Part shown: piece by piece, positions 1-64,000 of the stretch | Numbering within the stretch: the stretch's first letter is position 1 | Layout of the letters: the number at the start of each line of letters is the position of its first letter | NCBI GenBank assembly: GCA_963841565.1 | Contig: CAWJCY010000006.1 | Coordinates: 192,001 to 256,000 of the forward strand | From: an uncultured Nitrososphaerales archaeon | GTDB lineage: Archaea; Thermoproteota; Nitrososphaeria; Nitrososphaerales; Nitrososphaeraceae | Length of the DNA stretch: 64,000 nt | Reading direction: 5' to 3' | The notes under the pieces: generated by a model | Databases searched by the model: none | Seen by the model: the letters and a program-made list of their open reading frames with translations, nothing else | What the model was told of the DNA's origin: nothing | Position numbers and translations under genes: made by a program

Positions 1-423
1 TACGCCAGAAGGTATTGTCTTAAAGAGTTCATCGACTACTTCCTTGATTCCTCTCTTTGAAAGATCCTTTTCAGTCAGGTTTGTACGGATCAGTCTTACA
101 CCGCAGTTAATGTCGTATCCGACTCCTCCGGGACTGATGACGCCTTCGACCAAATCCGTTGCAGCAACCCCTCCTACAGGAAATCCGTAGCCCTCGTGAC
201 CGTCAGGGAGAACCACGACATGCTTTCTTACTCCTGGGAGTGTGGCAACATTAGCAGCTTGATCGATCGTTCGATCTGTAACCATCTTGGAAATTAGAAG
301 ATCGTCTGAGAAAATGGTAACTGGAACATTCATTCCTTTACTTTCATTCTTTTCGAGCCGGAATTCAAAATCATTAATCTTTTGAATTTTATGATTGCCA
401 TGCTTGGTAAATAATTCACCCAT
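1..423 (-). CDS. rtcB: tRNA-splicing ligase RtcB, N-terminal part (runs off the window start)
   Basis: Manual translation from ATG at 423: ...ANVATLPGVRKHVVVLPDGHEGYGFPVGGVAATDLVEGVISPGGVGYDINCGVRL, the RtcB signature motifs. Not in the ORF track. Confidence 0.95.
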   Translation of the reverse strand, partial: MGELFTKHGNHKIQKINDFEFRLEKNESKGMNVPVTIFSDDLLISKMVTDRTIDQAANVATLPGVRKHVVVLPDGHEGYGFPVGGVAATDLVEGVISPGGVGYDINCGVRLIRTNLTEKDLSKRGIKEVVDELFKTIPSGV

Positions 424-554
424 CACACAAGCTTCATTGCAGGTTGTTATTATAAGCCTTGCTTAGGTAACTCAAATTATATGATGCATATATCACTGGT
501 AAAACACTATAACATAGAAATAAATAGCCATTGCTTGCGAGCGTAAATATATGT

Positions 555-682
555 GCGGTCATCGTATAGTTTGGTTAGTACACTGGCCTTCCATGTATCC
601 TAAGATACGAGGCTAGCCCGTAACCCGGGACTCGATCTTTTATCAAGATAGGGCGGGAATTCAAATCCCGGTGACCGCACCA
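555..682 (+). tRNA. tRNA-Gly(TCC) with two introns (594-614 at 37/38; 630-659 at 53/54) and encoded CCA
   Basis: Acceptor stem GCGGTCA/TGACCGC followed by ACCA; anticodon loop CTTCCA|A; T arm CCGGG|TTCAAAT CCCGG after splicing; both inserts form bulge-helix-bulge motifs. One T-C mismatch in the anticodon stem. Confidence 0.93.
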
Positions 683-1146
683 AGTATAGGAATTCATACA
701 CTAGATTCATTATCAATGATATGGGTATACACAGGGTAGTTATAGTGTTTCCTACTTCATGGAAAGGAGATAGGAATGTCCATTAAGATTCAACGTTATT
801 AGGTAAAGTTCAGTTACTCCCTAACAAGCAGAACAGATCTACAATTACGGATTTTTACAGCTACATGAGGCACTTAAACGCCAAGAACTTATACAACGGA
901 TAATAGAAAAAGGGGAATAGTTTCATGTGAATAGTTAAGCCTCCTTACTACAGCTTAGAAGTACTTTCCAATCCAATTTAACATTAGATTGTAAACAATA
1001 GATTGCAAAAGTTTGAACAAGTATAGAATCTCCGATAACAATGGAAGGAAAAGTTTGTCCCTAGCATGTGTTTGAATGTGTGACTTGAAATAATTATCGA
1101 ATTTGACAGTTAATTATTTCCTAAGTTAGATTAGATCATGTGTTCG

Positions 1147-2529
1147 TCATATGTAAGAGATAAGCAAAATAAACATGTAGTAAATTATGACATTAACCAA
1201 GGTTACTATAGAACCTATCTTCAGGAATTCAATATATCCAAATGACTTGAACCCTCTTGATTCGGCTGCTCCTATGATAATTATATTACTTGCAGCTCCA
1301 AGAATTGTGAGATTTCCAGCAATTGTGCTTGCAGCAGCTAGCATCATCCATTCATATATGTCATCTCCTCCAAAGCCGTTATCTATCATAACCAGATTGT
1401 ACAATGCAACAAATGGGACGTTACCTAATAATTGACTAATCAATATACTTATGGATGCAATTATTGCATTGTTGCCTGCTAAGTTACCACTTGGTACTGG
1501 ATTAGGGATATAGGTTAATATCTCAGATATCAGACCAGATGTCCACAGGCCTGTAGTAAAGACAAACATCGCAGCAAAGAAAACTAGTATTGAATAGTCA
1601 ATACTTTTTATTAACTCAGTCCGTTCCTTGCTCATTGCGTACAATATCGTTGCTCCCATTATGGTGATGATACTTATGCTAAATCTTCCCTCTGTAATAA
1701 TACCAAAAAACCGAAGAGTTTCGACAATGATGAAGCCAGAAATCACAATAAGCAAGACGATAACAGAAATTTTGCCTAGAGTTGGATTTGTAACCGTTGT
1801 GGGCATAGTGTTACCCATTACAATTTGGGAATCTGTATTATCATCATTGGAACTTTTCTTGTTCTCCCCTGGCAGATTCATCATCATCATCAGATTGTAC
1901 CGCATCTGCAATAATTCGCTTCTAAAATATACTCTCAAGATTAAATACGTTAGTAGAAGGTTTATGATGGTTGGAATCGCTAAGATTGTTAGAAATGTCA
2001 TGAAGGATAGTTGTATTCCACTTTGGATTGCAATCAAGAGATTTTGAGGATTACCTATTGGGGTCATAACACTGCCAATAGTGATTCCAAATGCAAGTCC
2101 AATTAATAGCACGATAGGAATTGGTTTAACAGATCTCATAACATAAATCGCCAGTGGCACACCCAATATAGCAATAGTATCATTCACAAGAAATGCAGAT
2201 AATATACCCAATCCAACTACAAATACTAGAAGTAAATTACTAGGGTTGCCCTTAGTTCTTGAAACCATCTTTATTGCTATCATACCTAAAACTCCCGATT
2301 TCTCCAGAGCAGACACGATACTGAACATACCGAAGAGAAATAGTATGATATCTAGGTTAATTGCTTCAAAAGCAGATTCTACACTTATCACCTGAAAGAG
2401 CACCATCAATAGTGCCCCGACCGTCATTGATGTCCATATGGGAATATTGCCGAACCTTCTTCTTTGTATAATTAGTACATAGACCAATACTAGAATTCCT
2501 AGGGACACGTATGCGCTTATTGCCAACAA
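1147..2529 (-). CDS. ArsB/NhaD/CitMHS (ion transporter superfamily) anion permease
   Basis: Many TM helices; SAFLVNDT, GSVMTPIGNPQN, SQLLGNVP and AGNLTILGAASN motifs. Confidence 0.85.
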   Translation of the reverse strand: MLAISAYVSLGILVLVYVLIIQRRRFGNIPIWTSMTVGALLMVLFQVISVESAFEAINLDIILFLFGMFSIVSALEKSGVLGMIAIKMVSRTKGNPSNLLLVFVVGLGILSAFLVNDTIAILGVPLAIYVMRSVKPIPIVLLIGLAFGITIGSVMTPIGNPQNLLIAIQSGIQLSFMTFLTILAIPTIINLLLTYLILRVYFRSELLQMRYNLMMMMNLPGENKKSSNDDNTDSQIVMGNTMPTTVTNPTLGKISVIVLLIVISGFIIVETLRFFGIITEGRFSISIITIMGATILYAMSKERTELIKSIDYSILVFFAAMFVFTTGLWTSGLISEILTYIPNPVPSGNLAGNNAIIASISILISQLLGNVPFVALYNLVMIDNGFGGDDIYEWMMLAAASTIAGNLTILGAASNIIIIGAAESRGFKSFGYIEFLKIGSIVTLVNVIIYYMFILLISYI

Positions 2530-3914
2530 TCTTCAGATGTCTATGATAAAAGGTCGAAATCGATAATAGATAACTGTTGCTAAAATAATTTATAATCAAT
2601 TTCGATAAAATGTCGAAATAAGTAAGATCACAGGACTAATAGAACAAACCATTATCGGATCAATTGATTCTGAAGTTAATCCTTCACTAACCCAAGCCAT
2701 AATCACAGCAGGACAATCGGTAGGTAACAATTCATTTGCACTTGCAAAATTCGGTGCAGACCAAGGTTGAACCATTCTGCATTGACACTTGAATGGTTGA
2801 CAAGCTAATGATCAATATTCATGCAGTTGGATAGCCATATAATGAAGTATGGTTTAACTGGGTTTACTTCTGCGCTTACAAACGTAAAGGAGGATAAAGA
2901 AAGCACTAATAACAAGTAGACTACAACATCAAATAGATCCATATACTGCTGATCCATAATTCTACGCCAGGCATGTTACTCATCATCCTTCATCCTTTCT
3001 TCAAGAACGTCTATGAAGTTATCTTTGTCCACTACCTTCAAGCAATAATTGCAGATCCACTTCGTAAAAGTATAACGATAGTATTATAGAAATGTGCTTC
3101 GCCATCTCATCTAGCATTCAACTATTATCTCGTAGAAATGTCATTTTTACTCTATTAAACTCATTGGGATATTGATACATCAACCCGTGTCCTGCATTTC
3201 TCATCTGAACAAGCCATGAACTAGGGATCCTCTCTACTAATATTAATGAATTTGTGCAGATGTAAATACATCATCTGTTCCAACTATAAATCAAAGTAGG
3301 GTAGGTAAGTTATGTGATAACTATGAATAAAGTATTCACGTGAATGTGTATGACCAAAATGTGAGGACGGAAAAATATTGGCATACTCTCCTGTCAACGT
3401 TAGTCGGAAAAATTATTCATTCTAGTAGTCAAGCTCTTGAACATGACTAAGGACAAGATGAAGGTAACTATTGATGGTTTGGAATTGTTATATTGCCCTT
3501 AATTTTCCGAAGCTTACTTTATAATACGGTCCTTTATTCGCGCCGATGAGCTTAGTGATCGACAATCTGGGTTTGTTTATCACCCTTTTTTTGTACGAAT
3601 TCCAACATGGAGCCATTTCCCATTCTAAACTTAATGCTTCGTATTTTTCACTATCTTGAAGGCCGACTAGGATCGCTGGCTCTTAAGTATTCAAGAAAAG
3701 CTATCTTCTAATTTATTCCGGTACGTTATAGTATGCTTTTGCTATAACTCTACAGCTATTTACTCTAGATATCTGTGCGAGGATGTCTCTGCAGTGCTAT
3801 ATCGGTTCAGGCAATGGACAATTATTTTTTCTAAAAATAAATCTAACTATCCCTCCCCCATGGCAACACACCTTACTCATTATAAGGTCTTATATAGCGG
3901 TCACTCCATCCAGA

Positions 3915-5018
3915 ATGAATTACCAACTTTTAGAATACTCCTGTTCAGAGTGCGGAACGTTACTAAAGAAGACAATAGGAGATGCATGTCAGGATCTTTT
4001 GACAATCAATGTGAAAGAAGAATGCCCAAAATGTGGTTCTACCCTAAAGAATCTGAAAAAGAAATGGAAAAATCTACCACAACCACAGCAACTGTATGAC
4101 AAGTATAACAAAAGACGATCGCTAACATCACAATCGCCAATCCTCTCATCAAAATTCCAGACAGCATATGATGAATTTATTAGCAAACTGATGTTCGATA
4201 TCGAGGCTTTAGATTCTTCTCTTCAGAACCTTAATACGGATGGCAATACATTAGCTATAATTGGCGATAATAATCATAGCAAAAATAATAGAAAATTTAC
4301 AAATATTCTCTTGACCAGACTATGTATTTACTCTCTATCTTTATTACGGCGGCAAGAAGGCTTTAGTTTATCATCAACACCATCGTCACCTCCTTTATTG
4401 CCATATGTAGTAATTGTGGACGCTGGAAATAGTATAGATTTTTATCAATTTGTAGAATTTATAAGGCAATATGGTTTAGACATAAAAGAGACTTTACAAA
4501 GAATAGTTGTAAGTAGAGCTTTTACAGTCCATCAACTAACCAATCTAATTATTAATGAATTACCTAATATCATTAGACAACTTGACACGTGTCTAGTAAT
4601 TGTTCCAGATTTATTGCACATGTTTACTCATGATCCCAACATTGATCGTAAAGAAGCGAAACATCTAATAAAAGAAATTGTTTCTGCGATAAGGAAGATA
4701 GCAATACAGTCAAGTCGAACTCGATGCGTAGTGTCTTGGAATTATCACTACCAGTCCTCTTTATACATCAAAATTCTTCTTCCAATATTTGATAAATACA
4801 TTCAAGTCACAAGCTTCGGAGGAGGATCATCATCGTCATCATTTCCACAATTAAGCATAAAGATCAATCACAAACTGGGCGATGAATGTTGCAGCAGGAA
4901 CAGTAATAATAGTAATAATTGTTATAATAGTAATAATTGTTATAATAGTAATAATAATAGTCGTCACTGTTTACTTCAGGTAAGAGACATATATTTCGTT
5001 TCGCAAATGTCTGGATGA
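3915..5018 (+). CDS. Zn-ribbon plus inactivated RecA/RadA-fold protein (PolB2-associated / ImuA-like)
   Basis: CSEC...CPKC ribbon; VVIVDAGNSIDFY, IVVSRAFTVHQL and LVIVPDL resemble the RadA core, with no Walker A. Start moved to ATG 3915, which follows a TTATATA box near 3890. Confidence 0.6.
   Translation: MNYQLLEYSCSECGTLLKKTIGDACQDLLTINVKEECPKCGSTLKNLKKKWKNLPQPQQLYDKYNKRRSLTSQSPILSSKFQTAYDEFISKLMFDIEALDSSLQNLNTDGNTLAIIGDNNHSKNNRKFTNILLTRLCIYSLSLLRRQEGFSLSSTPSSPPLLPYVVIVDAGNSIDFYQFVEFIRQYGLDIKETLQRIVVSRAFTVHQLTNLIINELPNIIRQLDTCLVIVPDLLHMFTHDPNIDRKEAKHLIKEIVSAIRKIAIQSSRTRCVVSWNYHYQSSLYIKILLPIFDKYIQVTSFGGGSSSSSFPQLSIKINHKLGDECCSRNSNNSNNCYNSNNCYNSNNNSRHCLLQVRDIYFVSQMSG
4902..4961 (+). repeat. 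18-bp tandem repeat AGTAATAATTGTTATAAT (2 full copies plus partial units) encoding SNNCYN
   Basis: Visible directly in the sequence and in the protein (NSNNSNNCYNSNNCYNSNNN). Confidence 0.85.
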
Positions 5019-5310
5019 AGGGTCAATGCAACCACCTCAGAGCCGGAATAATGGAAAGACAACATGATTCTATATTCTTACACTAATCAGCAGCGAAGGA
5101 ATACAATTGATAGCCAAGATGAGTATTTCCTTAGATCGTTAATGCTAAATAAGTGCGTCATATGGAAGATACAAATAGAAAATAATAGATTACTTGACAA
5201 CACCAACACACTGGAAAAGTAACAACAAATGCCGCTGAATATGAATGTCCTTTTCATGCAAATGGACAAGCGCAAGAATACTTAAGTAAATTTGAGGAGT
5301 AATTACACCA

Positions 5311-5901
5311 ATGAGAAGGATGCGAAGCTCAAGGTCAACTGGTTCATCTAATCCGACATCTAATTCTCAGTCGAAAAGTCAAGCAGAGGAAACAGCCAAG
5401 GCTGTCAAAAATGCTGCAAAGGCTATTCTAGATGCGGCAATTTCCACTCGAGAAGCGGTCAAGGCGTTTAGCGATAGCGGCGTTGTTACAGAGCTTGCCG
5501 AATCGATACAAACAGCAGCGATGGCGGCCAGAGACACAACACAAGGTATAAGTGATACAGGCAGGGAACTTCACGAAAGTCAAAGTGCACCTAAGATCGC
5601 AAGTGCCATACACCAAACGTTGTCAATAATGGAAGATACAGAGGCTAAAGCAAATGACACAACGGCCCAACTTTCAAAGACTGCCCCTCGAACGACAAAA
5701 ACTCCTTTACTGGCGACTAAAAGGAAAAGGAAATCAAAAGGTAATACCGTTACCAAGAATGCTAGGAAACAGTTAACAACGGAGAAGACTGAGTCTCAAA
5801 CTGTAGTCAAGGAATTAAAAAGAAAAACGAATAGGATACCAAAGTTACGAAAAAAAGAGTCGAAGCGAGAAATAAAAGTGAGACGTCATTATATAGGATA
5901 G
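5311..5901 (+). CDS. hypothetical protein with Ala/Thr-rich helical N-half and very basic Lys/Arg tail
   Basis: 196-aa ORF with upstream TTAAGTAAAT and GAGGAG; no family recognised. Confidence 0.6.
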   Translation: MRRMRSSRSTGSSNPTSNSQSKSQAEETAKAVKNAAKAILDAAISTREAVKAFSDSGVVTELAESIQTAAMAARDTTQGISDTGRELHESQSAPKIASAIHQTLSIMEDTEAKANDTTAQLSKTAPRTTKTPLLATKRKRKSKGNTVTKNARKQLTTEKTESQTVVKELKRKTNRIPKLRKKESKREIKVRRHYIG

Positions 5902-6033
5902 GGTATACAGAAGATGGATGATTTTCATTTGTTTTTGAGTTTGACTGACAGGGCAAAATAAGTGTGGATGATACTTCAAGTATCTTTCGATGTTGTCGAA
6001 ATACGATTAGCTCGCAAACCCGCAAGTGTCTTG

Positions 6034-7995
6034 TTAACCGACTGGTAAACTAAACGTGAAAGTGGCGCCTTTTCCATCACTATTATTTTCAGCGGATATC
6101 TTGCCACCATGAGCTTCTATTATACTCTTTGCTATGAATAACCCAAGGCCAGTTCCAGTATTTGATTTAGTTACGAATTTAGAAAATAACCTTGATTGTA
6201 TTTCCGGATCTATGCCACTGCCATCGTCCTTAATTCTAATTAAAAAATGTTCGTTCTCCTCTACAGTATTGTTTTTGTCTGATGAAAGAGATTTTGTCTT
6301 ACTCAATGATATAGAGATAACTCCATTCATATCCGTGAACTTAATTGCGTTATTAATCAGGTTTGACAACACTTGAAAGACTCTTGATTTATCAGCATTA
6401 ACATAATATTCAGTTTCATCACTATTTTTATCATTTAGAAATTGAATTGTTAACCCTTTCTCTGCTACCTGAACATTCGTAGTTGAAATGTCCTTTACCA
6501 CATTTCTAATCTTTTCTTTCAGATTTATTCTCTCCTTGTTTAGCTTAAGTGTACCTGCCTCGATTCTTGATACATCGAGAATATCATTCGTAAGGTTTTT
6601 AAGCCTAATGGCATTTCTTCTTAGAGCCTCCAAAGAATCTCGTGTGCTTGAATCATTATCATTGGAGTCTTGAATATTCAAATTATAGTCGTGTTGTAGT
6701 AATTCAGTATATCCAACTATAGATTGAGTTGGCGTCCTGAGTTCATGTGCAGCTATATTGATAAAATCTTGTTGCATTCTCTCATGAACTTTTAATTGTT
6801 CATATGCTTCGATTAATTCTTTATTAATAGTAGTCAATTCTACCTGTTTTTCCATCAGGGAACGCTCGGTTGAAGTAAGGATGACATTGGATGCTCTTAA
6901 CTTTTCTATCGACTTCCTAAGCTCAGAAGTCTTTGAATCCAATGCTGCGTGAAGTCTTTTATTTGATGTGAGGATAACTAATGCAATTCCCAGGGCAATT
7001 ATTGCAATGACGATGTAGATGATAATACTAAAAAAAAATTGTTGGCTCATCAGCTTCTGTACATTCTCTGCGAGGTTATGTGAAGCACGGATATACAATG
7101 TTGCTATGCTATGATTCTCCAAAGATACAGGCTGGTACGCAACAGAGGTAGTATTGCCTTGATACGTTATATCAAATACATTGGCTGCAGGCTTTGTCAG
7201 TGAATCTCGAAGCAGATTATTGAAAGAATCGTTCATATATGGCGGTAAAATCGATTGAAACTCTTCTCCAAACGCATTTAGTCCTATTAGAGATTGATTT
7301 GATGAAGTGTAAAGAATTGTTCCGTCATTATCAATCAATCCAATGGAAGAATTATATTTTTCTGGAACGGTGCTCTGAAGAAAATCCCCAAGTCTATCAA
7401 TCCTTATCCCTGCAGTTACTATGCCATCGAATTGTACATTCGTTGATGACGAAGTGTTATGTGTTCTGCTATCTTCAAAAACGGGATAAGAAATATAGAG
7501 TCTAGATACGTTATCATTTGAGTCTATGATGCTACTATAATAGGCTTCCGCCGTTTCCCTTGGTACTGAAAAGTACTCCCTATAGCTAAGGTCAGTTCCT
7601 TTGTATCTTTGATAGGTACTCTCATTTAGATTACTTATCCACACTATTTTGCCCTCAGCATCAAGCCACATGTAAAAATCGGTTAAATTGGCTGAAATGT
7701 CTTGTCCCAAATTAATTAGGTTAAACGCCGAAGTATCATTATTCCGTATAGATGGAGCCTCTGCAATTAATTCTAGATTATCTGTAATAGCGTCTACAGA
7801 TTTCTCCAAGATTTCTGAGATGGCGTGAACTTCAATTTCAGCATTAGATCTTATATCGTTAGCTGCTTGATTGAGAATTTCGTTAGACATGGATTTCTGA
7901 TATATGCTAAAAACAGTACCCAGAACTATAGCTGTGGTCCCGATAATTAACAGCATTAAGGTCGTAATATGTTTCCTGTAAAAGGGCCGAGCCAT
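6034..7995 (-). CDS. membrane sensor histidine kinase with Cache-type extracellular domain
   Basis: Two TM helices; DLSYREYF Cache motif; H-box AAHELRTP; N-box NLINNAIKF; G-boxes DDGSGI and GTGLGL. Confidence 0.93.
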   Translation of the reverse strand: MARPFYRKHITTLMLLIIGTTAIVLGTVFSIYQKSMSNEILNQAANDIRSNAEIEVHAISEILEKSVDAITDNLELIAEAPSIRNNDTSAFNLINLGQDISANLTDFYMWLDAEGKIVWISNLNESTYQRYKGTDLSYREYFSVPRETAEAYYSSIIDSNDNVSRLYISYPVFEDSRTHNTSSSTNVQFDGIVTAGIRIDRLGDFLQSTVPEKYNSSIGLIDNDGTILYTSSNQSLIGLNAFGEEFQSILPPYMNDSFNNLLRDSLTKPAANVFDITYQGNTTSVAYQPVSLENHSIATLYIRASHNLAENVQKLMSQQFFFSIIIYIVIAIIALGIALVILTSNKRLHAALDSKTSELRKSIEKLRASNVILTSTERSLMEKQVELTTINKELIEAYEQLKVHERMQQDFINIAAHELRTPTQSIVGYTELLQHDYNLNIQDSNDNDSSTRDSLEALRRNAIRLKNLTNDILDVSRIEAGTLKLNKERINLKEKIRNVVKDISTTNVQVAEKGLTIQFLNDKNSDETEYYVNADKSRVFQVLSNLINNAIKFTDMNGVISISLSKTKSLSSDKNNTVEENEHFLIRIKDDGSGIDPEIQSRLFSKFVTKSNTGTGLGLFIAKSIIEAHGGKISAENNSDGKGATFTFSLPVG

Positions 7996-8610
7996 CCGTG
8001 TCAGCCATTTAGATCAGCTTGACAAATAAATACATATTTCGTACATTGGACATATTTGGTAATTATGAAGCCTAATTTCTGCAACTCTTTTCTTAATGAA
8101 TCCTTTAAGAAGCAAAAAAGATATTCTTTTCGCGCTCTTCAAAATCACCATCAATACTTGATGGAGAGGCAGATATTGAGTTAAGAGTGGAGAACCCTCA
8201 CCATTACAAGTCAATATCGTTTCTAACCAAACCGATAAGGCGATGTATTAAATGCATATTCTAAAGAATGGAAAACAGACTAGCAACCTCACAATTGGAG
8301 AATTATTTTTCTCGTCTCCCAGTTTCTTGCCTCCAGATTTGCCAGGTCGTAAATCCACCCTATATTATAGATACTCCTCTGATCCTAACTTTGGAGAACA
8401 GTTAAAGAAATATGATCTGATTGAAAGTGGAGCAGAAACTTCGGGATGATGATCAACCCCCGAAAGGTACCGTAATTTTTTGGGTTAGAAAAAGAGGATC
8501 GTACTCGAATATAGAATTGTGTTTAGCTTGATTGCACGTTTCAGCATTAAGAAATAGGGTATAACTCTATAGCATTATAAATTTATAAGATTCAATCTCA
8601 GGTACATAAT

Positions 8611-9000
8611 ATGCCAGAATTTTCTGATACCTATGCATGGATTAAATTGATTGATAAGAGCAATGGTAAAGCAGTTCCTAGTGGATCAACACTAAGTTAT
8701 CCTTCTAATATTAATAATCGATACGTTGTAGCTAACGACAGCAATCAGCCTGTGGGAGAAATCGCTGTAATGGGTGTCCTCTACAAGGATAATGTAAAGG
8801 ACGTTCCTAGCCCGTTCCCTATAACGTGGATTAAGCTACAAGCGAACCAGCTATGGAAACATGAATATGCCGTGGCCAGCACGGGAGAGGCGAATGAATT
8901 TCGTGCCACGCTATTCGGCGGTGTTGGCAGCTCTATCACTGAGGAAGATGAGAAAAATAACATTTATAATACGAAATTTTCATTTTCGGCCGCTCATTAA
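8611..9000 (+). CDS. hypothetical beta-sandwich (CARDB/Ig-like) protein
   Basis: Alternating beta-strand pattern and a C-terminal ITEEDEKNN resembling the CARDB E-x-x-E-x-N-N end. Confidence 0.5.
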   Translation: MPEFSDTYAWIKLIDKSNGKAVPSGSTLSYPSNINNRYVVANDSNQPVGEIAVMGVLYKDNVKDVPSPFPITWIKLQANQLWKHEYAVASTGEANEFRATLFGGVGSSITEEDEKNNIYNTKFSFSAAH

Positions 9001-9224
9001 TTACAAAACAATAACGATTATTATTTGATCTAATAGGTTAAGCTGTTGCGATTCATGGGTTGGGATCATATCCAAAAGTGTTATTGATTTAGGGGTTTCT
9101 AATTTTGTCTACTTTGTGTCTTTAGAAATTCCCAAAAGCTACACCTGCCGTGCATGATAAATCAACTCTACCCTCAGAATAAATTTATTAGGATGTAACA
9201 CGATCTAAGAAGACTCCTGACCCT

Positions 9225-9452
9225 ATGCGAAGAGCGTACTGCACAAATTGTAAAGTTGTAGTAGATATCACATTATCTACCTTTGTGAGGCTTGCAAATC
9301 ATAAAGCTGCGATCGAAGGTTTTTGTCCGAACTGTAATTCAGTTCTCCTCAATACCCGCTTAATGCCAACTTCGTCCAAAAAACCGACGGGCAGCAAAAG
9401 GAGAAGGAAGAAGCTAAGTATATACTCATATCCCAATCGAAACCAGCTATGA
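9225..9452 (+). CDS. small Zn-ribbon protein (DUF5679-like) with basic tail
   Basis: AYCTNCK...AIEGFCPNCN pattern. Confidence 0.65.
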   Translation: MRRAYCTNCKVVVDITLSTFVRLANHKAAIEGFCPNCNSVLLNTRLMPTSSKKPTGSKRRRKKLSIYSYPNRNQL

Positions 9453-9725
9453 TTCTTACGTCGTCATACAGGAAGCGAACACAACTGCATTTAGAACGAT
9501 TCCAACCTGACCAAGACCACCACCATCCGTCAATTCCGAAGTATTGGCGGTTAGTTCTCAGTGTACGATCAATTAGTAGAGATATGATATCATTCAGAAG
9601 CGATAATGGGTAAGGATCATCGTGAGGCAATTTTTGGCCTTGTATTTGAGTCGAATACTAGCTATTACGCAATCGAGTTAATGATTTAACCCAGTACGAA
9701 GTTATATAGAGCTGCTAATCATTTA

Positions 9726-10778
9726 ATGACACGAATGGATGAAATGAATCGAGTGAGGGGTCCTATCAATCCTATATCAACTTTAATTTGTTTTGTAATC
9801 GGCATTCTTTCACTTTGCCTTTATTTGGAGCAAACAGGCTCATTGGTACCAAGAGTGGATGCATCAAATTCAGCCAAAAATTATACTTTCTTGGTGGCAT
9901 TGGATTCTCCTAATTTTGGGGATGAAGAAACGAATACAGAGGATCTACTCCCACAACCCGAAGGGATTGACGTAGACAGAGACGGCAATGTTTTTGTAAA
10001 TGAGATTGGAGAGAATCGTATCAACATATTTGATGCAAATAGCACACTCATATCTAGTTGGGGCTCGTCGGGAGAGGATCTAGGACAATTTAGCCATCCT
10101 CACGGAAATGAAATTGAAGACGAGAATAATCAAGATGTTAATGATGTATATGTCTATATTGCAGACCAAAATAATGATCGTATTCAGAAGTTCTCTAAAA
10201 ATGGAACATTTGTAACAACTTGGGGTGAAGAGGGCGATGGGAATGGCCAGTTTCTACATACACACGGAGTAGATCTTGACTCAGACGGCAATGTCTACGT
10301 AAGCGACAGAGATCAACCAAGTATCCAAAAGTTTTCTAGTGATGGGACCTTTATTAAGAAGTGGGGATCGGAAGGAACAGCTGTTGGACAGTTCATACAG
10401 CCATGGGATGTTAGTGTCAGTCAGGATGATAGGATTTTTGTTCCTGACTACGGCAACAACCGAATACAGATATTCTCAAAGGACGGTGACTTCATAACCT
10501 CTTGGGGAGAAGCTGGATCTGGTCCTGGGCAATTTGATGGACCAGCCGTGGTAGCATTTGATGCTGACGACAATGTTTATGTGACTGACTCTGGTAACCA
10601 TCGTGTACAGAAATTCACAGGTAATGGAACATTTATTACCGAATGGGGTGAAGAAGGGCAAGAAAATGGACAATTTTCTATGCCTGAAGGACTTGCGGTG
10701 GATCCCTTATCAGGTAAGGTATATGTATCTGATACTAGCAATAATAATGTACAGGTCTTTTCCCCCTTAGAGAACTGA
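9726..10778 (+). CDS. exported NHL-repeat six-bladed beta-propeller protein
   Basis: N-terminal hydrophobic segment; six repeats of GQFxxPxGxxxDxxGNVYVxDxxNxRIQKF. Confidence 0.92.
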   Translation: MTRMDEMNRVRGPINPISTLICFVIGILSLCLYLEQTGSLVPRVDASNSAKNYTFLVALDSPNFGDEETNTEDLLPQPEGIDVDRDGNVFVNEIGENRINIFDANSTLISSWGSSGEDLGQFSHPHGNEIEDENNQDVNDVYVYIADQNNDRIQKFSKNGTFVTTWGEEGDGNGQFLHTHGVDLDSDGNVYVSDRDQPSIQKFSSDGTFIKKWGSEGTAVGQFIQPWDVSVSQDDRIFVPDYGNNRIQIFSKDGDFITSWGEAGSGPGQFDGPAVVAFDADDNVYVTDSGNHRVQKFTGNGTFITEWGEEGQENGQFSMPEGLAVDPLSGKVYVSDTSNNNVQVFSPLEN

Positions 10779-11213
10779 ATTATTTTTACCACGAAAATTT
10801 GCGCAAAACAGAATCATACTATAATTTCGATGTTGTCGTTTAAATCTGCCCAGATAAGATCCAGTAGTACCGTAGTATTCATACTTCAAGCTGCAGTCAT
10901 GCACTGAATTCTGTAGACAAATTGCTGCGATCAAATTATGTGTATTAACCAGTAGATTGACAAAATTCATTCTGATTTGTCTCAATATTCCTAAACTGTA
11001 TTATAAACAAGGCCTGGCTGTGGAACCGAATGACATTCGACATACACTTTAGTAGGAATTCCGGATAAGAGATAACATCTAAATTGATATGCATCAATAG
11101 ATTTTCTTGTAGTACTGTGTGAATTAGCTTACATATACTTTGGCGGAAGGCTTCAAACTTCTGATCAAAGATTTTGTGATGTTATCATCCGCCATCTAAC
11201 AAATTGCCTATTT

Positions 11214-11408
11214 CTAGTCGAGTCTGAGTTCGCTCCCACAATTGCGGCATAACCTGCAGTGTCTGACGTTAAAACGGCCGCACGACTTACAAATGATATT
11301 CTCGCATATTTCTGCAATCTTCTCTAGGTATTCTTCTTCTTCCCTAGTCACAAATTTCTGCTTGTTCTTTGGGACCAATTTCGGATCTAAGATTATGTCG
11401 AAAGGCAA
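11214..11408 (-). CDS. small Zn-ribbon protein with eL40-like cysteine spacing
   Basis: ICKSCGRFN...CRNCGSELRL. Confidence 0.55.
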   Translation of the reverse strand: MPFDIILDPKLVPKNKQKFVTREEEEYLEKIAEICENIICKSCGRFNVRHCRLCRNCGSELRLD

Positions 11409-11512
11409 TATAATTCATGCAGGAATTATTTTCTTACTATTTATACGCGTCTGAATTGTCAGTAAAAGATAGCAGGTAAATAAATCTATGATGGAAATCT
11501 TCCTACAGACAA

Positions 11513-11850
11513 CTAATCCATTCTATTAACGTTATAGATTTCATTCTCCCATGGAACAGACAATCTAGGATTTGGTCCCCTTCCTATTACATAAATTTTG
11601 TCACCAATAGGCGCGACTCCTAATCCGCGTCTCGCAGTTAGCACGGGGTGTTTCGATGGTCCATGTGTTAGTGGCGGGATCGTATCATTCATTATTGTCA
11701 AAGGTTCCTTGGCGACGTTCTCCACCCAGTACGTAGATAGATCTGTTAATACTAGCAGCTCCTATTCCACTTCTTTTTGACGGCATTAGTTCAAGATCTG
11801 TAGTCCATTCGTCCGAGATTGGATTGTATTTTTCAACAATATCCGTGCCT
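11513..11850 (-). pseudogene. Kelch-repeat protein remnant
   Basis: VEKYNPISDEWTTDLELMPSKRSGIGAASINRSIYVLGGE..., then an in-frame TGA, a frameshift, and TARRGLGVAPIGDKIYVIG; N-terminus absent. Confidence 0.8.
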
Positions 11851-12487
11851 TCATAGGAGTTATCATACCGTAGGTACGCTTTAAAACATTTTCATTCATG
11901 TTCATTTATTGGGAATGGTCAATTTAATGGTCCGGAACAGCCATACATAGAGGGGATCTGATTCAGGCGACTTTTATTGCAAACTTAACTTATGCATACG
12001 GAATGAAAGTGTTTTCCATGCAAATGCATTAGAACTGTTCCTCTACTCTCTCTATGGGGTTATTTTGAGCTCAATATGAGAAATTGTTAATCGTCATTCT
12101 TAGACGTTTCTAAACTAGTTACCACTTCATCATAAATCTCATCCTTGATTATCACTATCTAGAAAAGTAACATGCTAAAATAGTTCAATTGGATTTTTAA
12201 AGAATCTAAAATTAAATATTAATGTTTTAAATCAAAAAAGCAGACTTAGAAGACCATTTTTGGATGGATTATCAAATTTCAAATTTAACAATAGAAGATA
12301 ATACGAAGTTTAATTTGGTCGGATTGACCAGTTTAAGATTGGAAGAATACCTGTAAAGATTGCTTTCAATGAAAGCCTTACATTAATTCATGGAAAATAA
12401 TTATCAAATCATTCGGATCCTGCAACACATTGGTTGTCTTTCAATTCCCAATTATTAGTTTAAATAAAGGTTACCACTGATAATTAG

Positions 12488-15115
12488 GTGACACTAATTC
12501 GAGAGATTGCAAGAAAATGGCTCGCTGAACCACTTGAGAATTTGAAGGTAGATAAGGTTGAAGAATCTGATGGTCGTAGTCAGGAGTTTGATACTCATCC
12601 TCATGCTAATCATCCAACCAAACCAGATTATGAGAATAGGCGAATTAGAATTGGTATAGATGTGGGTGGTACGTTTACAAAAGCAGTAGCAATAGATATG
12701 TCTACAGGAAGTATCATAGGGAAATCTACCCTACCTACTACTCACAAATCAAATCAAGGTGTTGCAACAGGCATCTTACAAGCGCTATCAGATGTTATGA
12801 TTAGGTTTGAGATACAAAATTCTGAAGTGGAACTCATATCTCATAGTACCACTCAGGCCGTAAATGCCTTGCTTGAAGGTGATACAGCTAAGGTTGGAAT
12901 CATAGGGATGGGAGTTAGCTTAGAGAAGTCCAACATCATTAAACGCACACACATTAAAGATATCACACTAGATGGTAACGGAAAAAAATATATCAAGACC
13001 TGTTATAGGTACTTGGATACTTCTGCATATCTAGGCGAAGAAAGGGTGAGGTCTTTAATCCTCGAACTTGTACGCGAAGGAGCCAAAGTCCTTGTGATCA
13101 GTGAAGCATATGGTGTAGATGACCCTAGTAACGAAGATTTCGTCGAGAATGTCGCAAGGTCCAATATTATGGGAAGTGATGGCAAAAAAGTTCCCGTAAT
13201 TGCAGCTCATGATCTAACAGGAATTTATGGTCTAGAGATCCGGACTATGACTGCCGTGATTAATGCAAGTATTCTGCCGAAGGCCGCTAGTACTGCAAAG
13301 TTCGTTGAATATGCCGTAAGAGAGAAGCTTGGAATCTCCAAAAATACATCAATAAAGATAATGAAAGGCGACGGAGGGCTTACAGATATCGATGCATTTG
13401 AGACAAAACCCATAATAACTGTTCTATCAGGACCTGCAGCTAGTGTTGCGGGGGCTCTTCTTCACTTGAGGGTATTAAATGGAGTTTTTGTAGAGGTCGG
13501 CGGAACTTCGACAAATGTGTGCGTAATAAAGGACGGTAAGCCTAAAGTGAACTACGCTACCATAGTTCAATATCCTACGTGTATTCGCTCATTGGATGTA
13601 AGAGTTGTGAATGTCGCAGGAGGCTCTATCGTCATGTTATCAAAAGACAAGCGAAAAATATTAGACGTGGGTCCTAGGTCTGCGCATATAGCTGGTTTGA
13701 AGTATTCCTGTTTCGCTGAGCCTTACGAGCTCCAGGAAGGAACGATTATACGATTTAAACCTGAGATTGAGGATGACTCGCCTCTCAAACACACAACCAA
13801 TGTACATGAATCCAATATCAATGGCGAAGAACAAAGCATGATCTATGCCGTAATTAAAGGAAGAGGTCTAACTAATGGGTTAGGAAAAGAGAAGAGCTCA
13901 AGAGAAAGACTATTTGCCATAACGACCACATGTGCAGCCAATGCGCTTGGTTTGATTTCTGACGACGATTATGCCAAAGGCAATTCCGAATCTGCAAAGA
14001 TTGCCCTGTCAATTCTCGCCCGAGAAATAGGTACTTCGACTGAAAATGCTGCCAAACAAATACTTGAAATCGCGAGTGACAAGATTTTACATGTCATGGG
14101 TCCTATGTTAAAGGAATATGCTCTAACATATAACAAACCAAGAGGATTCCTACTGAATAGAAAGGAAAATAATGATCGTTCTGGAAATGATGGAAGAAAT
14201 CGAATTAATAATAGCTTTGTCTTAGTGGGAGGAGGTGGAGGTGCTTCGGTCCTGGTGCCTCACCTAGCCAAGACACTTAATATGAATTATAAGAAAGCAG
14301 AACACGCTGAAGTCATATCATCAATTGGTGTAGCCGCTGCCATGATTCACGAAGAACTTGAAAGAACAGTTGATATGAATCCCAACCCAGAAGTGGTTTC
14401 CCTCTTGATGGATGAAGTCAAGGACCTAGCCTTGGCTAAAGGCGCACTACCTGAATCCATCACTATACAATCAGAATATGTCAGCGATCGATCTGTCTTA
14501 CGAGTCACTGCAACTGGCAACATGAGCTTAGACATAGGTACAGCCAATTCTAGGGAAATTAGCAACCATGAAGCTGAAGACATCGCCAAGAATCTTTTCG
14601 GAACAGCTTCGAGCCCGGATTCAGGAGATCCAGGTGATGGCATACAAGAGGTAGATCGTAATGTGACCGTCAAGCGTATTGATTTCAACGTGAAGAACTA
14701 TCACATATTTGAATGTGAAAAAAAAGTCAAGAACCTATTTGGATTTATCCCGCGTTCACAGAAAAAGCAAATTTCAATATTGATTCTCGATAAATTTGGT
14801 AGAGTGAGACTTTCCTTAACAGGCGTAAACATCATCAAGGGCACCAAACAAGATGTCTTGACTGATCTGCTTACACTACTTGGGAGTCCTCTTGATCCGT
14901 TAGAAGGAAACGATAGTAATAAAAAGGTTAAGTTCCAGCATAGCAGAAATACGGATGACAAGCACTGGGATCTTCCACCACAGGTACATCTGTTAGATGA
15001 TATTCGGCTAATAGATTTTTCGAATCTCACATCTTCAGAAAATCTCTCTAAAGTCATTAGGGATGAAGTTCAAAAATCATCTTCTAAAGACATTCTTGCT
15101 GTAATCAAAAAGTAA
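12488..15115 (+). CDS. hydantoinase A / 5-oxoprolinase-family ATP-dependent protein
   Basis: IGIDVGGTFTKAV, SHSTTQAVNALLEG, LSGPAASVAGA and EVGGTSTNV motifs. Confidence 0.88.
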   Translation: MTLIREIARKWLAEPLENLKVDKVEESDGRSQEFDTHPHANHPTKPDYENRRIRIGIDVGGTFTKAVAIDMSTGSIIGKSTLPTTHKSNQGVATGILQALSDVMIRFEIQNSEVELISHSTTQAVNALLEGDTAKVGIIGMGVSLEKSNIIKRTHIKDITLDGNGKKYIKTCYRYLDTSAYLGEERVRSLILELVREGAKVLVISEAYGVDDPSNEDFVENVARSNIMGSDGKKVPVIAAHDLTGIYGLEIRTMTAVINASILPKAASTAKFVEYAVREKLGISKNTSIKIMKGDGGLTDIDAFETKPIITVLSGPAASVAGALLHLRVLNGVFVEVGGTSTNVCVIKDGKPKVNYATIVQYPTCIRSLDVRVVNVAGGSIVMLSKDKRKILDVGPRSAHIAGLKYSCFAEPYELQEGTIIRFKPEIEDDSPLKHTTNVHESNINGEEQSMIYAVIKGRGLTNGLGKEKSSRERLFAITTTCAANALGLISDDDYAKGNSESAKIALSILAREIGTSTENAAKQILEIASDKILHVMGPMLKEYALTYNKPRGFLLNRKENNDRSGNDGRNRINNSFVLVGGGGGASVLVPHLAKTLNMNYKKAEHAEVISSIGVAAAMIHEELERTVDMNPNPEVVSLLMDEVKDLALAKGALPESITIQSEYVSDRSVLRVTATGNMSLDIGTANSREISNHEAEDIAKNLFGTASSPDSGDPGDGIQEVDRNVTVKRIDFNVKNYHIFECEKKVKNLFGFIPRSQKKQISILILDKFGRVRLSLTGVNIIKGTKQDVLTDLLTLLGSPLDPLEGNDSNKKVKFQHSRNTDDKHWDLPPQVHLLDDIRLIDFSNLTSSENLSKVIRDEVQKSSSKDILAVIKK

Positions 15116-15272
15116 AATATATCGAGTCATACTAACTTATCAGTTATTATCAACTCTTAGAATATTTCCACTAAAATGTTGAGTAAATATATGATGGCGA
15201 AAATACTTGGATTCTCATCTTATTTACCAAGGGGATGCTAATTTTGAATTGTGCTGCTCAGGTAAGTCTTAA

Positions 15273-15930
15273 TCATTGGGACAAATTTGGAACGATCCGG
15301 TAAATATTTCCGTGGATGTGTGATAGCAAATAAAGATAACCATCTGGCCCTTCTTTAATATCTGCAATAACCCCGAAGCCTTGCCCTAATACCACGTTTT
15401 CAAGCTCCTCATTGTCGTTTGCAACTTTATCTGCAAGATCTCCTTCAAGATCTAACTTCGTTCTGTCATCGCCTAATTCAAAAATATATAGATAGTCATT
15501 ATTATAATCGGCAACGAACAGATCATTTTGATACTCTTCTCCCCAGAGTATCACCTCTAAGGAATTCTAAAGCGGTTACGCCAATAGACATATTCCAAGC
15601 AAATTCAGGACTTCTATATCTTCCTTTATCGGCGAAAGTTTCTAAATTGGCTGGTATCGTTACCATATTGTCATCAAAATATCCTCTAGCGGCTGGTAAT
15701 GGGTTTGACGTAGTAACTGGCCACCATCCTTGTACTCTTAACCATCCACTATTGAATCCAGGTTCTACAAGGTTAATTTCGTCACCATACCCAGCGCCAT
15801 TTTCACTATCCCACAACTTATTAGTAACCGGATCGAATGCAAGTCCAAATCCATTTCTTATGCCAAATGCATAGTATTTATTCAGAAGACTATGATCAGC
15901 TAGAACTCCGGTAGTACCATTCTCTCCTCC
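15273..15930 (-). pseudogene. PQQ-dependent sugar dehydrogenase (GSDH) C-terminal remnant
   Basis: YYAFGIRNGFGLAFDPVTNKLWDSENG..GDEINLVEPGFNSGW, continuing after a frameshift near 15543 into EEYQNDLFVADYNN...DIKEGPDGYLY; N-terminal half missing. Confidence 0.8.
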
Positions 15931-16414
15931 CAGTACTGGTTCACCGATTCTTTGAGTAATTGATATCACAATTCCGAAATAACATTTACAGAACAAATTG
16001 CAAGTAGCGATGGTGCGTAATATGTAGTTACGCACTAAATCCATTGTGAATTCGCGGATAAACATTTGATAATGTTTGAAGTATTTGACAAGCGGATTAG
16101 GTACAATGTGATGTGTTCTAATCATGACTACAGATTGGTCACTAGTGATTTCGAAACTTCATAAACGGATTGAGTACCCCTGATCTCTACCGCGTTTCCC
16201 CACGAATAGCATACGGCATATCCGTTTGGTTAAATGACACAACTTACAAAGCTCCTTTCAGTGCCTTTAATCGTGGATGTCGTATCACTCTAAAAAAGAA
16301 AGTATTTGAATGGATCGATTGCATAATATTAGATAGATCTAGAGAAAAATCGAATGCAAGCTAGAATTTTATGGTTCATTAATCGTTGGTAATGTTGAAT
16401 CCATACGGATAGCA

Positions 16415-16450
16415 TTTAAATATTAGGCTACACTAATTAGGTTAGTCTAA
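16415..16450 (+). promoter_or_regulatory. TATA box TTTAAATA plus two tandem DtxR-type boxes (TTAGGCTACACTAA, TTAGGTTAGTCTAA)
   Basis: Two abutting 14-bp palindromes directly after the TATA box, 6 nt before ATG 16457. Confidence 0.8.
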
Positions 16451-16456
16451 TCTAAA

Positions 16457-16771
16457 ATGAGCCTTTCGAGCGATTACGAAGAAAATAATTCATTATTGTT
16501 GTTGAGAGAGGTTGCAGAAATGATTACTTATAAAATAATTACATCAACCATGTACTCAGCAAAGACGGTACTCCAGATATCAACTGAGAATAAGATACCA
16601 TTGAGTTCAACTTACAAAAAGATAAGTAGATTATGCAAAGCGGGGATTTTGTCAGTAGAAAGAGCTTCGATAGACGATAATGGAAAGAAGGTTCTTTATT
16701 ACAAAAGTAAAATAAAAGCGATCGAGGCATGTCTAAATGAGAATGGACTTGCGGTTCACGTAAAGAAATAA
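16457..16771 (+). CDS. winged-helix (ArsR-like) transcriptional regulator
   Basis: SAKTVLQISTENKIPLSSTYKKISRL...GKKVLYYKS helix-turn-helix and wing pattern. Confidence 0.85.
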   Translation: MSLSSDYEENNSLLLLREVAEMITYKIITSTMYSAKTVLQISTENKIPLSSTYKKISRLCKAGILSVERASIDDNGKKVLYYKSKIKAIEACLNENGLAVHVKK

Positions 16772-17188
16772 AAGTTCTCAAGATTTAATAGCCAAACATC
16801 ATTTCAGCAATGTATCAAGAGAATGCCGAAAGGGAGTCTGAATGTGAATTGAAATTGATGACAATATAGGCTAGCTTAAAACAATTCATATGGATTGATT
16901 TGACTATTATTGAGAATCCGCACTATATTCATTATAGTTAATTGGCCACTCCAAGCTTTGTTACTGATAATGTTTTTGATTTACTTTGTTGTAACGCATT
17001 GTTTTTCTTAATTTGTCAGATGCCAGAATCCAACTTTAGTGCCGATTCAATACTACTTTCATCTAAAGTGGATACGAAGTAGTACTAAACCAGATTTTAT
17101 GATTTGCATTTAGTTTATATGAAATTAATTATTCTAACAAAATGATACTGTACAACAATAGCAAAGAAACCCCATTGCCACCGAGTAA

Positions 17189-17208
17189 ATTTCTCATTAT
17201 TGAGAAAT
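17189..17208. promoter_or_regulatory. palindrome ATTTCTCA-TTAT-TGAGAAAT upstream of TATA (17218-17225)
   Basis: Perfect 8-bp arms; related ATTCTC-N6-GAGAAT at 18212-18229. Confidence 0.4.
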
Positions 17209-17250
17209 AGCTATTAATTTAAATAACAACTGTCAAGGTAATTTATTGTC

Positions 17251-17709
17251 ATGAATAGACAAATATTGAACATGAAATCCATGTTCGTTATCTATATGTG
17301 TCTCTTAGCTGCTATATCTCTACCTGTGAGCTCTATGGCAAGTAATTCTGCATTCGCTCAAGGTACGACTGAAAGTGATGCAGCTGCAGGTGAAGAAGCA
17401 CAGAGTACTAGCGATCCATTAGAACTTATCTCTACAATACAGAGCTTGCTGAATCAAGCAGTAGTAGAATATGGTAACCAGAACTTCACTGGTGCAGCAG
17501 AATTAGCACAAATTGCATATCTGGATAATTATGAGTATTTAGAGGCTCCATTGGGTCAACTAGATCCCGCGTTGATGGAAGCAACTGAAATAATGATCAG
17601 GGAAGATATGCAAAATTCAATAGAATCAAGAGTACCTCTTAGCGAATTGCAACAATTGGTCAATACCATTGATGGTAATTTAATTACAGCACAACAACTG
17701 TTCGGTTGA
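17251..17709 (+). CDS. secreted helical protein homologous to the FTR1 ectodomain repeat
   Basis: Signal peptide ending SAFAQ; AYLDNYEYLEAPL...LMEATEIMIRE matches AYLDNFEYLEAPI...LMLDIETEMRE in 22421..24832. Confidence 0.85.
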   Translation: MNRQILNMKSMFVIYMCLLAAISLPVSSMASNSAFAQGTTESDAAAGEEAQSTSDPLELISTIQSLLNQAVVEYGNQNFTGAAELAQIAYLDNYEYLEAPLGQLDPALMEATEIMIREDMQNSIESRVPLSELQQLVNTIDGNLITAQQLFG

Positions 17710-18022
17710 CGAAACACAACCTCTTTTTATTACCTTATTTTATTATGCTTTGCCTATTTCACGTAAAGGTTAGCATTTTCCTATCAGAACCTTCAAAGTA
17801 AATGATTGTAAAGCGTCATAGGTTATAAAGCGTCTGTAGACTCAATAACACTCGAGGCAAGCTTAGAAATAGAAATTATTTTGGTGAGAGCCCTCATTTT
17901 ACCAATGGTTAGTTTGAAAACATATAGCTTTTGTATTATGACAAGGATGATAGCTAGGACTCGCGGATACCCGCTATGTCAGATATTAAGTGGTTAGTTT
18001 GTCATGACAACATGGTTAGAAA

Positions 18023-18069
18023 TCCTACTCGATTAGATTTTGATCAACCGTCAATCCAATCGAGTAGGA
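18023..18069. other. 17-bp inverted repeat / strong hairpin
   Basis: TCCTACTCGATTAGATT-N13-AATCCAATCGAGTAGGA. One mismatch, which is a G-U pair only in the minus-strand transcript. A T-run follows on the plus strand. Confidence 0.8.
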
Positions 18070-18165
18070 GGTGTTTTTTTCTGACCTGGCGCGAGTAGTG
18101 ATTTTCTATCGGAATTTCCATAGATGCCAATCCCAGACATTCCAATAGTTCATTTGTTCAGTGTA

Positions 18166-18201
18166 TTAGTTAATCCTAATTAGGTAAGACTAATATTTAT
18201 G
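18166..18201 (-). promoter_or_regulatory. TATA-like CATAAATA plus two tandem DtxR-type boxes
   Basis: Plus strand: TTAGTTAATCCTAA (18166-18179), TTAGGTAAGACTAA (18180-18193), TATTTATG; same layout as 16415-16450 and 22303-22338. Confidence 0.78.
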
Positions 18202-18645
18202 CTTGCTTTTGATTCTCATTGAGGAGAATTTTCACAATACTTATCGCTAACATAAAGACATATGTTTTTGTTTATTTCATTAATTTAGTCAGATTACGGG
18301 GTAAAAGTGGACACATATCAGTACTACGGTTCATGAGCTATAAGATACGTATTACTGTCAATTATTGCTTTCCATGTTCCTCATACATATGTTCTTTCAA
18401 CAAGTCTTCAGATCGACATCTAGTTTTGCATTCGGAACAAACGAAAAACTTGTGATCATTAATCGTGTCGCCATCCTTGCTGGCGTGTGTTTTGGTCAAG
18501 GTCGTTCGTGATATGTGCACATCGGGCTTTATATAGGTATAAAATGCATTAAAAAGGTTATTTCAAGATGAAAATTGAAAAGAACGCTCAATGATAAATA
18601 TTTGATAGTACTCACTCAAGATAAAATTTAATTCTGGGCTGAAAA

Positions 18646-19119
18646 CTATACTGGGCAGCATTTACCTGGTGGTATTGGATGTCCATGAGGACATCGCATT
18701 GGATGATTCAGTAAGGTGCACAAAGCATCTGTAAAGACTTCCTTCATATGATGCTCAATACCACACACCATTTCTTCATCGATCGCGATTCTCAAACTAT
18801 CTCTCATAAGTATTTCGAGAAGACGGGTATTTCGTATCATATGTCTTGCTATCTGCTCACCCTTCGCAGTAATCCTAATTGAAATATTTTCCTTACTGTA
18901 TTCCACAAAGTTCTCATCATTAAGTTTATGTAACATGCTCACAACTGAAGGCTGTCTAATGTTAAGTAATTTAGCAATAGAACTTACCTTCACCTCTTTG
19001 CCTCTCTCTCCTATATGCCAAATTGCCTTAAGATACATTTCCAGGCTCTCTGAACGAGCTGTCCCGATATATAGCTCTTCATCGACAGATTTCTTCGACT
19101 GACTACTATTATTATTCAA
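18646..19119 (-). CDS. DtxR/IdeR/MntR-family metal-dependent regulator (short form, no FeoA domain)
   Basis: EMYLKAIW, IAKLLNIRQPSVVSMLHKL helix-turn-helix, RNTRLLE, CGIEHH and CPHGHPIP. Confidence 0.95.
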   Translation of the reverse strand: MNNNSSQSKKSVDEELYIGTARSESLEMYLKAIWHIGERGKEVKVSSIAKLLNIRQPSVVSMLHKLNDENFVEYSKENISIRITAKGEQIARHMIRNTRLLEILMRDSLRIAIDEEMVCGIEHHMKEVFTDALCTLLNHPMRCPHGHPIPPGKCCPV

Positions 19120-19739
19120 TATGGTGTATAATTGTAAGTACTACAATGTTTTAGTTATTTAGCATATAGTCGTTTCTCACAGACGAAAACATGAGTCTAG
19201 TAACAAGGGTTATCTATGCAGTCCATCAAGTAAAGACTCTTGTTTAAGAGTTTCGATCCATTTATCCTTGATCGAAGTATGACTCAGATTTATTCTGTTA
19301 GTGTGGAAGATTTAGCAAAAATACTAAGACCTTTCTCTTCGGTTCTCAGATCTTAGAATCTAATATAAGTATATTATCCATCGTCAATCCCTCACTCTAT
19401 GGATAACCCATTATCATGTTCAAAGCTATTCGTGTTATCTCAGATTCAATTTCATTTTTAAATTCATGCGTTAATGACGCTAGAGTATAATTTTGGACTG
19501 AAAGTCCAAAGTAGGTCATCGAAAGCAATATCAATACCAATACAGATGTTAAAATATTATAATTTATTCGAAATTTATTGAAACAATTTGACATGATTTT
19601 AGATCGAATTGGATGTTAAATTTAAATATACATATAGGTTTTCTAGCCGTATAACATGACAAAATTATTCATTTCTTTTGTCTCTATTGAGAATCAAACG
19701 GGAGTATATATATATAATATTTTATAACATAATCGGCCA

Positions 19740-20993
19740 TTGAGGGATCAACGAGCAGCTGAGATATTCCAATCTCACCAGGAAAGTCGGTCATTTTACG
19801 CCGAAGAGAAACCTTCAACTTTCTTATCAATTGTTATACCTACCTATAATGAAAGCGAAAATATCATCAGACTTGTTAGAGAAATTGCTAGCAGGATCCC
19901 CAAAGATATTAGGACGGAGATTTTGATAGTTGATGATAAATCTCCCGACGGAACTGGCTCTCTAATTGATAAGTTTGTAGCAGAGAATAATTTCGATGGA
20001 ATTCGTAACGAAAGTCAAATACTGACCATCAACGTACTTCATAGAGAGACACGTGACGGCCTGATGTGTGCAGTGCTTGATGGTATCAAAGCTTCCAATG
20101 GCAAGAACATACTAGTAATGGATGCTGATTTCTCTCATCCTCCTCAACTTATACCTCGGATAATAAAGGAACTCAAGCACGAATCTAATTGTGTCGTGAT
20201 AGGGTCGAGATATGCAAAGGGGGGTTCTATTGTAGGTGTACCGTTGAAGAGACTCTTAATAAGTTTTGGTGCTACAGGAATTGCAAGATACGGCCTCAAC
20301 GTAAAAGAAGTTCGAGACCCAATGTCTGGATTTTTTGCATTGCCACGTCATGTTATAAAAGATATCGAATTTAGTACTCAAGGATTCAAGATTTTGCTTG
20401 AAATACTAGTCAAGAAACAAAGACACATTACCGTAAAAGAGATTCCATACACTTTTACTGTCAGAAAATATGGACATAGTAAATTGGATCGAAAGGTCTT
20501 GGTAGACTATACGAAGGCGGTTTGGAGTCTGTACAAGTACGGGAGAAGATCACAAAAAAGGCTGGAAAGTTCAGAGCACAGAAGATCAGTATTGTTCTTA
20601 TCGAAGGCCGCTAGGTTCTTCACCGTAGGAGCTAGTGGGTTAGCAATCAATTTCCTGGTATCTTTTTTACTCTCTAATGGAACCTTAGCTAATCTTTGGT
20701 ATGTTCAAGCGACTGCAATGGGAATAGCTGTTTCAATAACCACTAACTTCCTCTTGAACAAGATTTGGACATTTGAGGACAAAAAGTTCTCTGTCCTTTA
20801 TGCTTTGAAGCAATACGGTTTATTTCTATTTTTCAGCTCATTAGGTATCTCGATACAGCTTTCATTAGTCTATTTGATGGTAGAATCTGGAATACCTTAT
20901 AATCTATCACTTATTTGCGCAGTAGCCGCGGCTTCAATTAGTAATTTTGTCCTTAACAAGAAGTGGACTTTTAGAGAGAAAGTGTGGGGCTGA
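19740..20993 (+). CDS. dolichol-phosphate mannosyltransferase-like GT2 fused to a GtrA flippase-like domain
   Basis: VIPTYNESENI, VDDKSPDGT, VMDADFSHPP and DPMSGFF; C-terminal 4-TM GtrA domain (NFLLNKIWTF). Confidence 0.92.
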   Translation: MRDQRAAEIFQSHQESRSFYAEEKPSTFLSIVIPTYNESENIIRLVREIASRIPKDIRTEILIVDDKSPDGTGSLIDKFVAENNFDGIRNESQILTINVLHRETRDGLMCAVLDGIKASNGKNILVMDADFSHPPQLIPRIIKELKHESNCVVIGSRYAKGGSIVGVPLKRLLISFGATGIARYGLNVKEVRDPMSGFFALPRHVIKDIEFSTQGFKILLEILVKKQRHITVKEIPYTFTVRKYGHSKLDRKVLVDYTKAVWSLYKYGRRSQKRLESSEHRRSVLFLSKAARFFTVGASGLAINFLVSFLLSNGTLANLWYVQATAMGIAVSITTNFLLNKIWTFEDKKFSVLYALKQYGLFLFFSSLGISIQLSLVYLMVESGIPYNLSLICAVAAASISNFVLNKKWTFREKVWG

Positions 20994-21104
20994 ATCTGTC
21001 CCTAAAAGATTGTTTAGGATCTGATTGAAGCCTCTTGGTTACTTTCCTATTTAGTCTATTTACTAAAATAAAAGAAAAAAAGGGTTCAAAAATATTGGAG
21101 TTAT

Positions 21105-21590
21105 TTAGCGGATTTCCAGCTTCGCGAGTATGTCTTCGATAGTCTGTTCGTCTTCCAATTCTGCATCAAGCAGATCTAGTGCTAGATGGTAGGTACCGTG
21201 ATCTTTGTCCTTAACGTTATTGGCAAGGTCATTATATAACTTGATTACGCTTCTTTCAAATTCCAGTGCTTTTTCCAAAGCACTGCGAAGTGTCAAGTAC
21301 CTTGAAGGTTGTAGCTTACCCAAGCCGCTTTCTTGTTCCCATAAAGCAGGGTCATCTTTGGCATTAGTTCCAAGTTGCATCAGCCTAATAGAGACTTTTT
21401 TAGCATGCCCCAGTTCTTCATCTGCTCGCTCTTCGAAAAACTTTTGTTCTAGCACACCTAGTCCTTCTATATTCTGAGAAATGTACCAGAAATAATGGAA
21501 TGCTGACAATTCTCCAGCATAAGCGGTTTTCAGCATCTCTATCGTACCTTCGACTCCAGAACCAGCAATTTCTTTTCCCATTTTGCCCAT
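21105..21590 (-). CDS. ferritin-like protein (bacterioferritin/DPSL-like)
   Basis: Four-helix bundle with E...EELGH...E ligand pattern (YAGELSA, ADEELGHA, ALEFERS). Confidence 0.85.
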   Translation of the reverse strand: MGKMGKEIAGSGVEGTIEMLKTAYAGELSAFHYFWYISQNIEGLGVLEQKFFEERADEELGHAKKVSIRLMQLGTNAKDDPALWEQESGLGKLQPSRYLTLRSALEKALEFERSVIKLYNDLANNVKDKDHGTYHLALDLLDAELEDEQTIEDILAKLEIR

Positions 21591-21642
21591 ATTATATTCG
21601 ATATCTATATGGATAACCTCCTATTTAATAATTTTCAACAAT

Positions 21643-21656
21643 TTAGTACGAACTAA
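21643..21656. promoter_or_regulatory. single DtxR-type box TTAGTACGAACTAA upstream of the BRE/TATA of the ferritin-like gene
   Basis: TTAG-N6-CTAA; minus-strand TATA (TATTAAATAG) at 21621-21630. Confidence 0.6.
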
Positions 21657-21847
21657 TTAGAAAGAGTATGTAGAATTGTAGAAATTATAAGATAATTCCA
21701 CACAATACAGTAATTATTGATTGCATCCTACGTTACAAGTGTCATTTAAATAAACTTATTTTTGTAAATACATATCATGTCTATGTAGAGCGTTAGTAAT
21801 CTCAGAAATAAATAATCTCTAACAATGAATCATTTAAGATACAAAAT

Positions 21848-22108
21848 TTAGCTCTGCTTCGGTGATATATCTTTTTCCTTCTTCCTATGTGGAGGTTCTA
21901 ACCCAATGGTTCCCATTATTGAATCTCCTATTGGTTCAAAAATAGTCCGAAGTGATTCGGTATCATAGTATTTTATCACCTCGTTCAACTTGCTCTCGAT
22001 CTTTCTCTGTTCGATTTTCAAAAGCATATATCGGGATATTAACGCCTTCACTTCATCTGCCTTGTCTTCCTCAATTGGGTTCTTATCCGAAGAGCTTGGC
22101 GGGGACAT
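21848..22108 (-). CDS. hypothetical 86-aa protein with a coiled-coil segment
   Basis: ORF 6 nt downstream of 22115..22300; probably the same operon. Confidence 0.6.
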   Translation of the reverse strand: MSPPSSSDKNPIEEDKADEVKALISRYMLLKIEQRKIESKLNEVIKYYDTESLRTIFEPIGDSIMGTIGLEPPHRKKEKDISPKQS

Positions 22109-22114
22109 TCTTTA

Positions 22115-22300
22115 TCAAGGGGCGTCTTTTAAGACTACTACATTACCATATGTAAGTTGGACCTCATTCATGCCATAGGTAAGCTGTTCTAGAGGGTCCA
22201 AAATCCCATCGGTATTATCACATACGTAAGTCGTTAGATCTCTGTCTTCAATTTTTTCATTCTTATTGACATTTTCAAGAAAATTGTGGGCCTCTTCCAT
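22115..22300 (-). CDS. hypothetical acidic 61-aa protein
   Basis: ATG 2 nt after the tandem-box promoter; internal QLTYG duplication. Confidence 0.55.
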   Translation of the reverse strand: MEEAHNFLENVNKNEKIEDRDLTTYVCDNTDGILDPLEQLTYGMNEVQLTYGNVVVLKDAP

Positions 22301-22302
22301 TG

Positions 22303-22338
22303 TTAGACTTTCCTAATTAGGATATCCTAATATTTAAA
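22303..22338 (-). promoter_or_regulatory. TATA box TTTAAATA plus two tandem DtxR-type boxes
   Basis: Plus strand: TTAGACTTTCCTAA (22303-22316), TTAGGATATCCTAA (22317-22330, perfect palindrome), TATTTAAA. Confidence 0.82.
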
Positions 22339-22403
22339 CAGTATCATTTTTCTTCTATGACTTGACTGATGACTAATGAGAGAAATCTATTTATTTGTGA
22401 TTC

Positions 22404-22417
22404 TTAGGTTAGCCTAA
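22404..22417 (+). promoter_or_regulatory. DtxR-type box TTAGGTTAGCCTAA before ftr1
   Basis: Matches the core of the DtxR/IdeR consensus; 3 nt before ATG 22421. Confidence 0.82.
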
Positions 22418-22420
22418 TGG

Positions 22421-24832
22421 ATGAGTCTCAGTGGATGCTTAGCGAAATCGTATTTTTTGGCGTTTTTGACTCTTGCGACTTGTAATTTGATTATTTCTCC
22501 GTTGATTATTGATGATGGAACCGCACAACAATTAGCCCAAAACCAACAATCAACGGATCCACTTATAGTCTTCATCAATCTAGAAAGGATTGGAACTCAG
22601 CTTAACCTTACACAATACAGTTTGAATAGTGGTGACCTTGAATCTGCGTTTCAGCATGCCTATATACCTCATTCGGTTACCTTTCCAGTAATTAAACCCA
22701 TACTGAGCGAAGATGACCCAGCTTCTTCAAAAAGTCTCGAGGGTCTACTTACCGATCTTCCGATTAAGGTCCGTGCGTCAAACAGTCCAGAAGAGGCATA
22801 TTCCAATATTGAATCTGATGTTGCAACAATTAAAAGCCTACTGAACAAAATCGCGAACTCAACGGCTGGACTAAGCTCCCTTGAAGATAAGGGATTTGTC
22901 CTGCAGGCATCGGCTGTGCTTCTGGAAGACGCGATTCAATCATATAAAATAACTAACGCTTCATCTACTCAGGATTCCTCGAGCACATTTAATCTTCAGA
23001 ATTCGTTAGGGTTAGTAAACAGTTCACTTACAGATTTTGAAAGAGTAGCAGACTCCGTGGATGAGCGGAGACGAGAAGAAATTAGATCCTTCTATAATCA
23101 GATACAAGAAAGCATGAAAAATGATGCACCATTTGATACCGTTGCAAGTGTTGCTTCCGCAATTGAACGAGACTTTACAGAGGAACTAACTTTAAGTGGC
23201 GGCAGTGAAAGCGCATTAGAACAGGCAAAATACTTTTCTACTATTAGGGATCTACTTAACAGCACTATTACATCGGTGAATGATGGAGATTATAAAGGTG
23301 CAGATGCGACTGCAATCAAAGCATATCTAGATAACTTTGAATATCTTGAGGCACCTATCGAAAAACATGATTCTGATTTGATGTTAGACATCGAGACAGA
23401 GATGAGAGAAGAACTTCGTCAGATGATAAGGGAGGAACGTTCTCCACAAGAGATTAACGGTTTTATCACATCGATCTTAGGCAAATTGGATCAGGCTGAA
23501 GATTTGCTGAAAAACGATCCTGAATATCGTTCGAACTTGAATACAAATACAACAGCTAGCGGAGCTTCACTTGCTAATATCCAAGGATTGCGGCAAGGAT
23601 TCGGTACCTATACTGGAGAAATTCGGCAGATGGGAGAGGCAGATGATCCAGCAAAGGAATCTGTAAGAAACAACATAGACCAGATAAGATTGAAACTAAG
23701 TGAGATGCTTAGACTCTATGAGAATAAGAATTATGAAGGTTCACTTTTAGCCGCGCGATCCGCTTATTTAGATAGTTATGAGATCGTTGAAATTCCGTTA
23801 AGACCAATTGACCCTGATTTCACCCTTGAGATGGAGATTAGATTTGCTGAATTAAGAAACCTGCTTCAGCAGCAGGTACCACTACAGGAAGTCGAAGCAA
23901 AGACCATAGAAATTAGAAGAGGATTAGACGAATCAGAGAGGCTTGTGTCTGGTGTGGGAGTTGTGGCACCTGCAATTGCGTTCTCGACTTCCTTTTCAAT
24001 TATATTCAGAGAAGGTCTTGAATCAGCCTTAATAATAGGCGCCATTCTCACATATCTGCAAGCATCAAGAAATACTCGCTTCAAAAAGCATGTATACTAC
24101 GGGATTCTAATTGCAGTTGTTGCTACAGCTGCAACTTGGTTTGTGGCACAATATATAATTGAAATTTCTGGGGCGAACAGGGAACTGATAGAGGCTGTGG
24201 CTGGCCTATCGGCGGTAGCAGTTCTTTTCTGGGTGAGCTTCTGGGTACTAAACAAGATCGAAACTAAGAAATGGATCGAATTTGTTAAAGCAAAGGTCTG
24301 GAAGGCCACTACTACGGGTAGTGTAATTGTGTTTGTTGCTCTGGCATTTTTCACAGTCTATAGAGAAGGTTTTGAGACGGTCTTGTTCTACCAAGCTATG
24401 CTATCCTTCGCAAAGTACATGGAGCTGTACGTTATTGCGGGCATGTTCTTAGGACTAGCGGTGATTATTGGGGTAGCTATTTTAATCAATAGACTTGGCA
24501 GAAGATTACCCCTAAGGGTACTCTTTGCTTTAACCATGGGAATAGGAGCTTACATGTCGATAGCTTTCATGGGCAATGCGGTTAGAGAATTGCAAGAATT
24601 AGGAATAGTGTCTACTACTCCATTGGTCGGCGTAGTTCCAAGGTTGGATATTAACCTAGCAACCATGACAGGCATCCATCCCACACTAGAATCGATAATT
24701 GCTCAAGTTGTTCTCCTATCCATATACTTGATAGGCTCGCTTTATATACTAGTCCTGAAGCCCCGGAGACAGAAAGCTATCCAAAGTGCAAGAAAATCTA
24801 TGGCAGATCTACAAGAAAAGAAAGAGGGATAA
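22421..24832 (+). CDS. ftr1: FTR1/EfeU-family iron permease with a ~500-aa extracellular helical-repeat N-terminus
   Basis: IFREGLES and VYREGFET REXXE motifs in the TM domain; signal peptide; repeated AYLDx[FY]ExxExP helices. Confidence 0.93.
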   Translation: MSLSGCLAKSYFLAFLTLATCNLIISPLIIDDGTAQQLAQNQQSTDPLIVFINLERIGTQLNLTQYSLNSGDLESAFQHAYIPHSVTFPVIKPILSEDDPASSKSLEGLLTDLPIKVRASNSPEEAYSNIESDVATIKSLLNKIANSTAGLSSLEDKGFVLQASAVLLEDAIQSYKITNASSTQDSSSTFNLQNSLGLVNSSLTDFERVADSVDERRREEIRSFYNQIQESMKNDAPFDTVASVASAIERDFTEELTLSGGSESALEQAKYFSTIRDLLNSTITSVNDGDYKGADATAIKAYLDNFEYLEAPIEKHDSDLMLDIETEMREELRQMIREERSPQEINGFITSILGKLDQAEDLLKNDPEYRSNLNTNTTASGASLANIQGLRQGFGTYTGEIRQMGEADDPAKESVRNNIDQIRLKLSEMLRLYENKNYEGSLLAARSAYLDSYEIVEIPLRPIDPDFTLEMEIRFAELRNLLQQQVPLQEVEAKTIEIRRGLDESERLVSGVGVVAPAIAFSTSFSIIFREGLESALIIGAILTYLQASRNTRFKKHVYYGILIAVVATAATWFVAQYIIEISGANRELIEAVAGLSAVAVLFWVSFWVLNKIETKKWIEFVKAKVWKATTTGSVIVFVALAFFTVYREGFETVLFYQAMLSFAKYMELYVIAGMFLGLAVIIGVAILINRLGRRLPLRVLFALTMGIGAYMSIAFMGNAVRELQELGIVSTTPLVGVVPRLDINLATMTGIHPTLESIIAQVVLLSIYLIGSLYILVLKPRRQKAIQSARKSMADLQEKKEG

Positions 24833-25125
24833 ACTCGTAATAGTCAGACATCAAGGCTTCCCAACTACAGGAAGAGCGAGTCAATTCACTAAATACAACC
24901 TATGGAGATTGCGCCTCAATTTGAGTACGGCAGTAAGTTTAGTTGCTATATATGATAGGAATACCTCATGCAGGGATGCTTTAAATACCAAACCTGTAAA
25001 ATCTTAACCGACCAAAATAAATCGTTTAATACAGTCATAATAGCAAGGTATATCTAGACCTACCACTTGCATCGATCAAAAATGATAAATTTACTTCTGA
25101 TAATTGATTTCATACTACCCTGCGA

Positions 25126-25473
25126 ATGATGAGATCTAAAACTAAGGAGAAAGGAAAGCATGCCCACTCTACACACTATCGGAGATTGGTGTGGGAGAAT
25201 ATAGTGTGGCCTCTCATCATTCAAGTGAATCGTCCTTATTTTACAATTGAAGAATATCAGTATAAAAGGAATGAATTTTGTAAAATTAATAATATCCCTG
25301 TATCCAAGCTATCTGGCGGATTAGTGTCATTGATTATAAAGGATATCCTGAAAAAGGATTATGAGCACAGAACTTGGATTTACTCAATTCATTATAGGCT
25401 CATTCCCTATATGCGCAAAAGAACGAAGCTTGAATATGGTCTAGCAGTTAGGGAATCATCTGGGAAGCGATAA
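25126..25473 (+). CDS. hypothetical basic protein, possible winged helix
   Basis: 115-aa ORF; GGLVSLIIKDIL...YSIHYRL pattern. Confidence 0.65.
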   Translation: MMRSKTKEKGKHAHSTHYRRLVWENIVWPLIIQVNRPYFTIEEYQYKRNEFCKINNIPVSKLSGGLVSLIIKDILKKDYEHRTWIYSIHYRLIPYMRKRTKLEYGLAVRESSGKR

Positions 25474-25997
25474 GCGGGAGATTCGGAAAGAATCGTTATT
25501 GTGTGGTTGCAATTTAATACTATGGACATTAATAAATGCAATGGATTTTCACTTTATTGTAAGTACTTAGCTACTACTTATGAAGTTCTAATTAAATAGG
25601 ACTGTACTGTGGAATAACCGAGAGCATTATCGGATTGTTATTTCATGGCATAAATTAAGATTTATTCAAGAAATGCAATTTGTCGATGTGAAATCTTGAA
25701 TTCCCAAGTCCATCCGCTTTCACATCACAGTTTCATTAGAAAGAAACAAATTCACTTAATGCGATCTCTTTCACCTTCGATCACATGTAGATGCCCAATA
25801 AAATTCGGAGCGGTTCTTGGTTTTGGTTTTGGGGTCCTATTGGTCCCTTATCTTATTCGGTTAACAACTTTGAACATATAGAGTTATGCAAGTACTTAGG
25901 TACTTCTATGAAAATATCGAGCACGTCTTTCAGTAGAATGAGTAGTTGGTGGCCATATCTTTAACTAGGATGCACTCGTATAAAACATGACCAAGAG

Positions 25998-26153
25998 GTG
26001 TACTCCACAGCCGGAACTCCTGAATCTCGACATGGACACAAGAAGATAGTTTGTAGTATTTGTGGGAAGGACTTTGAATCGGAAGAAACATTGAATATCC
26101 ACAAAAAAATGGAACATAACGAATCGAGCCATGCACCAGCCGGTGTAGCATAG
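25998..26153 (+). CDS. 51-aa C2H2 zinc-finger microprotein
   Basis: Manual translation from GTG: VYSTAGTPESRHGHKKIVCSICGKDFESEETLNIHKKMEHNESSHAPAGVA* (C-x2-C-x3-F-x5-L-x2-H-x4-H). Below the ORF-track length cutoff. Confidence 0.8.
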   Translation: MYSTAGTPESRHGHKKIVCSICGKDFESEETLNIHKKMEHNESSHAPAGVA

Positions 26154-26680
26154 ATTCTTCTCCATTTTTATTTTTCTTGATAGGATCTTCCTCCTTTCAA
26201 ATCTGTACTTCGACACCCTACAGTGCTCATGTTGAGGGAGACAGCTCTAGGAAATTAGTAAAATTTGAAATATGGACTCATTCAAATGATCATAGTATAC
26301 ATATGAAGAGCATTATTCAAATCAAGTTCAATTTATCTAACACTGATGTTAATGCAGAAATATACAAGAGAATGTTGAATAGATGACTTGAGTAGGTTCT
26401 CTGATATTCCTTTAATTGGCATGCATATGCGTCATTTTTGAAAATTTTGCTAAATTAACAATTGGCTGCCTCGTCGCGAGCTGGAGCCCAAACATAGGGA
26501 CGAGACTGGAATATAGGAGTCATTTGCAGGGTAACTTGACAATTTCGAATTGAGATCATACAGCCCCACTTACAGCGGGTACCATATATCGAATAGTCTT
26601 CCCAAGTAGTAGGAATTTATTCATCCAATGGGCTATCTTTCATGCTTTATCACTAGATAATCCTAAGGTCTTCACCTAAT

Positions 26681-27166
26681 CTATTCTAGTTCGTCATCAG
26701 CTGACACGTATAATTTGATTTGGAGATACCTTTCAAGCTTCTTTGCTAGCAACTCGTCTGGCTTCAAAGCCCCTGTCTCTACCTTCTTAAGGAGTGAGGC
26801 CTTTTCACTCATTCTTATGCCTAGCTGTTCGTGGGTAAACCCCTTTTTCATTCGTGCCTCTCGAATCATTCTCCCAAAATCTTGTGATAGAAACGTTTCG
26901 TCGGTTAGCTGGATTCTATTATTAGGATATGCTCGCTTTTTGACTACTGGCTGGTTTTTGGCAAGAGGTTGGCGAAATCTTGATTGTATCGAAGAATTTA
27001 ACGATGGCTTACTGGTTTTAGTAATTCCTGGATCGTAGGGCTTGCCCCGTCTAGAACACTGAGAACACACTCTAAATATTGTTCCTTCAATCACTACGGT
27101 CTTAAGATTCTCGTTAATCTGTCGCCCGCACACTTCGCAAAATGATGATGACGACGATGTTGGCAA
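26681..27166 (-). CDS. mbf1: archaeal multiprotein bridging factor aMBF1
   Basis: N-terminal CEVCG...CSQC Zn ribbon plus Cro-like helix-turn-helix (IREARMKKG...KVETGALKP). Confidence 0.92.
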   Translation of the reverse strand: MPTSSSSSFCEVCGRQINENLKTVVIEGTIFRVCSQCSRRGKPYDPGITKTSKPSLNSSIQSRFRQPLAKNQPVVKKRAYPNNRIQLTDETFLSQDFGRMIREARMKKGFTHEQLGIRMSEKASLLKKVETGALKPDELLAKKLERYLQIKLYVSADDELE

Positions 27167-27193
27167 CTTTAACAGCTCCTTAGATAATCCTGT

Positions 27194-28274
27194 TTAACCT
27201 TTCTTTAAAGTTTGCTGGACTGTCATATTGAGGACGATTTCTGCGATATCGCTTGAGTATTCTGCGACTCGTCGAAGGTTTTCTGTTATTATTTTTACTC
27301 GATAAATATCATTCATGTTCCTCAAATTGCTTAAACCATTCATGATTGACTTTTCTATATAGTCTATTTCTCGCGCCTTCTCGATTGCCTTGTCAGCTGA
27401 ATTATAATCCTGTTTAAACATAGACAAACAGGCTTCATCCAGTACACCCAAAGCAAAATTGCTCATTGAGGTAATCCTTTTCACGATATCTAAATTAACC
27501 GGTCGTTTAGAATCTATTAGCTCTTTAGCTATTAGCACTGCATGATCTGCTATTCTTTCTGCAAATTTAGTTATTAATCTATAACCCAAGCAGCTTCTAG
27601 AATCTTGTAAACCAATTTCACTAAGTAGATATTCGTTCTTAATTGCAATATTTAGCTGCCTAACTATGTAAAAGCTAAATCGGTCAACTTCATCATCTGA
27701 CTTAAGTACCTCTCTCAGCTAATTCTATATTGTTCTCCTTCATTGAAAGCATGACGTCAGCGTGCATCGACTTTGCAATAAGTATCATTCTCTTGAAAGC
27801 TGCGTCAACTGATAAATCAAGCAAATTGATTAGGACTTGCAATGTCATTCCACTGGCCGAGTCTGCAATAATCTCCGTCCCCATCAAAAGCCGTCGCACT
27901 AAATCCTTGATTACTTCTCGCTGATCACTAGTTAATCTGTTGTTTTCTTTTGGAAAAATGTGAATCATGTGATATCCAAGGAAATAAAGAGAAACCAATT
28001 TTCTAGCAAGATAGTATGGATTGTTCTCCTTTAGTACCTCTATAGTAGCTTCCCTCTGCTCCTTAATTGATCTACGCGAGGCAGGAGAGATCTGCAAGAA
28101 TGAGTTTCCTTGTCTAGAAATCAAGACGTGATCTCCCTGTTTGAGTCCTAACTCTTGGATCCATCTCTTAGGTAATGATACGATAAAAGATGACCCCCCA
28201 GTATATTGTATCTTTCTGGTCTCTTCCCGTTGATCAGAAGACTGCCTATTTTCCGTCGATGCCACCGCAGACAC
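27194..28274 (-). CDS. phoU: AbrB-PhoU phosphate uptake regulator (frameshift near 27712)
   Basis: RKIQYTGGSSFIVSLPKRW AbrB domain; continues in another frame as VLKSDDEVDRF...AERIADHA and ENLRRVAEYSSDIAE. Confidence 0.9.
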
Positions 28275-28363
28275 TAGTTATGTTAACTATATATTTGTAT
28301 TTTTTCCTATATAGATCATTCAATCAAAAACATATTTATCCAAACATTCCAGTTAAAGCACTA

Positions 28364-28852
28364 TTGGATGCTATTTCTGTGGACCCTCAGGAGAAAATTC
28401 GTCATCATTTGAATGCATTATTCGGTGCATATTTTAATCTACCAAAATCAACTACCTTTAATTATTCAAGAAGGACTGGACGCATAAAGAGCTTCAGCTT
28501 CGACAATCAATTGGCTGGAACTTTAAGGACGGATGGTGGAATAGCTTTAACACTTTCAGGGGCTGAGAAATTGATGAAGGACCCGCTATTTAAAACAAAT
28601 TGTGTTATCCCGATTCAGGAGGCTGTTCCCTTCGTTAGCGAAGGTCGCTCCCTTTTCTGTAAACATGTAAAATGGTGTGGGTCTAATGTAAAAGTTGGGT
28701 CAGACGTTGTAGTTATAGATGATAACGAAAAGATTTTGGCGGTAGGACGTGCAAGAATTGCGTCGAATATGATGAAAGGGTTTGATGCCGGAGTTGCGGT
28801 AAGGGTTAGACAAGGAATAAAAAGCGGGACAAGTACAGAGGGATTTGTATGA
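28364..28852 (+). CDS. stand-alone TGT-C2/PUA domain protein
   Basis: SRRTGRIK...GTLRTDGG; FVSEGRSLFCKHV...GVAVRVR. Start set to the in-frame TTG that avoids overlap with phoU. Confidence 0.85.
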   Translation: MDAISVDPQEKIRHHLNALFGAYFNLPKSTTFNYSRRTGRIKSFSFDNQLAGTLRTDGGIALTLSGAEKLMKDPLFKTNCVIPIQEAVPFVSEGRSLFCKHVKWCGSNVKVGSDVVVIDDNEKILAVGRARIASNMMKGFDAGVAVRVRQGIKSGTSTEGFV

Positions 28853-29187
28853 TGCGAGGCGGTAACCGCGAAATGAGACGCATGTTAGATAAGATGGGGC
28901 TAGAAATGAAAGAAATGGGCGAAATTGAAGAGGTCGTTATTCGAACAGAAACTAAAGAACTTTATCTTATTAAACCGCAAGTGGTTGAAATGAAAGGAAA
29001 GGATAGCACCATTTTTCAGGTAGTCGCAACAGATATTGAAGAAAGACAAAAGGAAGTTCCGTCATTCAGAGAGGAGGATGTTGTGCTGGTAATGCAACAA
29101 GCAAGTGTCAGCAAGGATAGAGCTATTCAAGCACTAACCGATTCAAAGGGCGATCTGGCTCAAGCAATAATCAATCTAACGACGTGA
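28849..29187 (+). CDS. nac: nascent polypeptide-associated complex protein
   Basis: MRRMLDKMGL NAC domain plus C-terminal UBA domain (GDLAQAII). Confidence 0.95.
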   Translation: MMRGGNREMRRMLDKMGLEMKEMGEIEEVVIRTETKELYLIKPQVVEMKGKDSTIFQVVATDIEERQKEVPSFREEDVVLVMQQASVSKDRAIQALTDSKGDLAQAIINLTT

Positions 29188-29264
29188 CGATATCCTTAAT
29201 TATCATCAAGCGATGATTCTTTCAGCTAATAATAAGCTGGATCTCATAACTTTCTGTGTACCCT

Positions 29265-30697
29265 TTAGTATTCTAATAACTTTTTATTGATCAGGCTTAA
29301 CGCTCGTCCCGGATCAACTCTGCCCTTAGTGAGTTCCATCACCTTTCCGAGCAGATAGTTGGATACATTAGGATTTTTTTTTGCATCAAGTACTGCAAGG
29401 GACTCTGTCTCAAAGACATTTTCAATAGATCGCAATATTAGGCCCTCATCATCGATCTTTCTAAAATTCATTTCGTTTTCACTTGCAATGATTAGGTTGC
29501 CTGATACTACAGCTTCGTATAGGATTTGTTTACCAGTTTTTCTATTGACAATCCCTTCTTTTATCATTCGTGCTATTTCAGCTAATTGTTTGGGTGTCAT
29601 CTTTATGTTCCTTATTGTAGATCCAAGTTTCTTAGAATCGTCATCCGCATAGCTCATAAGATCAGTCACTATTATATTTGAGATTTCTTTGGGGGCAAAA
29701 TAGATCTTGGTCGACTCTTCAAAGTAATCTGCTAGATCTTTATGATCTATTAATACTTTGGAAACGTGCTCTGTGAGTTTATAATAATTGATGAACCGTT
29801 CTTTCCGTTCGTCTGGAAGTTCAGGCATTTTTGAGCGTAATTCCTTCAAATAATCCTCATCGATCTGAATTGATGGGATATCTGGCTCGTAGAAGTATCT
29901 GTAGTCTTGTTCCTCTTCCTTGCTCCTTGATTGCTTGGTTATTTTTCTTTGTTCATCCCAATGTCTGGTTTCACCTCTGATTTCCATTTCATAATTAAGC
30001 ATAGCTTTTTGCCTGGTCATTTCAAACTTGAGAGCCTTTTCGACGTCTCCAAAGGAAGATACGTTTTTTATTTCAACTCTTCTTGAATCGCCAATGGAAA
30101 TATTCGCGTCGCATCTAACAGCTCCTTCAAGCCTCGTATCACAAACTCCCAGGTGTTCAACTATCGATGCTAATTTATTTAGAAATAATCGAACATCTTT
30201 TGGATCATGAAAATCTGGCTCGGTCACGATCTCCACAAGGGGTATCCAGCCCTATTGTAGTCGATCAGCGAACCTGAACTACCATTCATATATGATAATC
30301 TGCCAGGGTCCTCTTCGAGTTGAACTCTCCGTATTCTAGCTTCCCCTTGTTCATATCCCAGCAACCCATCTACACCAATGCTGGAAATTCCATGGGCGTT
30401 ATATTGGGTCAGTTGGAAATTCTTAGGTAGATCCAGATAAAAATAATTTTTTCTGTAGAACAGTATACTATTTGGGATAGTACATCTTAAAGCCATGCAA
30501 ACCATTGCCGCTTTTTCTACTGCCGTCTGATTCAGCAGAGGCAAGGTGCCCGGAAGCCCGGTGCACGTCGGACAGATATTCTCATTGGGGCTGTATTCAC
30601 GATAGTCGCAATGGCAGGAACAAAATAGCTTGCTTTCTAAACCAGTTAGTTGACAATGGATTTCCAATCCAATTTTGGTACTGTATGTAGATATCAT
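29265..30697 (-). CDS. gatB: Asp/Glu-tRNA amidotransferase subunit B (frameshift near 30245)
   Basis: IGLEIHCQL, RKNYFY.DLPKNFQ and DYNRAG in ORF 30224..30697; EIVTEPD, RCDANIS and DYRYF in 29265..30236. Confidence 0.95.
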
Positions 30698-32140
30698 AAT
30701 GGAGTTCTCACCTGGATTTTGGCTGTTCTTTCGAAAAGTAAGGCTGCATCAAAAATCTTCTGTTCTTGAAATTCATCTGACATGATTTGGAGACCTATCG
30801 GGAGACCGTTGCTAAATCCAGCAGGGATCGAAATTGCAGGCATTCCTGTGAGATTGGAAACAACGGTGTCAATATCTGTGTAATAAATCTTAATGGGATC
30901 ACCTATCTTTTCACCTATTCTAAAGGGCAGTATAGGCATAGTAGGACCTATTATAACATCGTATTTGGAATACAATGACTTAAACTCTCGTCTTAACAGA
31001 GCTCTTACTTTTTGTGCCTTAAGATAATATCGTCCATAATACCCTGAAGAGAGAATATACGTACCGACGATAATTCGTCTTTTGACTTCATCGCCAAAGT
31101 TACCTCTTACTTTCGCAAAATATGAATTCCATTCGTATCCTTCCGGATCCAAATTGAATCCGTAGCGAATATTGTCATAGCGTGCGAGATTACTACTGGC
31201 TTCTGCCATAGCTATAACATAGTATGAAGCAAGAGCATATTCCAAAGAGTCTAGAGTTATTTCCTCGCAGATGCATCCTGCTGAAGAGAGTGTATCCATC
31301 GCAGAATAGATACACTTGGAAACTTCAGGCTGAGCATTGACGGTCAAATTGGTTAGTAAGGCTACTCGAAGACGATTCCTGGTTACTTCAACAGAATAGG
31401 GTGAAGCCACTGTGCGTGTGGTATCATCATTAGGATCAACTCCTGAAATTACGTTCATCAATCTGATAACATCTGAAACTGTTCGAGCAATTGGACCAAT
31501 TTGTTCCAGGCTATTTGAATAGGCTATTAAACCATATCTACTAACTGAACCATATGTGGGCTTGAATCCTATTACTGAACAAAAACTCGCAGGACATCTA
31601 ACTGAACCCCCAGTATCTGATCCTAATGACGCCGTGCACTCAGCTGCTGCCAACTGCAGCCGCACTACCACCCGATGACCCACCAGTGACATACTCTAGA
31701 TTCCACGGATTTCTTGTAGGGCCGAAATTGCTAAACTCTGTTGTTGAACCCATTGCAAACTCATCTAAATTCAATTTTCCGATAATGATTGCATCGCATT
31801 CTTTCAATTTTCGAATTACTGTCGCGTCATAGGGTGGGACATAATCTGTTAAAACCCTTGAAGCGCATGTAGTTCTTAATCCTTTAGTGCTTATGTTGTC
31901 CTTTATACCCACTGTAATACCTGCCAAATGGCCAACCTTCTCTCCCTTACGGATCTTGCTATCTATTCTCCGCGCAGATTCTATAGCGCCATCAGTATTC
32001 ACACTCACAAAGGCCTTGATATCGACATCTCGTTTTGATATACGCTCAAGAATTTGGGATACATATTCCTCTGCAGAAAAGTGTTGATTTCTTATGCCGT
32101 CGGTAACCTCATCGATCGAGAGATCATATAGTCTACTCAT
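30694..32140 (-). CDS. gatA: Asp/Glu-tRNA amidotransferase subunit A (frameshift near 31651)
   Basis: GKLNLDEFAMGS and GGSSGGSAAAV, then LGSDTGGSVRCPA in the next frame. Confidence 0.95.
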
Positions 32141-32418
32141 TGTTTCACATCACTTTTAGGGCCTTTCAGATATCCATCCTTTCTATTTCTGGTTTTAGGA
32201 AGGACGTTCTCGCCGAAATCCTTTGCTTGATCTAGACGCAAGTTGCGAACCGACTTCGTGAAGTAGGTAGGTTCCAGAATATCCAATGTTAAGCCATCTA
32301 GGATGTCAAAATGTTGGATAATTCGATCGATTTGAGATTCGTATTTTAATAGCTCTTCCTCTGAAAGGTCTAACCTTGCAAGCCAGCCTAAATGTTTAAT
32401 CTCATCCTTTGAAACCAT
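32137..32418 (-). CDS. gatC: amidotransferase subunit C
   Basis: IKHLGWLARL, LRLD and GYLKGPK; lies between aspS and gatA. Confidence 0.9.
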   Translation of the reverse strand: MVSKDEIKHLGWLARLDLSEEELLKYESQIDRIIQHFDILDGLTLDILEPTYFTKSVRNLRLDQAKDFGENVLPKTRNRKDGYLKGPKSDVKQ

Positions 32419-32438
32419 TCCGATTTAATTCTCCTCAT

Positions 32439-33788
32439 TCACGGGGTTAGACGATCAATATCTCTTGGGTAGAACGTAGCGTCTCGGATATTCTCGATAT
32501 TCAGGAGTACCATCATAAGTCTTTCCAAGCCTACTCCGAAACCTGCATGAGGTGGAACACCATAATCAAAAACTCTAAGATGGAAATCAAACTGTTGCGT
32601 GTTTAGCCCTTGCTTTTTCATATTTCCTAGAAGTGACTCCTTCCTATTTATTCTGGTACTGCCAGAGGAGATTTCAAGTGAACCAAACATTAAATCAAAA
32701 GATTCACAATACTTGTCAGATCTGGAGGTCGGCTTTACATAGAATGGTTTTATAGCAGTGGGCCAGTCTATTATATAGTAAAAAGTATCGCTGTTGAAGA
32801 CTTCATTTGGAAGTCCTTTCATAATCTGAGGGTTGATATCATCACCCCATCTGATACGTTCACCCTTTGCTTGAAGTTTATCGATAATCTCATCGTATCT
32901 GTATTTTGGGAAAGGTGTCTTGATATTTGGTAATGTGCCATGCATACTTTCCAAATCATCCCGATGACTGTCATTTATCGCGTTGACAATATGTTTTATC
33001 ATTGCTTCTAGTAAATTCATAAGGTCATTGTAATCTGAGAAGGCCTGTTCAACGTCGATCGAGATTGCTTCTGACAAGTGTCTTTTTGTTCTTGAGGGCT
33101 CTGCCCTAAAAATTGGTCCAATCTCGTAAACATTCTCAAAAGCCATCGTTAGCTGTTCCTTATACAATTGGGGACTTTGCGCCAGGTATGCCTCTTTATT
33201 ATAGTAAAAAATTGGAAACAGGGCAGCTCCCCCTTCAGTAGCTGTTGAGATCATTTTGGGCGTGTTTACTTCAATAAAACCTTTCGCATCAAGAAACTCT
33301 CTAATAGAACTAAGTGCGGTATGGCGAATTCCAAATGTACTTCGTAAAAAATTTCGCCTTAAATCTATAGCTCTAAGATCCAGGCGCGTATCAATACCTA
33401 CTGTTGATTTATTTGCCTGGATGGTGAATGGTGCTGCTTGCTTAGCTAACGAGAATATTCTTACCTCAGCGGGAATAATCTCTATTCCGTTGGGCGATTT
33501 ATTTTGTGCTCGAACTTGTCCTCGGACCGCTAAGGACGTGTGATCCTTTATACGTGAGAGTTGATCGAGAACCTTGTCTGAACATTCGCCTCGTTTTGCA
33601 GTTACTTGTATTTCACCTAGTCTATCTCTTATTACAACAAATTGAATATTACCGTGACTCCTTGTGCTTGAAACCCATCCCATTACAGTGATCTGCATGG
33701 TATCTAAAGTAGGTAGAATCTCTCTAGAGTAATGGGTTCTTCTCCAATCACCTAATTCCTGTTCATGCAATAATTCGCTCAATTTCAA
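32439..33788 (-). CDS. aspS: aspartyl-tRNA synthetase, archaeal type (probably non-discriminating)
   Basis: LAQSPQLYK, FRAEPS..RHLSE, EISSGSTR and PPHAGFGVGLERL; in an operon with gatCAB. Confidence 0.97.
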   Translation of the reverse strand: MKLSELLHEQELGDWRRTHYSREILPTLDTMQITVMGWVSSTRSHGNIQFVVIRDRLGEIQVTAKRGECSDKVLDQLSRIKDHTSLAVRGQVRAQNKSPNGIEIIPAEVRIFSLAKQAAPFTIQANKSTVGIDTRLDLRAIDLRRNFLRSTFGIRHTALSSIREFLDAKGFIEVNTPKMISTATEGGAALFPIFYYNKEAYLAQSPQLYKEQLTMAFENVYEIGPIFRAEPSRTKRHLSEAISIDVEQAFSDYNDLMNLLEAMIKHIVNAINDSHRDDLESMHGTLPNIKTPFPKYRYDEIIDKLQAKGERIRWGDDINPQIMKGLPNEVFNSDTFYYIIDWPTAIKPFYVKPTSRSDKYCESFDLMFGSLEISSGSTRINRKESLLGNMKKQGLNTQQFDFHLRVFDYGVPPHAGFGVGLERLMMVLLNIENIRDATFYPRDIDRLTP

Positions 33789-33983
33789 AACCTTTACGAT
33801 GCTTAAGCTTGTATTAATAAGTTTAATTTATCTTTTCACGTAAGGGCTATTCGGTAAGATGTTTTTTTTCTCATTGCAATACAAGAACCAAATGTTAGAT
33901 TTAGAAATATGCATATATATTTATACTCAATATCTGGAAGCTGAGGTGAATTCTGTTGTCCATCGAGCATAGCGATCAGGGTA

Positions 33984-34535
33984 ATGAAGAAATCGAGAGT
34001 AGTGCTCGCTGATCCAGGAACGAACGTAAATATTACAATTTCCATAGGCGACATCCGGGTCCAGTTTAATGGATCTGCAGATTCGGTTATCACTTCTGTG
34101 ATATCATTTCTGACAAAACAAATCCCCACATTGGAACTAGCTAATAGGATTTCACTTAATTACACTATTGCCGAGCTTATACAGTCATACTCAGATATCA
34201 TCAAGATAACCCCAGAAGGTCCGAGGATATTTCCGATATTGGACGGAGTGGAACTTAAGCTCTCCGACAAGCAGATTGTTGCCCTTCAACTGGTTGCCTC
34301 CCGTATCGCAAAGGGACTAGGCAAGGGTGAGGATGACAAATTACGCATGTCTGATCTACAAACGGCAACGGGTCTAAAGTCAAAATCAATTAGTTCAAGA
34401 TTGTCCGAATTGGTGAAGGTAGGATATGTGCAAAGAGACATCGTGAGAAATGGTGGTGAATTACCAGCATACCGAATCACCACCTCAGGAATCAGCTGGC
34501 TAAATTCTATCCTTGCAAAAAGGAAAAAAATCTAA
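33984..34535 (+). CDS. hypothetical protein with C-terminal winged helix
   Basis: MSDLQTATGLKSKSISSRLSELVKVGYV...YRITTSG. Confidence 0.8.
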   Translation: MKKSRVVLADPGTNVNITISIGDIRVQFNGSADSVITSVISFLTKQIPTLELANRISLNYTIAELIQSYSDIIKITPEGPRIFPILDGVELKLSDKQIVALQLVASRIAKGLGKGEDDKLRMSDLQTATGLKSKSISSRLSELVKVGYVQRDIVRNGGELPAYRITTSGISWLNSILAKRKKI

Positions 34536-34589
34536 TGAGTGGAATAGCAACTCGCATATGATAAGACTTGTTAACTGAACTGGCTTATT

Positions 34590-35093
34590 TCAAGTCGCCT
34601 TCTGTAAATAGACATAATTACGGGCAGTTCCATTTCGAACTATGATGCCTTCTCTAACCATGTCGGTTAGTGAATGCGAAACTGCCGTTCTGTCGTAGCT
34701 GTAGCCCCTCCGCAATAGCTCTTCATGAATTTCTGCTAGAAGTCGCTGAATAGCGAAGTAACCTTCTTCCCACAGTGTTTCCAGAAGTATTCTGCATGTC
34801 ATACCCGTTTTATGCGGGGATTTTCTTTCTCTCCTAAATACCTCTTTATTAGGGGTAATAGCGTTTGAATCTATCAACATTTTGATATTTTCAACCTGAT
34901 TTTGCAGTTCGCCAATAGCTACGGCATTCTTTTCATCCAATGGACTTGGATGATCGATACTATCAAGGACGTTGTGAACCACCTCCTTGACTTTGTCTTC
35001 TGCACATGTTATTTCGACTTCCCATCCATCGTGCTTCAGCCTGATCTTTACTTCATCCGACTGAGCAGCTAGTGGCGGGGGGCTATCATTCAT
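34590..35093 (-). CDS. hypothetical protein with C-terminal winged helix
   Basis: LWEEGYF..RLLAEIHEEL..RGY..AVSHSLTDMVREGII.R.G...Y.Y; start set to ATG 35093. Confidence 0.78.
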   Translation of the reverse strand: MNDSPPPLAAQSDEVKIRLKHDGWEVEITCAEDKVKEVVHNVLDSIDHPSPLDEKNAVAIGELQNQVENIKMLIDSNAITPNKEVFRRERKSPHKTGMTCRILLETLWEEGYFAIQRLLAEIHEELLRRGYSYDRTAVSHSLTDMVREGIIVRNGTARNYVYLQKAT

Positions 35094-35202
35094 GTTGAAC
35101 AAGCAACGTTGGAAAAGTTCACCCTGATAAACTTGTTCCTTTGCATCTTGCGCATCTTGCGCAACATTAATTAACTTCGGTTCGCAGATATTGTTGATCA
35201 AT

Positions 35203-36244
35203 ATGAATGCAAATGCGCATTTAAACTTCTATCTTGAAGAAGATTGTATTACAGAATTTGAAAACACTTTCAGAAAATCGATGAACATGTGTTTGTCAGA
35301 TCAATTGACAGAAATTCTCAAGGGGAGAAGAATCATATTTGATTCAATTGAACAAACGACTGTCCCAGTTAGAAGGGATGTGAGCATTGATCGGCCCTGC
35401 ACAGTAACTCCTAGGGTTGTTCATCCAAGCGAGAAGGTAACCCTCATCAGCGCAATAGATTCAAGTGTTATTCATTTAGCGAGGACTGAAGAAGGAAGGT
35501 TGTACGCTCGCAAAATCTGGAATCGTGATATCATCTGGTAGAAGAATCCGACGCCATTTCAGGCTAGGTCCAATGCTCATCTACCTCACTGAGGAATTCT
35601 TGTGTAACTCTAAGATAGATCACAATTTAGGAAATCTATTGCTTGTTGACAGCAGCATCGCCAAACGTCTTATCAGAATTAGGTTAGAGAGAGCAATTCA
35701 ACTAGTCCTCTCCAGCCGCTTGAATAATTCAATAATACTAATAGATGGAGCTCTGAGGTCCTCCGTATTGGAAGATTACAACTGTACCATCAACAGGGTA
35801 GTTGAAAAGTCTACTCTAAGCAATAATGATGTCATAGGGTTGTCTAAAAACACGAGTATGACGATCCTTAATCAATTTGAAAACCTACTTAAAGCAATGC
35901 CTTACTCGGCTTGCATCGATACTGGTTGTGTGATTAAGAGTCTGGCAAGAAATACATTGGGTAATAATTTGCTAGTGAAACTTGGAAAAAATGAAAATGA
36001 GTATGTCCTCCGAGCGGACATATGCTCGGCGAATGGTAATGATTTGGATTGTTTAGAGAGACTAATCGGAAATGACATACTCTTTCGTAGCTATCCAGAA
36101 TCACTTAGGATTGCACATCACATTTCAACTTTCACAACTACAGAGATCTCATCATTAAAGGGATACATATCAAGGAGCTGTATTGTAGAAGAGGTTGACC
36201 AAGCTGCTACTAGAAAGAACATTTTGGGGGTTTCATTTGTTTGA
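35203..36244 (+). CDS. nurA: NurA-family nuclease-like protein (frameshift near 35509)
   Basis: ISAIDSS, RIRLER, ILIDGAL, GLSKNT and YPESLRIAH motifs across ORFs 35191..35541 and 35525..36244. Confidence 0.8.
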
Positions 36245-37737
36245 AAATTCTTCAAAAAACGAATGATGAATTGATACTGTTAGCAGTAAAATCAGAAATG
36301 GTCTCCAAAGGTGACTACTTCCTGATTGAGGATACTGAAATGAAAAGGCAACTGATAGTCCAAGTGTACAATGAGGAATATCTCTCAAACCAATCTATTA
36401 TTGAGGACATCGTCAAAGATGAAATTATTCGCGCAACCAGTCCTGGAGTTTCATATGATCCGTTAGAAATAGGACTATTATCATGCGTGGTACGTGATTC
36501 GAGACTCTTCAAGGCAAAGATACGAGGTTCTTCCGTTGGCGCAAATAACAATATGTCAAGTGATATTTCTTGGTTACCATCGCGAGTAAATTCGAAGATT
36601 AGACGTCTTACAATTTCTGAACTGAATCAAATACTCAACAGAGGTGGCGAGTCTCCCATTTCGATCGGCTTTGTTGGTAATAGTCAAGATCCCTTCACCA
36701 TATATGCTGAAGACCTTGATGGCAGGCTAAACATAATTGCAGGTAAGAAAGAATCAGGTAAATCACATTTGTCAAAATTACTTGTCAAGTCGCTCCTAGA
36801 ACATGGAGCATTTGTCCTTGTCTTTGATCTAAATAATGAATATGCTGGATTAGGAATTAAGACCAATGGATTGGGATCAAACATTGAATCGAAGGTCGTT
36901 CTTCTTGAACCAGGGAAGAATTTGCGCTTTTCATTAGAATATTGTGGCAAACCGTCCGTATCTTCCATGCTTAAGAACGCTTTAGATATGCCTCCCACAT
37001 CATTGCGTGAGTTCTTTAGAATATGGGATAATCTTAACAAAAGACATGCACTAACATTAGAAGCATTTTCAAATGCAATTAATAATTGGAATTTCAATGA
37101 TCTCGTTCGTGACGCGTTAATCTCAAGGATTCATACGATACGTAACTCGAGGCTATTTCTCAATGACGAGAAAAATGATGAATATGAAGGATTAAGATTC
37201 GAAAATTTGATTTCCAATAATGTTCATGGACTGGCAATGATCGTAAATTTGGGAACTTATGCACCGACCATAAGACACATGGTTGTCGAGTTGATACTAA
37301 ACAAATTAGTTGAGTTGCTCGGAAACAATTTGATCCCTCCTATATTTCTCTTTGCAGAGGAAGCCCATCTGTATATCAAGGAAACTTACTGGGACGACAT
37401 TATCACGAGAATGCGTCACTTCGGGATCTATTCTACGTTTATTACTAACCATCCGGAGGCATTAGGAGAAGGGATCTTGAGACAAGTAGACAACATATTC
37501 TTATTCAATTTCGTGAATGAATCAGATTTAGAAAGAATTTCTAAAATTTCCCTAGTTGATAAGGATACGATCAAGTCGATAGTTAGAACTCTTCCTCAGA
37601 GGTATTCACTTCTAATCGGAAAAATGGTTCAAGAACTACCAATAGTAGTTAAGGTTCCTCATTTGGATGTCAAAACCTATGGAGAAACTAAAAAATTCTT
37701 TAGAAGGAAAAGCCCTACCCTTTTATCTTCTAAATAA
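36241..37737 (+). CDS. herA: HerA/FtsK-superfamily ATPase (DUF87 type)
   Basis: Walker A AGKKESGKS, VFDLNNEY, Walker B FLFAEEAHLY, Arg finger RMRHFG, ITNHP; start overlaps the nurA stop. Confidence 0.88.
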   Translation: MKILQKTNDELILLAVKSEMVSKGDYFLIEDTEMKRQLIVQVYNEEYLSNQSIIEDIVKDEIIRATSPGVSYDPLEIGLLSCVVRDSRLFKAKIRGSSVGANNNMSSDISWLPSRVNSKIRRLTISELNQILNRGGESPISIGFVGNSQDPFTIYAEDLDGRLNIIAGKKESGKSHLSKLLVKSLLEHGAFVLVFDLNNEYAGLGIKTNGLGSNIESKVVLLEPGKNLRFSLEYCGKPSVSSMLKNALDMPPTSLREFFRIWDNLNKRHALTLEAFSNAINNWNFNDLVRDALISRIHTIRNSRLFLNDEKNDEYEGLRFENLISNNVHGLAMIVNLGTYAPTIRHMVVELILNKLVELLGNNLIPPIFLFAEEAHLYIKETYWDDIITRMRHFGIYSTFITNHPEALGEGILRQVDNIFLFNFVNESDLERISKISLVDKDTIKSIVRTLPQRYSLLIGKMVQELPIVVKVPHLDVKTYGETKKFFRRKSPTLLSSK

Positions 37738-38083
37738 CCGCCTCGTCACCACGTTGTTTTGTTCCTATATCTATCGTGTCGCTGACAGGCGAGATGAATA
37801 TTTTTCCATCTCCTGCTGAACCCGTGCTTACCGAGTCCAGTATAGCATTAACCACATCTTCTACTTTGGAATCAGGAACCACCGTAACGACATTGGCACG
37901 GACTGAAAATTCAGATACAAATCTACTTGTCCCTCTTCCACTTTCAACAATGGGCTTCTCACCCTTACCTCTGCCTTTTGCTTCGAGGATGGTACATCCA
38001 CCTATACCTGCCTTTTTGAAGGCCTCACTTACCGTGCTAATCTTTTCATTAGGTATAATTGCCTCAATCCGCTTCATAGGCAC
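37730..38083 (-). CDS. glnB: P-II nitrogen regulatory protein
   Basis: MKRIEAII, KGRGKG and TGSAGDGKIFISPV. Confidence 0.95.
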   Translation of the reverse strand: MPMKRIEAIIPNEKISTVSEAFKKAGIGGCTILEAKGRGKGEKPIVESGRGTSRFVSEFSVRANVVTVVPDSKVEDVVNAILDSVSTGSAGDGKIFISPVSDTIDIGTKQRGDEAVI

Positions 38084-38200
38084 GTATAAATTAGTTCACG
38101 ATATAAGTTTTTCAAACTATATTTACGATATAATAAATAAAAGCAAAATTTGATAAAGCGTGAAATTATCACAGAAATTGACCATATCAGACTATATATT

Positions 38201-39112
38201 TTAGTTAGCGGCGTGGGATAATCTTTTAACCTTATCATTGACCGGATTGTTTTGTATGTATAGTGCCAAAGCGTCGATCATTGGTTTCATTTTAAAAACT
38301 TGAGGAACGACATCAACTGCTACACCGTATTTGTGTAGCTCTCGGGCCGTTGAAGGTCCAACAGCCACTACTATTGTGATCGAATTAAGTGAGGTTTGTA
38401 AAGTGTCCCATAATTTGTGTCTCTTTGCAAAATTAATCAGTCCTCTAACCGACGGTGGGCTTGTAAACGTTATGGCATCGATATTTCCTAGATCAATATC
38501 CCTTACTAGATTTGTAATCTGGGTTTCATCACTTAGAATGGATTTAAAGCCCATACTCTCGAGAATTCTAGTTTCATTGAGATCACTGGTTTCTGAATAT
38601 CTATACACAAATACTTCAATAATGTTATTTCTCAATCTTTCAAGTCCATCAACTAAATGTCGGGAAGAGGTGCCATGCCAGATTATTGCGATTTTCTTCG
38701 CCGTCACTCCCATACTTTTGAAGAGTTGTAACACTCCAGTAGACGTGTAATCTAGATTAGGGATTAGAATTGGCCTCAGTCCGAAATTAAATAACGACAT
38801 CTGTGTTTTTGGACTTCGTGCAACCAATATTGTGTTTCTAAGCATATTGATTAATGGTTCTTTCTTTCCAAGTTCTGAGGACAAATCGATTAGCGAGTAT
38901 ACACTTGGACCTGTCATAAACACGACAAAATCTGGTGTGTTATCCTTGGCAAGTTCAATAAATCTTGATACATCAAGAACTGTACTTTCCTCTCTTTTGA
39001 TCCCTGTTGTTGGAGCAATGTATGGCCTTCCTCCAAGTGATCTTATGACCTGGGCTAGCTCACCTGCTCTTCTACTCGCTGTAACTGCGATGTTTAGGTT
39101 CGATAGGGACAA
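38201..39112 (-). CDS. hemD: uroporphyrinogen-III synthase
   Basis: IAVTASRRA, DAITFTSPPSV and AVGPSTAREL. Confidence 0.9.
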   Translation of the reverse strand: MSLSNLNIAVTASRRAGELAQVIRSLGGRPYIAPTTGIKREESTVLDVSRFIELAKDNTPDFVVFMTGPSVYSLIDLSSELGKKEPLINMLRNTILVARSPKTQMSLFNFGLRPILIPNLDYTSTGVLQLFKSMGVTAKKIAIIWHGTSSRHLVDGLERLRNNIIEVFVYRYSETSDLNETRILESMGFKSILSDETQITNLVRDIDLGNIDAITFTSPPSVRGLINFAKRHKLWDTLQTSLNSITIVVAVGPSTARELHKYGVAVDVVPQVFKMKPMIDALALYIQNNPVNDKVKRLSHAAN

Positions 39113-39126
39113 TCCGTTAATTCTAG

Positions 39127-41529
39127 CTACTCTGATCTCCTAATGTTATGCATCATCATTAAATCTTCTTCGAAAAGCAATAGGTTCTCGGGAATAGCTA
39201 ATTCTATAGGATCTTTTAGAGACAGCGGCTTTCCGGTTTCTGGAGAAATATAGGATTTCTTCTTGTTCCAGACCGTTGAATTAAAATTAATAATCAGCTG
39301 GGTATACTTAGAATAGTCACTGTAATCTCCCTCCACTTCTGGTAGCTTACGCAAATGGATGCTTTCAGTGACATTGTCATACATGATCGTCCAGATCTCC
39401 TCGGTAATATACGGACATATCGGGGCCAGCAGCGTAAGGATCGTTGTCATACTCTTATGAAGGGTATAGATCGAAGAAAGCCTAGATTGACTGGAACCAT
39501 CAAGATAAGCTCTCCATTTGACCATCTCAATGTAGTGAGCTGCAAAAATGTTCCAAGTAAATTCTCGGATGGCGTTTGATGGAATAAAGAAGTTAAATTC
39601 GGAGTAACCTTTCCTACATTCCTTAACTAGTTTCTGCAATTCTCCCAGTAACCACATGTCACTTGGAGTTAGAGTTGTCGGCTTTTCAGAAACACTATCA
39701 AATGAGGATATGAACCTCGCAACATTCCATAATTTAGACAAGAAGTTCTTCGCAAGTGATATCTTTTGTTCAGAGCACCGAAAATCATAACCCAAATTAC
39801 ATTCTGATGCAGACCAGAATCTGAACGCATCGGCCCCATATGTATTGATTATGGGTAGAGGATCCATCACATTACCTCTGCTCTTACTCATTTTCTCACC
39901 TCTTTCGTCAACTCCAAAACCCATTATCCAGGCCTTTGACCAAGGTAGCTTATCGGTCAACTGAACGCAACGTAGCAATGAATAGTATAGCCAAGTCCTA
40001 ACGATGTCCTTTGCCTGGGGTCTAATCGAAGCAGGGTAGGGATGTCGTATTCTATCTGATCCCCCGTATTCACCTGTGTATATGGCTGTCAAGCTGGAAT
40101 CCATCCAAGTATCGAATGTTCGTTCTTCTCCAACAAATTTTCCTGCTCCACAACTGGTGCATTTATCAAATGGTGGGTCCTCTTCCCAAGGTCTGTAATA
40201 TTTGCCAGAGGGCGGTAGGTTAGGGTAATTGCAATTCACGCAATACCAGATAGGAATCTCTGTTCCATAGTAACGTCTCCTTGAAATGGGCCAATCAGTT
40301 GCAACTGAATCCAGCCAGCTCATTAGAATTTGTCTGTGAATTTCGGGATAAAACTTGAGCTGGGCTGACATATGCTTTAGTTTGGGTATATACTCAATTT
40401 GTTTAAGGTAATAATCTTGCAAGGGAACAATCTCCACAGGGGTTTTGCTTCGCTCGCATAAAGGAGTTCTATGCATGATATCCTCGGTTTTTTGTAGAAA
40501 GCCATTTGTCTTTAAGTCAGAAATTATCTTGACTCTAGCTTCTTGGATGGGAAGATTAGCATATGGGCCAGCTTCGGCTGTGGTGCGTCCGTAGATATCT
40601 ATAGCGATTATTTCCTTCAATCCGAGTTCTCTAAATAATGCGACATCATTTTGATCACCGTAGCTACAGACCATAACTGCACCGGTTCCAAATTCTGGTC
40701 TAGCAGAGTGATGTGAATAAATCGGGACTTGTTTGTCAAAGAGAGGAATAGATACTCTCTTTCCTATGATATTTGTATAGCGTTCGTCATTAGGATTAAC
40801 TATAACGGCCTGGCAAGCAAAAAGCAATTCTGGTCTAGTTGATGCCACAATGATGCCTTTTGTTTCATCCTTTACACTAAAATTCATGTATACGAGCTTG
40901 GTAGGTAGTTCCTCGTATACGATTTCCGCATCTGCTATAGTGGTGCCGCAGTCCGGGCATAGATTATTAGGCCTATTAGCAATGTATATCATCTTCCTGT
41001 TCCACAGCTCGATGAAAGTACTTTGAGTTAACGCTCTAAATTTACTTGAATCAGTCCTATAATAATTCTTGAAATCTGCACTCAATCCAATCAACTTCAT
41101 AATCTCGATCATCTCCTGTTCAAGTTCGTCCAAAGCGCTTTTGCACAATTCCAAGAATTTTCTTCTATCTGTTTTTCTCATCCTAATTTTGTATTTCTTT
41201 TCCGTATAGATTTCAATTGGAAGACCATTTCGATCGATACCTATTGGAAACAGGACATTGAAACCGCTCATTCGCGCGGTCCTAGCAATCATATCGATCT
41301 GTGCATAATGAGCCGCTGCTCCGATATGCCATGGCCGACCTGAAGGGTATGGAGGGGGAGTATCGATCACAAAAGTGGCTTGTTCTCTATTGATTGGGGT
41401 TTTGTCGACCCTAGCACTCTCCCATTTTTGGCGAATTTTCACTTCATTGTTTGAATTCCATTTCTTCTCTTCAATTCTATGAGTTCGACTCAATCTTAAA
41501 GTAATTCCAAATATTCGATTATTAAACAT
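39127..41529 (-). CDS. valS: valyl-tRNA synthetase
   Basis: IDTPPPYPSG..HIGA, DWPISRRRYYG, DTWMDSS and KMSKS; true start may be slightly downstream. Confidence 0.95.
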   Translation of the reverse strand: MFNNRIFGITLRLSRTHRIEEKKWNSNNEVKIRQKWESARVDKTPINREQATFVIDTPPPYPSGRPWHIGAAAHYAQIDMIARTARMSGFNVLFPIGIDRNGLPIEIYTEKKYKIRMRKTDRRKFLELCKSALDELEQEMIEIMKLIGLSADFKNYYRTDSSKFRALTQSTFIELWNRKMIYIANRPNNLCPDCGTTIADAEIVYEELPTKLVYMNFSVKDETKGIIVASTRPELLFACQAVIVNPNDERYTNIIGKRVSIPLFDKQVPIYSHHSARPEFGTGAVMVCSYGDQNDVALFRELGLKEIIAIDIYGRTTAEAGPYANLPIQEARVKIISDLKTNGFLQKTEDIMHRTPLCERSKTPVEIVPLQDYYLKQIEYIPKLKHMSAQLKFYPEIHRQILMSWLDSVATDWPISRRRYYGTEIPIWYCVNCNYPNLPPSGKYYRPWEEDPPFDKCTSCGAGKFVGEERTFDTWMDSSLTAIYTGEYGGSDRIRHPYPASIRPQAKDIVRTWLYYSLLRCVQLTDKLPWSKAWIMGFGVDERGEKMSKSRGNVMDPLPIINTYGADAFRFWSASECNLGYDFRCSEQKISLAKNFLSKLWNVARFISSFDSVSEKPTTLTPSDMWLLGELQKLVKECRKGYSEFNFFIPSNAIREFTWNIFAAHYIEMVKWRAYLDGSSQSRLSSIYTLHKSMTTILTLLAPICPYITEEIWTIMYDNVTESIHLRKLPEVEGDYSDYSKYTQLIINFNSTVWNKKKSYISPETGKPLSLKDPIELAIPENLLLFEEDLMMMHNIRRSE

Positions 41530-41693
41530 AATACTGGTTTGCTAAGGTAAAGGGTGAGAATACATGACACTTTAAATTGCAGATCTGTGGCGATACCTTT
41601 CAGTTTTTTTCTCCTCAAAAATTGAATATGTCAATGCGATTTGATCAGGCCAAATCCAGAACATGCAAGAAACATATGTGACCACTTCATAGG

Positions 41694-43514
41694 ATGCTGC
41701 TGATGGGTATGGAGATTTTGATGCAACATAAACCGACAACATGGAATCTTTCACAGTTGATAGAAAACCATAAAGGAGAAGAATTACAGATTCTGATAAA
41801 ATCGATTGAGCAGGCTGCAAAGCGGATTGAAGGCGAGCGTGGAATACTTAAAGAGAGCATTTCTTCAAGTCAATTTCAAAAACTTTTGAATCTTGTTGAA
41901 GGAATTAATGAGCAGATCAGTATTGTCGTTGGATATGCCCATCTGAAGTATGCTTCTGATACTTCGTCAAATGAGGCCGCTGCCCTGCTAACTAAGATGG
42001 AAATGCTGTCAGCAGACGTATCAAACCGCTTATTATTTTTTGACATCTGGTTTAAAAAACAACTCGATGATAGGAATGCCAATCGTCTGATAAATTCTGC
42101 TCCGGCCGTCTATAGAGAGCATCTAAAACATAGTCGACTTTTGTCCAAATTCACATTATCTGAACCGGAGGAGAAGATAATTAGTACACTGGAGGTGAGC
42201 GGGTCTGGAGCCCTCACAAAGATATACGACAGGATGACAAGCTCTTTGGAATTCGTTGTACAGTTAAAAAAAGGTAAACGGGTCATAGAAAAAAAATTCA
42301 GCAATAAGGAAAAGATGCTCTCGATGATTAGGAGCACAAAGAAGGAAGAGAGGATGTCCGCATACAAGTCACTATTAAAAGAGTACAAAAGAAATAGCGG
42401 TGTTCTAGGCGAAATTTACTTCAATACGGTTATACAGTGGCATGACGAATTCATAAAGCTACGTGGATTTAAGCGACCAATCACGGTACGGAATACATAT
42501 AACAATCTAGATGATTCAACTGTAGAATCTCTTCTCCAAGCTTGTCGTTCTAATGCGAAGGTATTCCAGAGGTACTTCAAAGAAAAAGCTGCGATGATAG
42601 GCCTCAGAAAGCTTCACAGGTATCATTTATACGCACCCCTAACCCTGAGTGGGAAGTATCGAGAAAGATTTAGCTACCAGAATGCAGTTAGCACGGTCAT
42701 CGACACATTTTCTGATTTTGATGCGAGATTTGGTGGATTTGCAACAAAAGTATTTAATGAAAAACATGTGGATTCCGAAATAAGAAAAGCAAAACAAGGT
42801 GGTGCCTTCTGTTACACAGTTACACCAAAACTTACACCATACATACTTCTTAATTTTGATGGTAGAATTAGAGATGTTAGCACTATGGCTCATGAATTAG
42901 GTCATGCTATACATAGTATGGCAGCTTCAGATAAGCCAATATCTGTCGCTCACGCCCCATTACCCTTAGCCGAAACAGCATCAGTCTTTGCGGAAATCCT
43001 CCTTAATGATAGACTCCGCAGCAAACTAACACGCGAGCAGAAAGCTATTCTGCTAGCTTCACAGATCGATGATATGTATGCTACAATTATGAGACAAGCC
43101 TACTTTACCCTATTTGAGATTGAAGCTCATAAGTCTATAACTGAAAAGAATGCGGATATAAACGAAGTATCAGACCTGTACCTACGAAATCTTGAAGAAC
43201 AGTTCGGTGATTCGGTAACTGTTTCAGATGATTTTCGCTGGGAATGGTTATACATTCCACACTTATATCATACTCCTTTCTATTGCTACGCCTATTCATT
43301 CGGTAATTTGCTGGTCCTGTCCCTTTACCATCAATTCAGAAAAGAGGGTAAGTCTTCATTTATTCCCAAATACTACAAGCTGCTTTCGTCCGGAGGATCT
43401 CGCAAGCCAGAGGAAATTTTGTCTGACATTGGAATCGACATCTCTTCCAGAGACTTTTGGCAGCAAGGATTTGATCTAGTTGAAAAAAATGTGCAGGAGC
43501 TACGGGACTTGTGA
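41694..43514 (+). CDS. pepF: M3B oligoendopeptidase F
   Basis: KQGGAFC, HELGHAIH, LAETASVF and PFYCYAYSFG. Confidence 0.95.
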   Translation: MLLMGMEILMQHKPTTWNLSQLIENHKGEELQILIKSIEQAAKRIEGERGILKESISSSQFQKLLNLVEGINEQISIVVGYAHLKYASDTSSNEAAALLTKMEMLSADVSNRLLFFDIWFKKQLDDRNANRLINSAPAVYREHLKHSRLLSKFTLSEPEEKIISTLEVSGSGALTKIYDRMTSSLEFVVQLKKGKRVIEKKFSNKEKMLSMIRSTKKEERMSAYKSLLKEYKRNSGVLGEIYFNTVIQWHDEFIKLRGFKRPITVRNTYNNLDDSTVESLLQACRSNAKVFQRYFKEKAAMIGLRKLHRYHLYAPLTLSGKYRERFSYQNAVSTVIDTFSDFDARFGGFATKVFNEKHVDSEIRKAKQGGAFCYTVTPKLTPYILLNFDGRIRDVSTMAHELGHAIHSMAASDKPISVAHAPLPLAETASVFAEILLNDRLRSKLTREQKAILLASQIDDMYATIMRQAYFTLFEIEAHKSITEKNADINEVSDLYLRNLEEQFGDSVTVSDDFRWEWLYIPHLYHTPFYCYAYSFGNLLVLSLYHQFRKEGKSSFIPKYYKLLSSGGSRKPEEILSDIGIDISSRDFWQQGFDLVEKNVQELRDL

Positions 43515-43866
43515 CACATGAATATGGAGTTGCTTGCTTTCCTCATGCACAGTGACCGTTCCAGAAGTAAACCCTTAACATAAAAAAATAATGAGTCCTT
43601 ATTAGGTATTTATGGTATTGGCTACTTTCTCTTAACTAATAGCCGGATGGAAAGCCAGTGCTCAAGCACGAATTGGTTTACGGCTATTCATGTCTATTTC
43701 CAGCTCTCAGAATCATGTTCATTTTTGTGGCTACCGTACGTTACGTTTGATTTACCCACCGCTTAAATAAAACTGTCATAAGAAAAAATATAACTCTAAT
43801 GATCAAGTTAGAAGTAGGAGGCGTGATAAACTGCCAAACTACCGATGCTTCTCAAATGAGGAGCGA

Positions 43867-44376
43867 ATGACAAGGGTCCAAGACTCGTATAAGTTGGGAT
43901 ACCTAGTAGAAGATGTCAAAGTACAGTACAAGAATGCTTTGGATGTGTCACTGGACGAAATTGTTATCGATTCGAAGGAAGGAGATATTGGCTCGATTCC
44001 TCGGTGGCTGGCTCAAAACCTCTCAGAGTCAGGAATAGTCACAATACATGACAAGGATGATGCCGCTTACGTCTCCAGAACACTCAACTTGGAGAGAATT
44101 GCAAGGGCTCACGATCTTTCAGGCATAAATGCCGAGTTTTACATCAGAGTCAACGACTATCTTTCCTCATTACACGAAAAGGATCGGGAAAGAATAATTG
44201 TATCACTCAATTCATTCGTAGTATCAAGAATCGAAAAAATTGTCAAGCTGGCTGCTACCTCCACATTAACACCGGCAATAAGAGAAAAATTATCAGTGGA
44301 GGAGCGCGAATTGTATGATTTAGTTCAAGAATCGACTACTGCATTCAAAAAAAGGGTTTTAAGAAAATTTGACTGA
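43867..44376 (+). CDS. GINS complex subunit (Gins23/Psf2-like)
   Basis: IPRWLA and LSVEERELY motifs; overlaps the mcm start. Confidence 0.85.
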   Translation: MTRVQDSYKLGYLVEDVKVQYKNALDVSLDEIVIDSKEGDIGSIPRWLAQNLSESGIVTIHDKDDAAYVSRTLNLERIARAHDLSGINAEFYIRVNDYLSSLHEKDRERIIVSLNSFVVSRIEKIVKLAATSTLTPAIREKLSVEERELYDLVQESTTAFKKRVLRKFD

Positions 44377-46438
44377 ACAGCAGACCTCTGCGTCTTTAGC
44401 TAATGAACTTGAAAGATTTCTACGAGGTTTCAAGGATAATCTAGGCAATTACAAGTACTTTGAAAGAATAAATCACATGATGGCACTGGGCTCAACGTCT
44501 GTAGTAATCGACTATATTGATTTTGATACTTTTACTCCTGAACTTGCAAAGGAGATAACCCACCGCCCTGATGACATGCTTGAAGCTTTTAACTCTGCAG
44601 TCTTGACGGTATTGAACGAGATTCATCCTGATTACGCTGAAGAAATAATCGACAGAATCAAGGTTAGAGTAAGCAATTATTCAGTTCAGAGAACGTTACG
44701 TGATATTAATGCAGAGGTAATCGATAAGCTAATAGGGGTCTGGGGTATGGTTGTAAGATCTTCAGAAGTTAAGCCCTTAGCTAAGAGGATCGGGTATAGA
44801 TGTATGAATTGTCAAACGATTAATGAAGCGCAGCTCAAAGGTCTATTGTTGAAGAAACCCACAAAATGTGTTAATTGTGCAGAAAAGGAGCTTGAAATGG
44901 ATCCAGAGAATAGTGTCTTTACCGATTTTCAATTGGTACGACTCCAAGAGCTGCCGGAGGATTTGCCTGCCGGTCAGCTGCCACATTATGTGGAGGTGAC
45001 TGTAATGGGAGACCTCGTCGATCAGTGTCGTCCCGGTGACAGGATTATGCTAACTGGAATTGTGCGAATTGAGCAAGAGCAAATTTCTCCACAGATCAGA
45101 ACCAGTCTATTCAGACTTAGAATGGAAGGCAATAATATTGAATATCTTGGTGGAGGAATTGGCAATAAGGACTCGCGCACAATTGAGCGTCTAACTATAA
45201 GGAGCGAAGATGAAAGACAAATCATAATTATATCTAGTAAACCTGATGCTTATGACAAATTAATTGCATCGTTTGCCCCACATGTATACGGACATGAAGT
45301 GATAAAGGAATCCATATTATTGTTAATCGTTGGTAGTTTAACAAAGAAACTTAGTGACGGATCAACCAGAAGAGGAGATATGAATGTCTTCCTAGTAGGT
45401 GACCCGGGTACAGCAAAATCAGAAATGCTAAAGTTTGCGGCAAAGATAGCTCCTAGGGGGCTTTATACTTCAGGGAGAGGCTCTACTGCGGCTGGACTTA
45501 CTGCAGCTGTAATTAGGGATAAAACTGGTATAATGATGCTAGAGGCAGGAGCAGTCGTATTGGGCGATCAAGGATTAGTTTGCATAGATGAATTTGATAA
45601 GATGAGACCGGAAGATCGATCTGCGTTACACGAGGTAATGGAACAACAAACTTGTTCTGTTGCGAAAGGAGGAATCGTAGCTACGTTGAATGCAAGAACA
45701 TCTATTCTGTCTGCTGCCAATCCAATGTATGGAAAATACGACCCTTTCAAGAATATAACGGAAAACGTCAATCTGCCTATCCCCCTCCTTACGAGGTTCG
45801 ATCTTATTTTTGTGGTTCGGGATACCCCTGAAAGAGAAAAAGATAGTCGAGTTGCAAGCCATATCCTGGAAATTCATAGGGATACTAATCGAGCTGCTCA
45901 ACCTGCCATTGATACAGAATTGCTTAGTAAGTATTTGGCATATGCAAAGCAAGTCGAGCCTTCTCTATCGAATGAAGCAATGGATATAATTAAGGACTAT
46001 TATATGAAAATGCGAAATGTAGAAGCTGAGGGAATGATTACTGTTACCCCTAGACAACTTGAAGGACTCGTGAGGTTAGCGACTGCCCGAGCCCGATTGT
46101 TGTTAAAGGATAGAGTGGAAACTGATGATGCCGAACGTGCAATATATCTGGTGCAAAGAATGCTAGAGACGGCTGGTATGGATGTAAATACTGGGAAGGT
46201 AGATCTAGGGGTACTTCACGGTAAACCACACAGCGAAGTCTCTAAACTGAAGCTATTTATAGAGATATTTAACGCCCTTGCAGGCGAGGATAAGAATGAC
46301 GTGAGTGAAAGAAACTTCATTGACGAACTCATAAATACTGGAAAATTTACGGAAGACGAGGCTAAGACGTATCTAAGAAAAGCCATGCAAAACGGACAAA
46401 TCTTCGAACGAAAAGCTGGATTTTATGCAAAGGCTTGA
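44369..46438 (+). CDS. mcm: replicative helicase MCM (no intein)
   Basis: C4 Zn finger, GDPGTAKS, IDEFDKM and TRFD. Confidence 0.98.
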   Translation: MTEQQTSASLANELERFLRGFKDNLGNYKYFERINHMMALGSTSVVIDYIDFDTFTPELAKEITHRPDDMLEAFNSAVLTVLNEIHPDYAEEIIDRIKVRVSNYSVQRTLRDINAEVIDKLIGVWGMVVRSSEVKPLAKRIGYRCMNCQTINEAQLKGLLLKKPTKCVNCAEKELEMDPENSVFTDFQLVRLQELPEDLPAGQLPHYVEVTVMGDLVDQCRPGDRIMLTGIVRIEQEQISPQIRTSLFRLRMEGNNIEYLGGGIGNKDSRTIERLTIRSEDERQIIIISSKPDAYDKLIASFAPHVYGHEVIKESILLLIVGSLTKKLSDGSTRRGDMNVFLVGDPGTAKSEMLKFAAKIAPRGLYTSGRGSTAAGLTAAVIRDKTGIMMLEAGAVVLGDQGLVCIDEFDKMRPEDRSALHEVMEQQTCSVAKGGIVATLNARTSILSAANPMYGKYDPFKNITENVNLPIPLLTRFDLIFVVRDTPEREKDSRVASHILEIHRDTNRAAQPAIDTELLSKYLAYAKQVEPSLSNEAMDIIKDYYMKMRNVEAEGMITVTPRQLEGLVRLATARARLLLKDRVETDDAERAIYLVQRMLETAGMDVNTGKVDLGVLHGKPHSEVSKLKLFIEIFNALAGEDKNDVSERNFIDELINTGKFTEDEAKTYLRKAMQNGQIFERKAGFYAKA

Positions 46439-47029
46439 GCTCGGCCTGCTTACAAACGTGTATTTGATCGCTTGAGTATAATTTTATTAACGAAAATTCA
46501 TCGTCGCCGTAAGTGTCGTAGATTTGTCAATTATAGTATATGGTAAGGTTAGTCCTAATGTCCATTGCGAGGACTTGAAAATGTGTTCAGCAGAAAAAAA
46601 ATAACTGACATGTAATAAGAGCTACTATCTTTGAAGGAAATGTACCCCGATCAACACTATATCTTATTTATGACAGACGTTTATAGATACAATTTTCTTA
46701 GGACTACATATTTAATGTACTACTATGTATTCAATTCAATTCATGTACTCAAAGTAAGATAATGATTAATTCCAGAAGTTAGACATGTTCATAAATGTGA
46801 TGCATATTATGGCCAATAGCGTTGTACAAGATAATCAACCTTGATGAACAATGACATCAGAATATCCTTTATCTACCGAATCTTTGAAATTGACCTTAAG
46901 GTAAACTATACATAAATTTGTTCCTTGATCGATCTTTTTGTATTGTTGACTCGGTTTAGCCAAACATTTGAGGTGCCTCATTGTTTCTAACAAATGTTAA
47001 ATACACTTCCTCCCTAAGTAAGACAGAGG

Positions 47030-47407
47030 ATGCGTCGAAGTATTCTTGCTGTTATTATAAGTGTAATAATTGTGTCATCAGGGGTGTTGATAGTAGTATA
47101 TGGTTTTAACGTATTTTCTGCGGATTACAATCTTGAATTAGATCCTCTTAAGGACGAGCAAAACCTCTTTAGTACCGCTAGAGTCGCACTTTCCAATACT
47201 GGTAAGCTTCCTCTGACCAACGTAGTCATAAATTATGGTGGGCAAACTACTGAGTCAGTAGATTCAATTTCACCAGGACAGAAATTGCTGTTATCACCGC
47301 CTGGGAATGCCCCGCTCGACTTCGTTACTGTTACTACTGGGGAGGGCCTGAACCTGACGAAGGCGTATAGAACACCCATCAAACTACCAGGAATGATGGG
47401 ATCATAG
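47030..47407 (+). CDS. hypothetical membrane-anchored Ig-like protein
   Basis: N-terminal TM helix; LSNTGKLPLTNV. Confidence 0.75.
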   Translation: MRRSILAVIISVIIVSSGVLIVVYGFNVFSADYNLELDPLKDEQNLFSTARVALSNTGKLPLTNVVINYGGQTTESVDSISPGQKLLLSPPGNAPLDFVTVTTGEGLNLTKAYRTPIKLPGMMGS

Positions 47408-47749
47408 TACCGGCCATAGTGTGATACCGGCTGCACTTCTTGGGCTAACTAGCTACATCTGCATCCATGGACTTAATCGAAAGGCATCTGCATGGATAAA
47501 TACTATATCTAACACGCCGTTCATGGTTGTAGGCAGGATAAATGCATATACATGAAATGTAACCTACAAAATAATACTTCCATATGACCAATTCCTATTT
47601 AGATTTGATAATATGTAGTCATATCTAACAATTTACCCGTTTTATTATTATGCAAAATTTACAAAAAAAACACAGCTGAAATATTCTCGCTGCGCAAAAC
47701 TTAGCGAAATTTAATACGCACTTGTTCGTTCATTTCGTTGTTACTAGCT

Positions 47750-48376
47750 ATGTTTACAGGAATTATTGAAGGGTTAGGTGAAGTGAGATCTATCTCCAGT
47801 TTGAACAAAGAATTGGGTCGGCCTGCCCACATGAGGTTAAAACTGAAAATCCCGCTAAGATTACTGAATGGGCTCAAGTTGGGTGACAGTATGAATCTCA
47901 ATGGAACCTGTTTGACAGTTATGAACAAACGAAACCAAATGGTCGAATTCGAATTAGTGCGTGAGACTACTAAGAGATCACAGATGGGACAATTGAAAAA
48001 GGGAGACTTAGTCAATATTGAGAGAAGCCTACGGTTGGGCGATAGACTAGGCGGCCACATCGTCTTAGGGCATACAGACGGTACGGGAATTGTTGATGAA
48101 GTTAAAAGAAAAGACACGGAGACAAAAATGTGGATCAAATGTGAGGATCATTCACTCATGCCTTATATTGCCCAGAAAGGCTCTGTTGCAATTGATGGCA
48201 TTAGTCTTACTTCAAATGATGTGGATGGGAAAAAGAATAGATTTTCTGTTTCACTTATACCCTTTACGCTGGAAAATACTACCTTAGGTTTAAAGCGACG
48301 CGGAGATTTAGTAAACATAGAGATTGACATACTAAGCCGATATGTGCTTAATTACCAAAATTTTGGTAATAACTAA
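47750..48376 (+). CDS. ribE: riboflavin synthase, bacterial alpha-chain type
   Basis: MFTGIIE, NGTCLTV, VNIERS, GGHIVLGH and VNIEID. Confidence 0.95.
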   Translation: MFTGIIEGLGEVRSISSLNKELGRPAHMRLKLKIPLRLLNGLKLGDSMNLNGTCLTVMNKRNQMVEFELVRETTKRSQMGQLKKGDLVNIERSLRLGDRLGGHIVLGHTDGTGIVDEVKRKDTETKMWIKCEDHSLMPYIAQKGSVAIDGISLTSNDVDGKKNRFSVSLIPFTLENTTLGLKRRGDLVNIEIDILSRYVLNYQNFGNN

Positions 48377-48403
48377 AAAATTAGTAAGATATATAACAAA
48401 TTG

Positions 48404-49105
48404 ATGTCGACTATTATTCGATTGTATTCACTTGAAGATGCAATAGTTGCATTCTCAGCTGGCAAATTTGTACTTATACATGACGACGAAGGGAGAGAGA
48501 ACGAGGTTGATATGGTGATCGCATCGCAGTTCGTAACCCCTATGCACGTTGGCATTATGCACAGGCATGCAGGTGGTTTAATTTGTACTGCAATCACCCA
48601 CGAAGCTGCGTCAAAATTGGGCTTAATGTACATGCATGACATCTTGGAACATATGTCTACTACTGCTCCTAAGCTTTCGAAGCTTGCTTTCAGCAGGGCC
48701 CCATATGGTGATAGGTCAGCTTTTTCTATTTCAGTGAACCACCGTGATACCTATACAGGCATTACTGATTACGACAGGGCATTAACAATTAATGGAATTG
48801 CAGACGTGTGTAGAAAAATTGACTCGGATGGGCCGGAAAGATTCTCCGATACCTTCAGGGCTCCAGGACATGTTCCGATCTTGATTGCATCGAAGGGACT
48901 ACTAAATAACAGAATAGGCCATACTGAACTGTGTATGTATTTGGCTCAAGTTTCAGGGCTTACTCATTCAGTCGTCGTGTGCGAGATGCTTGACGTAAAT
49001 ACACATCGTGCATTGACCATTGACGGGGCTCTAAAGTATGCTAGGGAGAATAACATCCTTATACTTGAAGGCAGCCAACTAACAACTTATGCTAAGGCGG
49101 TATAA
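48404..49105 (+). CDS. ribB: 3,4-dihydroxy-2-butanone-4-phosphate synthase
   Basis: DDEGRENEVD, TGITDYDRA, FRAPGHV, GHTE and CEM. Confidence 0.95.
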   Translation: MSTIIRLYSLEDAIVAFSAGKFVLIHDDEGRENEVDMVIASQFVTPMHVGIMHRHAGGLICTAITHEAASKLGLMYMHDILEHMSTTAPKLSKLAFSRAPYGDRSAFSISVNHRDTYTGITDYDRALTINGIADVCRKIDSDGPERFSDTFRAPGHVPILIASKGLLNNRIGHTELCMYLAQVSGLTHSVVVCEMLDVNTHRALTIDGALKYARENNILILEGSQLTTYAKAV

Positions 49106-49114
49106 TGAAATTCT

Positions 49115-49582
49115 TTGGACAAGATCAGGATAGCCATAGTTGTATCTGAATTTAATAAAGAAATCACTTATAAAATGTCTGATCTTGCAAAGGAAAACAT
49201 TTTCAAGCAAAATGATGTCACATTGAGCTATTTGTGTTATGTTCCTGGTTGTTACGATATGCCTCTGATCATTAACGAGTTATTAAAACGAAGGGATGTT
49301 GATGCAGTAATTACACTCGGGGCAATTATCAAAGGAGAAACAAAACATGACGAGCTGATTGCAAATAGTGTAGCAAAGAGCTTCATCGATCTTTCATTAA
49401 AGTATAGGAAACCTGTCATACTTGGCATCGGTGGGCCAGATATGACTCTTCAACAAGCACGAGATCGAGTTGAGATTATTTCCTCAAGGACAGTAATTGC
49501 GGCAGTTAACATGACGCGACGCCTAAAAAAATTAAAAACGCAAAGATCTGGTTTGAGTACTTCTCCATTAGTGATAGTGTAG
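49115..49582 (+). CDS. ribH: 6,7-dimethyl-8-ribityllumazine synthase
   Basis: IVVSEFN, VPGCYDMP and LGAIIKGETKHD. Confidence 0.95.
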   Translation: MDKIRIAIVVSEFNKEITYKMSDLAKENIFKQNDVTLSYLCYVPGCYDMPLIINELLKRRDVDAVITLGAIIKGETKHDELIANSVAKSFIDLSLKYRKPVILGIGGPDMTLQQARDRVEIISSRTVIAAVNMTRRLKKLKTQRSGLSTSPLVIV

Positions 49583-49588
49583 ATAGAT

Positions 49589-50344
49589 ATGCATTTAACA
49601 GTAATCAAGATAGACAGATATGGACCATGGACTCTGACCCTTGGCAGCGATCGAGAATCAGCACTCCAAATGCTTCAAGCAAGGATCTATTTTGATATCC
49701 AACGGTTATTTTCTGAAAAACACTGCATTGTCTACCCTAATAGATTTGATGAATACTTTGCTATCACCAATGGATTGCTAATTTCAGATTTAGTGGATAT
49801 ACAAAGAGAGCTTACCAAATTATATCCGCAGTTGGGATTTTCAATGGCCATAGGGGACGGTGACACTCCTACTCAGGCAGACAGAAGCGCTTTTGATGCT
49901 CGAAAAAATGGTGTTCAAATCGCGTCCCGAGGAATCTATGGACATGACTTACATGGAAACCAACTAGGTAATCATATGACTGATATCCGGATAATGCATA
50001 TCGATGTTAGTGGGCTCAGTAAACTGAACTTGGAAATGTCTCCTTATCAAGTAACATCCATGATTTTCGGCATATATTCACGTTTAGTTGATAAATTTAT
50101 GGAAAAGGATTGCCTTACTTTTTATCTTGGAGGGGATAATTTTATGGTGGTAGCAAGCAATATACTCAAAGAAGAAGTAGAAAATATACTGCTTGGAATT
50201 ACAGAAGATACGCGTATTCCTCTTAATTGTGGAATAGGAAAAGGAAAAACAGGGAGAGAAGCCGCCATGATTGCAACAAAGGCCCTTGACAAAATTAGAG
50301 AATTAAGAGATAATGGTACACACGTTTCAATTTATGAGATATAA
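49589..50344 (+). CDS. gch3: GTP cyclohydrolase III (archaeal ArfA)
   Basis: IDRYGPWTLTLGSDRE..LQ.LQ, RFD, HID, YLGGDNFM and CGIG. Confidence 0.92.
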   Translation: MHLTVIKIDRYGPWTLTLGSDRESALQMLQARIYFDIQRLFSEKHCIVYPNRFDEYFAITNGLLISDLVDIQRELTKLYPQLGFSMAIGDGDTPTQADRSAFDARKNGVQIASRGIYGHDLHGNQLGNHMTDIRIMHIDVSGLSKLNLEMSPYQVTSMIFGIYSRLVDKFMEKDCLTFYLGGDNFMVVASNILKEEVENILLGITEDTRIPLNCGIGKGKTGREAAMIATKALDKIRELRDNGTHVSIYEI

Positions 50345-51619
50345 TGCCTGTTCTCATAAAGAACGCAAGTCTCCTGAGAGGACCAGATCTAATATTTGTT
50401 GAAAGAGGAGTCATACAGATCTCTGACAAGGGTATCATTACTAGGGTTGGAACTGACAGGGAACTTAACCCCATAGATAGGGGATCATCAATTTTTGATG
50501 CGGAAGGTCTTTTGCTTCTTCCTGGGCTAATAAATGCGCACACGCACGTCGGAGATTCTATTGCAAAGGACTTTACCTCAGATCCCGATTTGTCGTCGAC
50601 TGTTGATCCAATTGTCGGAATAAAACGAAAGATCCTTTCCAGAACCGATCCTATTCACCTGGAGGCATTCATGAGAAATACCGCGGTCTCAATGTTAAAA
50701 AGTGGAATTGTAGCATTTGCAGATTTCCGTGAGGGAGGTCTGGATGGCGTAGAGCTATTAAGGAGAGCAGTCTCCGGTTTAAAGATTAAGCCTTTAGTAT
50801 TAGGTAGAATAGAGAAGTACTTCGAGCCTCCTCCTTATCCCCAATCTAACCCAGACACCGACACCAAAGAATCATCAGTAGATTCTTCTGTCTTACCACA
50901 GGAGGTATCCGATGTGCTTGATGTTTCAGATGGACTCGGAATAAGTGGGACAAATGAAAACACCAATAGGTCGCTAACTGAGTATTCCAAGGCGATTAGA
51001 AACTACAATAACACAAGTAGCCAGGGGAACAGAAGATTACTTGCGATCCACACTGCCGAGTCTCAAGATACGAGCGCTCTGTCCATTAGGAAGTTTGGGG
51101 TGACTGAAGTTGAAAGATCAATCAAGTTTCTCCAGCCTGACTTCGTTGTACATATGACACAAGCGACTGATAAGGACATTGCTCGCCATAGCCACAAATA
51201 AAATAGGTGTAGTGGTTTGTCCGAGATCGAACGGATTACTAGGTTGTGGTATCCCTAGAATTGCTGATATGATGAACAACGGTTGCATAGTAGGATTAGG
51301 AACTGATAACGTTATGCTCAATTCTCCAGATTTATTCAAGGAAATGGACTACATTTGGAAGGTTTCTAGGGCTACAGATGCACATCAGATAAGTGCACGG
51401 GATATATTGAAAATGGCCACTGTTAATGGAGCTGAAATTCTCCACCTGAATTCTGGTTGCATCGAACCTGGTCGATCCGCTGACATGATGTTCATAGATA
51501 AGAGACATGTTGACCTCTATCCCATCCACGATCCTTATGCTTCTATAGTACAAAGGGCCAGTCAAAGTTCGATCATGGGTATGATGATAAACGGAGAATT
51601 TGTAACAGTGAATTCGTGA
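50344..51619 (+). CDS. metal-dependent amidohydrolase/deaminase (frameshift near 51183)
   Basis: PGLINAHTH, DFREGG, IHTAE and VVHMT, then VCPRSN, LGTDN and ATVNGA in the next frame. Confidence 0.9.
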
Positions 51620-52285
51620 AAGAGGCAATTAAGCAATTGAAGATTGTTATTAATGCAGCAATGACAGCTGACGGAAAAATAGCTACGAGAAAGGGAAATT
51701 CAGCTATATCGTCAAATGCTGATTTGAGAAGAGTACATCAACTAAGGAATTCAGTAGATGCAATAATGGTCGGTATTTCTACAGTATTAACAGATGATCC
51801 CCAGCTGACAGTTAGATTTGGCACGGCAGGCTCAAGGTCCCCTGCAAGGGTGGTAGTTGATAGCACTGGGAAGATTCCTTCAAGTTCTAGGCTCCTGAAA
51901 AAGGCTAATGAAATAAACACCATAGTGGCTACCTCCAAAAGGATTACTTTTGATAATATCCGTCGAATAGAGAGTACTGGCGCAAAAGTTCTAGTTGCAG
52001 GACGAAATAAAGTTGAGCTTAGGAAGGTTTTCAGAATACTGGAAAAAATGGGTTATAAGAGAATTTTAGTGGAAGGAGGAGGAGAGCTGAAATTGGTCCG
52101 TTCTAAAACTTGGTATTGTTGACGAACTAACAATCACCATATCTCCTCGGATAATTGGCGGGAGATCTGCAACCACGTTAGTAGAGGGTGAAGGTTGTAA
52201 TCGGATTTCTGAAGGCATGCCACTAAAGCTTAGAGATGTAAAAAGGCATGCAAACGGGGAAATAATCTTATTCTATGAACTCTAA
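51616..52285 (+). CDS. arfC: 2,5-diamino-6-ribosylamino-4(3H)-pyrimidinone 5'-phosphate reductase (RibD C-terminal/ArfC type; frameshift near 52090)
   Basis: AMTADGKIA, DAIMVG..TV..DDP.L and LVEGGGEL, continuing NWSVLKLGIVDELTITISPRIIGG...EGEG to TAA 52285; no deaminase domain. Confidence 0.9.
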
Positions 52286-52430
52286 GCCTTGATCATCTCT
52301 CATCTATACTTATGCGGATCACATGTTCGAAACATAAATTGTGCTTTTTGATTTGGTACGAAATTTGTCGTGAGTAAAAAGCTGCTTGTGGTTGATAAAA
52401 TTAAAATTAGTCAATATAGTCAAATGTACG

Positions 52431-52604
52431 ATGAATAGGAAGGAATTATCTAATAATTGTAAAAATGGAAATCATATTGATTGCGAAGAATGTGTGTGCA
52501 AATGTCACATCCCTGGTACTATGGAATACATGTCACGAAATATAGCACGGTTAGAGAAAGAGCGTCCTGGGTTGGGCGAATCACTTCCGGCCTTCACGCA
52601 GTAG
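52431..52604 (+). CDS. 57-aa Cys/His-rich microprotein
   Basis: MNRKELSNNCKNGNHIDCEECVCKCH...; ATG follows an AT-rich promoter-like region. Confidence 0.55.
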   Translation: MNRKELSNNCKNGNHIDCEECVCKCHIPGTMEYMSRNIARLEKERPGLGESLPAFTQ

Positions 52605-52850
52605 AATTACATCTCAAATCCAATAGAAGTGGGAAAATGGTTAGCCTTAGGTCAAATGGAAATAGAGCGCTCATACCCTGAGACAAGGAGTTAAATGCGC
52701 CCAATTCTCTACCCTGTCCTAGGAATTTACTCCTTTATTTCAAGCATTTTTCTCATAGTTGAGTCAAATTCGACGTAATAATGACTATGGATTGATGCCT
52801 TTTGACAATCCAGAGAAATCTGATGACTGACTCTGTTAGTTCTGTAGTGA

Positions 52851-53609
52851 CTATTGTATCATACTTGACAAGTCCAAATTGAAGAATTCCTTCAAAATCC
52901 CAATATATGCCTTCACTGGGGGAGGTATTTCGCTTTCGCATGCAATACCTATGTTCCAAGCGTTTATCCAGATAACCATGCATTGAACCATGATCACGAA
53001 TCGCTGGTACTCTCCTGGGACTACATCCATTTCCGTAACATATCTGCTTGCTATGTTCCATGATCCCGTAAAGTCTAAGCACTTGGTACCGTGAATGGTT
53101 TCAATCTGCTCCTGCAAGTCTTTATAAAATTCAAAAGGTTTCATAGTCATGAAGAACGGAAAACTTACTTTTGATGGTTTGATTAATCCAAGCGGAGATA
53201 GAATTGTCAGTATCCTGATGTTATCCTTTGTCTCTTTCTTGAATTTCGCCGTCATTTGATCTGCGATTTGTTCGTCATTAAACCAAAACAAAACTACTGT
53301 CGCGTCAGAAAGACTAACGTTTCTAATATCATCAACAATTATTTGTGCATTCTTCAGTCTTCTTATCCTTTTTTTTGCCACGGAGGCTATTTCATCTCTT
53401 TTCTCGACACCAATAGAACGTTTCACGCCAAATTCCTTGGCCGGAATTTGTACCGTGTTCCCTACCCCACAGCCAAGATGATAAAAGATATCATCATTAT
53501 TAACCTCTCCAAATCTAAAGATTTTTCTCACCACATTTTCAGGTAAAGATATATCATCACCCGTTAGAACATTCTCCGGTAACGAAGACACAAACTCTGA
53601 AATGTCCAA
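52851..53609 (-). CDS. class I SAM-dependent methyltransferase (DOT1/protein-lysine MTase-like) with helical C-terminal extension
   Basis: FYHLGCGVG, GVEK and SDATVVLFW. Confidence 0.8.
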   Translation of the reverse strand: MDISEFVSSLPENVLTGDDISLPENVVRKIFRFGEVNNDDIFYHLGCGVGNTVQIPAKEFGVKRSIGVEKRDEIASVAKKRIRRLKNAQIIVDDIRNVSLSDATVVLFWFNDEQIADQMTAKFKKETKDNIRILTILSPLGLIKPSKVSFPFFMTMKPFEFYKDLQEQIETIHGTKCLDFTGSWNIASRYVTEMDVVPGEYQRFVIMVQCMVIWINAWNIGIACESEIPPPVKAYIGILKEFFNLDLSSMIQ

Positions 53610-54049
53610 TCTAAGTTTCTAGATTCCGTGACTATAAATACCATCGTCTTGATTGCATCGAGCTTGCAACTATGTGACCAGGCTTGAAAACATAGGAATT
53701 TTCTCAGAGGGAAGTTGTTTTTGCCTAATGCATTTCTATTTGCAGATTTGCAAGAATAAGAAGCAAGTAAAATCACAAAGGGTTCGCTTTGACATAGCGG
53801 AAGCAGAAGGCTTTCTGAACTGCTCACAAAATTTGGTATGTTTAATTGACAAGTCTGAGTCGTTCACAGAAATTAAGCTTCATTAAAAACTGGTTGAGTG
53901 AGTGATTGAACGGGTAATCATCATTAAAGACAGGATCTCTGTAATCTTTATTACGGCTAAATATAACTCAATTACAATAAAATTGAGGAGGTTTTAAAAA
54001 AATTGTAAAAAAATTGCGGTAGTTAAGGTAATTTGATCGCTCGCTACGA

Positions 54050-54343
54050 TTAACCTTCTTCCCAGCCCTTTTCAAATACACCATTCTTGTGAAGAGGAAC
54101 TGGCGCACCTGAAGTGTATTCCATAGGCCTCATCCAGAAAATAGCATGGGTTGGACAGACCCCTATGCATGCTCCGTCTGATATGCATCGTTCAGGGTAA
54201 AAGATAAATGCTTTTCCTCTTTTCCATCCCTCTACCGGCTTTACCCTCAGTACATCTGGACCTAAAGCTGTACAAATCTCTACGCAGAGAGCACAACCAA
54301 TACATCTCTGTTCGTCTACATCTGGAAGTATAGCAATTGGCAT
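54050..54343 (-). CDS. dicluster ferredoxin
   Basis: CIGCALCVEIC and CISDGACIGVCP. Confidence 0.95.
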   Translation of the reverse strand: MPIAILPDVDEQRCIGCALCVEICTALGPDVLRVKPVEGWKRGKAFIFYPERCISDGACIGVCPTHAIFWMRPMEYTSGAPVPLHKNGVFEKGWEEG

Positions 54344-54477
54344 CTTCTAATTCACTAATGGTGCATCTCTCTGAGACTATTTAAACACTATGTCAATTGT
54401 AAAACAGTGTTATATCATCTAATGAAACGAAGAAATAAAAAACAAATACAAAAAATTACCAGAATTTATTTACTTGT

Positions 54478-54699
54478 TTATTTTTTTGTCATTCTAAGAA
54501 CGTCTACTTGTCCGCTGTGTAGCCAATCCTTTAGCTCTTCGTGACTTGGCTTGGCATCATGTTTCCCAGCTAAATGGAGATGCAATAGTACATAGTTAAC
54601 CTGATTTAGCAATGGTTTGTTTTGCTCATCACCCTGTCGACTCTTCTTTTTCAAATCGTCAGGAACAGTAGCCCACCATTCTTCGAATTTTCTAACCAT
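54478..54699 (-). CDS. conserved hypothetical 73-aa protein
   Basis: Protein-like composition, own TATA-like element and a T-rich terminator region. Confidence 0.75.
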   Translation of the reverse strand: MVRKFEEWWATVPDDLKKKSRQGDEQNKPLLNQVNYVLLHLHLAGKHDAKPSHEELKDWLHSGQVDVLRMTKK

Positions 54700-54822
54700 A
54701 TGTCCAAATTCTATTGGAAGTTAATAAGCCTTTTGGGAACATACAAGATTCTATTTTACTGGGTCGAGTTTGGTATATTAGTTGATTACAGATATAACAA
54801 AAAAAGGTAGACTTAGGAACAT

Positions 54823-55656
54823 ATGCCTTTCGATCGCCAGGACTTGCTTGATGCATATCAAGAGTATCTAAATTTTAGGAGAAGTTCACGCTATCAAGAT
54901 CACGCTAGATATATTTTCCCTTTTTTTGAAGGTACATATTTTGCCTACCGCAAAATTGATGTCTTAAGGATCGTTACTATTGCAAGAGCGATATCCTCCG
55001 AGCCGCAATACTTGGACATAGGCTGTGGATATGGAGATTTTCTTAACAAAGTCATTAAGTATATCCCCAGTGCCATCGGTATTGAAAAAGACGCAACAAT
55101 TTACTATTGCTTGAAAAGACCCAAACCTGAACACATTGTCTCACTCCCAATAGAATGCGTGACCCAACCAATAGATGTCGCATTCGTTGGATGGATGGAA
55201 CCGGGAGTAGACTTCAGGCTTCATGTAGCTGATATAGCTAAATGTGTCATAACTACTTTCGACCAAGGTGGACAATGTGGGATCAATGGCGGTTGTGAAT
55301 ATGAAGAATTCGGATACAGCCGTGTTGCATGGTGGCGGACTCCTTCATGGATTGATGTAAATCATGAGTTAATGAACAGATACTATACACAACAGTTGAT
55401 TAATGACAACGTCCTTAGAAATTCGTTGATAGACCTTCGATCTGCACACAACCTTTGGTACGTCTATGTGCGAGACGAAGACCTGAAAGACAAAATCAAT
55501 TCGCACTTGATCAATTGGTTAAAGAAAGAAGGCCCCATTTCACAGACTGAAAAATTTGAGTTTGAGAACATACTTGAACAATGTGGGTTTCAATATGATA
55601 TCAGGCTACCTTCCACGCATGCAAGAGATAAGTTATGGGAAGTACACTTTGAATAA
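54823..55656 (+). CDS. class I SAM-dependent methyltransferase of unknown substrate
   Basis: YLDIGCGYG, GIEKD and DVAFVGWM. Confidence 0.8.
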   Translation: MPFDRQDLLDAYQEYLNFRRSSRYQDHARYIFPFFEGTYFAYRKIDVLRIVTIARAISSEPQYLDIGCGYGDFLNKVIKYIPSAIGIEKDATIYYCLKRPKPEHIVSLPIECVTQPIDVAFVGWMEPGVDFRLHVADIAKCVITTFDQGGQCGINGGCEYEEFGYSRVAWWRTPSWIDVNHELMNRYYTQQLINDNVLRNSLIDLRSAHNLWYVYVRDEDLKDKINSHLINWLKKEGPISQTEKFEFENILEQCGFQYDIRLPSTHARDKLWEVHFE

Positions 55657-55935
55657 TTTTCGGTTTCAAGTCTATCATTGGGAGATTTAATGGTGTGTGA
55701 AAAGCGCTCAAGGCAAGTGCGGTGAGAATTTATCCACATTAGATCATTTCGCTTGTGCATTTCCAGATTCACCAAACGATATTTCAGTGATCCGGTAGCT
55801 TCACACTCACGATCTCGTACTGAGATGTTGAATATCTGCTACCACCCTATTGACTTTATCTCGAATCCTCGTACCTGTAAATTATCAATAGATAATTTCA
55901 TAAATGAATTCAAAGTCTAATAATCAAGTCGTTAA

Positions 55936-56523
55936 ATGGGTGGCAATATTTCGGATTCGTTTAGGTTGGTCATAACTGGGAATCCAGGCGTTGGTAAACA
56001 CACCACAGCGTTTGAGCTAAGAAAAATTTTGGAGTTCGCTGTTATCGATATTAATGATTTGGCCGTTAAAAATCAAGCCTTTCTGCAAGTGCCTAGCCTA
56101 GAAATTAATTCAAAGAAGATAGCAACTATAATAAAGTCAAAGCTTGGAGAATCACAAAGAACAGTTATAGTGGGACATTTAGCGCCTTATGTCTTAAAAA
56201 AGGAATGGATCGACCTAACAATAGTGCTGCGGAAGTCTCCATATGCCATTCTTAGCACCTTAGAAAACAGAAAATATTCTGCCGAAAAGATTAGAGAAAA
56301 TGTAGCCAGCGAAATTTTAGGAGTAATATTGTACGACTCGGTTCAATGCTTTGGAAAAGAAAAAATCGCCGAGTTAGATACGACTCAATCTACACCTGCC
56401 GAGGTTTGTGAGAAGATAATTTCCTTATTAAGTGATAAGACGGTTAGAAAAACTGGGGTTGTTGACTGGCTATCTCTGGTATACGAAAAAGGTGATGTAG
56501 GACGATTCCTAGAATATTCGTAA
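55936..56523 (+). CDS. AK6/Fap7-type adenylate kinase
   Basis: ITGNPGVGK, VIVGH and KIRENVASE. Confidence 0.9.
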   Translation: MGGNISDSFRLVITGNPGVGKHTTAFELRKILEFAVIDINDLAVKNQAFLQVPSLEINSKKIATIIKSKLGESQRTVIVGHLAPYVLKKEWIDLTIVLRKSPYAILSTLENRKYSAEKIRENVASEILGVILYDSVQCFGKEKIAELDTTQSTPAEVCEKIISLLSDKTVRKTGVVDWLSLVYEKGDVGRFLEYS

Positions 56524-56694
56524 TTATTAAGACCGTCGTGTCATCTAGTGGGTATTGTGAGTTAATCAATTGTGGCCCGAGGAAATTGGTCCTTTTGCAC
56601 TTGTATGATATTTCCTAGCCATGATATTTCTTAGCCATGTCTTCATTGTAATTCAAATATATATATCCAAGTCTATAAAGCCGGTGTAAAGATC

Positions 56695-57108
56695 ATGTCC
56701 ACAGTGTTAATACGCAAATTCGGCGAAGAAGCAATTCAGTTTCTTGGTAAAAAGGTTTCTGTAGAAACTTCTGATCAGAGAGTATATAAAGGAACTTTAA
56801 CTGGCATCGACGAGAGACTCGACTTGGTCCTAAATGATGTTGAAGGTACTGGTATACTGAAGATGATCATCAATGGCGTATATGTGAAGGAGATTAAACT
56901 AATGGAGAAGCCCTTTGATTTTAAAGCCCTTTCCGAAAGACTTTCAAAGGTTTTTCCTGGTCTTGTAAGAATTAGAGAAGATGTAGGCGCGATTATAGTT
57001 ATGGATAAGATAAAAGTAACAGAAACCGGTATTGAAGAAGGATCTGGTTTAGCAGCTGATAGAGTTAGAGCCATTTATGATGAGTTCATGAGGGAGAACA
57101 GGAAGTAA
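56695..57108 (+). CDS. Lsm/Sm-like protein with C-terminal extension (SmAP3 type)
   Basis: YKGTLTGID..LDLVL Sm1 motif, MIINGVYV Sm2 motif and a C-terminal domain. Confidence 0.88.
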   Translation: MSTVLIRKFGEEAIQFLGKKVSVETSDQRVYKGTLTGIDERLDLVLNDVEGTGILKMIINGVYVKEIKLMEKPFDFKALSERLSKVFPGLVRIREDVGAIIVMDKIKVTETGIEEGSGLAADRVRAIYDEFMRENRK

Positions 57109-57110
57109 AT

Positions 57111-58682
57111 TTGTCCTTTGAGGTCAGATATACTGACCTAGCTGGTAGAATAGGGCAAGTGAAGACAATGCATGGAGTCCTGGAGACTCCGGCTTTTCTT
57201 CCTGTTGTTCATCCCCTTGATCAAGCAATACGGCCTCAATTTTTGAGAGATTTAGGATTCAGTGCCGTAATCACCAATGCGTACATCACGCTTAAGCGTC
57301 ATAAGGAACAAGCAATTCAGAGGGGGATACACAAACTAATCGATTTTGACGGAATAGTGATGACTGATTCGGGAGGCTATCAGGTGTTGGAATATGGCGA
57401 TATTGAAATAGGACCAGAAACTATGGCAAAATTCCAATTTGATATTAAGAGTGATCTGCCCGTAATTCTAGACAGACCAACTGGCTATAGATTAGATTAT
57501 GGGCGAGCTACAGATTTTGTGGAGGAGACTCTCCTAAATGCCAGATCTACTGTAAGTGTGATTAAAGCGCAGATCGATAATCGAAATCATTTAGCTACAG
57601 ATGAAAGGAGTAACATAGAGGGGCCGATTTGGGTTGGTACTATTCAAGGGGCAGAACATCTCGATTTAGTCAAGTATTCTACTAAGGAACTTGCTAAAAT
57701 CGGATTTGAATTCTTTGCGCTTGGGAGTCCCGTCGAAGTCATGGAAGCATATGATTTTCGTCTATTAGCGAAGATGATCCTAACAGCTAAGGAGTTCATA
57801 CCCAATAAACCATTACATCTGTTTGGGGCAGGTCACCCACTTGCCATTTCCCTTGCTGTGGCGCTGGGATGCGATACTTTTGATTCTGCTTCTTATATAC
57901 TATACGCACGTGACAATAGATACATTACTCCCTATGGAACTGCTAAACTCAATGAATTGACCTATCTTCCTTGTAGCTGTCCTGTATGTAGTGATCATTC
58001 GGTAAAGGAATTTCGAAGTATGGATAATAGTACTAAGACAATTGAACTGGCTAAACATAATCTGTATATCCTGAAGTTAGAGATCAACGTCTTGAAACAA
58101 GCGATAATGGATGGTAGGCTGTGGGAATATGTAGTACAAAAAGCACGCTCACACCCAAAGCTCATGGAGGCATTGGCTTACATAAAAGATCATCCGATTA
58201 TGGAATCTGGGACCAGGAGATTCAAAAGTAAGGCGGCTTTTTTCTATGATTCAATAGATTGTTACAGGCCAGAAGCAAAGCAATACAGAGAGATGGTTGC
58301 CAGGTTTAAGTCGTTTAAGTCACGTGTGTTGTTCTATCCGGAACAAGACTTGAAGCCATTTTATTCTAGCAATCAATACATTGATCTTATTAAGGAATAT
58401 GAGGGATATCAGATTTGCTCGTATAGTGCCTTTTTGGGAATAATTCCGGTGGAATTGTGTGATATATATCCCGCTGCTCACAATCTGTCGAATCAGGCAA
58501 ATGACGAAATGACGGAGTATTCGTATGTCGAAATTATCAAGGCTTTGAAGGCATTTCTGAACTTGAACCATTTTGAAGAAGTTGTAATCTACGCGGATAA
58601 GGGTGTCAGAAACAGTTTGAATAGAAATCCACTAAATCATAACAATATAACGATTCTTGAATATGAGGATAACAGAAGATAG
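57111..58682 (+). CDS. tgtA: archaeosine tRNA-guanine(15) transglycosylase
   Basis: ETPAFLPV, MTDSGGYQ, HLFGAGHP, FDSASY and CSCPVC..HN. Confidence 0.95.
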   Translation: MSFEVRYTDLAGRIGQVKTMHGVLETPAFLPVVHPLDQAIRPQFLRDLGFSAVITNAYITLKRHKEQAIQRGIHKLIDFDGIVMTDSGGYQVLEYGDIEIGPETMAKFQFDIKSDLPVILDRPTGYRLDYGRATDFVEETLLNARSTVSVIKAQIDNRNHLATDERSNIEGPIWVGTIQGAEHLDLVKYSTKELAKIGFEFFALGSPVEVMEAYDFRLLAKMILTAKEFIPNKPLHLFGAGHPLAISLAVALGCDTFDSASYILYARDNRYITPYGTAKLNELTYLPCSCPVCSDHSVKEFRSMDNSTKTIELAKHNLYILKLEINVLKQAIMDGRLWEYVVQKARSHPKLMEALAYIKDHPIMESGTRRFKSKAAFFYDSIDCYRPEAKQYREMVARFKSFKSRVLFYPEQDLKPFYSSNQYIDLIKEYEGYQICSYSAFLGIIPVELCDIYPAAHNLSNQANDEMTEYSYVEIIKALKAFLNLNHFEEVVIYADKGVRNSLNRNPLNHNNITILEYEDNRR

Positions 58683-58963
58683 TTTAGTTGAATAGCCAGG
58701 ACAACAACATGTCCTGGGCAATAATTTAGCTCCTATTTCATATTGGCAGAGTGGGGTAGCAGAGAATAAGGAAAAAACAAATTCGATATATTTTCTTAGG
58801 AATAATTGCGGGAATAAGTCAAGAACCATAGTCAGGTCTCATGACGTTGCTCATTCCTGCTGCGATCGTGTATCCGATCGATAGTATCGGTAAGAATTCC
58901 ACGCTAACGGACCGCGTTCCCAGAAATTATTAGACGTTAGATTACTGCCTAACTTTCTGATGC

Positions 58964-59624
58964 TTAAGAAGCTACTTCTACTGCGTTCTTAGTCTCCTTT
59001 GGGAGTTCTCTAAATCCGTCCTTATCTATAATGACAACGTTAATACCATCGCCTGTGCCCGCATTTCTTCGGATGGCTGCCAGCAATTGCACGGATAGCA
59101 ATTTTGTAACCATCATCTACTTTCAAATTATCCTGGAATTCAGTTTCGAGATATCCGTATGCAACTGGAGAACCACTTCCCGTCGAGATGAACTTTTCAG
59201 TAGTCATTGATCCAAACAGATCAATATTATAAATCCGCGCTACTTCTTCGGAGTCGTAGCCAGCCATTATGATCTGCACGTAAAACGGAAAATATCTTTG
59301 ATTGAAGAGCACGTTCGAGCACAGTCTAGCGGCAGACTTGACTGGCATTATTTTTCTGTTCGAAATTCTAAATATATTGGCATTGTACCTCATGATGTCG
59401 ACTAGATTTTGAGCGTCTGCTACACCCCCTGCTATTGTCATGCCTAGGTGCCTATCGACCTTCTGAATTTTCATGACATGTCTGTCTGCAATGAAAAATC
59501 CAGCACTTGCCCTTGTGTCAGCAGCAAGAACTACTCCATCGCTACAGGTCAAGGCACATGTAGTAGTACCCTTCTTCATATGCTCTAGAACATACTTCGA
59601 GTATCCGCTATTCTGTAAATCCAT
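58964..59624 (-). CDS. psmB: proteasome beta subunit (frameshift near 59081)
   Basis: KKG|TTT, AADTRAS and TGSGSPVAYG; the corrected end reads AAIRRNAGTGDGINVVIIDKDGFREL...* at 58964. Confidence 0.95.
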
Positions 59625-60272
59625 TCTACAGGTATGAAACGGGTACTAAATTTAAGTATTCGCAGTGCGTCAATTAAGTGTGAATTAGAGATTTCTATAA
59701 ATATCGCGTCAACATGACCAGGATAAGTCAAAAGAAAACGTAGTTCAATGGCAGTATTGATGCTACCACAATGTTGTCGAAATATTGGAAGTTGCTTATA
59801 TTAAATTTCACTTTTCAAGACTAAGGAGAAACCTTTGTCAGATGGTTAGTTCTGATTCCGTTGAACTACTCGTATTCTAGAACTCGAATTTTGTATTTGA
59901 GCAAAATAGCTCTCTTCTATCCATAACTCAAGCACTTCCTTGTAATATAATAAGGCAAGGTATTACTGAGAGTAGGTTTGAAGCGGTTACTTTTTTGCTT
60001 CTCCCTGTTATTCTTCTGACTGTTCGCTCCCCAACGGTATCTTCTTCTGACTTGTATGATCCACGGTATCTCAGAACCATCATGAAACTATTACGCTAAA
60101 AAGGGGTAAGTGGGTCTAAAAATCTCAGGAGGCGGTGCCATAGCTACTAACTATCTGAACTATCTATCAGTTGAAATCGACTACATAACAGTAGGCCGTA
60201 ACGTACCATACCATCATCGGTAAAGTATGGTATAACTTAAGAGAAGCCTATGCAATGATGTTAACTATATAT

Positions 60273-60299
60273 GCTATACTCTACTATACTCTACTATAC
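60273..60299 (+). repeat. short tandem repeat (CTATACTCTA) x2.6, preceded by inverted repeat TACCATAC/GTATGGTA (about 60205-60232)
   Basis: Visible directly upstream of ATG 60301. Confidence 0.6.
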
Positions 60300-60300
60300 C

Positions 60301-61134
60301 ATGATCAAAAAGGGTCTGACGAATAAGCCCAAGAGTAAAAGGGAGCAAATTTGGCGATTAGCCTTGGGCGGAGAATTAACCCCAAATGAGATAGCCTTGA
60401 AAGCAGACACTACGGTACAGAACGTATGGAAGGAGACTAGCATATTAAGGTCGAGAGGGGGTTTAGCTATTCGCAAAACTACTGCACAGCAATCGAATAA
60501 GAGTGAGATGATTTTCCTCAATCCAGGTGAGGAACAAAACAGCACAGACATTCTTGGTTTAAGCAAGATACGGCATAGGACTCCAACTTCTGTTAATAGT
60601 TTGATCGATGTCCCAGAATTGGATTCCGCGGGACTAAAAATTCTCTATGGGGAATTCAAATCTGGAAAAATGCCAATAGACATTTTAGCTGAGTACGGTT
60701 TTCATCCAGAAATTGTAGAATGCGAATACCAGAGGTTCATGCAGCTTAGCGAACGGGATAATGGTGATTTGCTGAAGCGTATTATCCTGACTTTGACACG
60801 CAAAGGTTATGTTGACGAGTCTGGTAGGAACGAAAAGATCAAAGCACTCATCAAACTCTACCGCCAGAGAGGCTATCTATTAAATAATGAAATTCTCAAT
60901 CTCTTGGAGCTATACGTTCAAGAAGAAGTGCAGGACGAGACGGATTTAATGCTCATTGATACAGAGCGGAGACTGCCGAATGGGTTCAGTAGAATTAGGT
61001 GTCGTCAATGTAAAGGGATGTTAGGTGATGCAATTTTGTGTGACAAGTTACCGATAGGGAAGAAACTACTTGAGGAGTATGATGAAAAGTTACTGTGCGA
61101 AGTGTGTCGCCATGATCTCGATAATCCTGACTGA
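60301..61134 (+). CDS. hypothetical protein with N-terminal helix-turn-helix and C-terminal CxxC..CxxC Zn finger
   Basis: LTPNEIALKADTTVQNVWKETS; CRQC...CEVC. Confidence 0.7.
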   Translation: MIKKGLTNKPKSKREQIWRLALGGELTPNEIALKADTTVQNVWKETSILRSRGGLAIRKTTAQQSNKSEMIFLNPGEEQNSTDILGLSKIRHRTPTSVNSLIDVPELDSAGLKILYGEFKSGKMPIDILAEYGFHPEIVECEYQRFMQLSERDNGDLLKRIILTLTRKGYVDESGRNEKIKALIKLYRQRGYLLNNEILNLLELYVQEEVQDETDLMLIDTERRLPNGFSRIRCRQCKGMLGDAILCDKLPIGKKLLEEYDEKLLCEVCRHDLDNPD

Positions 61135-62360
61135 TAGTCAGTAGCGTTAATGTATTAACCGTATTACTTATATTAATGTGAACGTAAAAATCACATCAGG
61201 ATGAGAACATTGGACTTTAGATTCCTATCAATAGTAAAAAAAATAGTAAGCAGATAAAAAGGTGGGTTGAGTAAACTTCTATTCCAATGACATATGTATG
61301 ATATTCGAATATTCCTATTCAAATAGAAAATGTACCGCAGCAGATTAGAGTAAGAGCAGCTGCTAGAACTGAAGCTATAGTATACTTATGTGAAGAGGTA
61401 TTTTTTCTTCTAGATAGAAGCGGTTACATTAGTTTGATTAAAGTACACTCCTGGAGGTTTCTCCTGATATCGCACCCATTATGCCATTAACTGCTCGAGG
61501 CCCATTCGTGGCAAGGATAAACGAATACCAAATTCTTATCCACAGAAAGATAGAAGAGTAAATGGCCGTAAAAAACAAAACTCTCATCTTGCGCATACTT
61601 AAGGATCACATGTCTGTCTTAAATCAAGTTACATAAATTCTATTAATCTCGGAATCCAAGAATTGGATCGTTTCAGAATGCAAGCATTTGTCAGACATTT
61701 TCATATATTTTTTGTTACCGATTGATGCTATGAAAACTGATATCATGTTTAAGAAACGCACAAGGAATGGACCGAGGACTTTCTTAACTTAGGCTCAAAT
61801 GGAACGACAGATAGAAAACCGGTTACGTTATGATTACGTACGCAAGAGAATAGAATAATGCTACCTCTGCAGGAGGAAAAAATCCGCAGTTTTGTTCAGG
61901 AAGTCTTAGTTGGGCTTTGAAGGATCAAGAAAACCTGGTCCACTGATTAAATGCATCCCACGACGGAAACGAGCTATTTTCTAATCAAATCCTTTCTCTA
62001 TGTCTTTATTACAATATCATTCAATCCTCTAAGAATTTGGCTTGTCTAAATTCATCAAGGTAGTAGGGAAAGCAGCTGAATGAAGAATCAACTGCAATAT
62101 CTGGCATAACGATGGATAACGAGGCTCTAACACGAGGTAACAACAAGACGCTTCGAACAATAAAGATTGTATATCCTTATATGACTAAGGGAGATGAAAA
62201 ATTATTTGCACAACCGTATAGAGTAATCATGGATGCAGGGATAACAGAAAAAGAGGCAGTTGCCATGCATCAGCCCATTCTTATTCGTATTGGCTCCTCT
62301 GCTCAATTTCAGTTTGCACTCCTAATAATTATATTCGAGTAGATTGAAATTGCAGTATTG

Positions 62361-63788
62361 ATGGGAAGGACGCTGTTTGATAAGATTTGGGATAATCATG
62401 TGGTTTATCAAGAAAAAGACGCAGCGCACGGAAATCCATCCCTAATTTATATAGATTGTCATTTAATACACGAGGTCACATCCCCTCAGGCTTTTGCTGG
62501 TTTGAAGCAACTTGGACGAAAGGTCAGACGCCCCGACCTGACATTTGCAACAATGGATCACAACGTTCCAACGACTAACCGTTCCATTCCAGTAATTGAT
62601 AATGACTCATCTATCCAAATGCATACTTTGGGAGAAAACTGCAATGAGTTTGGCATTACGCTCTTTGACATGCTCAGCCCTCAACAGGGCATAGTCCATG
62701 TCATCGGTCCCGAACTAGGCCTGACGCTGCCCGGTATGACAATTGTTTGTGGAGATAGTCACACATCCACTCACGGCGCATTTGGAGCCTTTGCGCTGGG
62801 CATAGGTACAAGTGATGTTGAGCACGTACTTGCCACACAATGTCTCTGGATGCACAAGCCCAAGAGCCTCAACATCAAGTTCAGTGGAACCATTAGCAAC
62901 CGGCCTGGACTATCCGCCAAAGATATTATTCTTTCAACAATTAGACAAATAGGCATATCTGGAGGGATCGGATCAGTGATCGAGTACAGTGGTGAAGGAA
63001 TTTCTACTCTTTCAATGGATCAAAGAATGACAATCTGCAACATGTCTATTGAGGGTGGAGCAAGGGCTGGATTGATAGCTCCAGATGAGGTGACCTTCGA
63101 TTACATAAGAGGACGTCCATTTGCACCATCTGGAGAAAAGCTAGAAAAGATGATTGAATATTGGGAATCATTTCTAACTACAGATTCTGAAACTTGTCAC
63201 GATAAATCTGTCAAAATGGATCTTTCGAGACTAGTCCCTCAAGTCAGTTGGGGGACAAATCCCTCGATGGTTATAGATGTTACAGAAAATATCCCATACC
63301 CAGAAGTATTTGCAGATGGAAATGTCGAGGAGGAAAAATCAGCCAAGAGGGCATTGGAATACATGGGTCTAGAGTCTGGTGTGCCTATAACTGAGATAAA
63401 CATAGATCGTGTGTTTATTGGATCTTGCACTAATGCCAGGTTGGAAGATTTGGTAGATGCATCTAGGTTGCTTGAGGGAAGGACTGTCTCGTCCAGAGTC
63501 AATGCAATGGTGGTTCCAGGTTCTCAATCTGTTAAAAGGGCTGCTGAAGAGAAAGGCATCGATAGAATTTTTAAGAAGGCTGGCTTCGATTGGCGCGAAT
63601 CTGGATGTAGTATGTGCCTAGGAATGAATCCCGATATACTTGCTCCTAAGCAGAGATGTGCAAGTACATCTAATCGCAACTTTGAAGGGCGACAAGGATT
63701 TGGTGGAAGGACCCATTTAGTTAGCCCAATCATGGCCGCGGCCGCAGCAGTGGAGGGAAAATTTGTAGACGTACGTGAATGGTTTTAG
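62361..63788 (+). CDS. leuC: 3-isopropylmalate dehydratase large subunit, bacterial type
   Basis: HEVTSPQAF, DSHTSTHG, IGSCTN, GCSMCLGMN and NRNFEGRQG. Confidence 0.97.
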   Translation: MGRTLFDKIWDNHVVYQEKDAAHGNPSLIYIDCHLIHEVTSPQAFAGLKQLGRKVRRPDLTFATMDHNVPTTNRSIPVIDNDSSIQMHTLGENCNEFGITLFDMLSPQQGIVHVIGPELGLTLPGMTIVCGDSHTSTHGAFGAFALGIGTSDVEHVLATQCLWMHKPKSLNIKFSGTISNRPGLSAKDIILSTIRQIGISGGIGSVIEYSGEGISTLSMDQRMTICNMSIEGGARAGLIAPDEVTFDYIRGRPFAPSGEKLEKMIEYWESFLTTDSETCHDKSVKMDLSRLVPQVSWGTNPSMVIDVTENIPYPEVFADGNVEEEKSAKRALEYMGLESGVPITEINIDRVFIGSCTNARLEDLVDASRLLEGRTVSSRVNAMVVPGSQSVKRAAEEKGIDRIFKKAGFDWRESGCSMCLGMNPDILAPKQRCASTSNRNFEGRQGFGGRTHLVSPIMAAAAAVEGKFVDVREWF

Positions 63789-63804
63789 ATGGGCCTAAAT
63801 TAGG

Positions 63805-64000
63805 ATGAAATACTTCAAATTTATATGTGATAAAGCGATTCCCTTGGATATAATAAATGTTGATACTGACCAGATCATCCCTAAACAGTTCCTTAAGATG
63901 GTAAAGAAGGAAGGCTATGGTGAATTTCTCTTCTACAACTGGCGATATCAAAACGATGGGACGCTTTTAACAGACTTTGTTCTAAACGACAAAAGATATT
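63805..64000 (+). CDS. leuD: 3-isopropylmalate dehydratase small subunit (partial)
   Basis: Manual translation: [48 protein letters not shown]. Confidence 0.95.

Follow-up and report, generated by a model that had tools for sequence, protein, structure and literature searches.

The TTAG-N6-CTAA boxes clustered in the 64-kb stretch of DNA analysed here (the window), which comes from a soil ammonia-oxidising archaeon, are probably best explained, overall, by a DtxR-type iron regulon that includes a small RNA. Judged from sequence, the boxes are in all likelihood operators of a DtxR-type, iron-responsive factor of Nitrososphaeraceae, and it is just as probable that the sRNA is real and box-controlled. 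An earlier note on this DNA had proposed a DtxR-type iron regulon, a reading that stands, and had taken the local DtxR gene as its obvious regulator, a part that we doubt below. Coordinates are collected in Table 1.

Table 1. Features of the proposed regulon and its surroundings in the window.
Feature	Position	Strand	Parts or basis
Candidate further regulon site	12459..12497	+	TATA TTTAAATA 12459-66, box 12484-97
Regulator promoter	16415..16456	+	TATA TTTAAATA 16415-22, box 16423-36, box 16437-50, overlapping box 16442-55; ATG 16457
104-aa winged-helix (wHTH) regulator, 'class-1'	16457..16771	+	homologues behind double boxes
Predicted non-coding sRNA, ~150 nt	18014..18165	-	sequence conservation and consensus fold
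sRNA promoter	18166..18201	-	TATA CATAAATA 18194-18201, box 18180-93, box 18166-79
ORF of 52 aa with C2H2 zinc-finger-like motif	18362..18520	-	between DtxR gene and sRNA promoter; status uncertain
DtxR/MntR-family two-domain metalloregulator, diverged paralog	18646..19119	-	Pfam PF01325 and PF02742; PDB relatives
Ferritin-like / archaeal Dps-like gene	21105..21590	-	Pfam Ferritin E 2.2e-18
Ferritin promoter	21622..21656	-	single box 21643-56 (TTAGTTCGTACTAA on minus strand), TATA ATTAAATA 21622-29
Two small ORFs behind double box	21848..22300	-	61 aa (22115-22300) and 86 aa (21848-22108)
Small-ORF promoter	22303..22338	-	TATA TTTAAATA 22331-38, box 22317-30, box 22303-16; ATG 22300
FTR1 promoter	22387..22417	+	TATA-like CTATTTATTT 22387-96, single box 22404-17
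803-aa FTR1 fusion	22421..24832	+	Pfam FTR1 residues 525-705; TIGR00145 E 1.1e-34
2x[4Fe-4S] ferredoxin, 97 aa, predicted sRNA target	54050..54343	-	Pfam Fer4 families; complementarity, ranking

All eight boxes previously claimed (at 16423, 16437, 18166, 18180, 21643, 22303, 22317 and 22404) were found, together with an overlapping ninth at 16442. The window holds 13 TTAG-N6-CTAA matches, nine of them inside 16423-22417, where 1.59 would be expected (sd 1.24, maximum 5; none of 100 dinucleotide shuffles reached 13), in agreement with the earlier estimate of about 2 chance matches per 64 kb and with the claim that the clustering is not random. The refined site, with a weight matrix built from sites of the window itself, is the palindrome A-TTAGG-N4-CCTAA-T, presumably a match to the DtxR/IdeR iron box as well; the sequence at 16437-55, TTAGGTTAGTCTAATCTAA, we take to be close to the 19-bp DtxR/IdeR consensus. 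A genome-wide scan, as the earlier note had suggested, gave no enrichment of the loose 14-bp pattern (63 matches vs. 74 for the reversed control), yet the window, 3% of the genome, contains 13 of those 63; thus the signal lies in clustering, promoter placement and tandem form. In its exact 28-bp form the double box was counted five times in the source genome (two of the five being one locus on overlapping contigs C5 and C8), with no reversed-control match.

Conservation in orthologous promoters had been named as a point on which the motif could fail; the motif was found conserved in double-box, FTR1, ferritin and regulator promoters, and the comparisons show the site at conserved positions across family and order. 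Of 121 family genomes, 70, representing 14 of 18 genera, carried the abutting 28-bp double box (the other 51 lacked its exact form), as did 70 of 201 order genomes; the reversed control matched at neither level. The TATA element allowed a side to be assigned for 33 of 36 double boxes examined: 20 stood before homologues of the 104-aa regulator (start 0-6 nt past the box), nine before the RNA motif described below and four before other ORFs. No other gene follows the double box as consistently as the regulator gene: 19 homologues are so placed in other family genomes (blastp E 2e-37 to 9e-21), and 10 of the 10 named Nitrososphaeraceae/Nitrososphaerales relatives keep TATA, double box and ATG. 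Its product had no Pfam match and a weak Sta1-family match (E 0.0056), and its Atlas neighbours are TrmB/ArsR-like small regulators of Nitrososphaerota.

This prominence would suit a scheme in which the 104-aa protein itself binds the boxes, as an autoregulator that also controls neighbouring genes with no DtxR-family binder. Small wHTH factors often regulate their own genes, and co-occurrence of boxes and DtxR-family genes cannot discriminate, as nearly all family genomes (115 of 121) have the latter. We nevertheless regard the scheme as very improbable: in many genera DtxR-family genes adjoin FTR1, ferritin, the regulator gene or a double box, and in another family of the order (f19) TATA and double box precede both FTR1 (Pfam E 2.9e-56) and FeoB (Pfam E 3e-57). 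The site also equals the ChIP-seq motif, TTTAGGC-NNN-CCTAAA, of the DtxR-family factor TroR of Haloferax volcanii, which represses the regulator idr along with uptake genes and activates dpsA (PMC10783522). With this motif match and the conserved promoter boxes, the reading as a DtxR-type iron regulon holds.

The promoter layouts described earlier for the three double-box units, FTR1 and ferritin were as stated, the unit with TATA at 18194-18201 having no conserved ORF after its boxes. At FTR1 the box, said to cover the start region, does lie over the expected transcription start, 7 nt past the TATA-like element and 3 nt ahead of the ATG, and 20 of 25 orthologous loci have a box between TATA and start; in the other five no box was found (g11 0/3, g5 0/1 and one of g14; start codons guessed). 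The fusion, present in 91 of 121 family genomes, joins a long extracytoplasmic N-terminal domain with repeated AYLDN(F/Y)EY(L/I)EAP motifs, as read from the translation, to a C-terminal iron permease of FTR1/EfeU type, which carries the motifs REGLE and REGFE. The ferritin box was confirmed upstream of its TATA, at a distance of 13 nt, where an activator would be expected; the same geometry (13-15 nt) recurred in 13 of 24 orthologous loci from three genera (g1 9/10, g11 2/2, g14 2/4), with no box in the other 11 and only the variant TTAAT-N-TGTACTAA at three g2 loci. The ferritin-like product scored 55.9 bits against NCBIfam Arch_DPS, under the cut-off of 250. The small-ORF pair had no Pfam or NCBIfam match; in the FTR1 upstream stretches of g1 loci a copy of its TATA-proximal box is visible beside the small-ORF TATA. 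RNA-library contigs span the pair (21858-22286, junction included) and, from four libraries, the ferritin-like gene (21094-21583); the sRNA, FTR1 and the regulator gene were not covered by these contigs, which cannot show absence. Box 12484-97 overlies the start codon, GTG, of an ORF of the hydantoinase/oxoprolinase family (12488-15115), and the 52-aa ORF matched Pfam zf-C2H2 with E 0.0008, under the curated cut-off.

Which protein reads the boxes is a separate matter. The DtxR gene of the window, which the earlier note made the regulator, is intact and lies amid boxed genes; its recognition helix (QPSVVSML) equals that of a conserved paralog (G000:C6:354351-354830) in all but one residue, and other genera have no close copy besides the DtxR gene next to the regulon. 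That it is master regulator of all boxes is nonetheless doubtful. The differing helix position, which we take to be Gln43 of DtxR, is Ser here, Asn in G091 and Gln in 12 of 12 other intact homologues compared; identity to 10 other-genus orthologues is 61-73%, vs. 74-84% for the paralog, marking the faster-evolving copy; and the orthologues in two genomes of the same genus are broken, by a frameshift and in-frame stop in G057 and by a frameshift in G098. Going by these sequence comparisons, the window gene is a genus-specific diverged duplicate, and the paralog is the likelier master regulator. Being diverged, Ser-type and broken in two close genomes, the window copy is not the natural choice for EMSA. 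The regulon reading of the earlier note survives, with a different protein probably at its centre.

We infer the identity of the metal, and repression and activation alike, from promoter geometry and gene content. An MntR-like regulon sensing manganese, zinc or another metal would accord with the two-domain architecture, which is like that of MntR, with the best NCBIfam rows (MntR models, all far under their cut-offs) and with several PDB relatives that are manganese regulators (SloR, ScaR, MntR). We rate it most improbable given what the boxes accompany: the FTR1/EfeU permease and ferritin/Dps-like gene of the window, which fit an iron regulon, FeoB elsewhere, and an sRNA complementary to ferredoxin mRNAs. 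The window protein moreover has a Met (LEMYL) and a Cys-x-x-Glu-His (VCGIEHH), seen in its translation without alignment to DtxR and presumably equivalent to the DtxR primary-site ligands Met10, Cys102, Glu105 and His106. A third, distant DtxR-family gene could serve another metal, because it adjoins a ZIP-like transporter and a multicopper oxidase.

The remaining double-box unit had been listed as an ORF-free transcript, and its double box is indeed kept: 19 of 121 family genomes have a double box followed by the UGGCAUCU motif, and the control matched in none. We can say more than that, having shown in silico that the unit is a conserved, structured and undescribed sRNA of ~150 nt, with ferredoxins as predicted targets. 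It has a UUGGCAUCU motif (invariant in 22 copies), an internal helix and, after an A-rich stretch, the sequence CACCUCC; a terminal hairpin and a UUUCUAACC tail complete it. There was no Rfam match, and the ATG of a 15-codon ORF within it is not kept in same-genus genomes. The consensus fold has 24 pairs, with 95.2% of cells paired; ten pairs change on both sides, vs. 2.3 in shuffles (0 of 500 reached 10) and 0-3 in slid controls, and the hairpin arms differ between genera while remaining complementary. The window copy has a folding z of -5.6. A covariance model matched in 21 of 121 genomes (9 of 18 genera), missing most g14 copies and the second of the two source-genome copies (on contig C8). 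Among its ten matches outside the training set, six had TATA and double box (at most one mismatch) and one a single box.

Around their start codons, 2x[4Fe-4S] ferredoxin mRNAs are complementary to the invariant 5' motif of the sRNA; in the window this start region reads AGAUGCCAAU...CCAGAUGU. Among 2,161 gene starts, as called by a crude longest-ORF method, the four ferredoxin starts ranked 1, 2, 3 and 5 for the C8 copy and 3, 4, 8 and 38 when the window copy was used; controls in which the sRNA segment of each copy was reversed or shuffled (six shuffles) never placed a ferredoxin higher than rank 156. When own-genome sRNAs of six genera were paired with two ferredoxin paralogs (14 pairings), z ranged from -2.7 to -7.3 and the observed energy was reached by 0-4 of 300 shuffles, which keep mononucleotide content only; every duplex covered the AUG, the energies ignoring intramolecular structure. 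These matches are not independent, the ferredoxin genes being paralogs and the genomes kin. AGAUGCCAAU is kept in five of six ferredoxin-A starts, and neighbouring synonymous sites vary. On balance the case for ferredoxin targeting is evenly poised.

A somewhat weaker possibility is that a real, box-controlled sRNA has some other target. Its complementarity would then be a by-product, left for example by an origin from a ferredoxin 5' end that was copied in inverted orientation; or the RNA would act on other mRNAs through CACCUCC, which is anti-Shine-Dalgarno-like, or by binding a protein. For the window copy two non-ferredoxin starts outrank the ferredoxins and non-iron genes score as well as ferredoxin, a UppP-like gene scores high in another target-scoring set-up, and in the single-sequence fold the seed lies within the 5' hairpin and is partly paired; also conserved, just before the hairpin, is (A)UCACCUCC, which presumably resembles the 3' end of 16S rRNA. 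Yet an exact search for complements of ACACCUCCUAC gave 30 9-mer matches with one at a gene start, the most conserved part of the sRNA is exactly the ferredoxin-complementary motif, ferredoxin starts come top genome-wide for the second copy where controls fail, and the complementarity is found in six genera with differing flanking pairings. In the marine ammonia oxidiser N. maritimus, iron limitation lowers one abundant ferredoxin, Nmar_1537, for which the available part of the report names no regulator or small RNA (PMC12974425).

For the DtxR-type iron regulon we propose the following mechanism. By archaeal promoter geometry, a double box abutting TATA would cover about -22 to +6, so that the metal-loaded regulator, mainly the conserved Gln-type paralog, would block TFB/RNA polymerase at the wHTH regulator gene, the small-ORF pair and the sRNA gene; the single box over the start site would impose the same block at the FTR1 permease fusion. 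The single box upstream of the ferritin/Dps TATA may act positively in replete iron, as with TroR at dpsA, and the window's diverged DtxR copy may be redundant or shifted in specificity. Under iron scarcity the sRNA would be derepressed, and its UUGGCAUCU and GUCUGG could pair with AGAUGCCAA...CCAGA(U/C) of ferredoxin mRNAs, two steps on which we are evenly divided. Such pairing would occupy the AUG and the codons that follow it (Met-Pro-Ile...Pro-Asp) in the abundant 2x[4Fe-4S] ferredoxin mRNAs and block their translation.

The literature that we searched yielded no characterised iron regulon in soil ammonia-oxidising archaea; DtxR regulons in Archaea were reportedly treated comparatively by Leyn and Rodionov in 2015. 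The logic of repressing uptake and activating storage, tied to the same motif, has a direct precedent among archaea in TroR of Hfx. volcanii (PMC10783522). If true, the block of ferredoxin translation by the sRNA would be an iron-sparing response, analogous to those of the bacterial RyhB, IsaR1 or IsrR.

In the window the pattern TTAG-N6-CTAA matched 13 times, where dinucleotide shuffles lead one to expect 1.59 (sd 1.24; none of 100 reached 13), and nine of these matches fell within 16423-22417. All eight boxes listed in the earlier note were recovered, plus one overlapping box at 16442. Base counts over eight sites refined the pattern to A-TTAGG-N4-CCTAA-T, a palindrome with the TTAGG/CCTAA half-sites of a DtxR-type operator, and double boxes of the family (two abutting boxes, 28 bp) were mostly TTAGG-N4-CCTAA. 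The genome-wide scan that had been suggested bore out the clustering in the window but not an enrichment of the loose pattern, which matched 63 times against 74 for its reversed control; the signal is therefore one of clustering, placement and tandem form. A weight matrix trained on the window's own sites, and circular as regards the window, placed purely intergenic sites at its top ranks and added one site outside the locus, on contig C8 with a duplicate on C5. The assembly (G000; 2.05 Mb, 13 contigs, 88% complete; the window is G000:C6:192001-256000) contains two duplications, the end of C5 overlapping the start of C8 (13.7 kb, 99.8% identity) and the ferredoxin-B locus occurring on both C6 and C10 (identical over the stretch compared). 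Both look like redundancy of the assembly or strains assembled together, and any copy number taken from this genome is hence an upper bound.

Three window promoters run TATA, box, box, with zero spacer and a 14-bp period. Since TATA in archaeal promoters is centred near -26, the double box would span about -22 to +6, and a protein bound there would keep TFB and RNA polymerase away; archaeal activators sit just upstream of BRE/TATA. The boxes of the locus overlap or follow TATA at the genes predicted to be repressed and precede it at the storage gene predicted to be activated, a TroR-like layout. A TATA element with a single box also lies over the GTG start of a hydantoinase/oxoprolinase-family ORF, a possible further member of the regulon.

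Features of the putative iron-box locus and of related loci (plain coordinates refer to the window; G000 is the genome under study, other G numbers are sampled relatives, L numbers are fetched loci)
Feature	Coordinates	Strand	Remarks
TATA + double box	16415-50	+	precedes 104-aa winged-helix protein
104-aa winged-helix protein	16457-16771	+
TATA + double box	18166-18201	-	precedes stretch without conserved ORF
sRNA, window copy	18014-18165	-
sRNA, second copy	G000:C8:11426-11657 (= L051:2427-2658)		own TATA + double box; duplicated at C5:42333
TATA + double box	22303-38	-	precedes two small ORFs, 61 and 86 aa
Single box, FTR1 fusion	22404-17		7 nt past TATA-like element, 3 nt ahead of ATG
FTR1 fusion	22421-24832		803 aa
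Single box, ferritin/Dps-like gene	21643-56		13 nt upstream of TATA
Ferritin/Dps-like gene	21105-21590
DtxR/MntR-family gene	18646-19119	-	two domains; amid boxed genes
Conserved DtxR-family paralog	G000:C6:354351-354830
Third DtxR-family gene	G000:C11:53647-54219	-	190 aa; distant
Orthologue of window DtxR gene	G057:C99:701-1164 (L178)		frameshift near residue 60 and in-frame stop
Orthologue of window DtxR gene	G098:C413, about 2827-3118 (L179)		frameshifts
AYLDN repeat, 152-aa protein	17251-17709	+
AYLDN repeat, FTR1 fusion	22421-~23990
AYLDN repeat, 391-aa secreted protein	G000:C8:10073-11248 (= L051:1074-2249)	-
Ferredoxin, 97 aa	54050-54343	-	start region ...AG AUG CCA AUU...
Ferredoxin-B locus	C10:17795-18088		identical to C6:110426-110719
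UppP-like gene	G000:C12:321046-321873		undecaprenyl-diphosphatase-like
TATA + single box	12459-12497		over GTG start of 875-aa ORF 12488-15115
Isolated boxes	9089, 12100, 63785
C2H2-like ORF, 52 aa	18362-18520	-	between DtxR gene and sRNA promoter
C2H2-like ORF, 51 aa	25998-26153	+
Overlapping ORFs, 93 and 200 aa	15273-16125	-
Multi-box examples, family f13	G252:C1:787878-787933; G264:C1:513377-513432
TFB-like protein, 184 aa, family f9	L170:1501-2091 (G162)		behind TATA + double box

The C-terminal part of the 803-aa protein is an FTR1/EfeU permease (PF03239, E 2.3e-17; TIGR00145, E 1.1e-34, below the equivalog cut-off), and its translation shows REGLE and REGFE, two RExxE motifs of the kind typical of FTR1. 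The storage protein has a ferritin-like four-helix domain (PF00210, E 2.2e-18); it scored 55.9 bits against a cut-off of 250 for Arch_DPS and was thus not filed as an equivalog of that family. A repeat, AYLDN(Y/F)E(Y/F)(L/I)EAPL...(L/M)xxE, recurs in three proteins: one of 152 aa, the FTR1 fusion (over its N-terminal two thirds), and a secreted one of 391 aa, whose gene carries a box after TATA and before ATG; a similar 380-aa protein stands behind a double box in another family of the order (f9). Pfam and NCBIfam gave no match for the 152-aa, 391-aa, 61-aa and 86-aa proteins, nor for the repeat-bearing part of the FTR1 fusion; the repeat may be an undescribed extracytoplasmic iron-handling domain. 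Two small ORFs of the window carry C2H2 zinc-finger-like motifs (CxxC...HxxxxH), and two overlapping ORFs at 15273-16125, the longer matching a glucose/sorbosone dehydrogenase profile in its middle only, may be one split or frameshifted gene.

The exact double box was present in 70 of the 121 same-family genomes sampled (14 of 18 genera), and its reversed control in none of these nor of the 201 order genomes. Order-wide it occurred in 70 of 201, and was found in five families (22/40, 8/9, 11/11, 22/40 and 6/6 genomes) and not found in the fifteen other families sampled (e.g., 0/40, 0/15, 0/13 and 0/10). Some order genomes have three or four in-phase boxes; in those of family f13 (1.4-1.9 Mb, 99% complete) the 14-bp phase is kept with less GG/CC in the core. 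Among 36 double boxes examined from fetched loci and G000, an adjacent TATA gave the orientation of 33: 20 precede an ORF of 104-118 aa that starts 0-6 nt past the box, nine a conserved non-coding motif and four other ORFs. In blastp against the window's 104-aa protein the 20 ORFs scored E 2e-37 to 9e-21 and make up a single family. TATA, double box and ATG were kept in all ten named relatives retrieved with that protein, which are Nitrososphaeraceae, Nitrososphaerales or Thermoproteota MAGs, in support of the taxonomic guess made beforehand.

The earlier note had staked the regulon on conservation of the motif in orthologous promoters, and the box was kept in most of the FTR1 and ferritin loci examined. 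The FTR1 fusion is present in 91 of 121 family genomes, and an exact box stands between a TATA-like element and the start, as judged from guessed start codons, in 20 of the 25 loci examined (genus g1 8/8, g17 6/6, g14 5/6, g8 1/1, g11 0/3, g5 0/1), reading TTAGGT(A/T)AGCCTAA in 19 loci and TTAGGATAACCTAA in g8. At ferritin, 13 of 24 loci have the box upstream of TATA with a spacing of 13-15 nt (g1 9/10, g11 2/2, g14 2/4); the others comprise three g2 loci with a repeated one-mismatch variant and eight without a box. In family f19, TATA and double box stand ahead of a plain FTR1 permease (Pfam E 2.9e-56) and of FeoB (E 3e-57). The boxed genes thus include FTR1, ferritin/Dps and FeoB, the gene content of an iron regulon. 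A TATA and double box in family f9 precede a protein of 184 aa in which Pfam recognises TFIIB repeats (E 4.5e-20); it would be a TFB-like factor, truncated and apparently controlled by the iron box. Three unpublished genomes (G035, G077 and G099) surely enter one genome count, and also the 121-genome counts (double box, DtxR, sRNA pattern, covariance model and FTR1) if the same sample was drawn; G035 supplies a single row of the RNA alignments and model (A2-A4, R1) and another of the ferritin promoters, G077 adds one ferritin row, one FTR1 row (without box) and DtxR rows, and no claim depends solely on any of the three.

The window's DtxR-family protein has the N-terminal winged helix (PF01325, E 4.6e-14, 52.8 bits against a cut-off of 26) and the metal-binding/dimerisation domain (PF02742, E 3.4e-20, 72.3 bits against 27), and its PDB relatives reach E 5e-17. 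It stops at 157 aa, past domain 2, with no C-terminal SH3-like domain as in DtxR/IdeR proper; on this two-domain make-up it was therefore filed under the DtxR/MntR family and not as a DtxR/IdeR orthologue. In many genera DtxR-family genes adjoin FTR1, ferritin, the 104-aa gene or a double box. G000 has three such genes, and the choice of master regulator lies between the window copy, named as such in the earlier note, and a paralog elsewhere on C6. Identity to the ten other-genus orthologues compared was 61-73% for the window copy and 74-84% for the paralog. The recognition helix reads QPSVVSML in the window copy as against QPSV(V/I)QML in the 12 other intact homologues compared, the paralog included, and the closest orthologue of the window copy (in G091) has Asn at this Ser/Gln position. 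Orthologues of the window copy are broken in two genomes of the same genus, G057 and G098, where sRNA and double box stand intact beside the broken gene. Because the window copy has diverged, carries Ser in its helix and is broken in these relatives, the conserved paralog is the likelier master, and the window copy may be redundant or shifted in specificity. The assignment of the regulator to the DtxR family thus probably stands, on synteny and on a motif that is the TroR motif, and it is the choice of 18646-19119, a diverged duplicate, that is unlikely. The neighbours of the third gene are a multicopper oxidase-like gene and one for a ZIP-like transporter (465 aa); this third copy probably serves another metal in a separate regulon with its own motif.

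Logan contigs from four soil or rhizosphere RNA runs of four studies (X1, X2, X7 and X8) were mapped on 16300-22700. They matched 21094-21583, in the ferritin gene, and 21858-22286, a stretch that bridges the two small ORFs, mostly at 99% identity or above, matches in which DNA carry-over is possible. A 35-nt conserved piece of the DtxR gene was also met; its flank continues unlike the window, so it comes from relatives. X8 further held part of a glycosyltransferase. The sRNA, FTR1 and the 104-aa gene were without cover, in contigs that cannot show absence.

Downstream of the 18166-93 double box and of the second double box on C8, we found shared elements in a region that the earlier note had called an ORF-free transcript. 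One is a 5' motif, (G)UCUGG-N-(A/G)UUGGCAUCU(A), in which UUGGCAUCU did not vary among 22 copies. The others are a segment CCAGGUC, a run rich in A that closes with CACC(UCC), a strong hairpin and a tail (U)UUCUAACC. A small peptide was considered and rejected, the ATG of the 15-codon ORF being absent in same-genus genomes and the conserved motif containing indels of 1-2 nt. In genera g8, g17 and g18 the sRNA is followed immediately by the next TATA and double box, those of the 104-aa gene, so it is an independent unit; in g17 and g18 the DtxR gene lies at most about 1.1 kb beyond it. The pattern 'double box, 8-38 nt, UGGCAUCU' occurred in 19 of 121 genomes and in no control.

Structure is conserved along with these elements. 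RNAalifold on 14 copies gave 28 pairs, ten with compensatory changes, and in a 24-pair model structure 95.2% of cells pair; ten of its pairs were altered on both sides, against 2.3 in shuffles (0/500) and 0-3 in slid controls. The hairpin arms vary by genus (CCUACUCGAUU, CCUGCCCGGC, CCUACCAAGC, CCUAUUCGGCUG etc.), and the 3' arm matches every time. A covariance model from the 14 copies, biased to g1 and missing the second G000 copy and most g14 copies, found matches in 21 of 121 genomes (9 of 18 genera). Ten matches were outside the training set, and six of these have TATA and double box (at most one mismatch) directly upstream, one a single box and three none. The fold of the window copy has an energy of -45.3 kcal/mol (z = -5.6), and a scan of 15500-25500 against Rfam at E≤1 returned no family. 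Of the ORF-free transcript, then, the absence of a conserved ORF held, and on its covariation and placement the unit reads as a conserved, structured non-coding sRNA gene. The C8 copy is more divergent, with a 51-nt hairpin loop, and has the best predicted pairing with ferredoxin starts.

An exact search with the complement of the invariant motif gave matches at the start codons of two 97-aa 2x[4Fe-4S] ferredoxin genes. We ranked targets by RNAduplex energy, pairing a 50-nt segment around the motif with positions -40 to +30 of 2,161 gene starts, which are crude calls, the energies ignoring intramolecular structure. Four ferredoxin starts, which belong to two paralogs, a duplicate from the assembly and a third ferredoxin (178 aa, dicluster), ranked 1, 2, 3 and 5 with the C8 copy (best energy -41.1 kcal/mol) and 3, 4, 8 and 38 with the window copy (best -36.1 kcal/mol), which two unrelated genes pair with more strongly; as paralogs and kin these matches are non-independent. 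With the reversed and six shuffled segments per copy the best ferredoxin rank was 156 or worse (best energies -31.0 to -35.2 kcal/mol). For six genomes, each from a different genus, pairing the sRNA with the two ferredoxin paralogs of the same genome (14 pairings) gave z = -2.7 to -7.3, with 0-4 of 300 shuffled targets per pairing reaching the observed energy. Every predicted duplex spans the AUG, roughly from -13 to +25, and AGAUGCCAAU is kept in five of six ferredoxin-A starts while neighbouring synonymous sites vary. A UppP-like gene also scored strongly with the window copy; no homologue at E≤1e-20 was found with the G000 query in five other genera, an empty result that is weak evidence, and on that ground it was dropped as a conserved target. 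Exact complements of the anti-SD-like segment ACACCUCCUAC were almost without matches at gene starts.

We propose tentatively, with doubt slightly outweighing confidence, a Nitrososphaeraceae counterpart of RyhB: a DtxR-operated sRNA family, with two copies in G000 and derepressed at low iron, that would silence the abundant 2x[4Fe-4S] ferredoxins by pairing at their start codons. In Nitrosopumilus maritimus SCM1 under iron limitation, the abundant ferredoxin Nmar_1537 is reported to fall while the other five stay constant (PMC12974425); the accessible part of that account names no regulator or small RNA for the decrease. Ammonia-oxidising archaea are described as having an unusually high iron demand, ascribed to ferredoxins, and iron can limit nitrification (PMC12974425, PMC6776035). 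The locus gives a candidate post-transcriptional mechanism for the ferredoxin decrease in iron-limited ammonia-oxidising archaea. Its cis-element can be scanned for in any Nitrososphaerales genome or metatranscriptome as a readout of the iron regulon, and it ties to iron several unknown proteins, namely the winged-helix regulator, the two small ORFs and the secreted domain common with the FTR1 fusion.

The closest known system is the regulon of Haloferax volcanii TroR, a DtxR-family protein with the ChIP-seq motif TTTAGGC-NNN-CCTAAA, which at replete iron acts as repressor of uptake genes and of the regulator idr, and as activator of dpsA (PMC10783522). The core TTAGG-N4-CCTAA and multiple sites per promoter are shared with it, as is the predicted logic, with uptake genes and a transcription factor gene repressed and a Dps storage gene activated. 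Unlike the TroR motifs, said there to lie in tandem about 30 bp apart (PMC10783522), the boxes here abut strictly, repeat every 14 bp and are fused to TATA. The phylum is also different, and the uptake gene here is an FTR1 fusion as against siderophore genes in the account of TroR. A predicted box-controlled sRNA belongs to the set here and not to that regulon as described, and the present regulon is a prediction from sequence.

The iron boxes of DtxR (C. diphtheriae) and IdeR (M. tuberculosis) are palindromes with TTAGG...CCTAA half-sites, and the two boxes offset by 5 bp at 16437-55 are arranged as in the 19-bp DtxR/IdeR consensus. The window regulator shares their Pfam domains without the third, SH3-like one, and its recognition-helix Ser occupies what we take to be the position of DtxR Gln43. 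Unlike those systems, the boxes here show 14-bp tandem phasing and sit in archaeal TATA/TFB promoters, so repression would block assembly of the pre-initiation complex.

Bacterial RyhB, PrrF, FsrA, IsaR1, IsrR and MrsI are sRNAs controlled by iron repressors that silence mRNAs of Fe-S proteins, ferredoxin included. Like them, the sRNA gene described here stands under the iron repressor's putative operator, combines a conserved non-coding structure with covariation, and is predicted to pair over translation starts. Unlike them, it is archaeal and would be DtxR- rather than Fur-controlled, its targets are predicted, and it shows no relation in sequence or structure (Rfam being blank). If the sRNA part is true, iron-sparing riboregulation would have an independent origin in Archaea, with a DtxR-type instead of a Fur-type repressor. 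A comparative study of DtxR-family regulons in Archaea by Leyn and Rodionov (in J Bacteriol, 2015) reportedly found palindromic motifs upstream of metal transporters; our inference is of that kind and was reached in the same way, and the study is not known to describe an sRNA. Our literature search met no description of the box regulon of Nitrososphaeraceae, although that comparative study might list it, and found no account of iron sensing or re-allocation in ammonia-oxidising archaea; among the matches listed, as far as their accessible text goes, there was no archaeal iron-sparing sRNA, the only archaeal case being antisense RNAs in Pyrobaculum. Judged by its operators and gene content, the cis part is a putative DtxR-family iron regulon of TroR-like logic in ammonia-oxidising archaea, distinctive for its tandem boxes of 14-bp period fused to TATA, and the sRNA is the new element.

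Follow-up and report, generated by a model that had tools for sequence, protein, structure and literature searches.

The locus lies within a 64,000-nucleotide stretch of DNA from an uncultured, ammonia-oxidising Nitrososphaerales archaeon (hereafter the window) and consists of a minus-strand promoter with no ordinary gene behind it. Read directly from the sequence, a TATA box (CATAAATA, 18201-18194) is followed without a gap by two adjoining TTAG-N6-CTAA boxes, TTAGTCTTACCTAA (18193-18180) and TTAGGATTAACTAA (18179-18166). These two abutting 14-bp palindromes form an operator (18166-18193, minus strand) with an invariant CCTAATTAG core, flanked by the TATA box on one side and the inferred transcription start on the other. 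Mean identity across the TATA box and the boxes is 0.87: the double box is kept in all 12 aligned sequences, and the TATA box reads ATAAATA or TTAAATA in each of them. A conserved element (18211-18230, minus strand), located some 10 nt before the TATA box, comprises the inverted repeat ATTCTC-N6-GAGAAT followed by CA; its mean pairwise identity is 0.76, compared to 0.48 in the more distal intergenic DNA upstream. The paralogous locus, sRNA-2, described below, also has a similar GA-N-AATCA sequence ahead of its TATA box.

The layout of this promoter is that of two protein-gene promoters of the window, as stated in the original prediction. These sister promoters are found at 16414-16455 on the plus strand, upstream of a 104-aa ORF (16457-16771), and at 22338-22303 on the minus strand, upstream of a 61-aa ORF (22115-22300). 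Both display the TATA-box-box-ATG arrangement seen at the locus under study, hereafter sRNA-1, and the position of the TATA box relative to the boxes is equal at the three promoters. Downstream of the sRNA-1 promoter, the features lie where they had been noted, and comprise only a 17-bp hairpin and a Trp-rich 15-codon ORF (MNYWNVWDWHLWKFR, 18106-18153, minus strand), the latter starting with an ATG at 18153, 12 nt after the boxes, and ending with a TAG at 18108-18106. No ORF longer than 40 aa is present on either strand between 17710 and 18218, and a tRNA scan of the window returned no tRNA.

The TTAGN6CTAA box is over-represented in the window, with 13 occurrences against 1.59 expected, a number reached by none of 100 shuffles. 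Genome-wide, the single box shows no enrichment, with 63 copies versus ~60 predicted by base composition. Only five abutting double boxes are present in the genome, at four distinct loci, each beside a TATA box, and a search allowing up to two mismatches yielded no additional double box in these 2.05 Mb. Two of the four double-boxed loci drive small protein genes, and the other two have no gene behind them.

The DtxR and IdeR consensus sequences are given as 19-bp inverted repeats of TTAGG and CCTAA units in the available text of two reports (PMC7762939, PMC4598388). In the window, a 19-mer at 16437-16455 matches the DtxR consensus at 17 of 19 positions, the segment 22404-22417 corresponds to positions 1-14 of this consensus, and the sRNA-1 boxes retain the TTAG and CTAA ends and the CCTAATTAGG centre of the DtxR/IdeR-type consensus. 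By this match to the published consensus, the sRNA-1 boxes appear to be of the DtxR/IdeR iron-box type and are predicted to be bound by such a regulator. The presumed binder is a DtxR/MntR-family metal-dependent repressor of 157 aa encoded nearby (18646-19119, minus strand; Pfam Fe_dep_repr_C, 3.4e-20; Fe_dep_repress, 4.6e-14). As this regulator resembles MntR as much as DtxR (the NCBIfam MntR and DtxR models score alike, all below their cut-offs), manganese might be the signal. However, the DtxR-family gene, a ferritin gene and a gene encoding an FTR1/EfeU-type permease all lie within 5 kb of the sRNA-1 promoter, and these FTR1/EfeU and ferritin neighbours, together with the ferredoxin targets presented below, point to iron rather than manganese. 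The regulator gene is found beside the sRNA in three relatives of the genus, and in the genome G020 a partial match is present at the end of the locus.

The predicted RNA would be transcribed from the minus strand as a molecule of ~155-160 nt (18012-18172), with its 5' end deduced from the TATA spacing and its 3' end from the position at which conservation stops. Folding of a 163-nt minus-strand RNA gave -46.6 kcal/mol (z = -5.45), and none of 200 shuffles was as stable. In an alignment in which nine genus relatives cover the sRNA-1 region, conservation forms a mosaic that extends from the promoter to just past the second hairpin, the stem arms having identities of 0.81-0.88 compared to 0.45-0.49 for the flanks. 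The best conserved part is a seed block, UUGGAAUGUCUGGGAUUGGCAUCUAUGG (18118-18145, minus strand), which constitutes the 5' arm and apical region of hairpin 1 and is antisense to ferredoxin starts; its mean identity is 0.95, and 23 consecutive nucleotides are invariant in 10 of 10 sequences. Around the seed, hairpin 1 (18106-18148, minus strand) is closed by a 10-bp stem, CUAUUGGAAU/AUUCCGAUAG, in which three of the ten pairs change on both sides. A consensus U-G pair of this stem becomes an A-C mismatch when read on the plus strand, and the consensus U-G pairs of hairpin 1 are compatible with the minus strand only.

Hairpin 1 is connected by a linker (GCCAGGUCAG, then an A-rich stretch and ACACCU; 18070-18090, minus strand; mean identity 0.91) to the terminal hairpin 2 (18023-18069, minus strand), which has a 17-bp stem. 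The loop of hairpin 2 varies in sequence and length (identity 0.32, versus 0.81 and 0.85 for the arms), and four of 14 pairs change on both sides. The single non-Watson-Crick position of this stem is a G-U pair on the minus strand and an A-C on the plus strand; across the sequences, two of the wobble or mismatch positions favour each strand, and the strand is not decided by them. The hairpin is followed by a 3' tail, AUUUCUAACC (18013-18022, minus strand), which is likely the end of the RNA as identity drops from 0.80 in the tail to 0.45 downstream. This tail lacks a canonical oligo-U run and contains UUUCU in most sequences.

The covariation check proposed with the original prediction was borne out: both hairpins covary, with seven pairs changing on both sides in the related regions, compared to a mean of 1.9 in shuffled alignments, and none of 500 shuffles reached seven. 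In addition, 94.4% of the cells of the proposed structure are paired, versus 26-50% when the partners are slid. A cmscan of 17700-18400 against Rfam (E up to 10) returned five chance-level matches only, all far below the gathering score, and the same search of the sRNA-2, g30 and G020 loci (E up to 0.1) returned none. The lack of a conserved ORF, the mosaic conservation and the covariation characterise the predicted sRNA-1 as non-coding, conserved and structured.

RNA libraries were also inspected. Three RNA runs each provided one contig on a 901-nt stretch around the locus; the uncovered parts of the stretch are uninformative, and such contigs give no strand, ends or level. In one metatranscriptome, the sole contig on this stretch, assembled at a depth of 2.3 and strandless, spans 17978-18213. 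It extends ~40 nt past the inferred start and, because it runs through the TATA box, may reflect read-through or DNA carry-over; it is a weak hint that sRNA-1 is transcribed.

The second double-boxed promoter without a gene corresponds to a paralogue, sRNA-2, carried on another contig (contigs C8 and C5). The two RNAs have in common the motifs AAUGUCUGG and AUUGGCAUCU and the stem start CCUACUCG, and sRNA-2 is present in 11 of 13 genus relatives. A covariance model, R1, scores 164 bits at sRNA-1, 144-189 bits in ten same-genus copies and 39.9 bits at a diverged copy in G020, a genome of genus g8. R1 detects the RNA in 11 of 151 family genomes including the genome under study, with 9/13 genus relatives and 1/1 for genus g8. 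A pattern made of a double box, 10-90 nt and then TTGGCATCT was detected in 14 of the 401 genomes of the order, belonging to three genera of a single family (g1, 4/5; g30, 8/37; g33, 1/1), and a backwards control gave 0. This pattern search had no match in three of the family's four well-sampled genera (0/22 in g2, 0/20 in g5 and 0/12 in g12). The g30 RNA is ~95 nt long; its seed sits close to the 5' end, and its terminal hairpin is a different one, rich in GC. Hairpins of different sequence occupy the position of hairpin 2 in both the g8 and the g30 RNAs, and the g30 RNAs continue after the hairpin with CUAACC and a pyrimidine-rich stretch. For this comparison with other genera, the fold used was that of L070 only.

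The original prediction had proposed a search for targets among Fe-S protein mRNAs. The seeds were scanned against positions -40 to +50 of 2460 gene starts, defined by crude ORF calls and first-start rules. Three genes encoding 4Fe-4S ferredoxins come at or near the top for both seeds together. The sRNA-1 seed ranks fdxB first (-31.6) and fdxC next (-29.6) among the 2460 starts, and fdxA falls outside its best 14; for the sRNA-2 seed the values are -37.0 for fdxB, -34.5 for fdxA, -34.0 for a 132-aa SRPBCC-like ORF and -30.6 for fdxC. The predicted ferredoxin pairing sites all cover the start codon. The three genes are not independent matches, because their 5' ends are alike (MPI/V..PD). FdxA, FdxB and FdxC are all Pfam Fer4 proteins, a domain found in ten ORFs of the genome, one of which is a duplicate; the Pfam Fer4 search was used instead of a strict CxxCxxCxxxCP regex, which undercounts ferredoxins (seven ORFs, missing fdxA and fdxB).

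In the window, fdxA (54050-54343, minus strand) encodes a 97-aa ferredoxin with two 4Fe-4S motifs (Pfam Fer4, 5.1e-12), with a TATA box ~35 nt upstream of the ATG. The sRNA-2 loop is predicted to pair with the fdxA mRNA from -3 to +26 (54317-54346, minus strand), over the start codon. The duplex would comprise 13 consecutive Watson-Crick pairs, a 6-by-6 internal loop and nine more pairs, and its energy of -34.5 kcal/mol makes fdxA the second unique gene of the 2460. In G120, a g30 genome, the seed pairs over 22 bp, with a one-base bulge, with positions -3 to +20 of fdxA (-43.4 kcal/mol). When ten mononucleotide shuffles of each seed were scanned, the best value for the sRNA-2 seed was -31.6, and one shuffle of the sRNA-1 seed reached -31.4 versus -31.6 for the real sequence, showing that for sRNA-1 energy alone is not significant. 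The seed lies partly inside the stem of hairpin 1, which would have to open for pairing. Scans with long sRNA domains against the gene starts produced long, loop-rich duplexes with no discrimination, and simple searches with 9-mers or two-motif regexes returned numerous chance matches that serve as leads only. The seed is complementary to the translation starts of mRNAs for iron-rich proteins, a complementarity that recurs in further genera.

In bacteria, iron-sparing small RNAs form a textbook functional class that includes RyhB, PrrF, FsrA, IsaR1, MrsI and IsrR. The mosaic conservation, the covariation of the stems, the DtxR-type boxes beside a DtxR-family gene and the complementarity to ferredoxin starts support the original prediction of an iron-repressed, RyhB-like sRNA of ~150 nt, and we favour, with a probability of about 0.7, the reading that the locus is a stand-alone iron-controlled gene for a ~155-nt sRNA whose seed is antisense to ferredoxin mRNA starts. 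With ample iron, the DtxR-family repressor, whose gene lies 450 nt upstream, would in its metal-loaded form occupy the 28-bp double box and block transcription. When iron is short, sRNA-1 would be made along with the iron-uptake genes, and its seed, in and around the top of hairpin 1, would pair with about -7 to +27 of the mRNAs of small 4Fe-4S ferredoxins, covering the start codon. The predicted fit of the sRNA-1 seed is best for fdxB and fdxC and less good for fdxA; sRNA-2, with the same promoter, would carry a seed fitted to fdxA and fdxB. Repression of its ferredoxin targets by sRNA-1 would stop ferredoxin translation and save iron, and the terminal hairpin with the short tail would end the RNA.

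With somewhat less assurance, we consider it probable that the whole constitutes the first iron-sparing riboregulation circuit described in Archaea, combining a DtxR-type repressor, sRNAs born as inverted copies of ferredoxin 5' ends and silencing of the most iron-costly electron carriers by long antisense duplexes over the start codon in soil ammonia oxidisers of this family, with paralogues seemingly tuned to different ferredoxins and an RNA remodelled from ~95 to ~200 nt around one seed. No archaeal iron-sparing sRNA was found in full-text literature searches or in the accessible portion of a review on prokaryotic sRNAs from 2026. Ammonia-oxidising archaea need unusually large amounts of iron owing to their abundant ferredoxins. 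In N. maritimus, a marine ammonia oxidiser, ferredoxins drive a high demand for iron, and one of them declines when iron is limiting, a response for which the available text names no mechanism (PMC12974425). If true, the present reading offers for the soil lineage a concrete hypothesis of ferredoxin control, with an operator, an RNA, a seed and three target sites, and the sRNA-1 locus could be used to trace iron stress in metatranscriptomes from soil and freshwater.

We wondered whether a metal-regulated structured RNA at this locus could have another job, such as binding a protein or acting on other targets through the GCCAGGUCAG...ACACCUCC linker. Two features speak for this unlikely possibility: the pairing energy of the sRNA-1 seed is barely above that of its shuffles, and the linker is conserved like the seed (0.91), which the ferredoxin model leaves unexplained. 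By eye, its CACCUCC also seems to resemble an anti-Shine-Dalgarno sequence. However, the invariant block is the part that is antisense to ferredoxin starts, three diverged forms (sRNA-1, sRNA-2 and the g30 RNA) are each complementary to the same site, and the linker scan yielded no outstanding target (best -25.3, within noise; the third-ranked gene is a 322-aa ORF with a CPGCG motif).

Read on the plus strand, the seed looks like a shortened ferredoxin 5' end (ATGCCAAT..CCAGAC), and transcription of sRNA-1 is only a prediction. Both points would fit a relic or decoy acting at the DNA level, i.e., an inverted ferredoxin 5' remnant next to an operator cluster that titrates the repressor, with no functional RNA. 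We regard this as improbable: a remnant is difficult to reconcile with 23 nucleotides kept invariant while the flanks are at 0.45 identity, with the retention of two covarying hairpins and with a TATA box whose spacing stays constant across four genera. A leader or attenuator acting in cis on a minus-strand gene further downstream is very unlikely. The succession of a Trp-rich short ORF and a hairpin is leader-peptide-like only superficially; the short ORF is not conserved and the only gene downstream is a convergent plus-strand gene (17251-17709), here and in six relatives (G013, G009, G008, G007, G003 and G005). In G020, the next gene, a homologue of the 104-aa ORF directly downstream of the sRNA, has its own TATA box and boxes.

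That hairpin 2 is a plus-strand terminator in otherwise ordinary intergenic DNA, a caveat of the original prediction, is hardly tenable. A run of seven Ts does lie 5 nt after the hairpin on the plus strand, but it is limited to this genome, most relatives having T4, and the conserved region reaches 120 nt further than the T-run, as far as the promoter. On the plus strand, the preceding segment (17905-18012) shows little conservation and carries no gene, and the nearest plus-strand gene, of 152 aa, ends 310 nt upstream with its own T5 run. Finally, a 15-residue Trp-rich micropeptide is the reading with almost nothing left to it: although the ATG 12 nt past the boxes recalls the boxed protein genes, with ATGs 1 and 2 nt past theirs, this ATG is missing from all 11 related sequences, where a 1-nt indel at the site breaks the frame, and neither sRNA-2 nor the g30 RNAs have a matching ORF, which refutes it for the family. 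The four Trp codons are a by-product, because the CCA triplets of ferredoxin 5' ends give UGG in antisense. The suspicion that a longer ORF had been broken by indels also fell, as no relative has a longer ORF.

The proposed iron-controlled sRNA shares its logic with RyhB of E. coli and PrrF1/PrrF2 of Pseudomonas, in which a metal-loaded repressor silences an sRNA that, once made, lowers iron-rich proteins. PrrF also occurs as paralogues; RyhB and PrrF use Fur boxes and depend on Hfq. There is no homology with these RNAs, as the cmscan gave no match to any Rfam family.

Another parallel is MrsI (ncRv11846) of mycobacteria which, according to the available text of PMC6016810, is iron-sparing, has a site for the DtxR-family regulator IdeR near its transcription start and pairs through a conserved hairpin-loop seed with the 5' ends of transcripts encoding non-essential iron proteins. 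However, MrsI is bacterial, and the same portion of that report describes a 6-nt seed and targets, bfrA and others, bound in their 5' UTRs (PMC6016810), whereas sRNA-1 has a TATA promoter, a 28-bp double box and a pairing of 13-22 bp over ferredoxin start codons. Rfam scans of the sRNA loci revealed no sequence or structure match to MrsI. IsaR1 of Synechocystis resembles the proposal for sRNA-1 in that, in the accessible part of a review (PMC7247011), iron deficiency induces it, and the transcripts it represses include ferredoxin and other Fe-S or photosynthetic ones; that text does not state what controls IsaR1. It differs in being an unrelated, bacterial RNA, one that belongs to the cyanobacterial Fur circuit.

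The operator of the sRNA promoter also departs from the DtxR/IdeR box: rather than a 19-bp repeat, it is a 28-bp pair of adjoining 14-bp palindromes set between TATA box and start, and the local 157-aa regulator matches neither DtxR nor MntR above cut-off. MDR1 of Archaeoglobus, an archaeal DtxR homologue, uses a repressor site located downstream of the TATA box.

Direct reading of the minus strand bore out every detail of the promoter and downstream layout in the original prediction: a TATA box, CATAAATA (18201-18194), two abutting 14-bp boxes, TTAGTCTTACCTAA and TTAGGATTAACTAA (18193-18166), a 15-codon ORF (18153-18106) and a 17-bp hairpin (18069-18023) whose sole odd pair is a G-U pair on this strand. 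Between 17710 and 18218, neither strand has an ORF exceeding 40 aa. The palindrome TTAGN6CTAA occurs 13 times in the window for 1.59 expected, a count reached by none of 100 shuffles; across the whole genome (G000; 2.05 Mb in 13 contigs, 88% complete, the window being C6:192001-256000), the single box is not enriched (63 seen, ~60 expected). Only five abutting double boxes exist genome-wide, and allowing two mismatches added none. As contigs C5 and C8 bear an identical copy, these occurrences represent four distinct loci, each adjoining a TATA box. Three lie inside the window: before a 104-aa ORF (16457), before a 61-aa ORF (22300) and at the predicted minus-strand RNA, sRNA-1. Upstream of the sRNA-1 TATA box, an ATTCTC-N6-GAGAAT inverted repeat followed by CA (18211-18230, minus strand) is kept in the genus and may be a site for another factor; a GA-N-AATCA-like stretch resembling it precedes the TATA boxes of a paralogous RNA, sRNA-2, and of several RNAs of genus g30 of the same family.

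The published consensus for DtxR and for IdeR is a 19-bp repeat made of TTAGG and CCTAA units (PMC7762939, PMC4598388). The sequence at 16437-16455 agrees with the DtxR consensus at 17 of 19 positions, and that at 22404-22417, immediately ahead of where an FTR1/EfeU-type permease fusion begins, is identical to its first 14 positions. Judged by this published consensus, the boxes are of the DtxR type. Within 5 kb of sRNA-1 are located a 157-aa DtxR/MntR-family regulator (18646-19119), a ferritin-like gene (21105-21590) and the permease fusion itself (22421-24832), with its single consensus box. MntR and DtxR models score alike on the regulator, all under cut-off; as the two types cannot be separated here, we infer the iron signal from the neighbouring genes and not from the protein.

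Several other features of this region should be mentioned. The 104-aa ORF (16457-16771, plus strand), behind its boxed promoter, has only a weak winged-helix (TrmB) match (E 0.012). In G020, a genome of genus g8, a homologue of 53% identity, behind a boxed promoter of its own, lies directly downstream of the sRNA, and the ORF may encode a second regulator of the same regulon. The third double-boxed promoter precedes two small ORFs (61 and 86 aa; 21848-22300, minus strand) that are divergent from the permease fusion and have no family match. More single TTAGN6CTAA boxes are present at 21643-21656, 12484-12497, 12100-12113, 9089-9102 and 63785-63798; one single box precedes the start of the ferritin-like gene (21590) by ~50 nt and one overlaps the GTG start (12488) of a hydantoinase/oxoprolinase-like gene. 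A 200-aa ORF (15523-16125, minus strand) matches just positions 171-265 of the 332-position glucose/sorbosone dehydrogenase profile and may be a truncated gene. A 52-aa C2H2 zinc-finger ORF (18362-18520, minus strand; Pfam zf-C2H2 E 8e-4, under cut-off) is kept upstream of the sRNA in nine relatives.

Folding of the 163-nt minus-strand RNA gives two hairpins with an energy of -46.6 kcal/mol (z = -5.45), a stability matched by none of 200 shuffles. In a DNA search of 41 genomes, the region was present in 10 of the 13 relatives of the genus. The window was aligned with nine relatives; adding a second copy, from the relative G008, and the diverged G020 copy brought the alignment to 12 sequences; one aligned relative (G013) is an unpublished genome, and no claim depends solely on it. 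Conservation forms a mosaic: the boxes and TATA box score 0.87 and the upstream intergenic DNA 0.48; the seed block 0.95 and the 3' arm of hairpin 1 0.88; the variable linker 0.50 and the conserved linker 0.91; hairpin 2 0.81 and 0.85 in its arms and 0.32 in its loop, the tail 0.80 and the downstream DNA 0.45-0.49. Twenty-three consecutive nucleotides are invariant in 10/10 sequences. In the 12-sequence alignment, 94.4% of cells pair in the proposed structure versus 26-50% with slid partners, and seven pairs change on both sides versus a shuffled mean of 1.9, a number attained in none of 500 shuffles. A covariance model built from 10 sequences found the RNA in 11 of 151 family genomes including its own, with 9/13 in the genus and 1/1 in g8, and in none of the remaining 137 family genomes; Rfam gave no match to the region.

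The alternative that the transcript encodes a Trp-rich micropeptide was rejected: the ATG of the 15-codon ORF is missing in all 11 other aligned sequences, with a 1-nt indel at that site, and the four Trp codons are the antisense of CCA triplets in ferredoxin 5' ends. The consensus U-G pairs of hairpin 1 are compatible only with the minus strand, hairpin 2 leaving the strand undecided, and the suggestion that the hairpin is a plus-strand terminator was discarded. The conserved linker (GCCAGGUCAG-A-rich-ACACCU; 18070-18090, minus strand) equals the seed in conservation (0.91), with no target predicted for it; the g30 RNAs also have CACCUCC, right before the terminal hairpin. Three metatranscriptome runs each yielded one contig on a 901-nt stretch, at 95-99% identity: one spans the sRNA-1 locus with ~35-40 nt on either side (17978-18213), a second the zinc-finger gene (18338-18525), and the last, from a third study, a poorly conserved intergenic stretch (17782-17932). 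As these are strandless, low-depth assemblies with possible DNA carry-over, the contig over sRNA-1 is a weak hint of transcription. C/D-box snoRNA matches at 17757-17827 (minus strand) are at chance level (E 3.5-4).

At the fourth double-box locus (C8:11426, with an identical copy at C5:42333), the promoter likewise has a TATA box and no gene behind it. This locus would specify sRNA-2, an RNA of ~200 nt outside the window (C8:11379-11679 and C5:42286-42586; locus L029:2380-2680). The boxes are followed by a 43-codon frame, no ORF of at least 50 aa starts near them, and 11 of the 13 relatives have the region at 76-93% identity, the seven closest at 89-93%. Both RNAs have AAUGUCUGG, AUUGGCAUCU and a terminal hairpin beginning with CCUACUCG; the sRNA-2 apical loop bears UUGGCAUCU. 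Given these shared elements and the lack of a gene at both loci, two of the four regulon promoters are predicted to drive related non-coding RNAs. The identical segments on C5/C8 (sRNA-2 locus) and C6/C10 (the ferredoxin gene fdxB and its neighbours) suggest assembly redundancy or recent duplication, and duplicate rows were counted once in target ranks.

The motifs shared by the two RNAs are antisense to where fdxA begins, a gene inside the window that encodes a 97-aa ferredoxin with two 4Fe-4S motifs (54343-54050, minus strand; Pfam Fer4 5.1e-12). Seed duplexes were scanned against positions -40 to +50 of 2460 ORF starts from a crude genome ORF set. For the sRNA-1 seed, the best target was fdxB (97 aa, C6:110426; -31.6 kcal/mol), its identical C10 copy filling the second row, and the next unique gene was fdxC (178-aa ferredoxin, C6:345779; -29.6 kcal/mol); fdxA was outside the best 14. 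The sRNA-2 seed ranked fdxB (-37.0), fdxA (-34.5), a 132-aa SRPBCC-like ORF (-34.0) and fdxC (-30.6 kcal/mol). The scan medians were -14.3 and -15.0 for the sRNA-1 and sRNA-2 seeds. None of 10 mononucleotide seed shuffles attained the observed best; one sRNA-1 shuffle came within 0.2 kcal/mol, so that the sRNA-1 energy alone is not significant, and the best sRNA-2 shuffle reached -31.6. All three ferredoxin genes match Pfam Fer4, as do only 10 ORFs of the genome, one a duplicate. Worked out by hand and assuming independence, the chance that three of the four best unique genes out of ~2455 are Fer4 genes is ~1e-7; as the three 5' ends are alike, these are not independent hits, and a fairer value, that for a single independent hit, is closer to 0.004-0.01. 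Every predicted ferredoxin site covers the start codon (~-7 to +27): sRNA-2/fdxA has 13 consecutive Watson-Crick pairs, a 6-by-6 internal loop and nine more pairs, sRNA-1/fdxB 14 pairs over AUAGAUGCCAGUC, and sRNA-1/fdxC 25 pairs with a 3-nt bulge. The TATA boxes of the ferredoxin genes lie ~35 nt before the ATG, giving short leaders. Covariation, the conservation mosaic, the DtxR-type boxes and a seed antisense to ferredoxin starts support the candidate iron-repressed sRNA, sharpened to fdxA, fdxB and fdxC as predicted targets.

Archaeal promoters are usually shut by a metal-loaded repressor between the TATA box and the start. Such a repressor would hold the sRNA promoter off, and the sRNA would therefore be expected when iron is scarce, together with the uptake genes. 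It would then pair across the start codon of the short-leader ferredoxin mRNAs and so prevent initiation and save iron. The presence of an archaeal amoA gene in the genome marks the organism as an ammonia-oxidising archaeon. In a marine ammonia oxidiser, ferredoxins dominate iron demand and one ferredoxin drops under iron limitation; the available part of that paper gives no mechanism for the drop, and the terms sRNA and DtxR are absent from it (PMC12974425). The proposed circuit matches this physiology. It would work like bacterial iron-sparing sRNAs: the nearest system is MrsI, whose start is close to an IdeR site and whose seed lies in a hairpin loop (PMC6016810), and IsaR1 also comes close, in that ferredoxin is among what it represses (PMC7247011). 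Neither sequence nor structure places the sRNA in the MrsI, IsaR1 or other such families. No archaeal counterpart was found in the mostly open-access literature searched, which took in part of a review (PMC13414033). The circuit would be an archaeal version of a known type of regulation.

The two 97-aa ferredoxins and fdxC recur in all five further genus genomes checked and in G020, their 5' ends being almost the same. Of 401 genomes from the order, 14 match a strict pattern of a double box, 10-90 nt and then TTGGCATCT, and all of these belong to the same family (genera g1 4/5, g30 8/37, g33 1/1); the pattern was absent from g2 (0/22), g5 (0/20), g12 (0/12) and the 19 other families searched, and, read backwards, gave no match in the 401 genomes. 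The g30 RNA, of ~95 nt, has its seed, GGAAGUCUGGC-R-UUGGCAUCUAC, almost directly after the boxes, followed by CACCUCC, a terminal hairpin that is GC-rich and differs widely in sequence, and then CUAACC with a pyrimidine-rich tail, its folding being that of the single locus L070. In duplexes computed against ferredoxin starts only, each g30 RNA pairs with those of its own genome. In one of them (G120), the seed forms 22 pairs with fdxA from -3 to +20, with a one-base bulge (-43.4 kcal/mol); this RNA has UAUGG in place of its relatives' UCUGG, which removes the sole mismatch.
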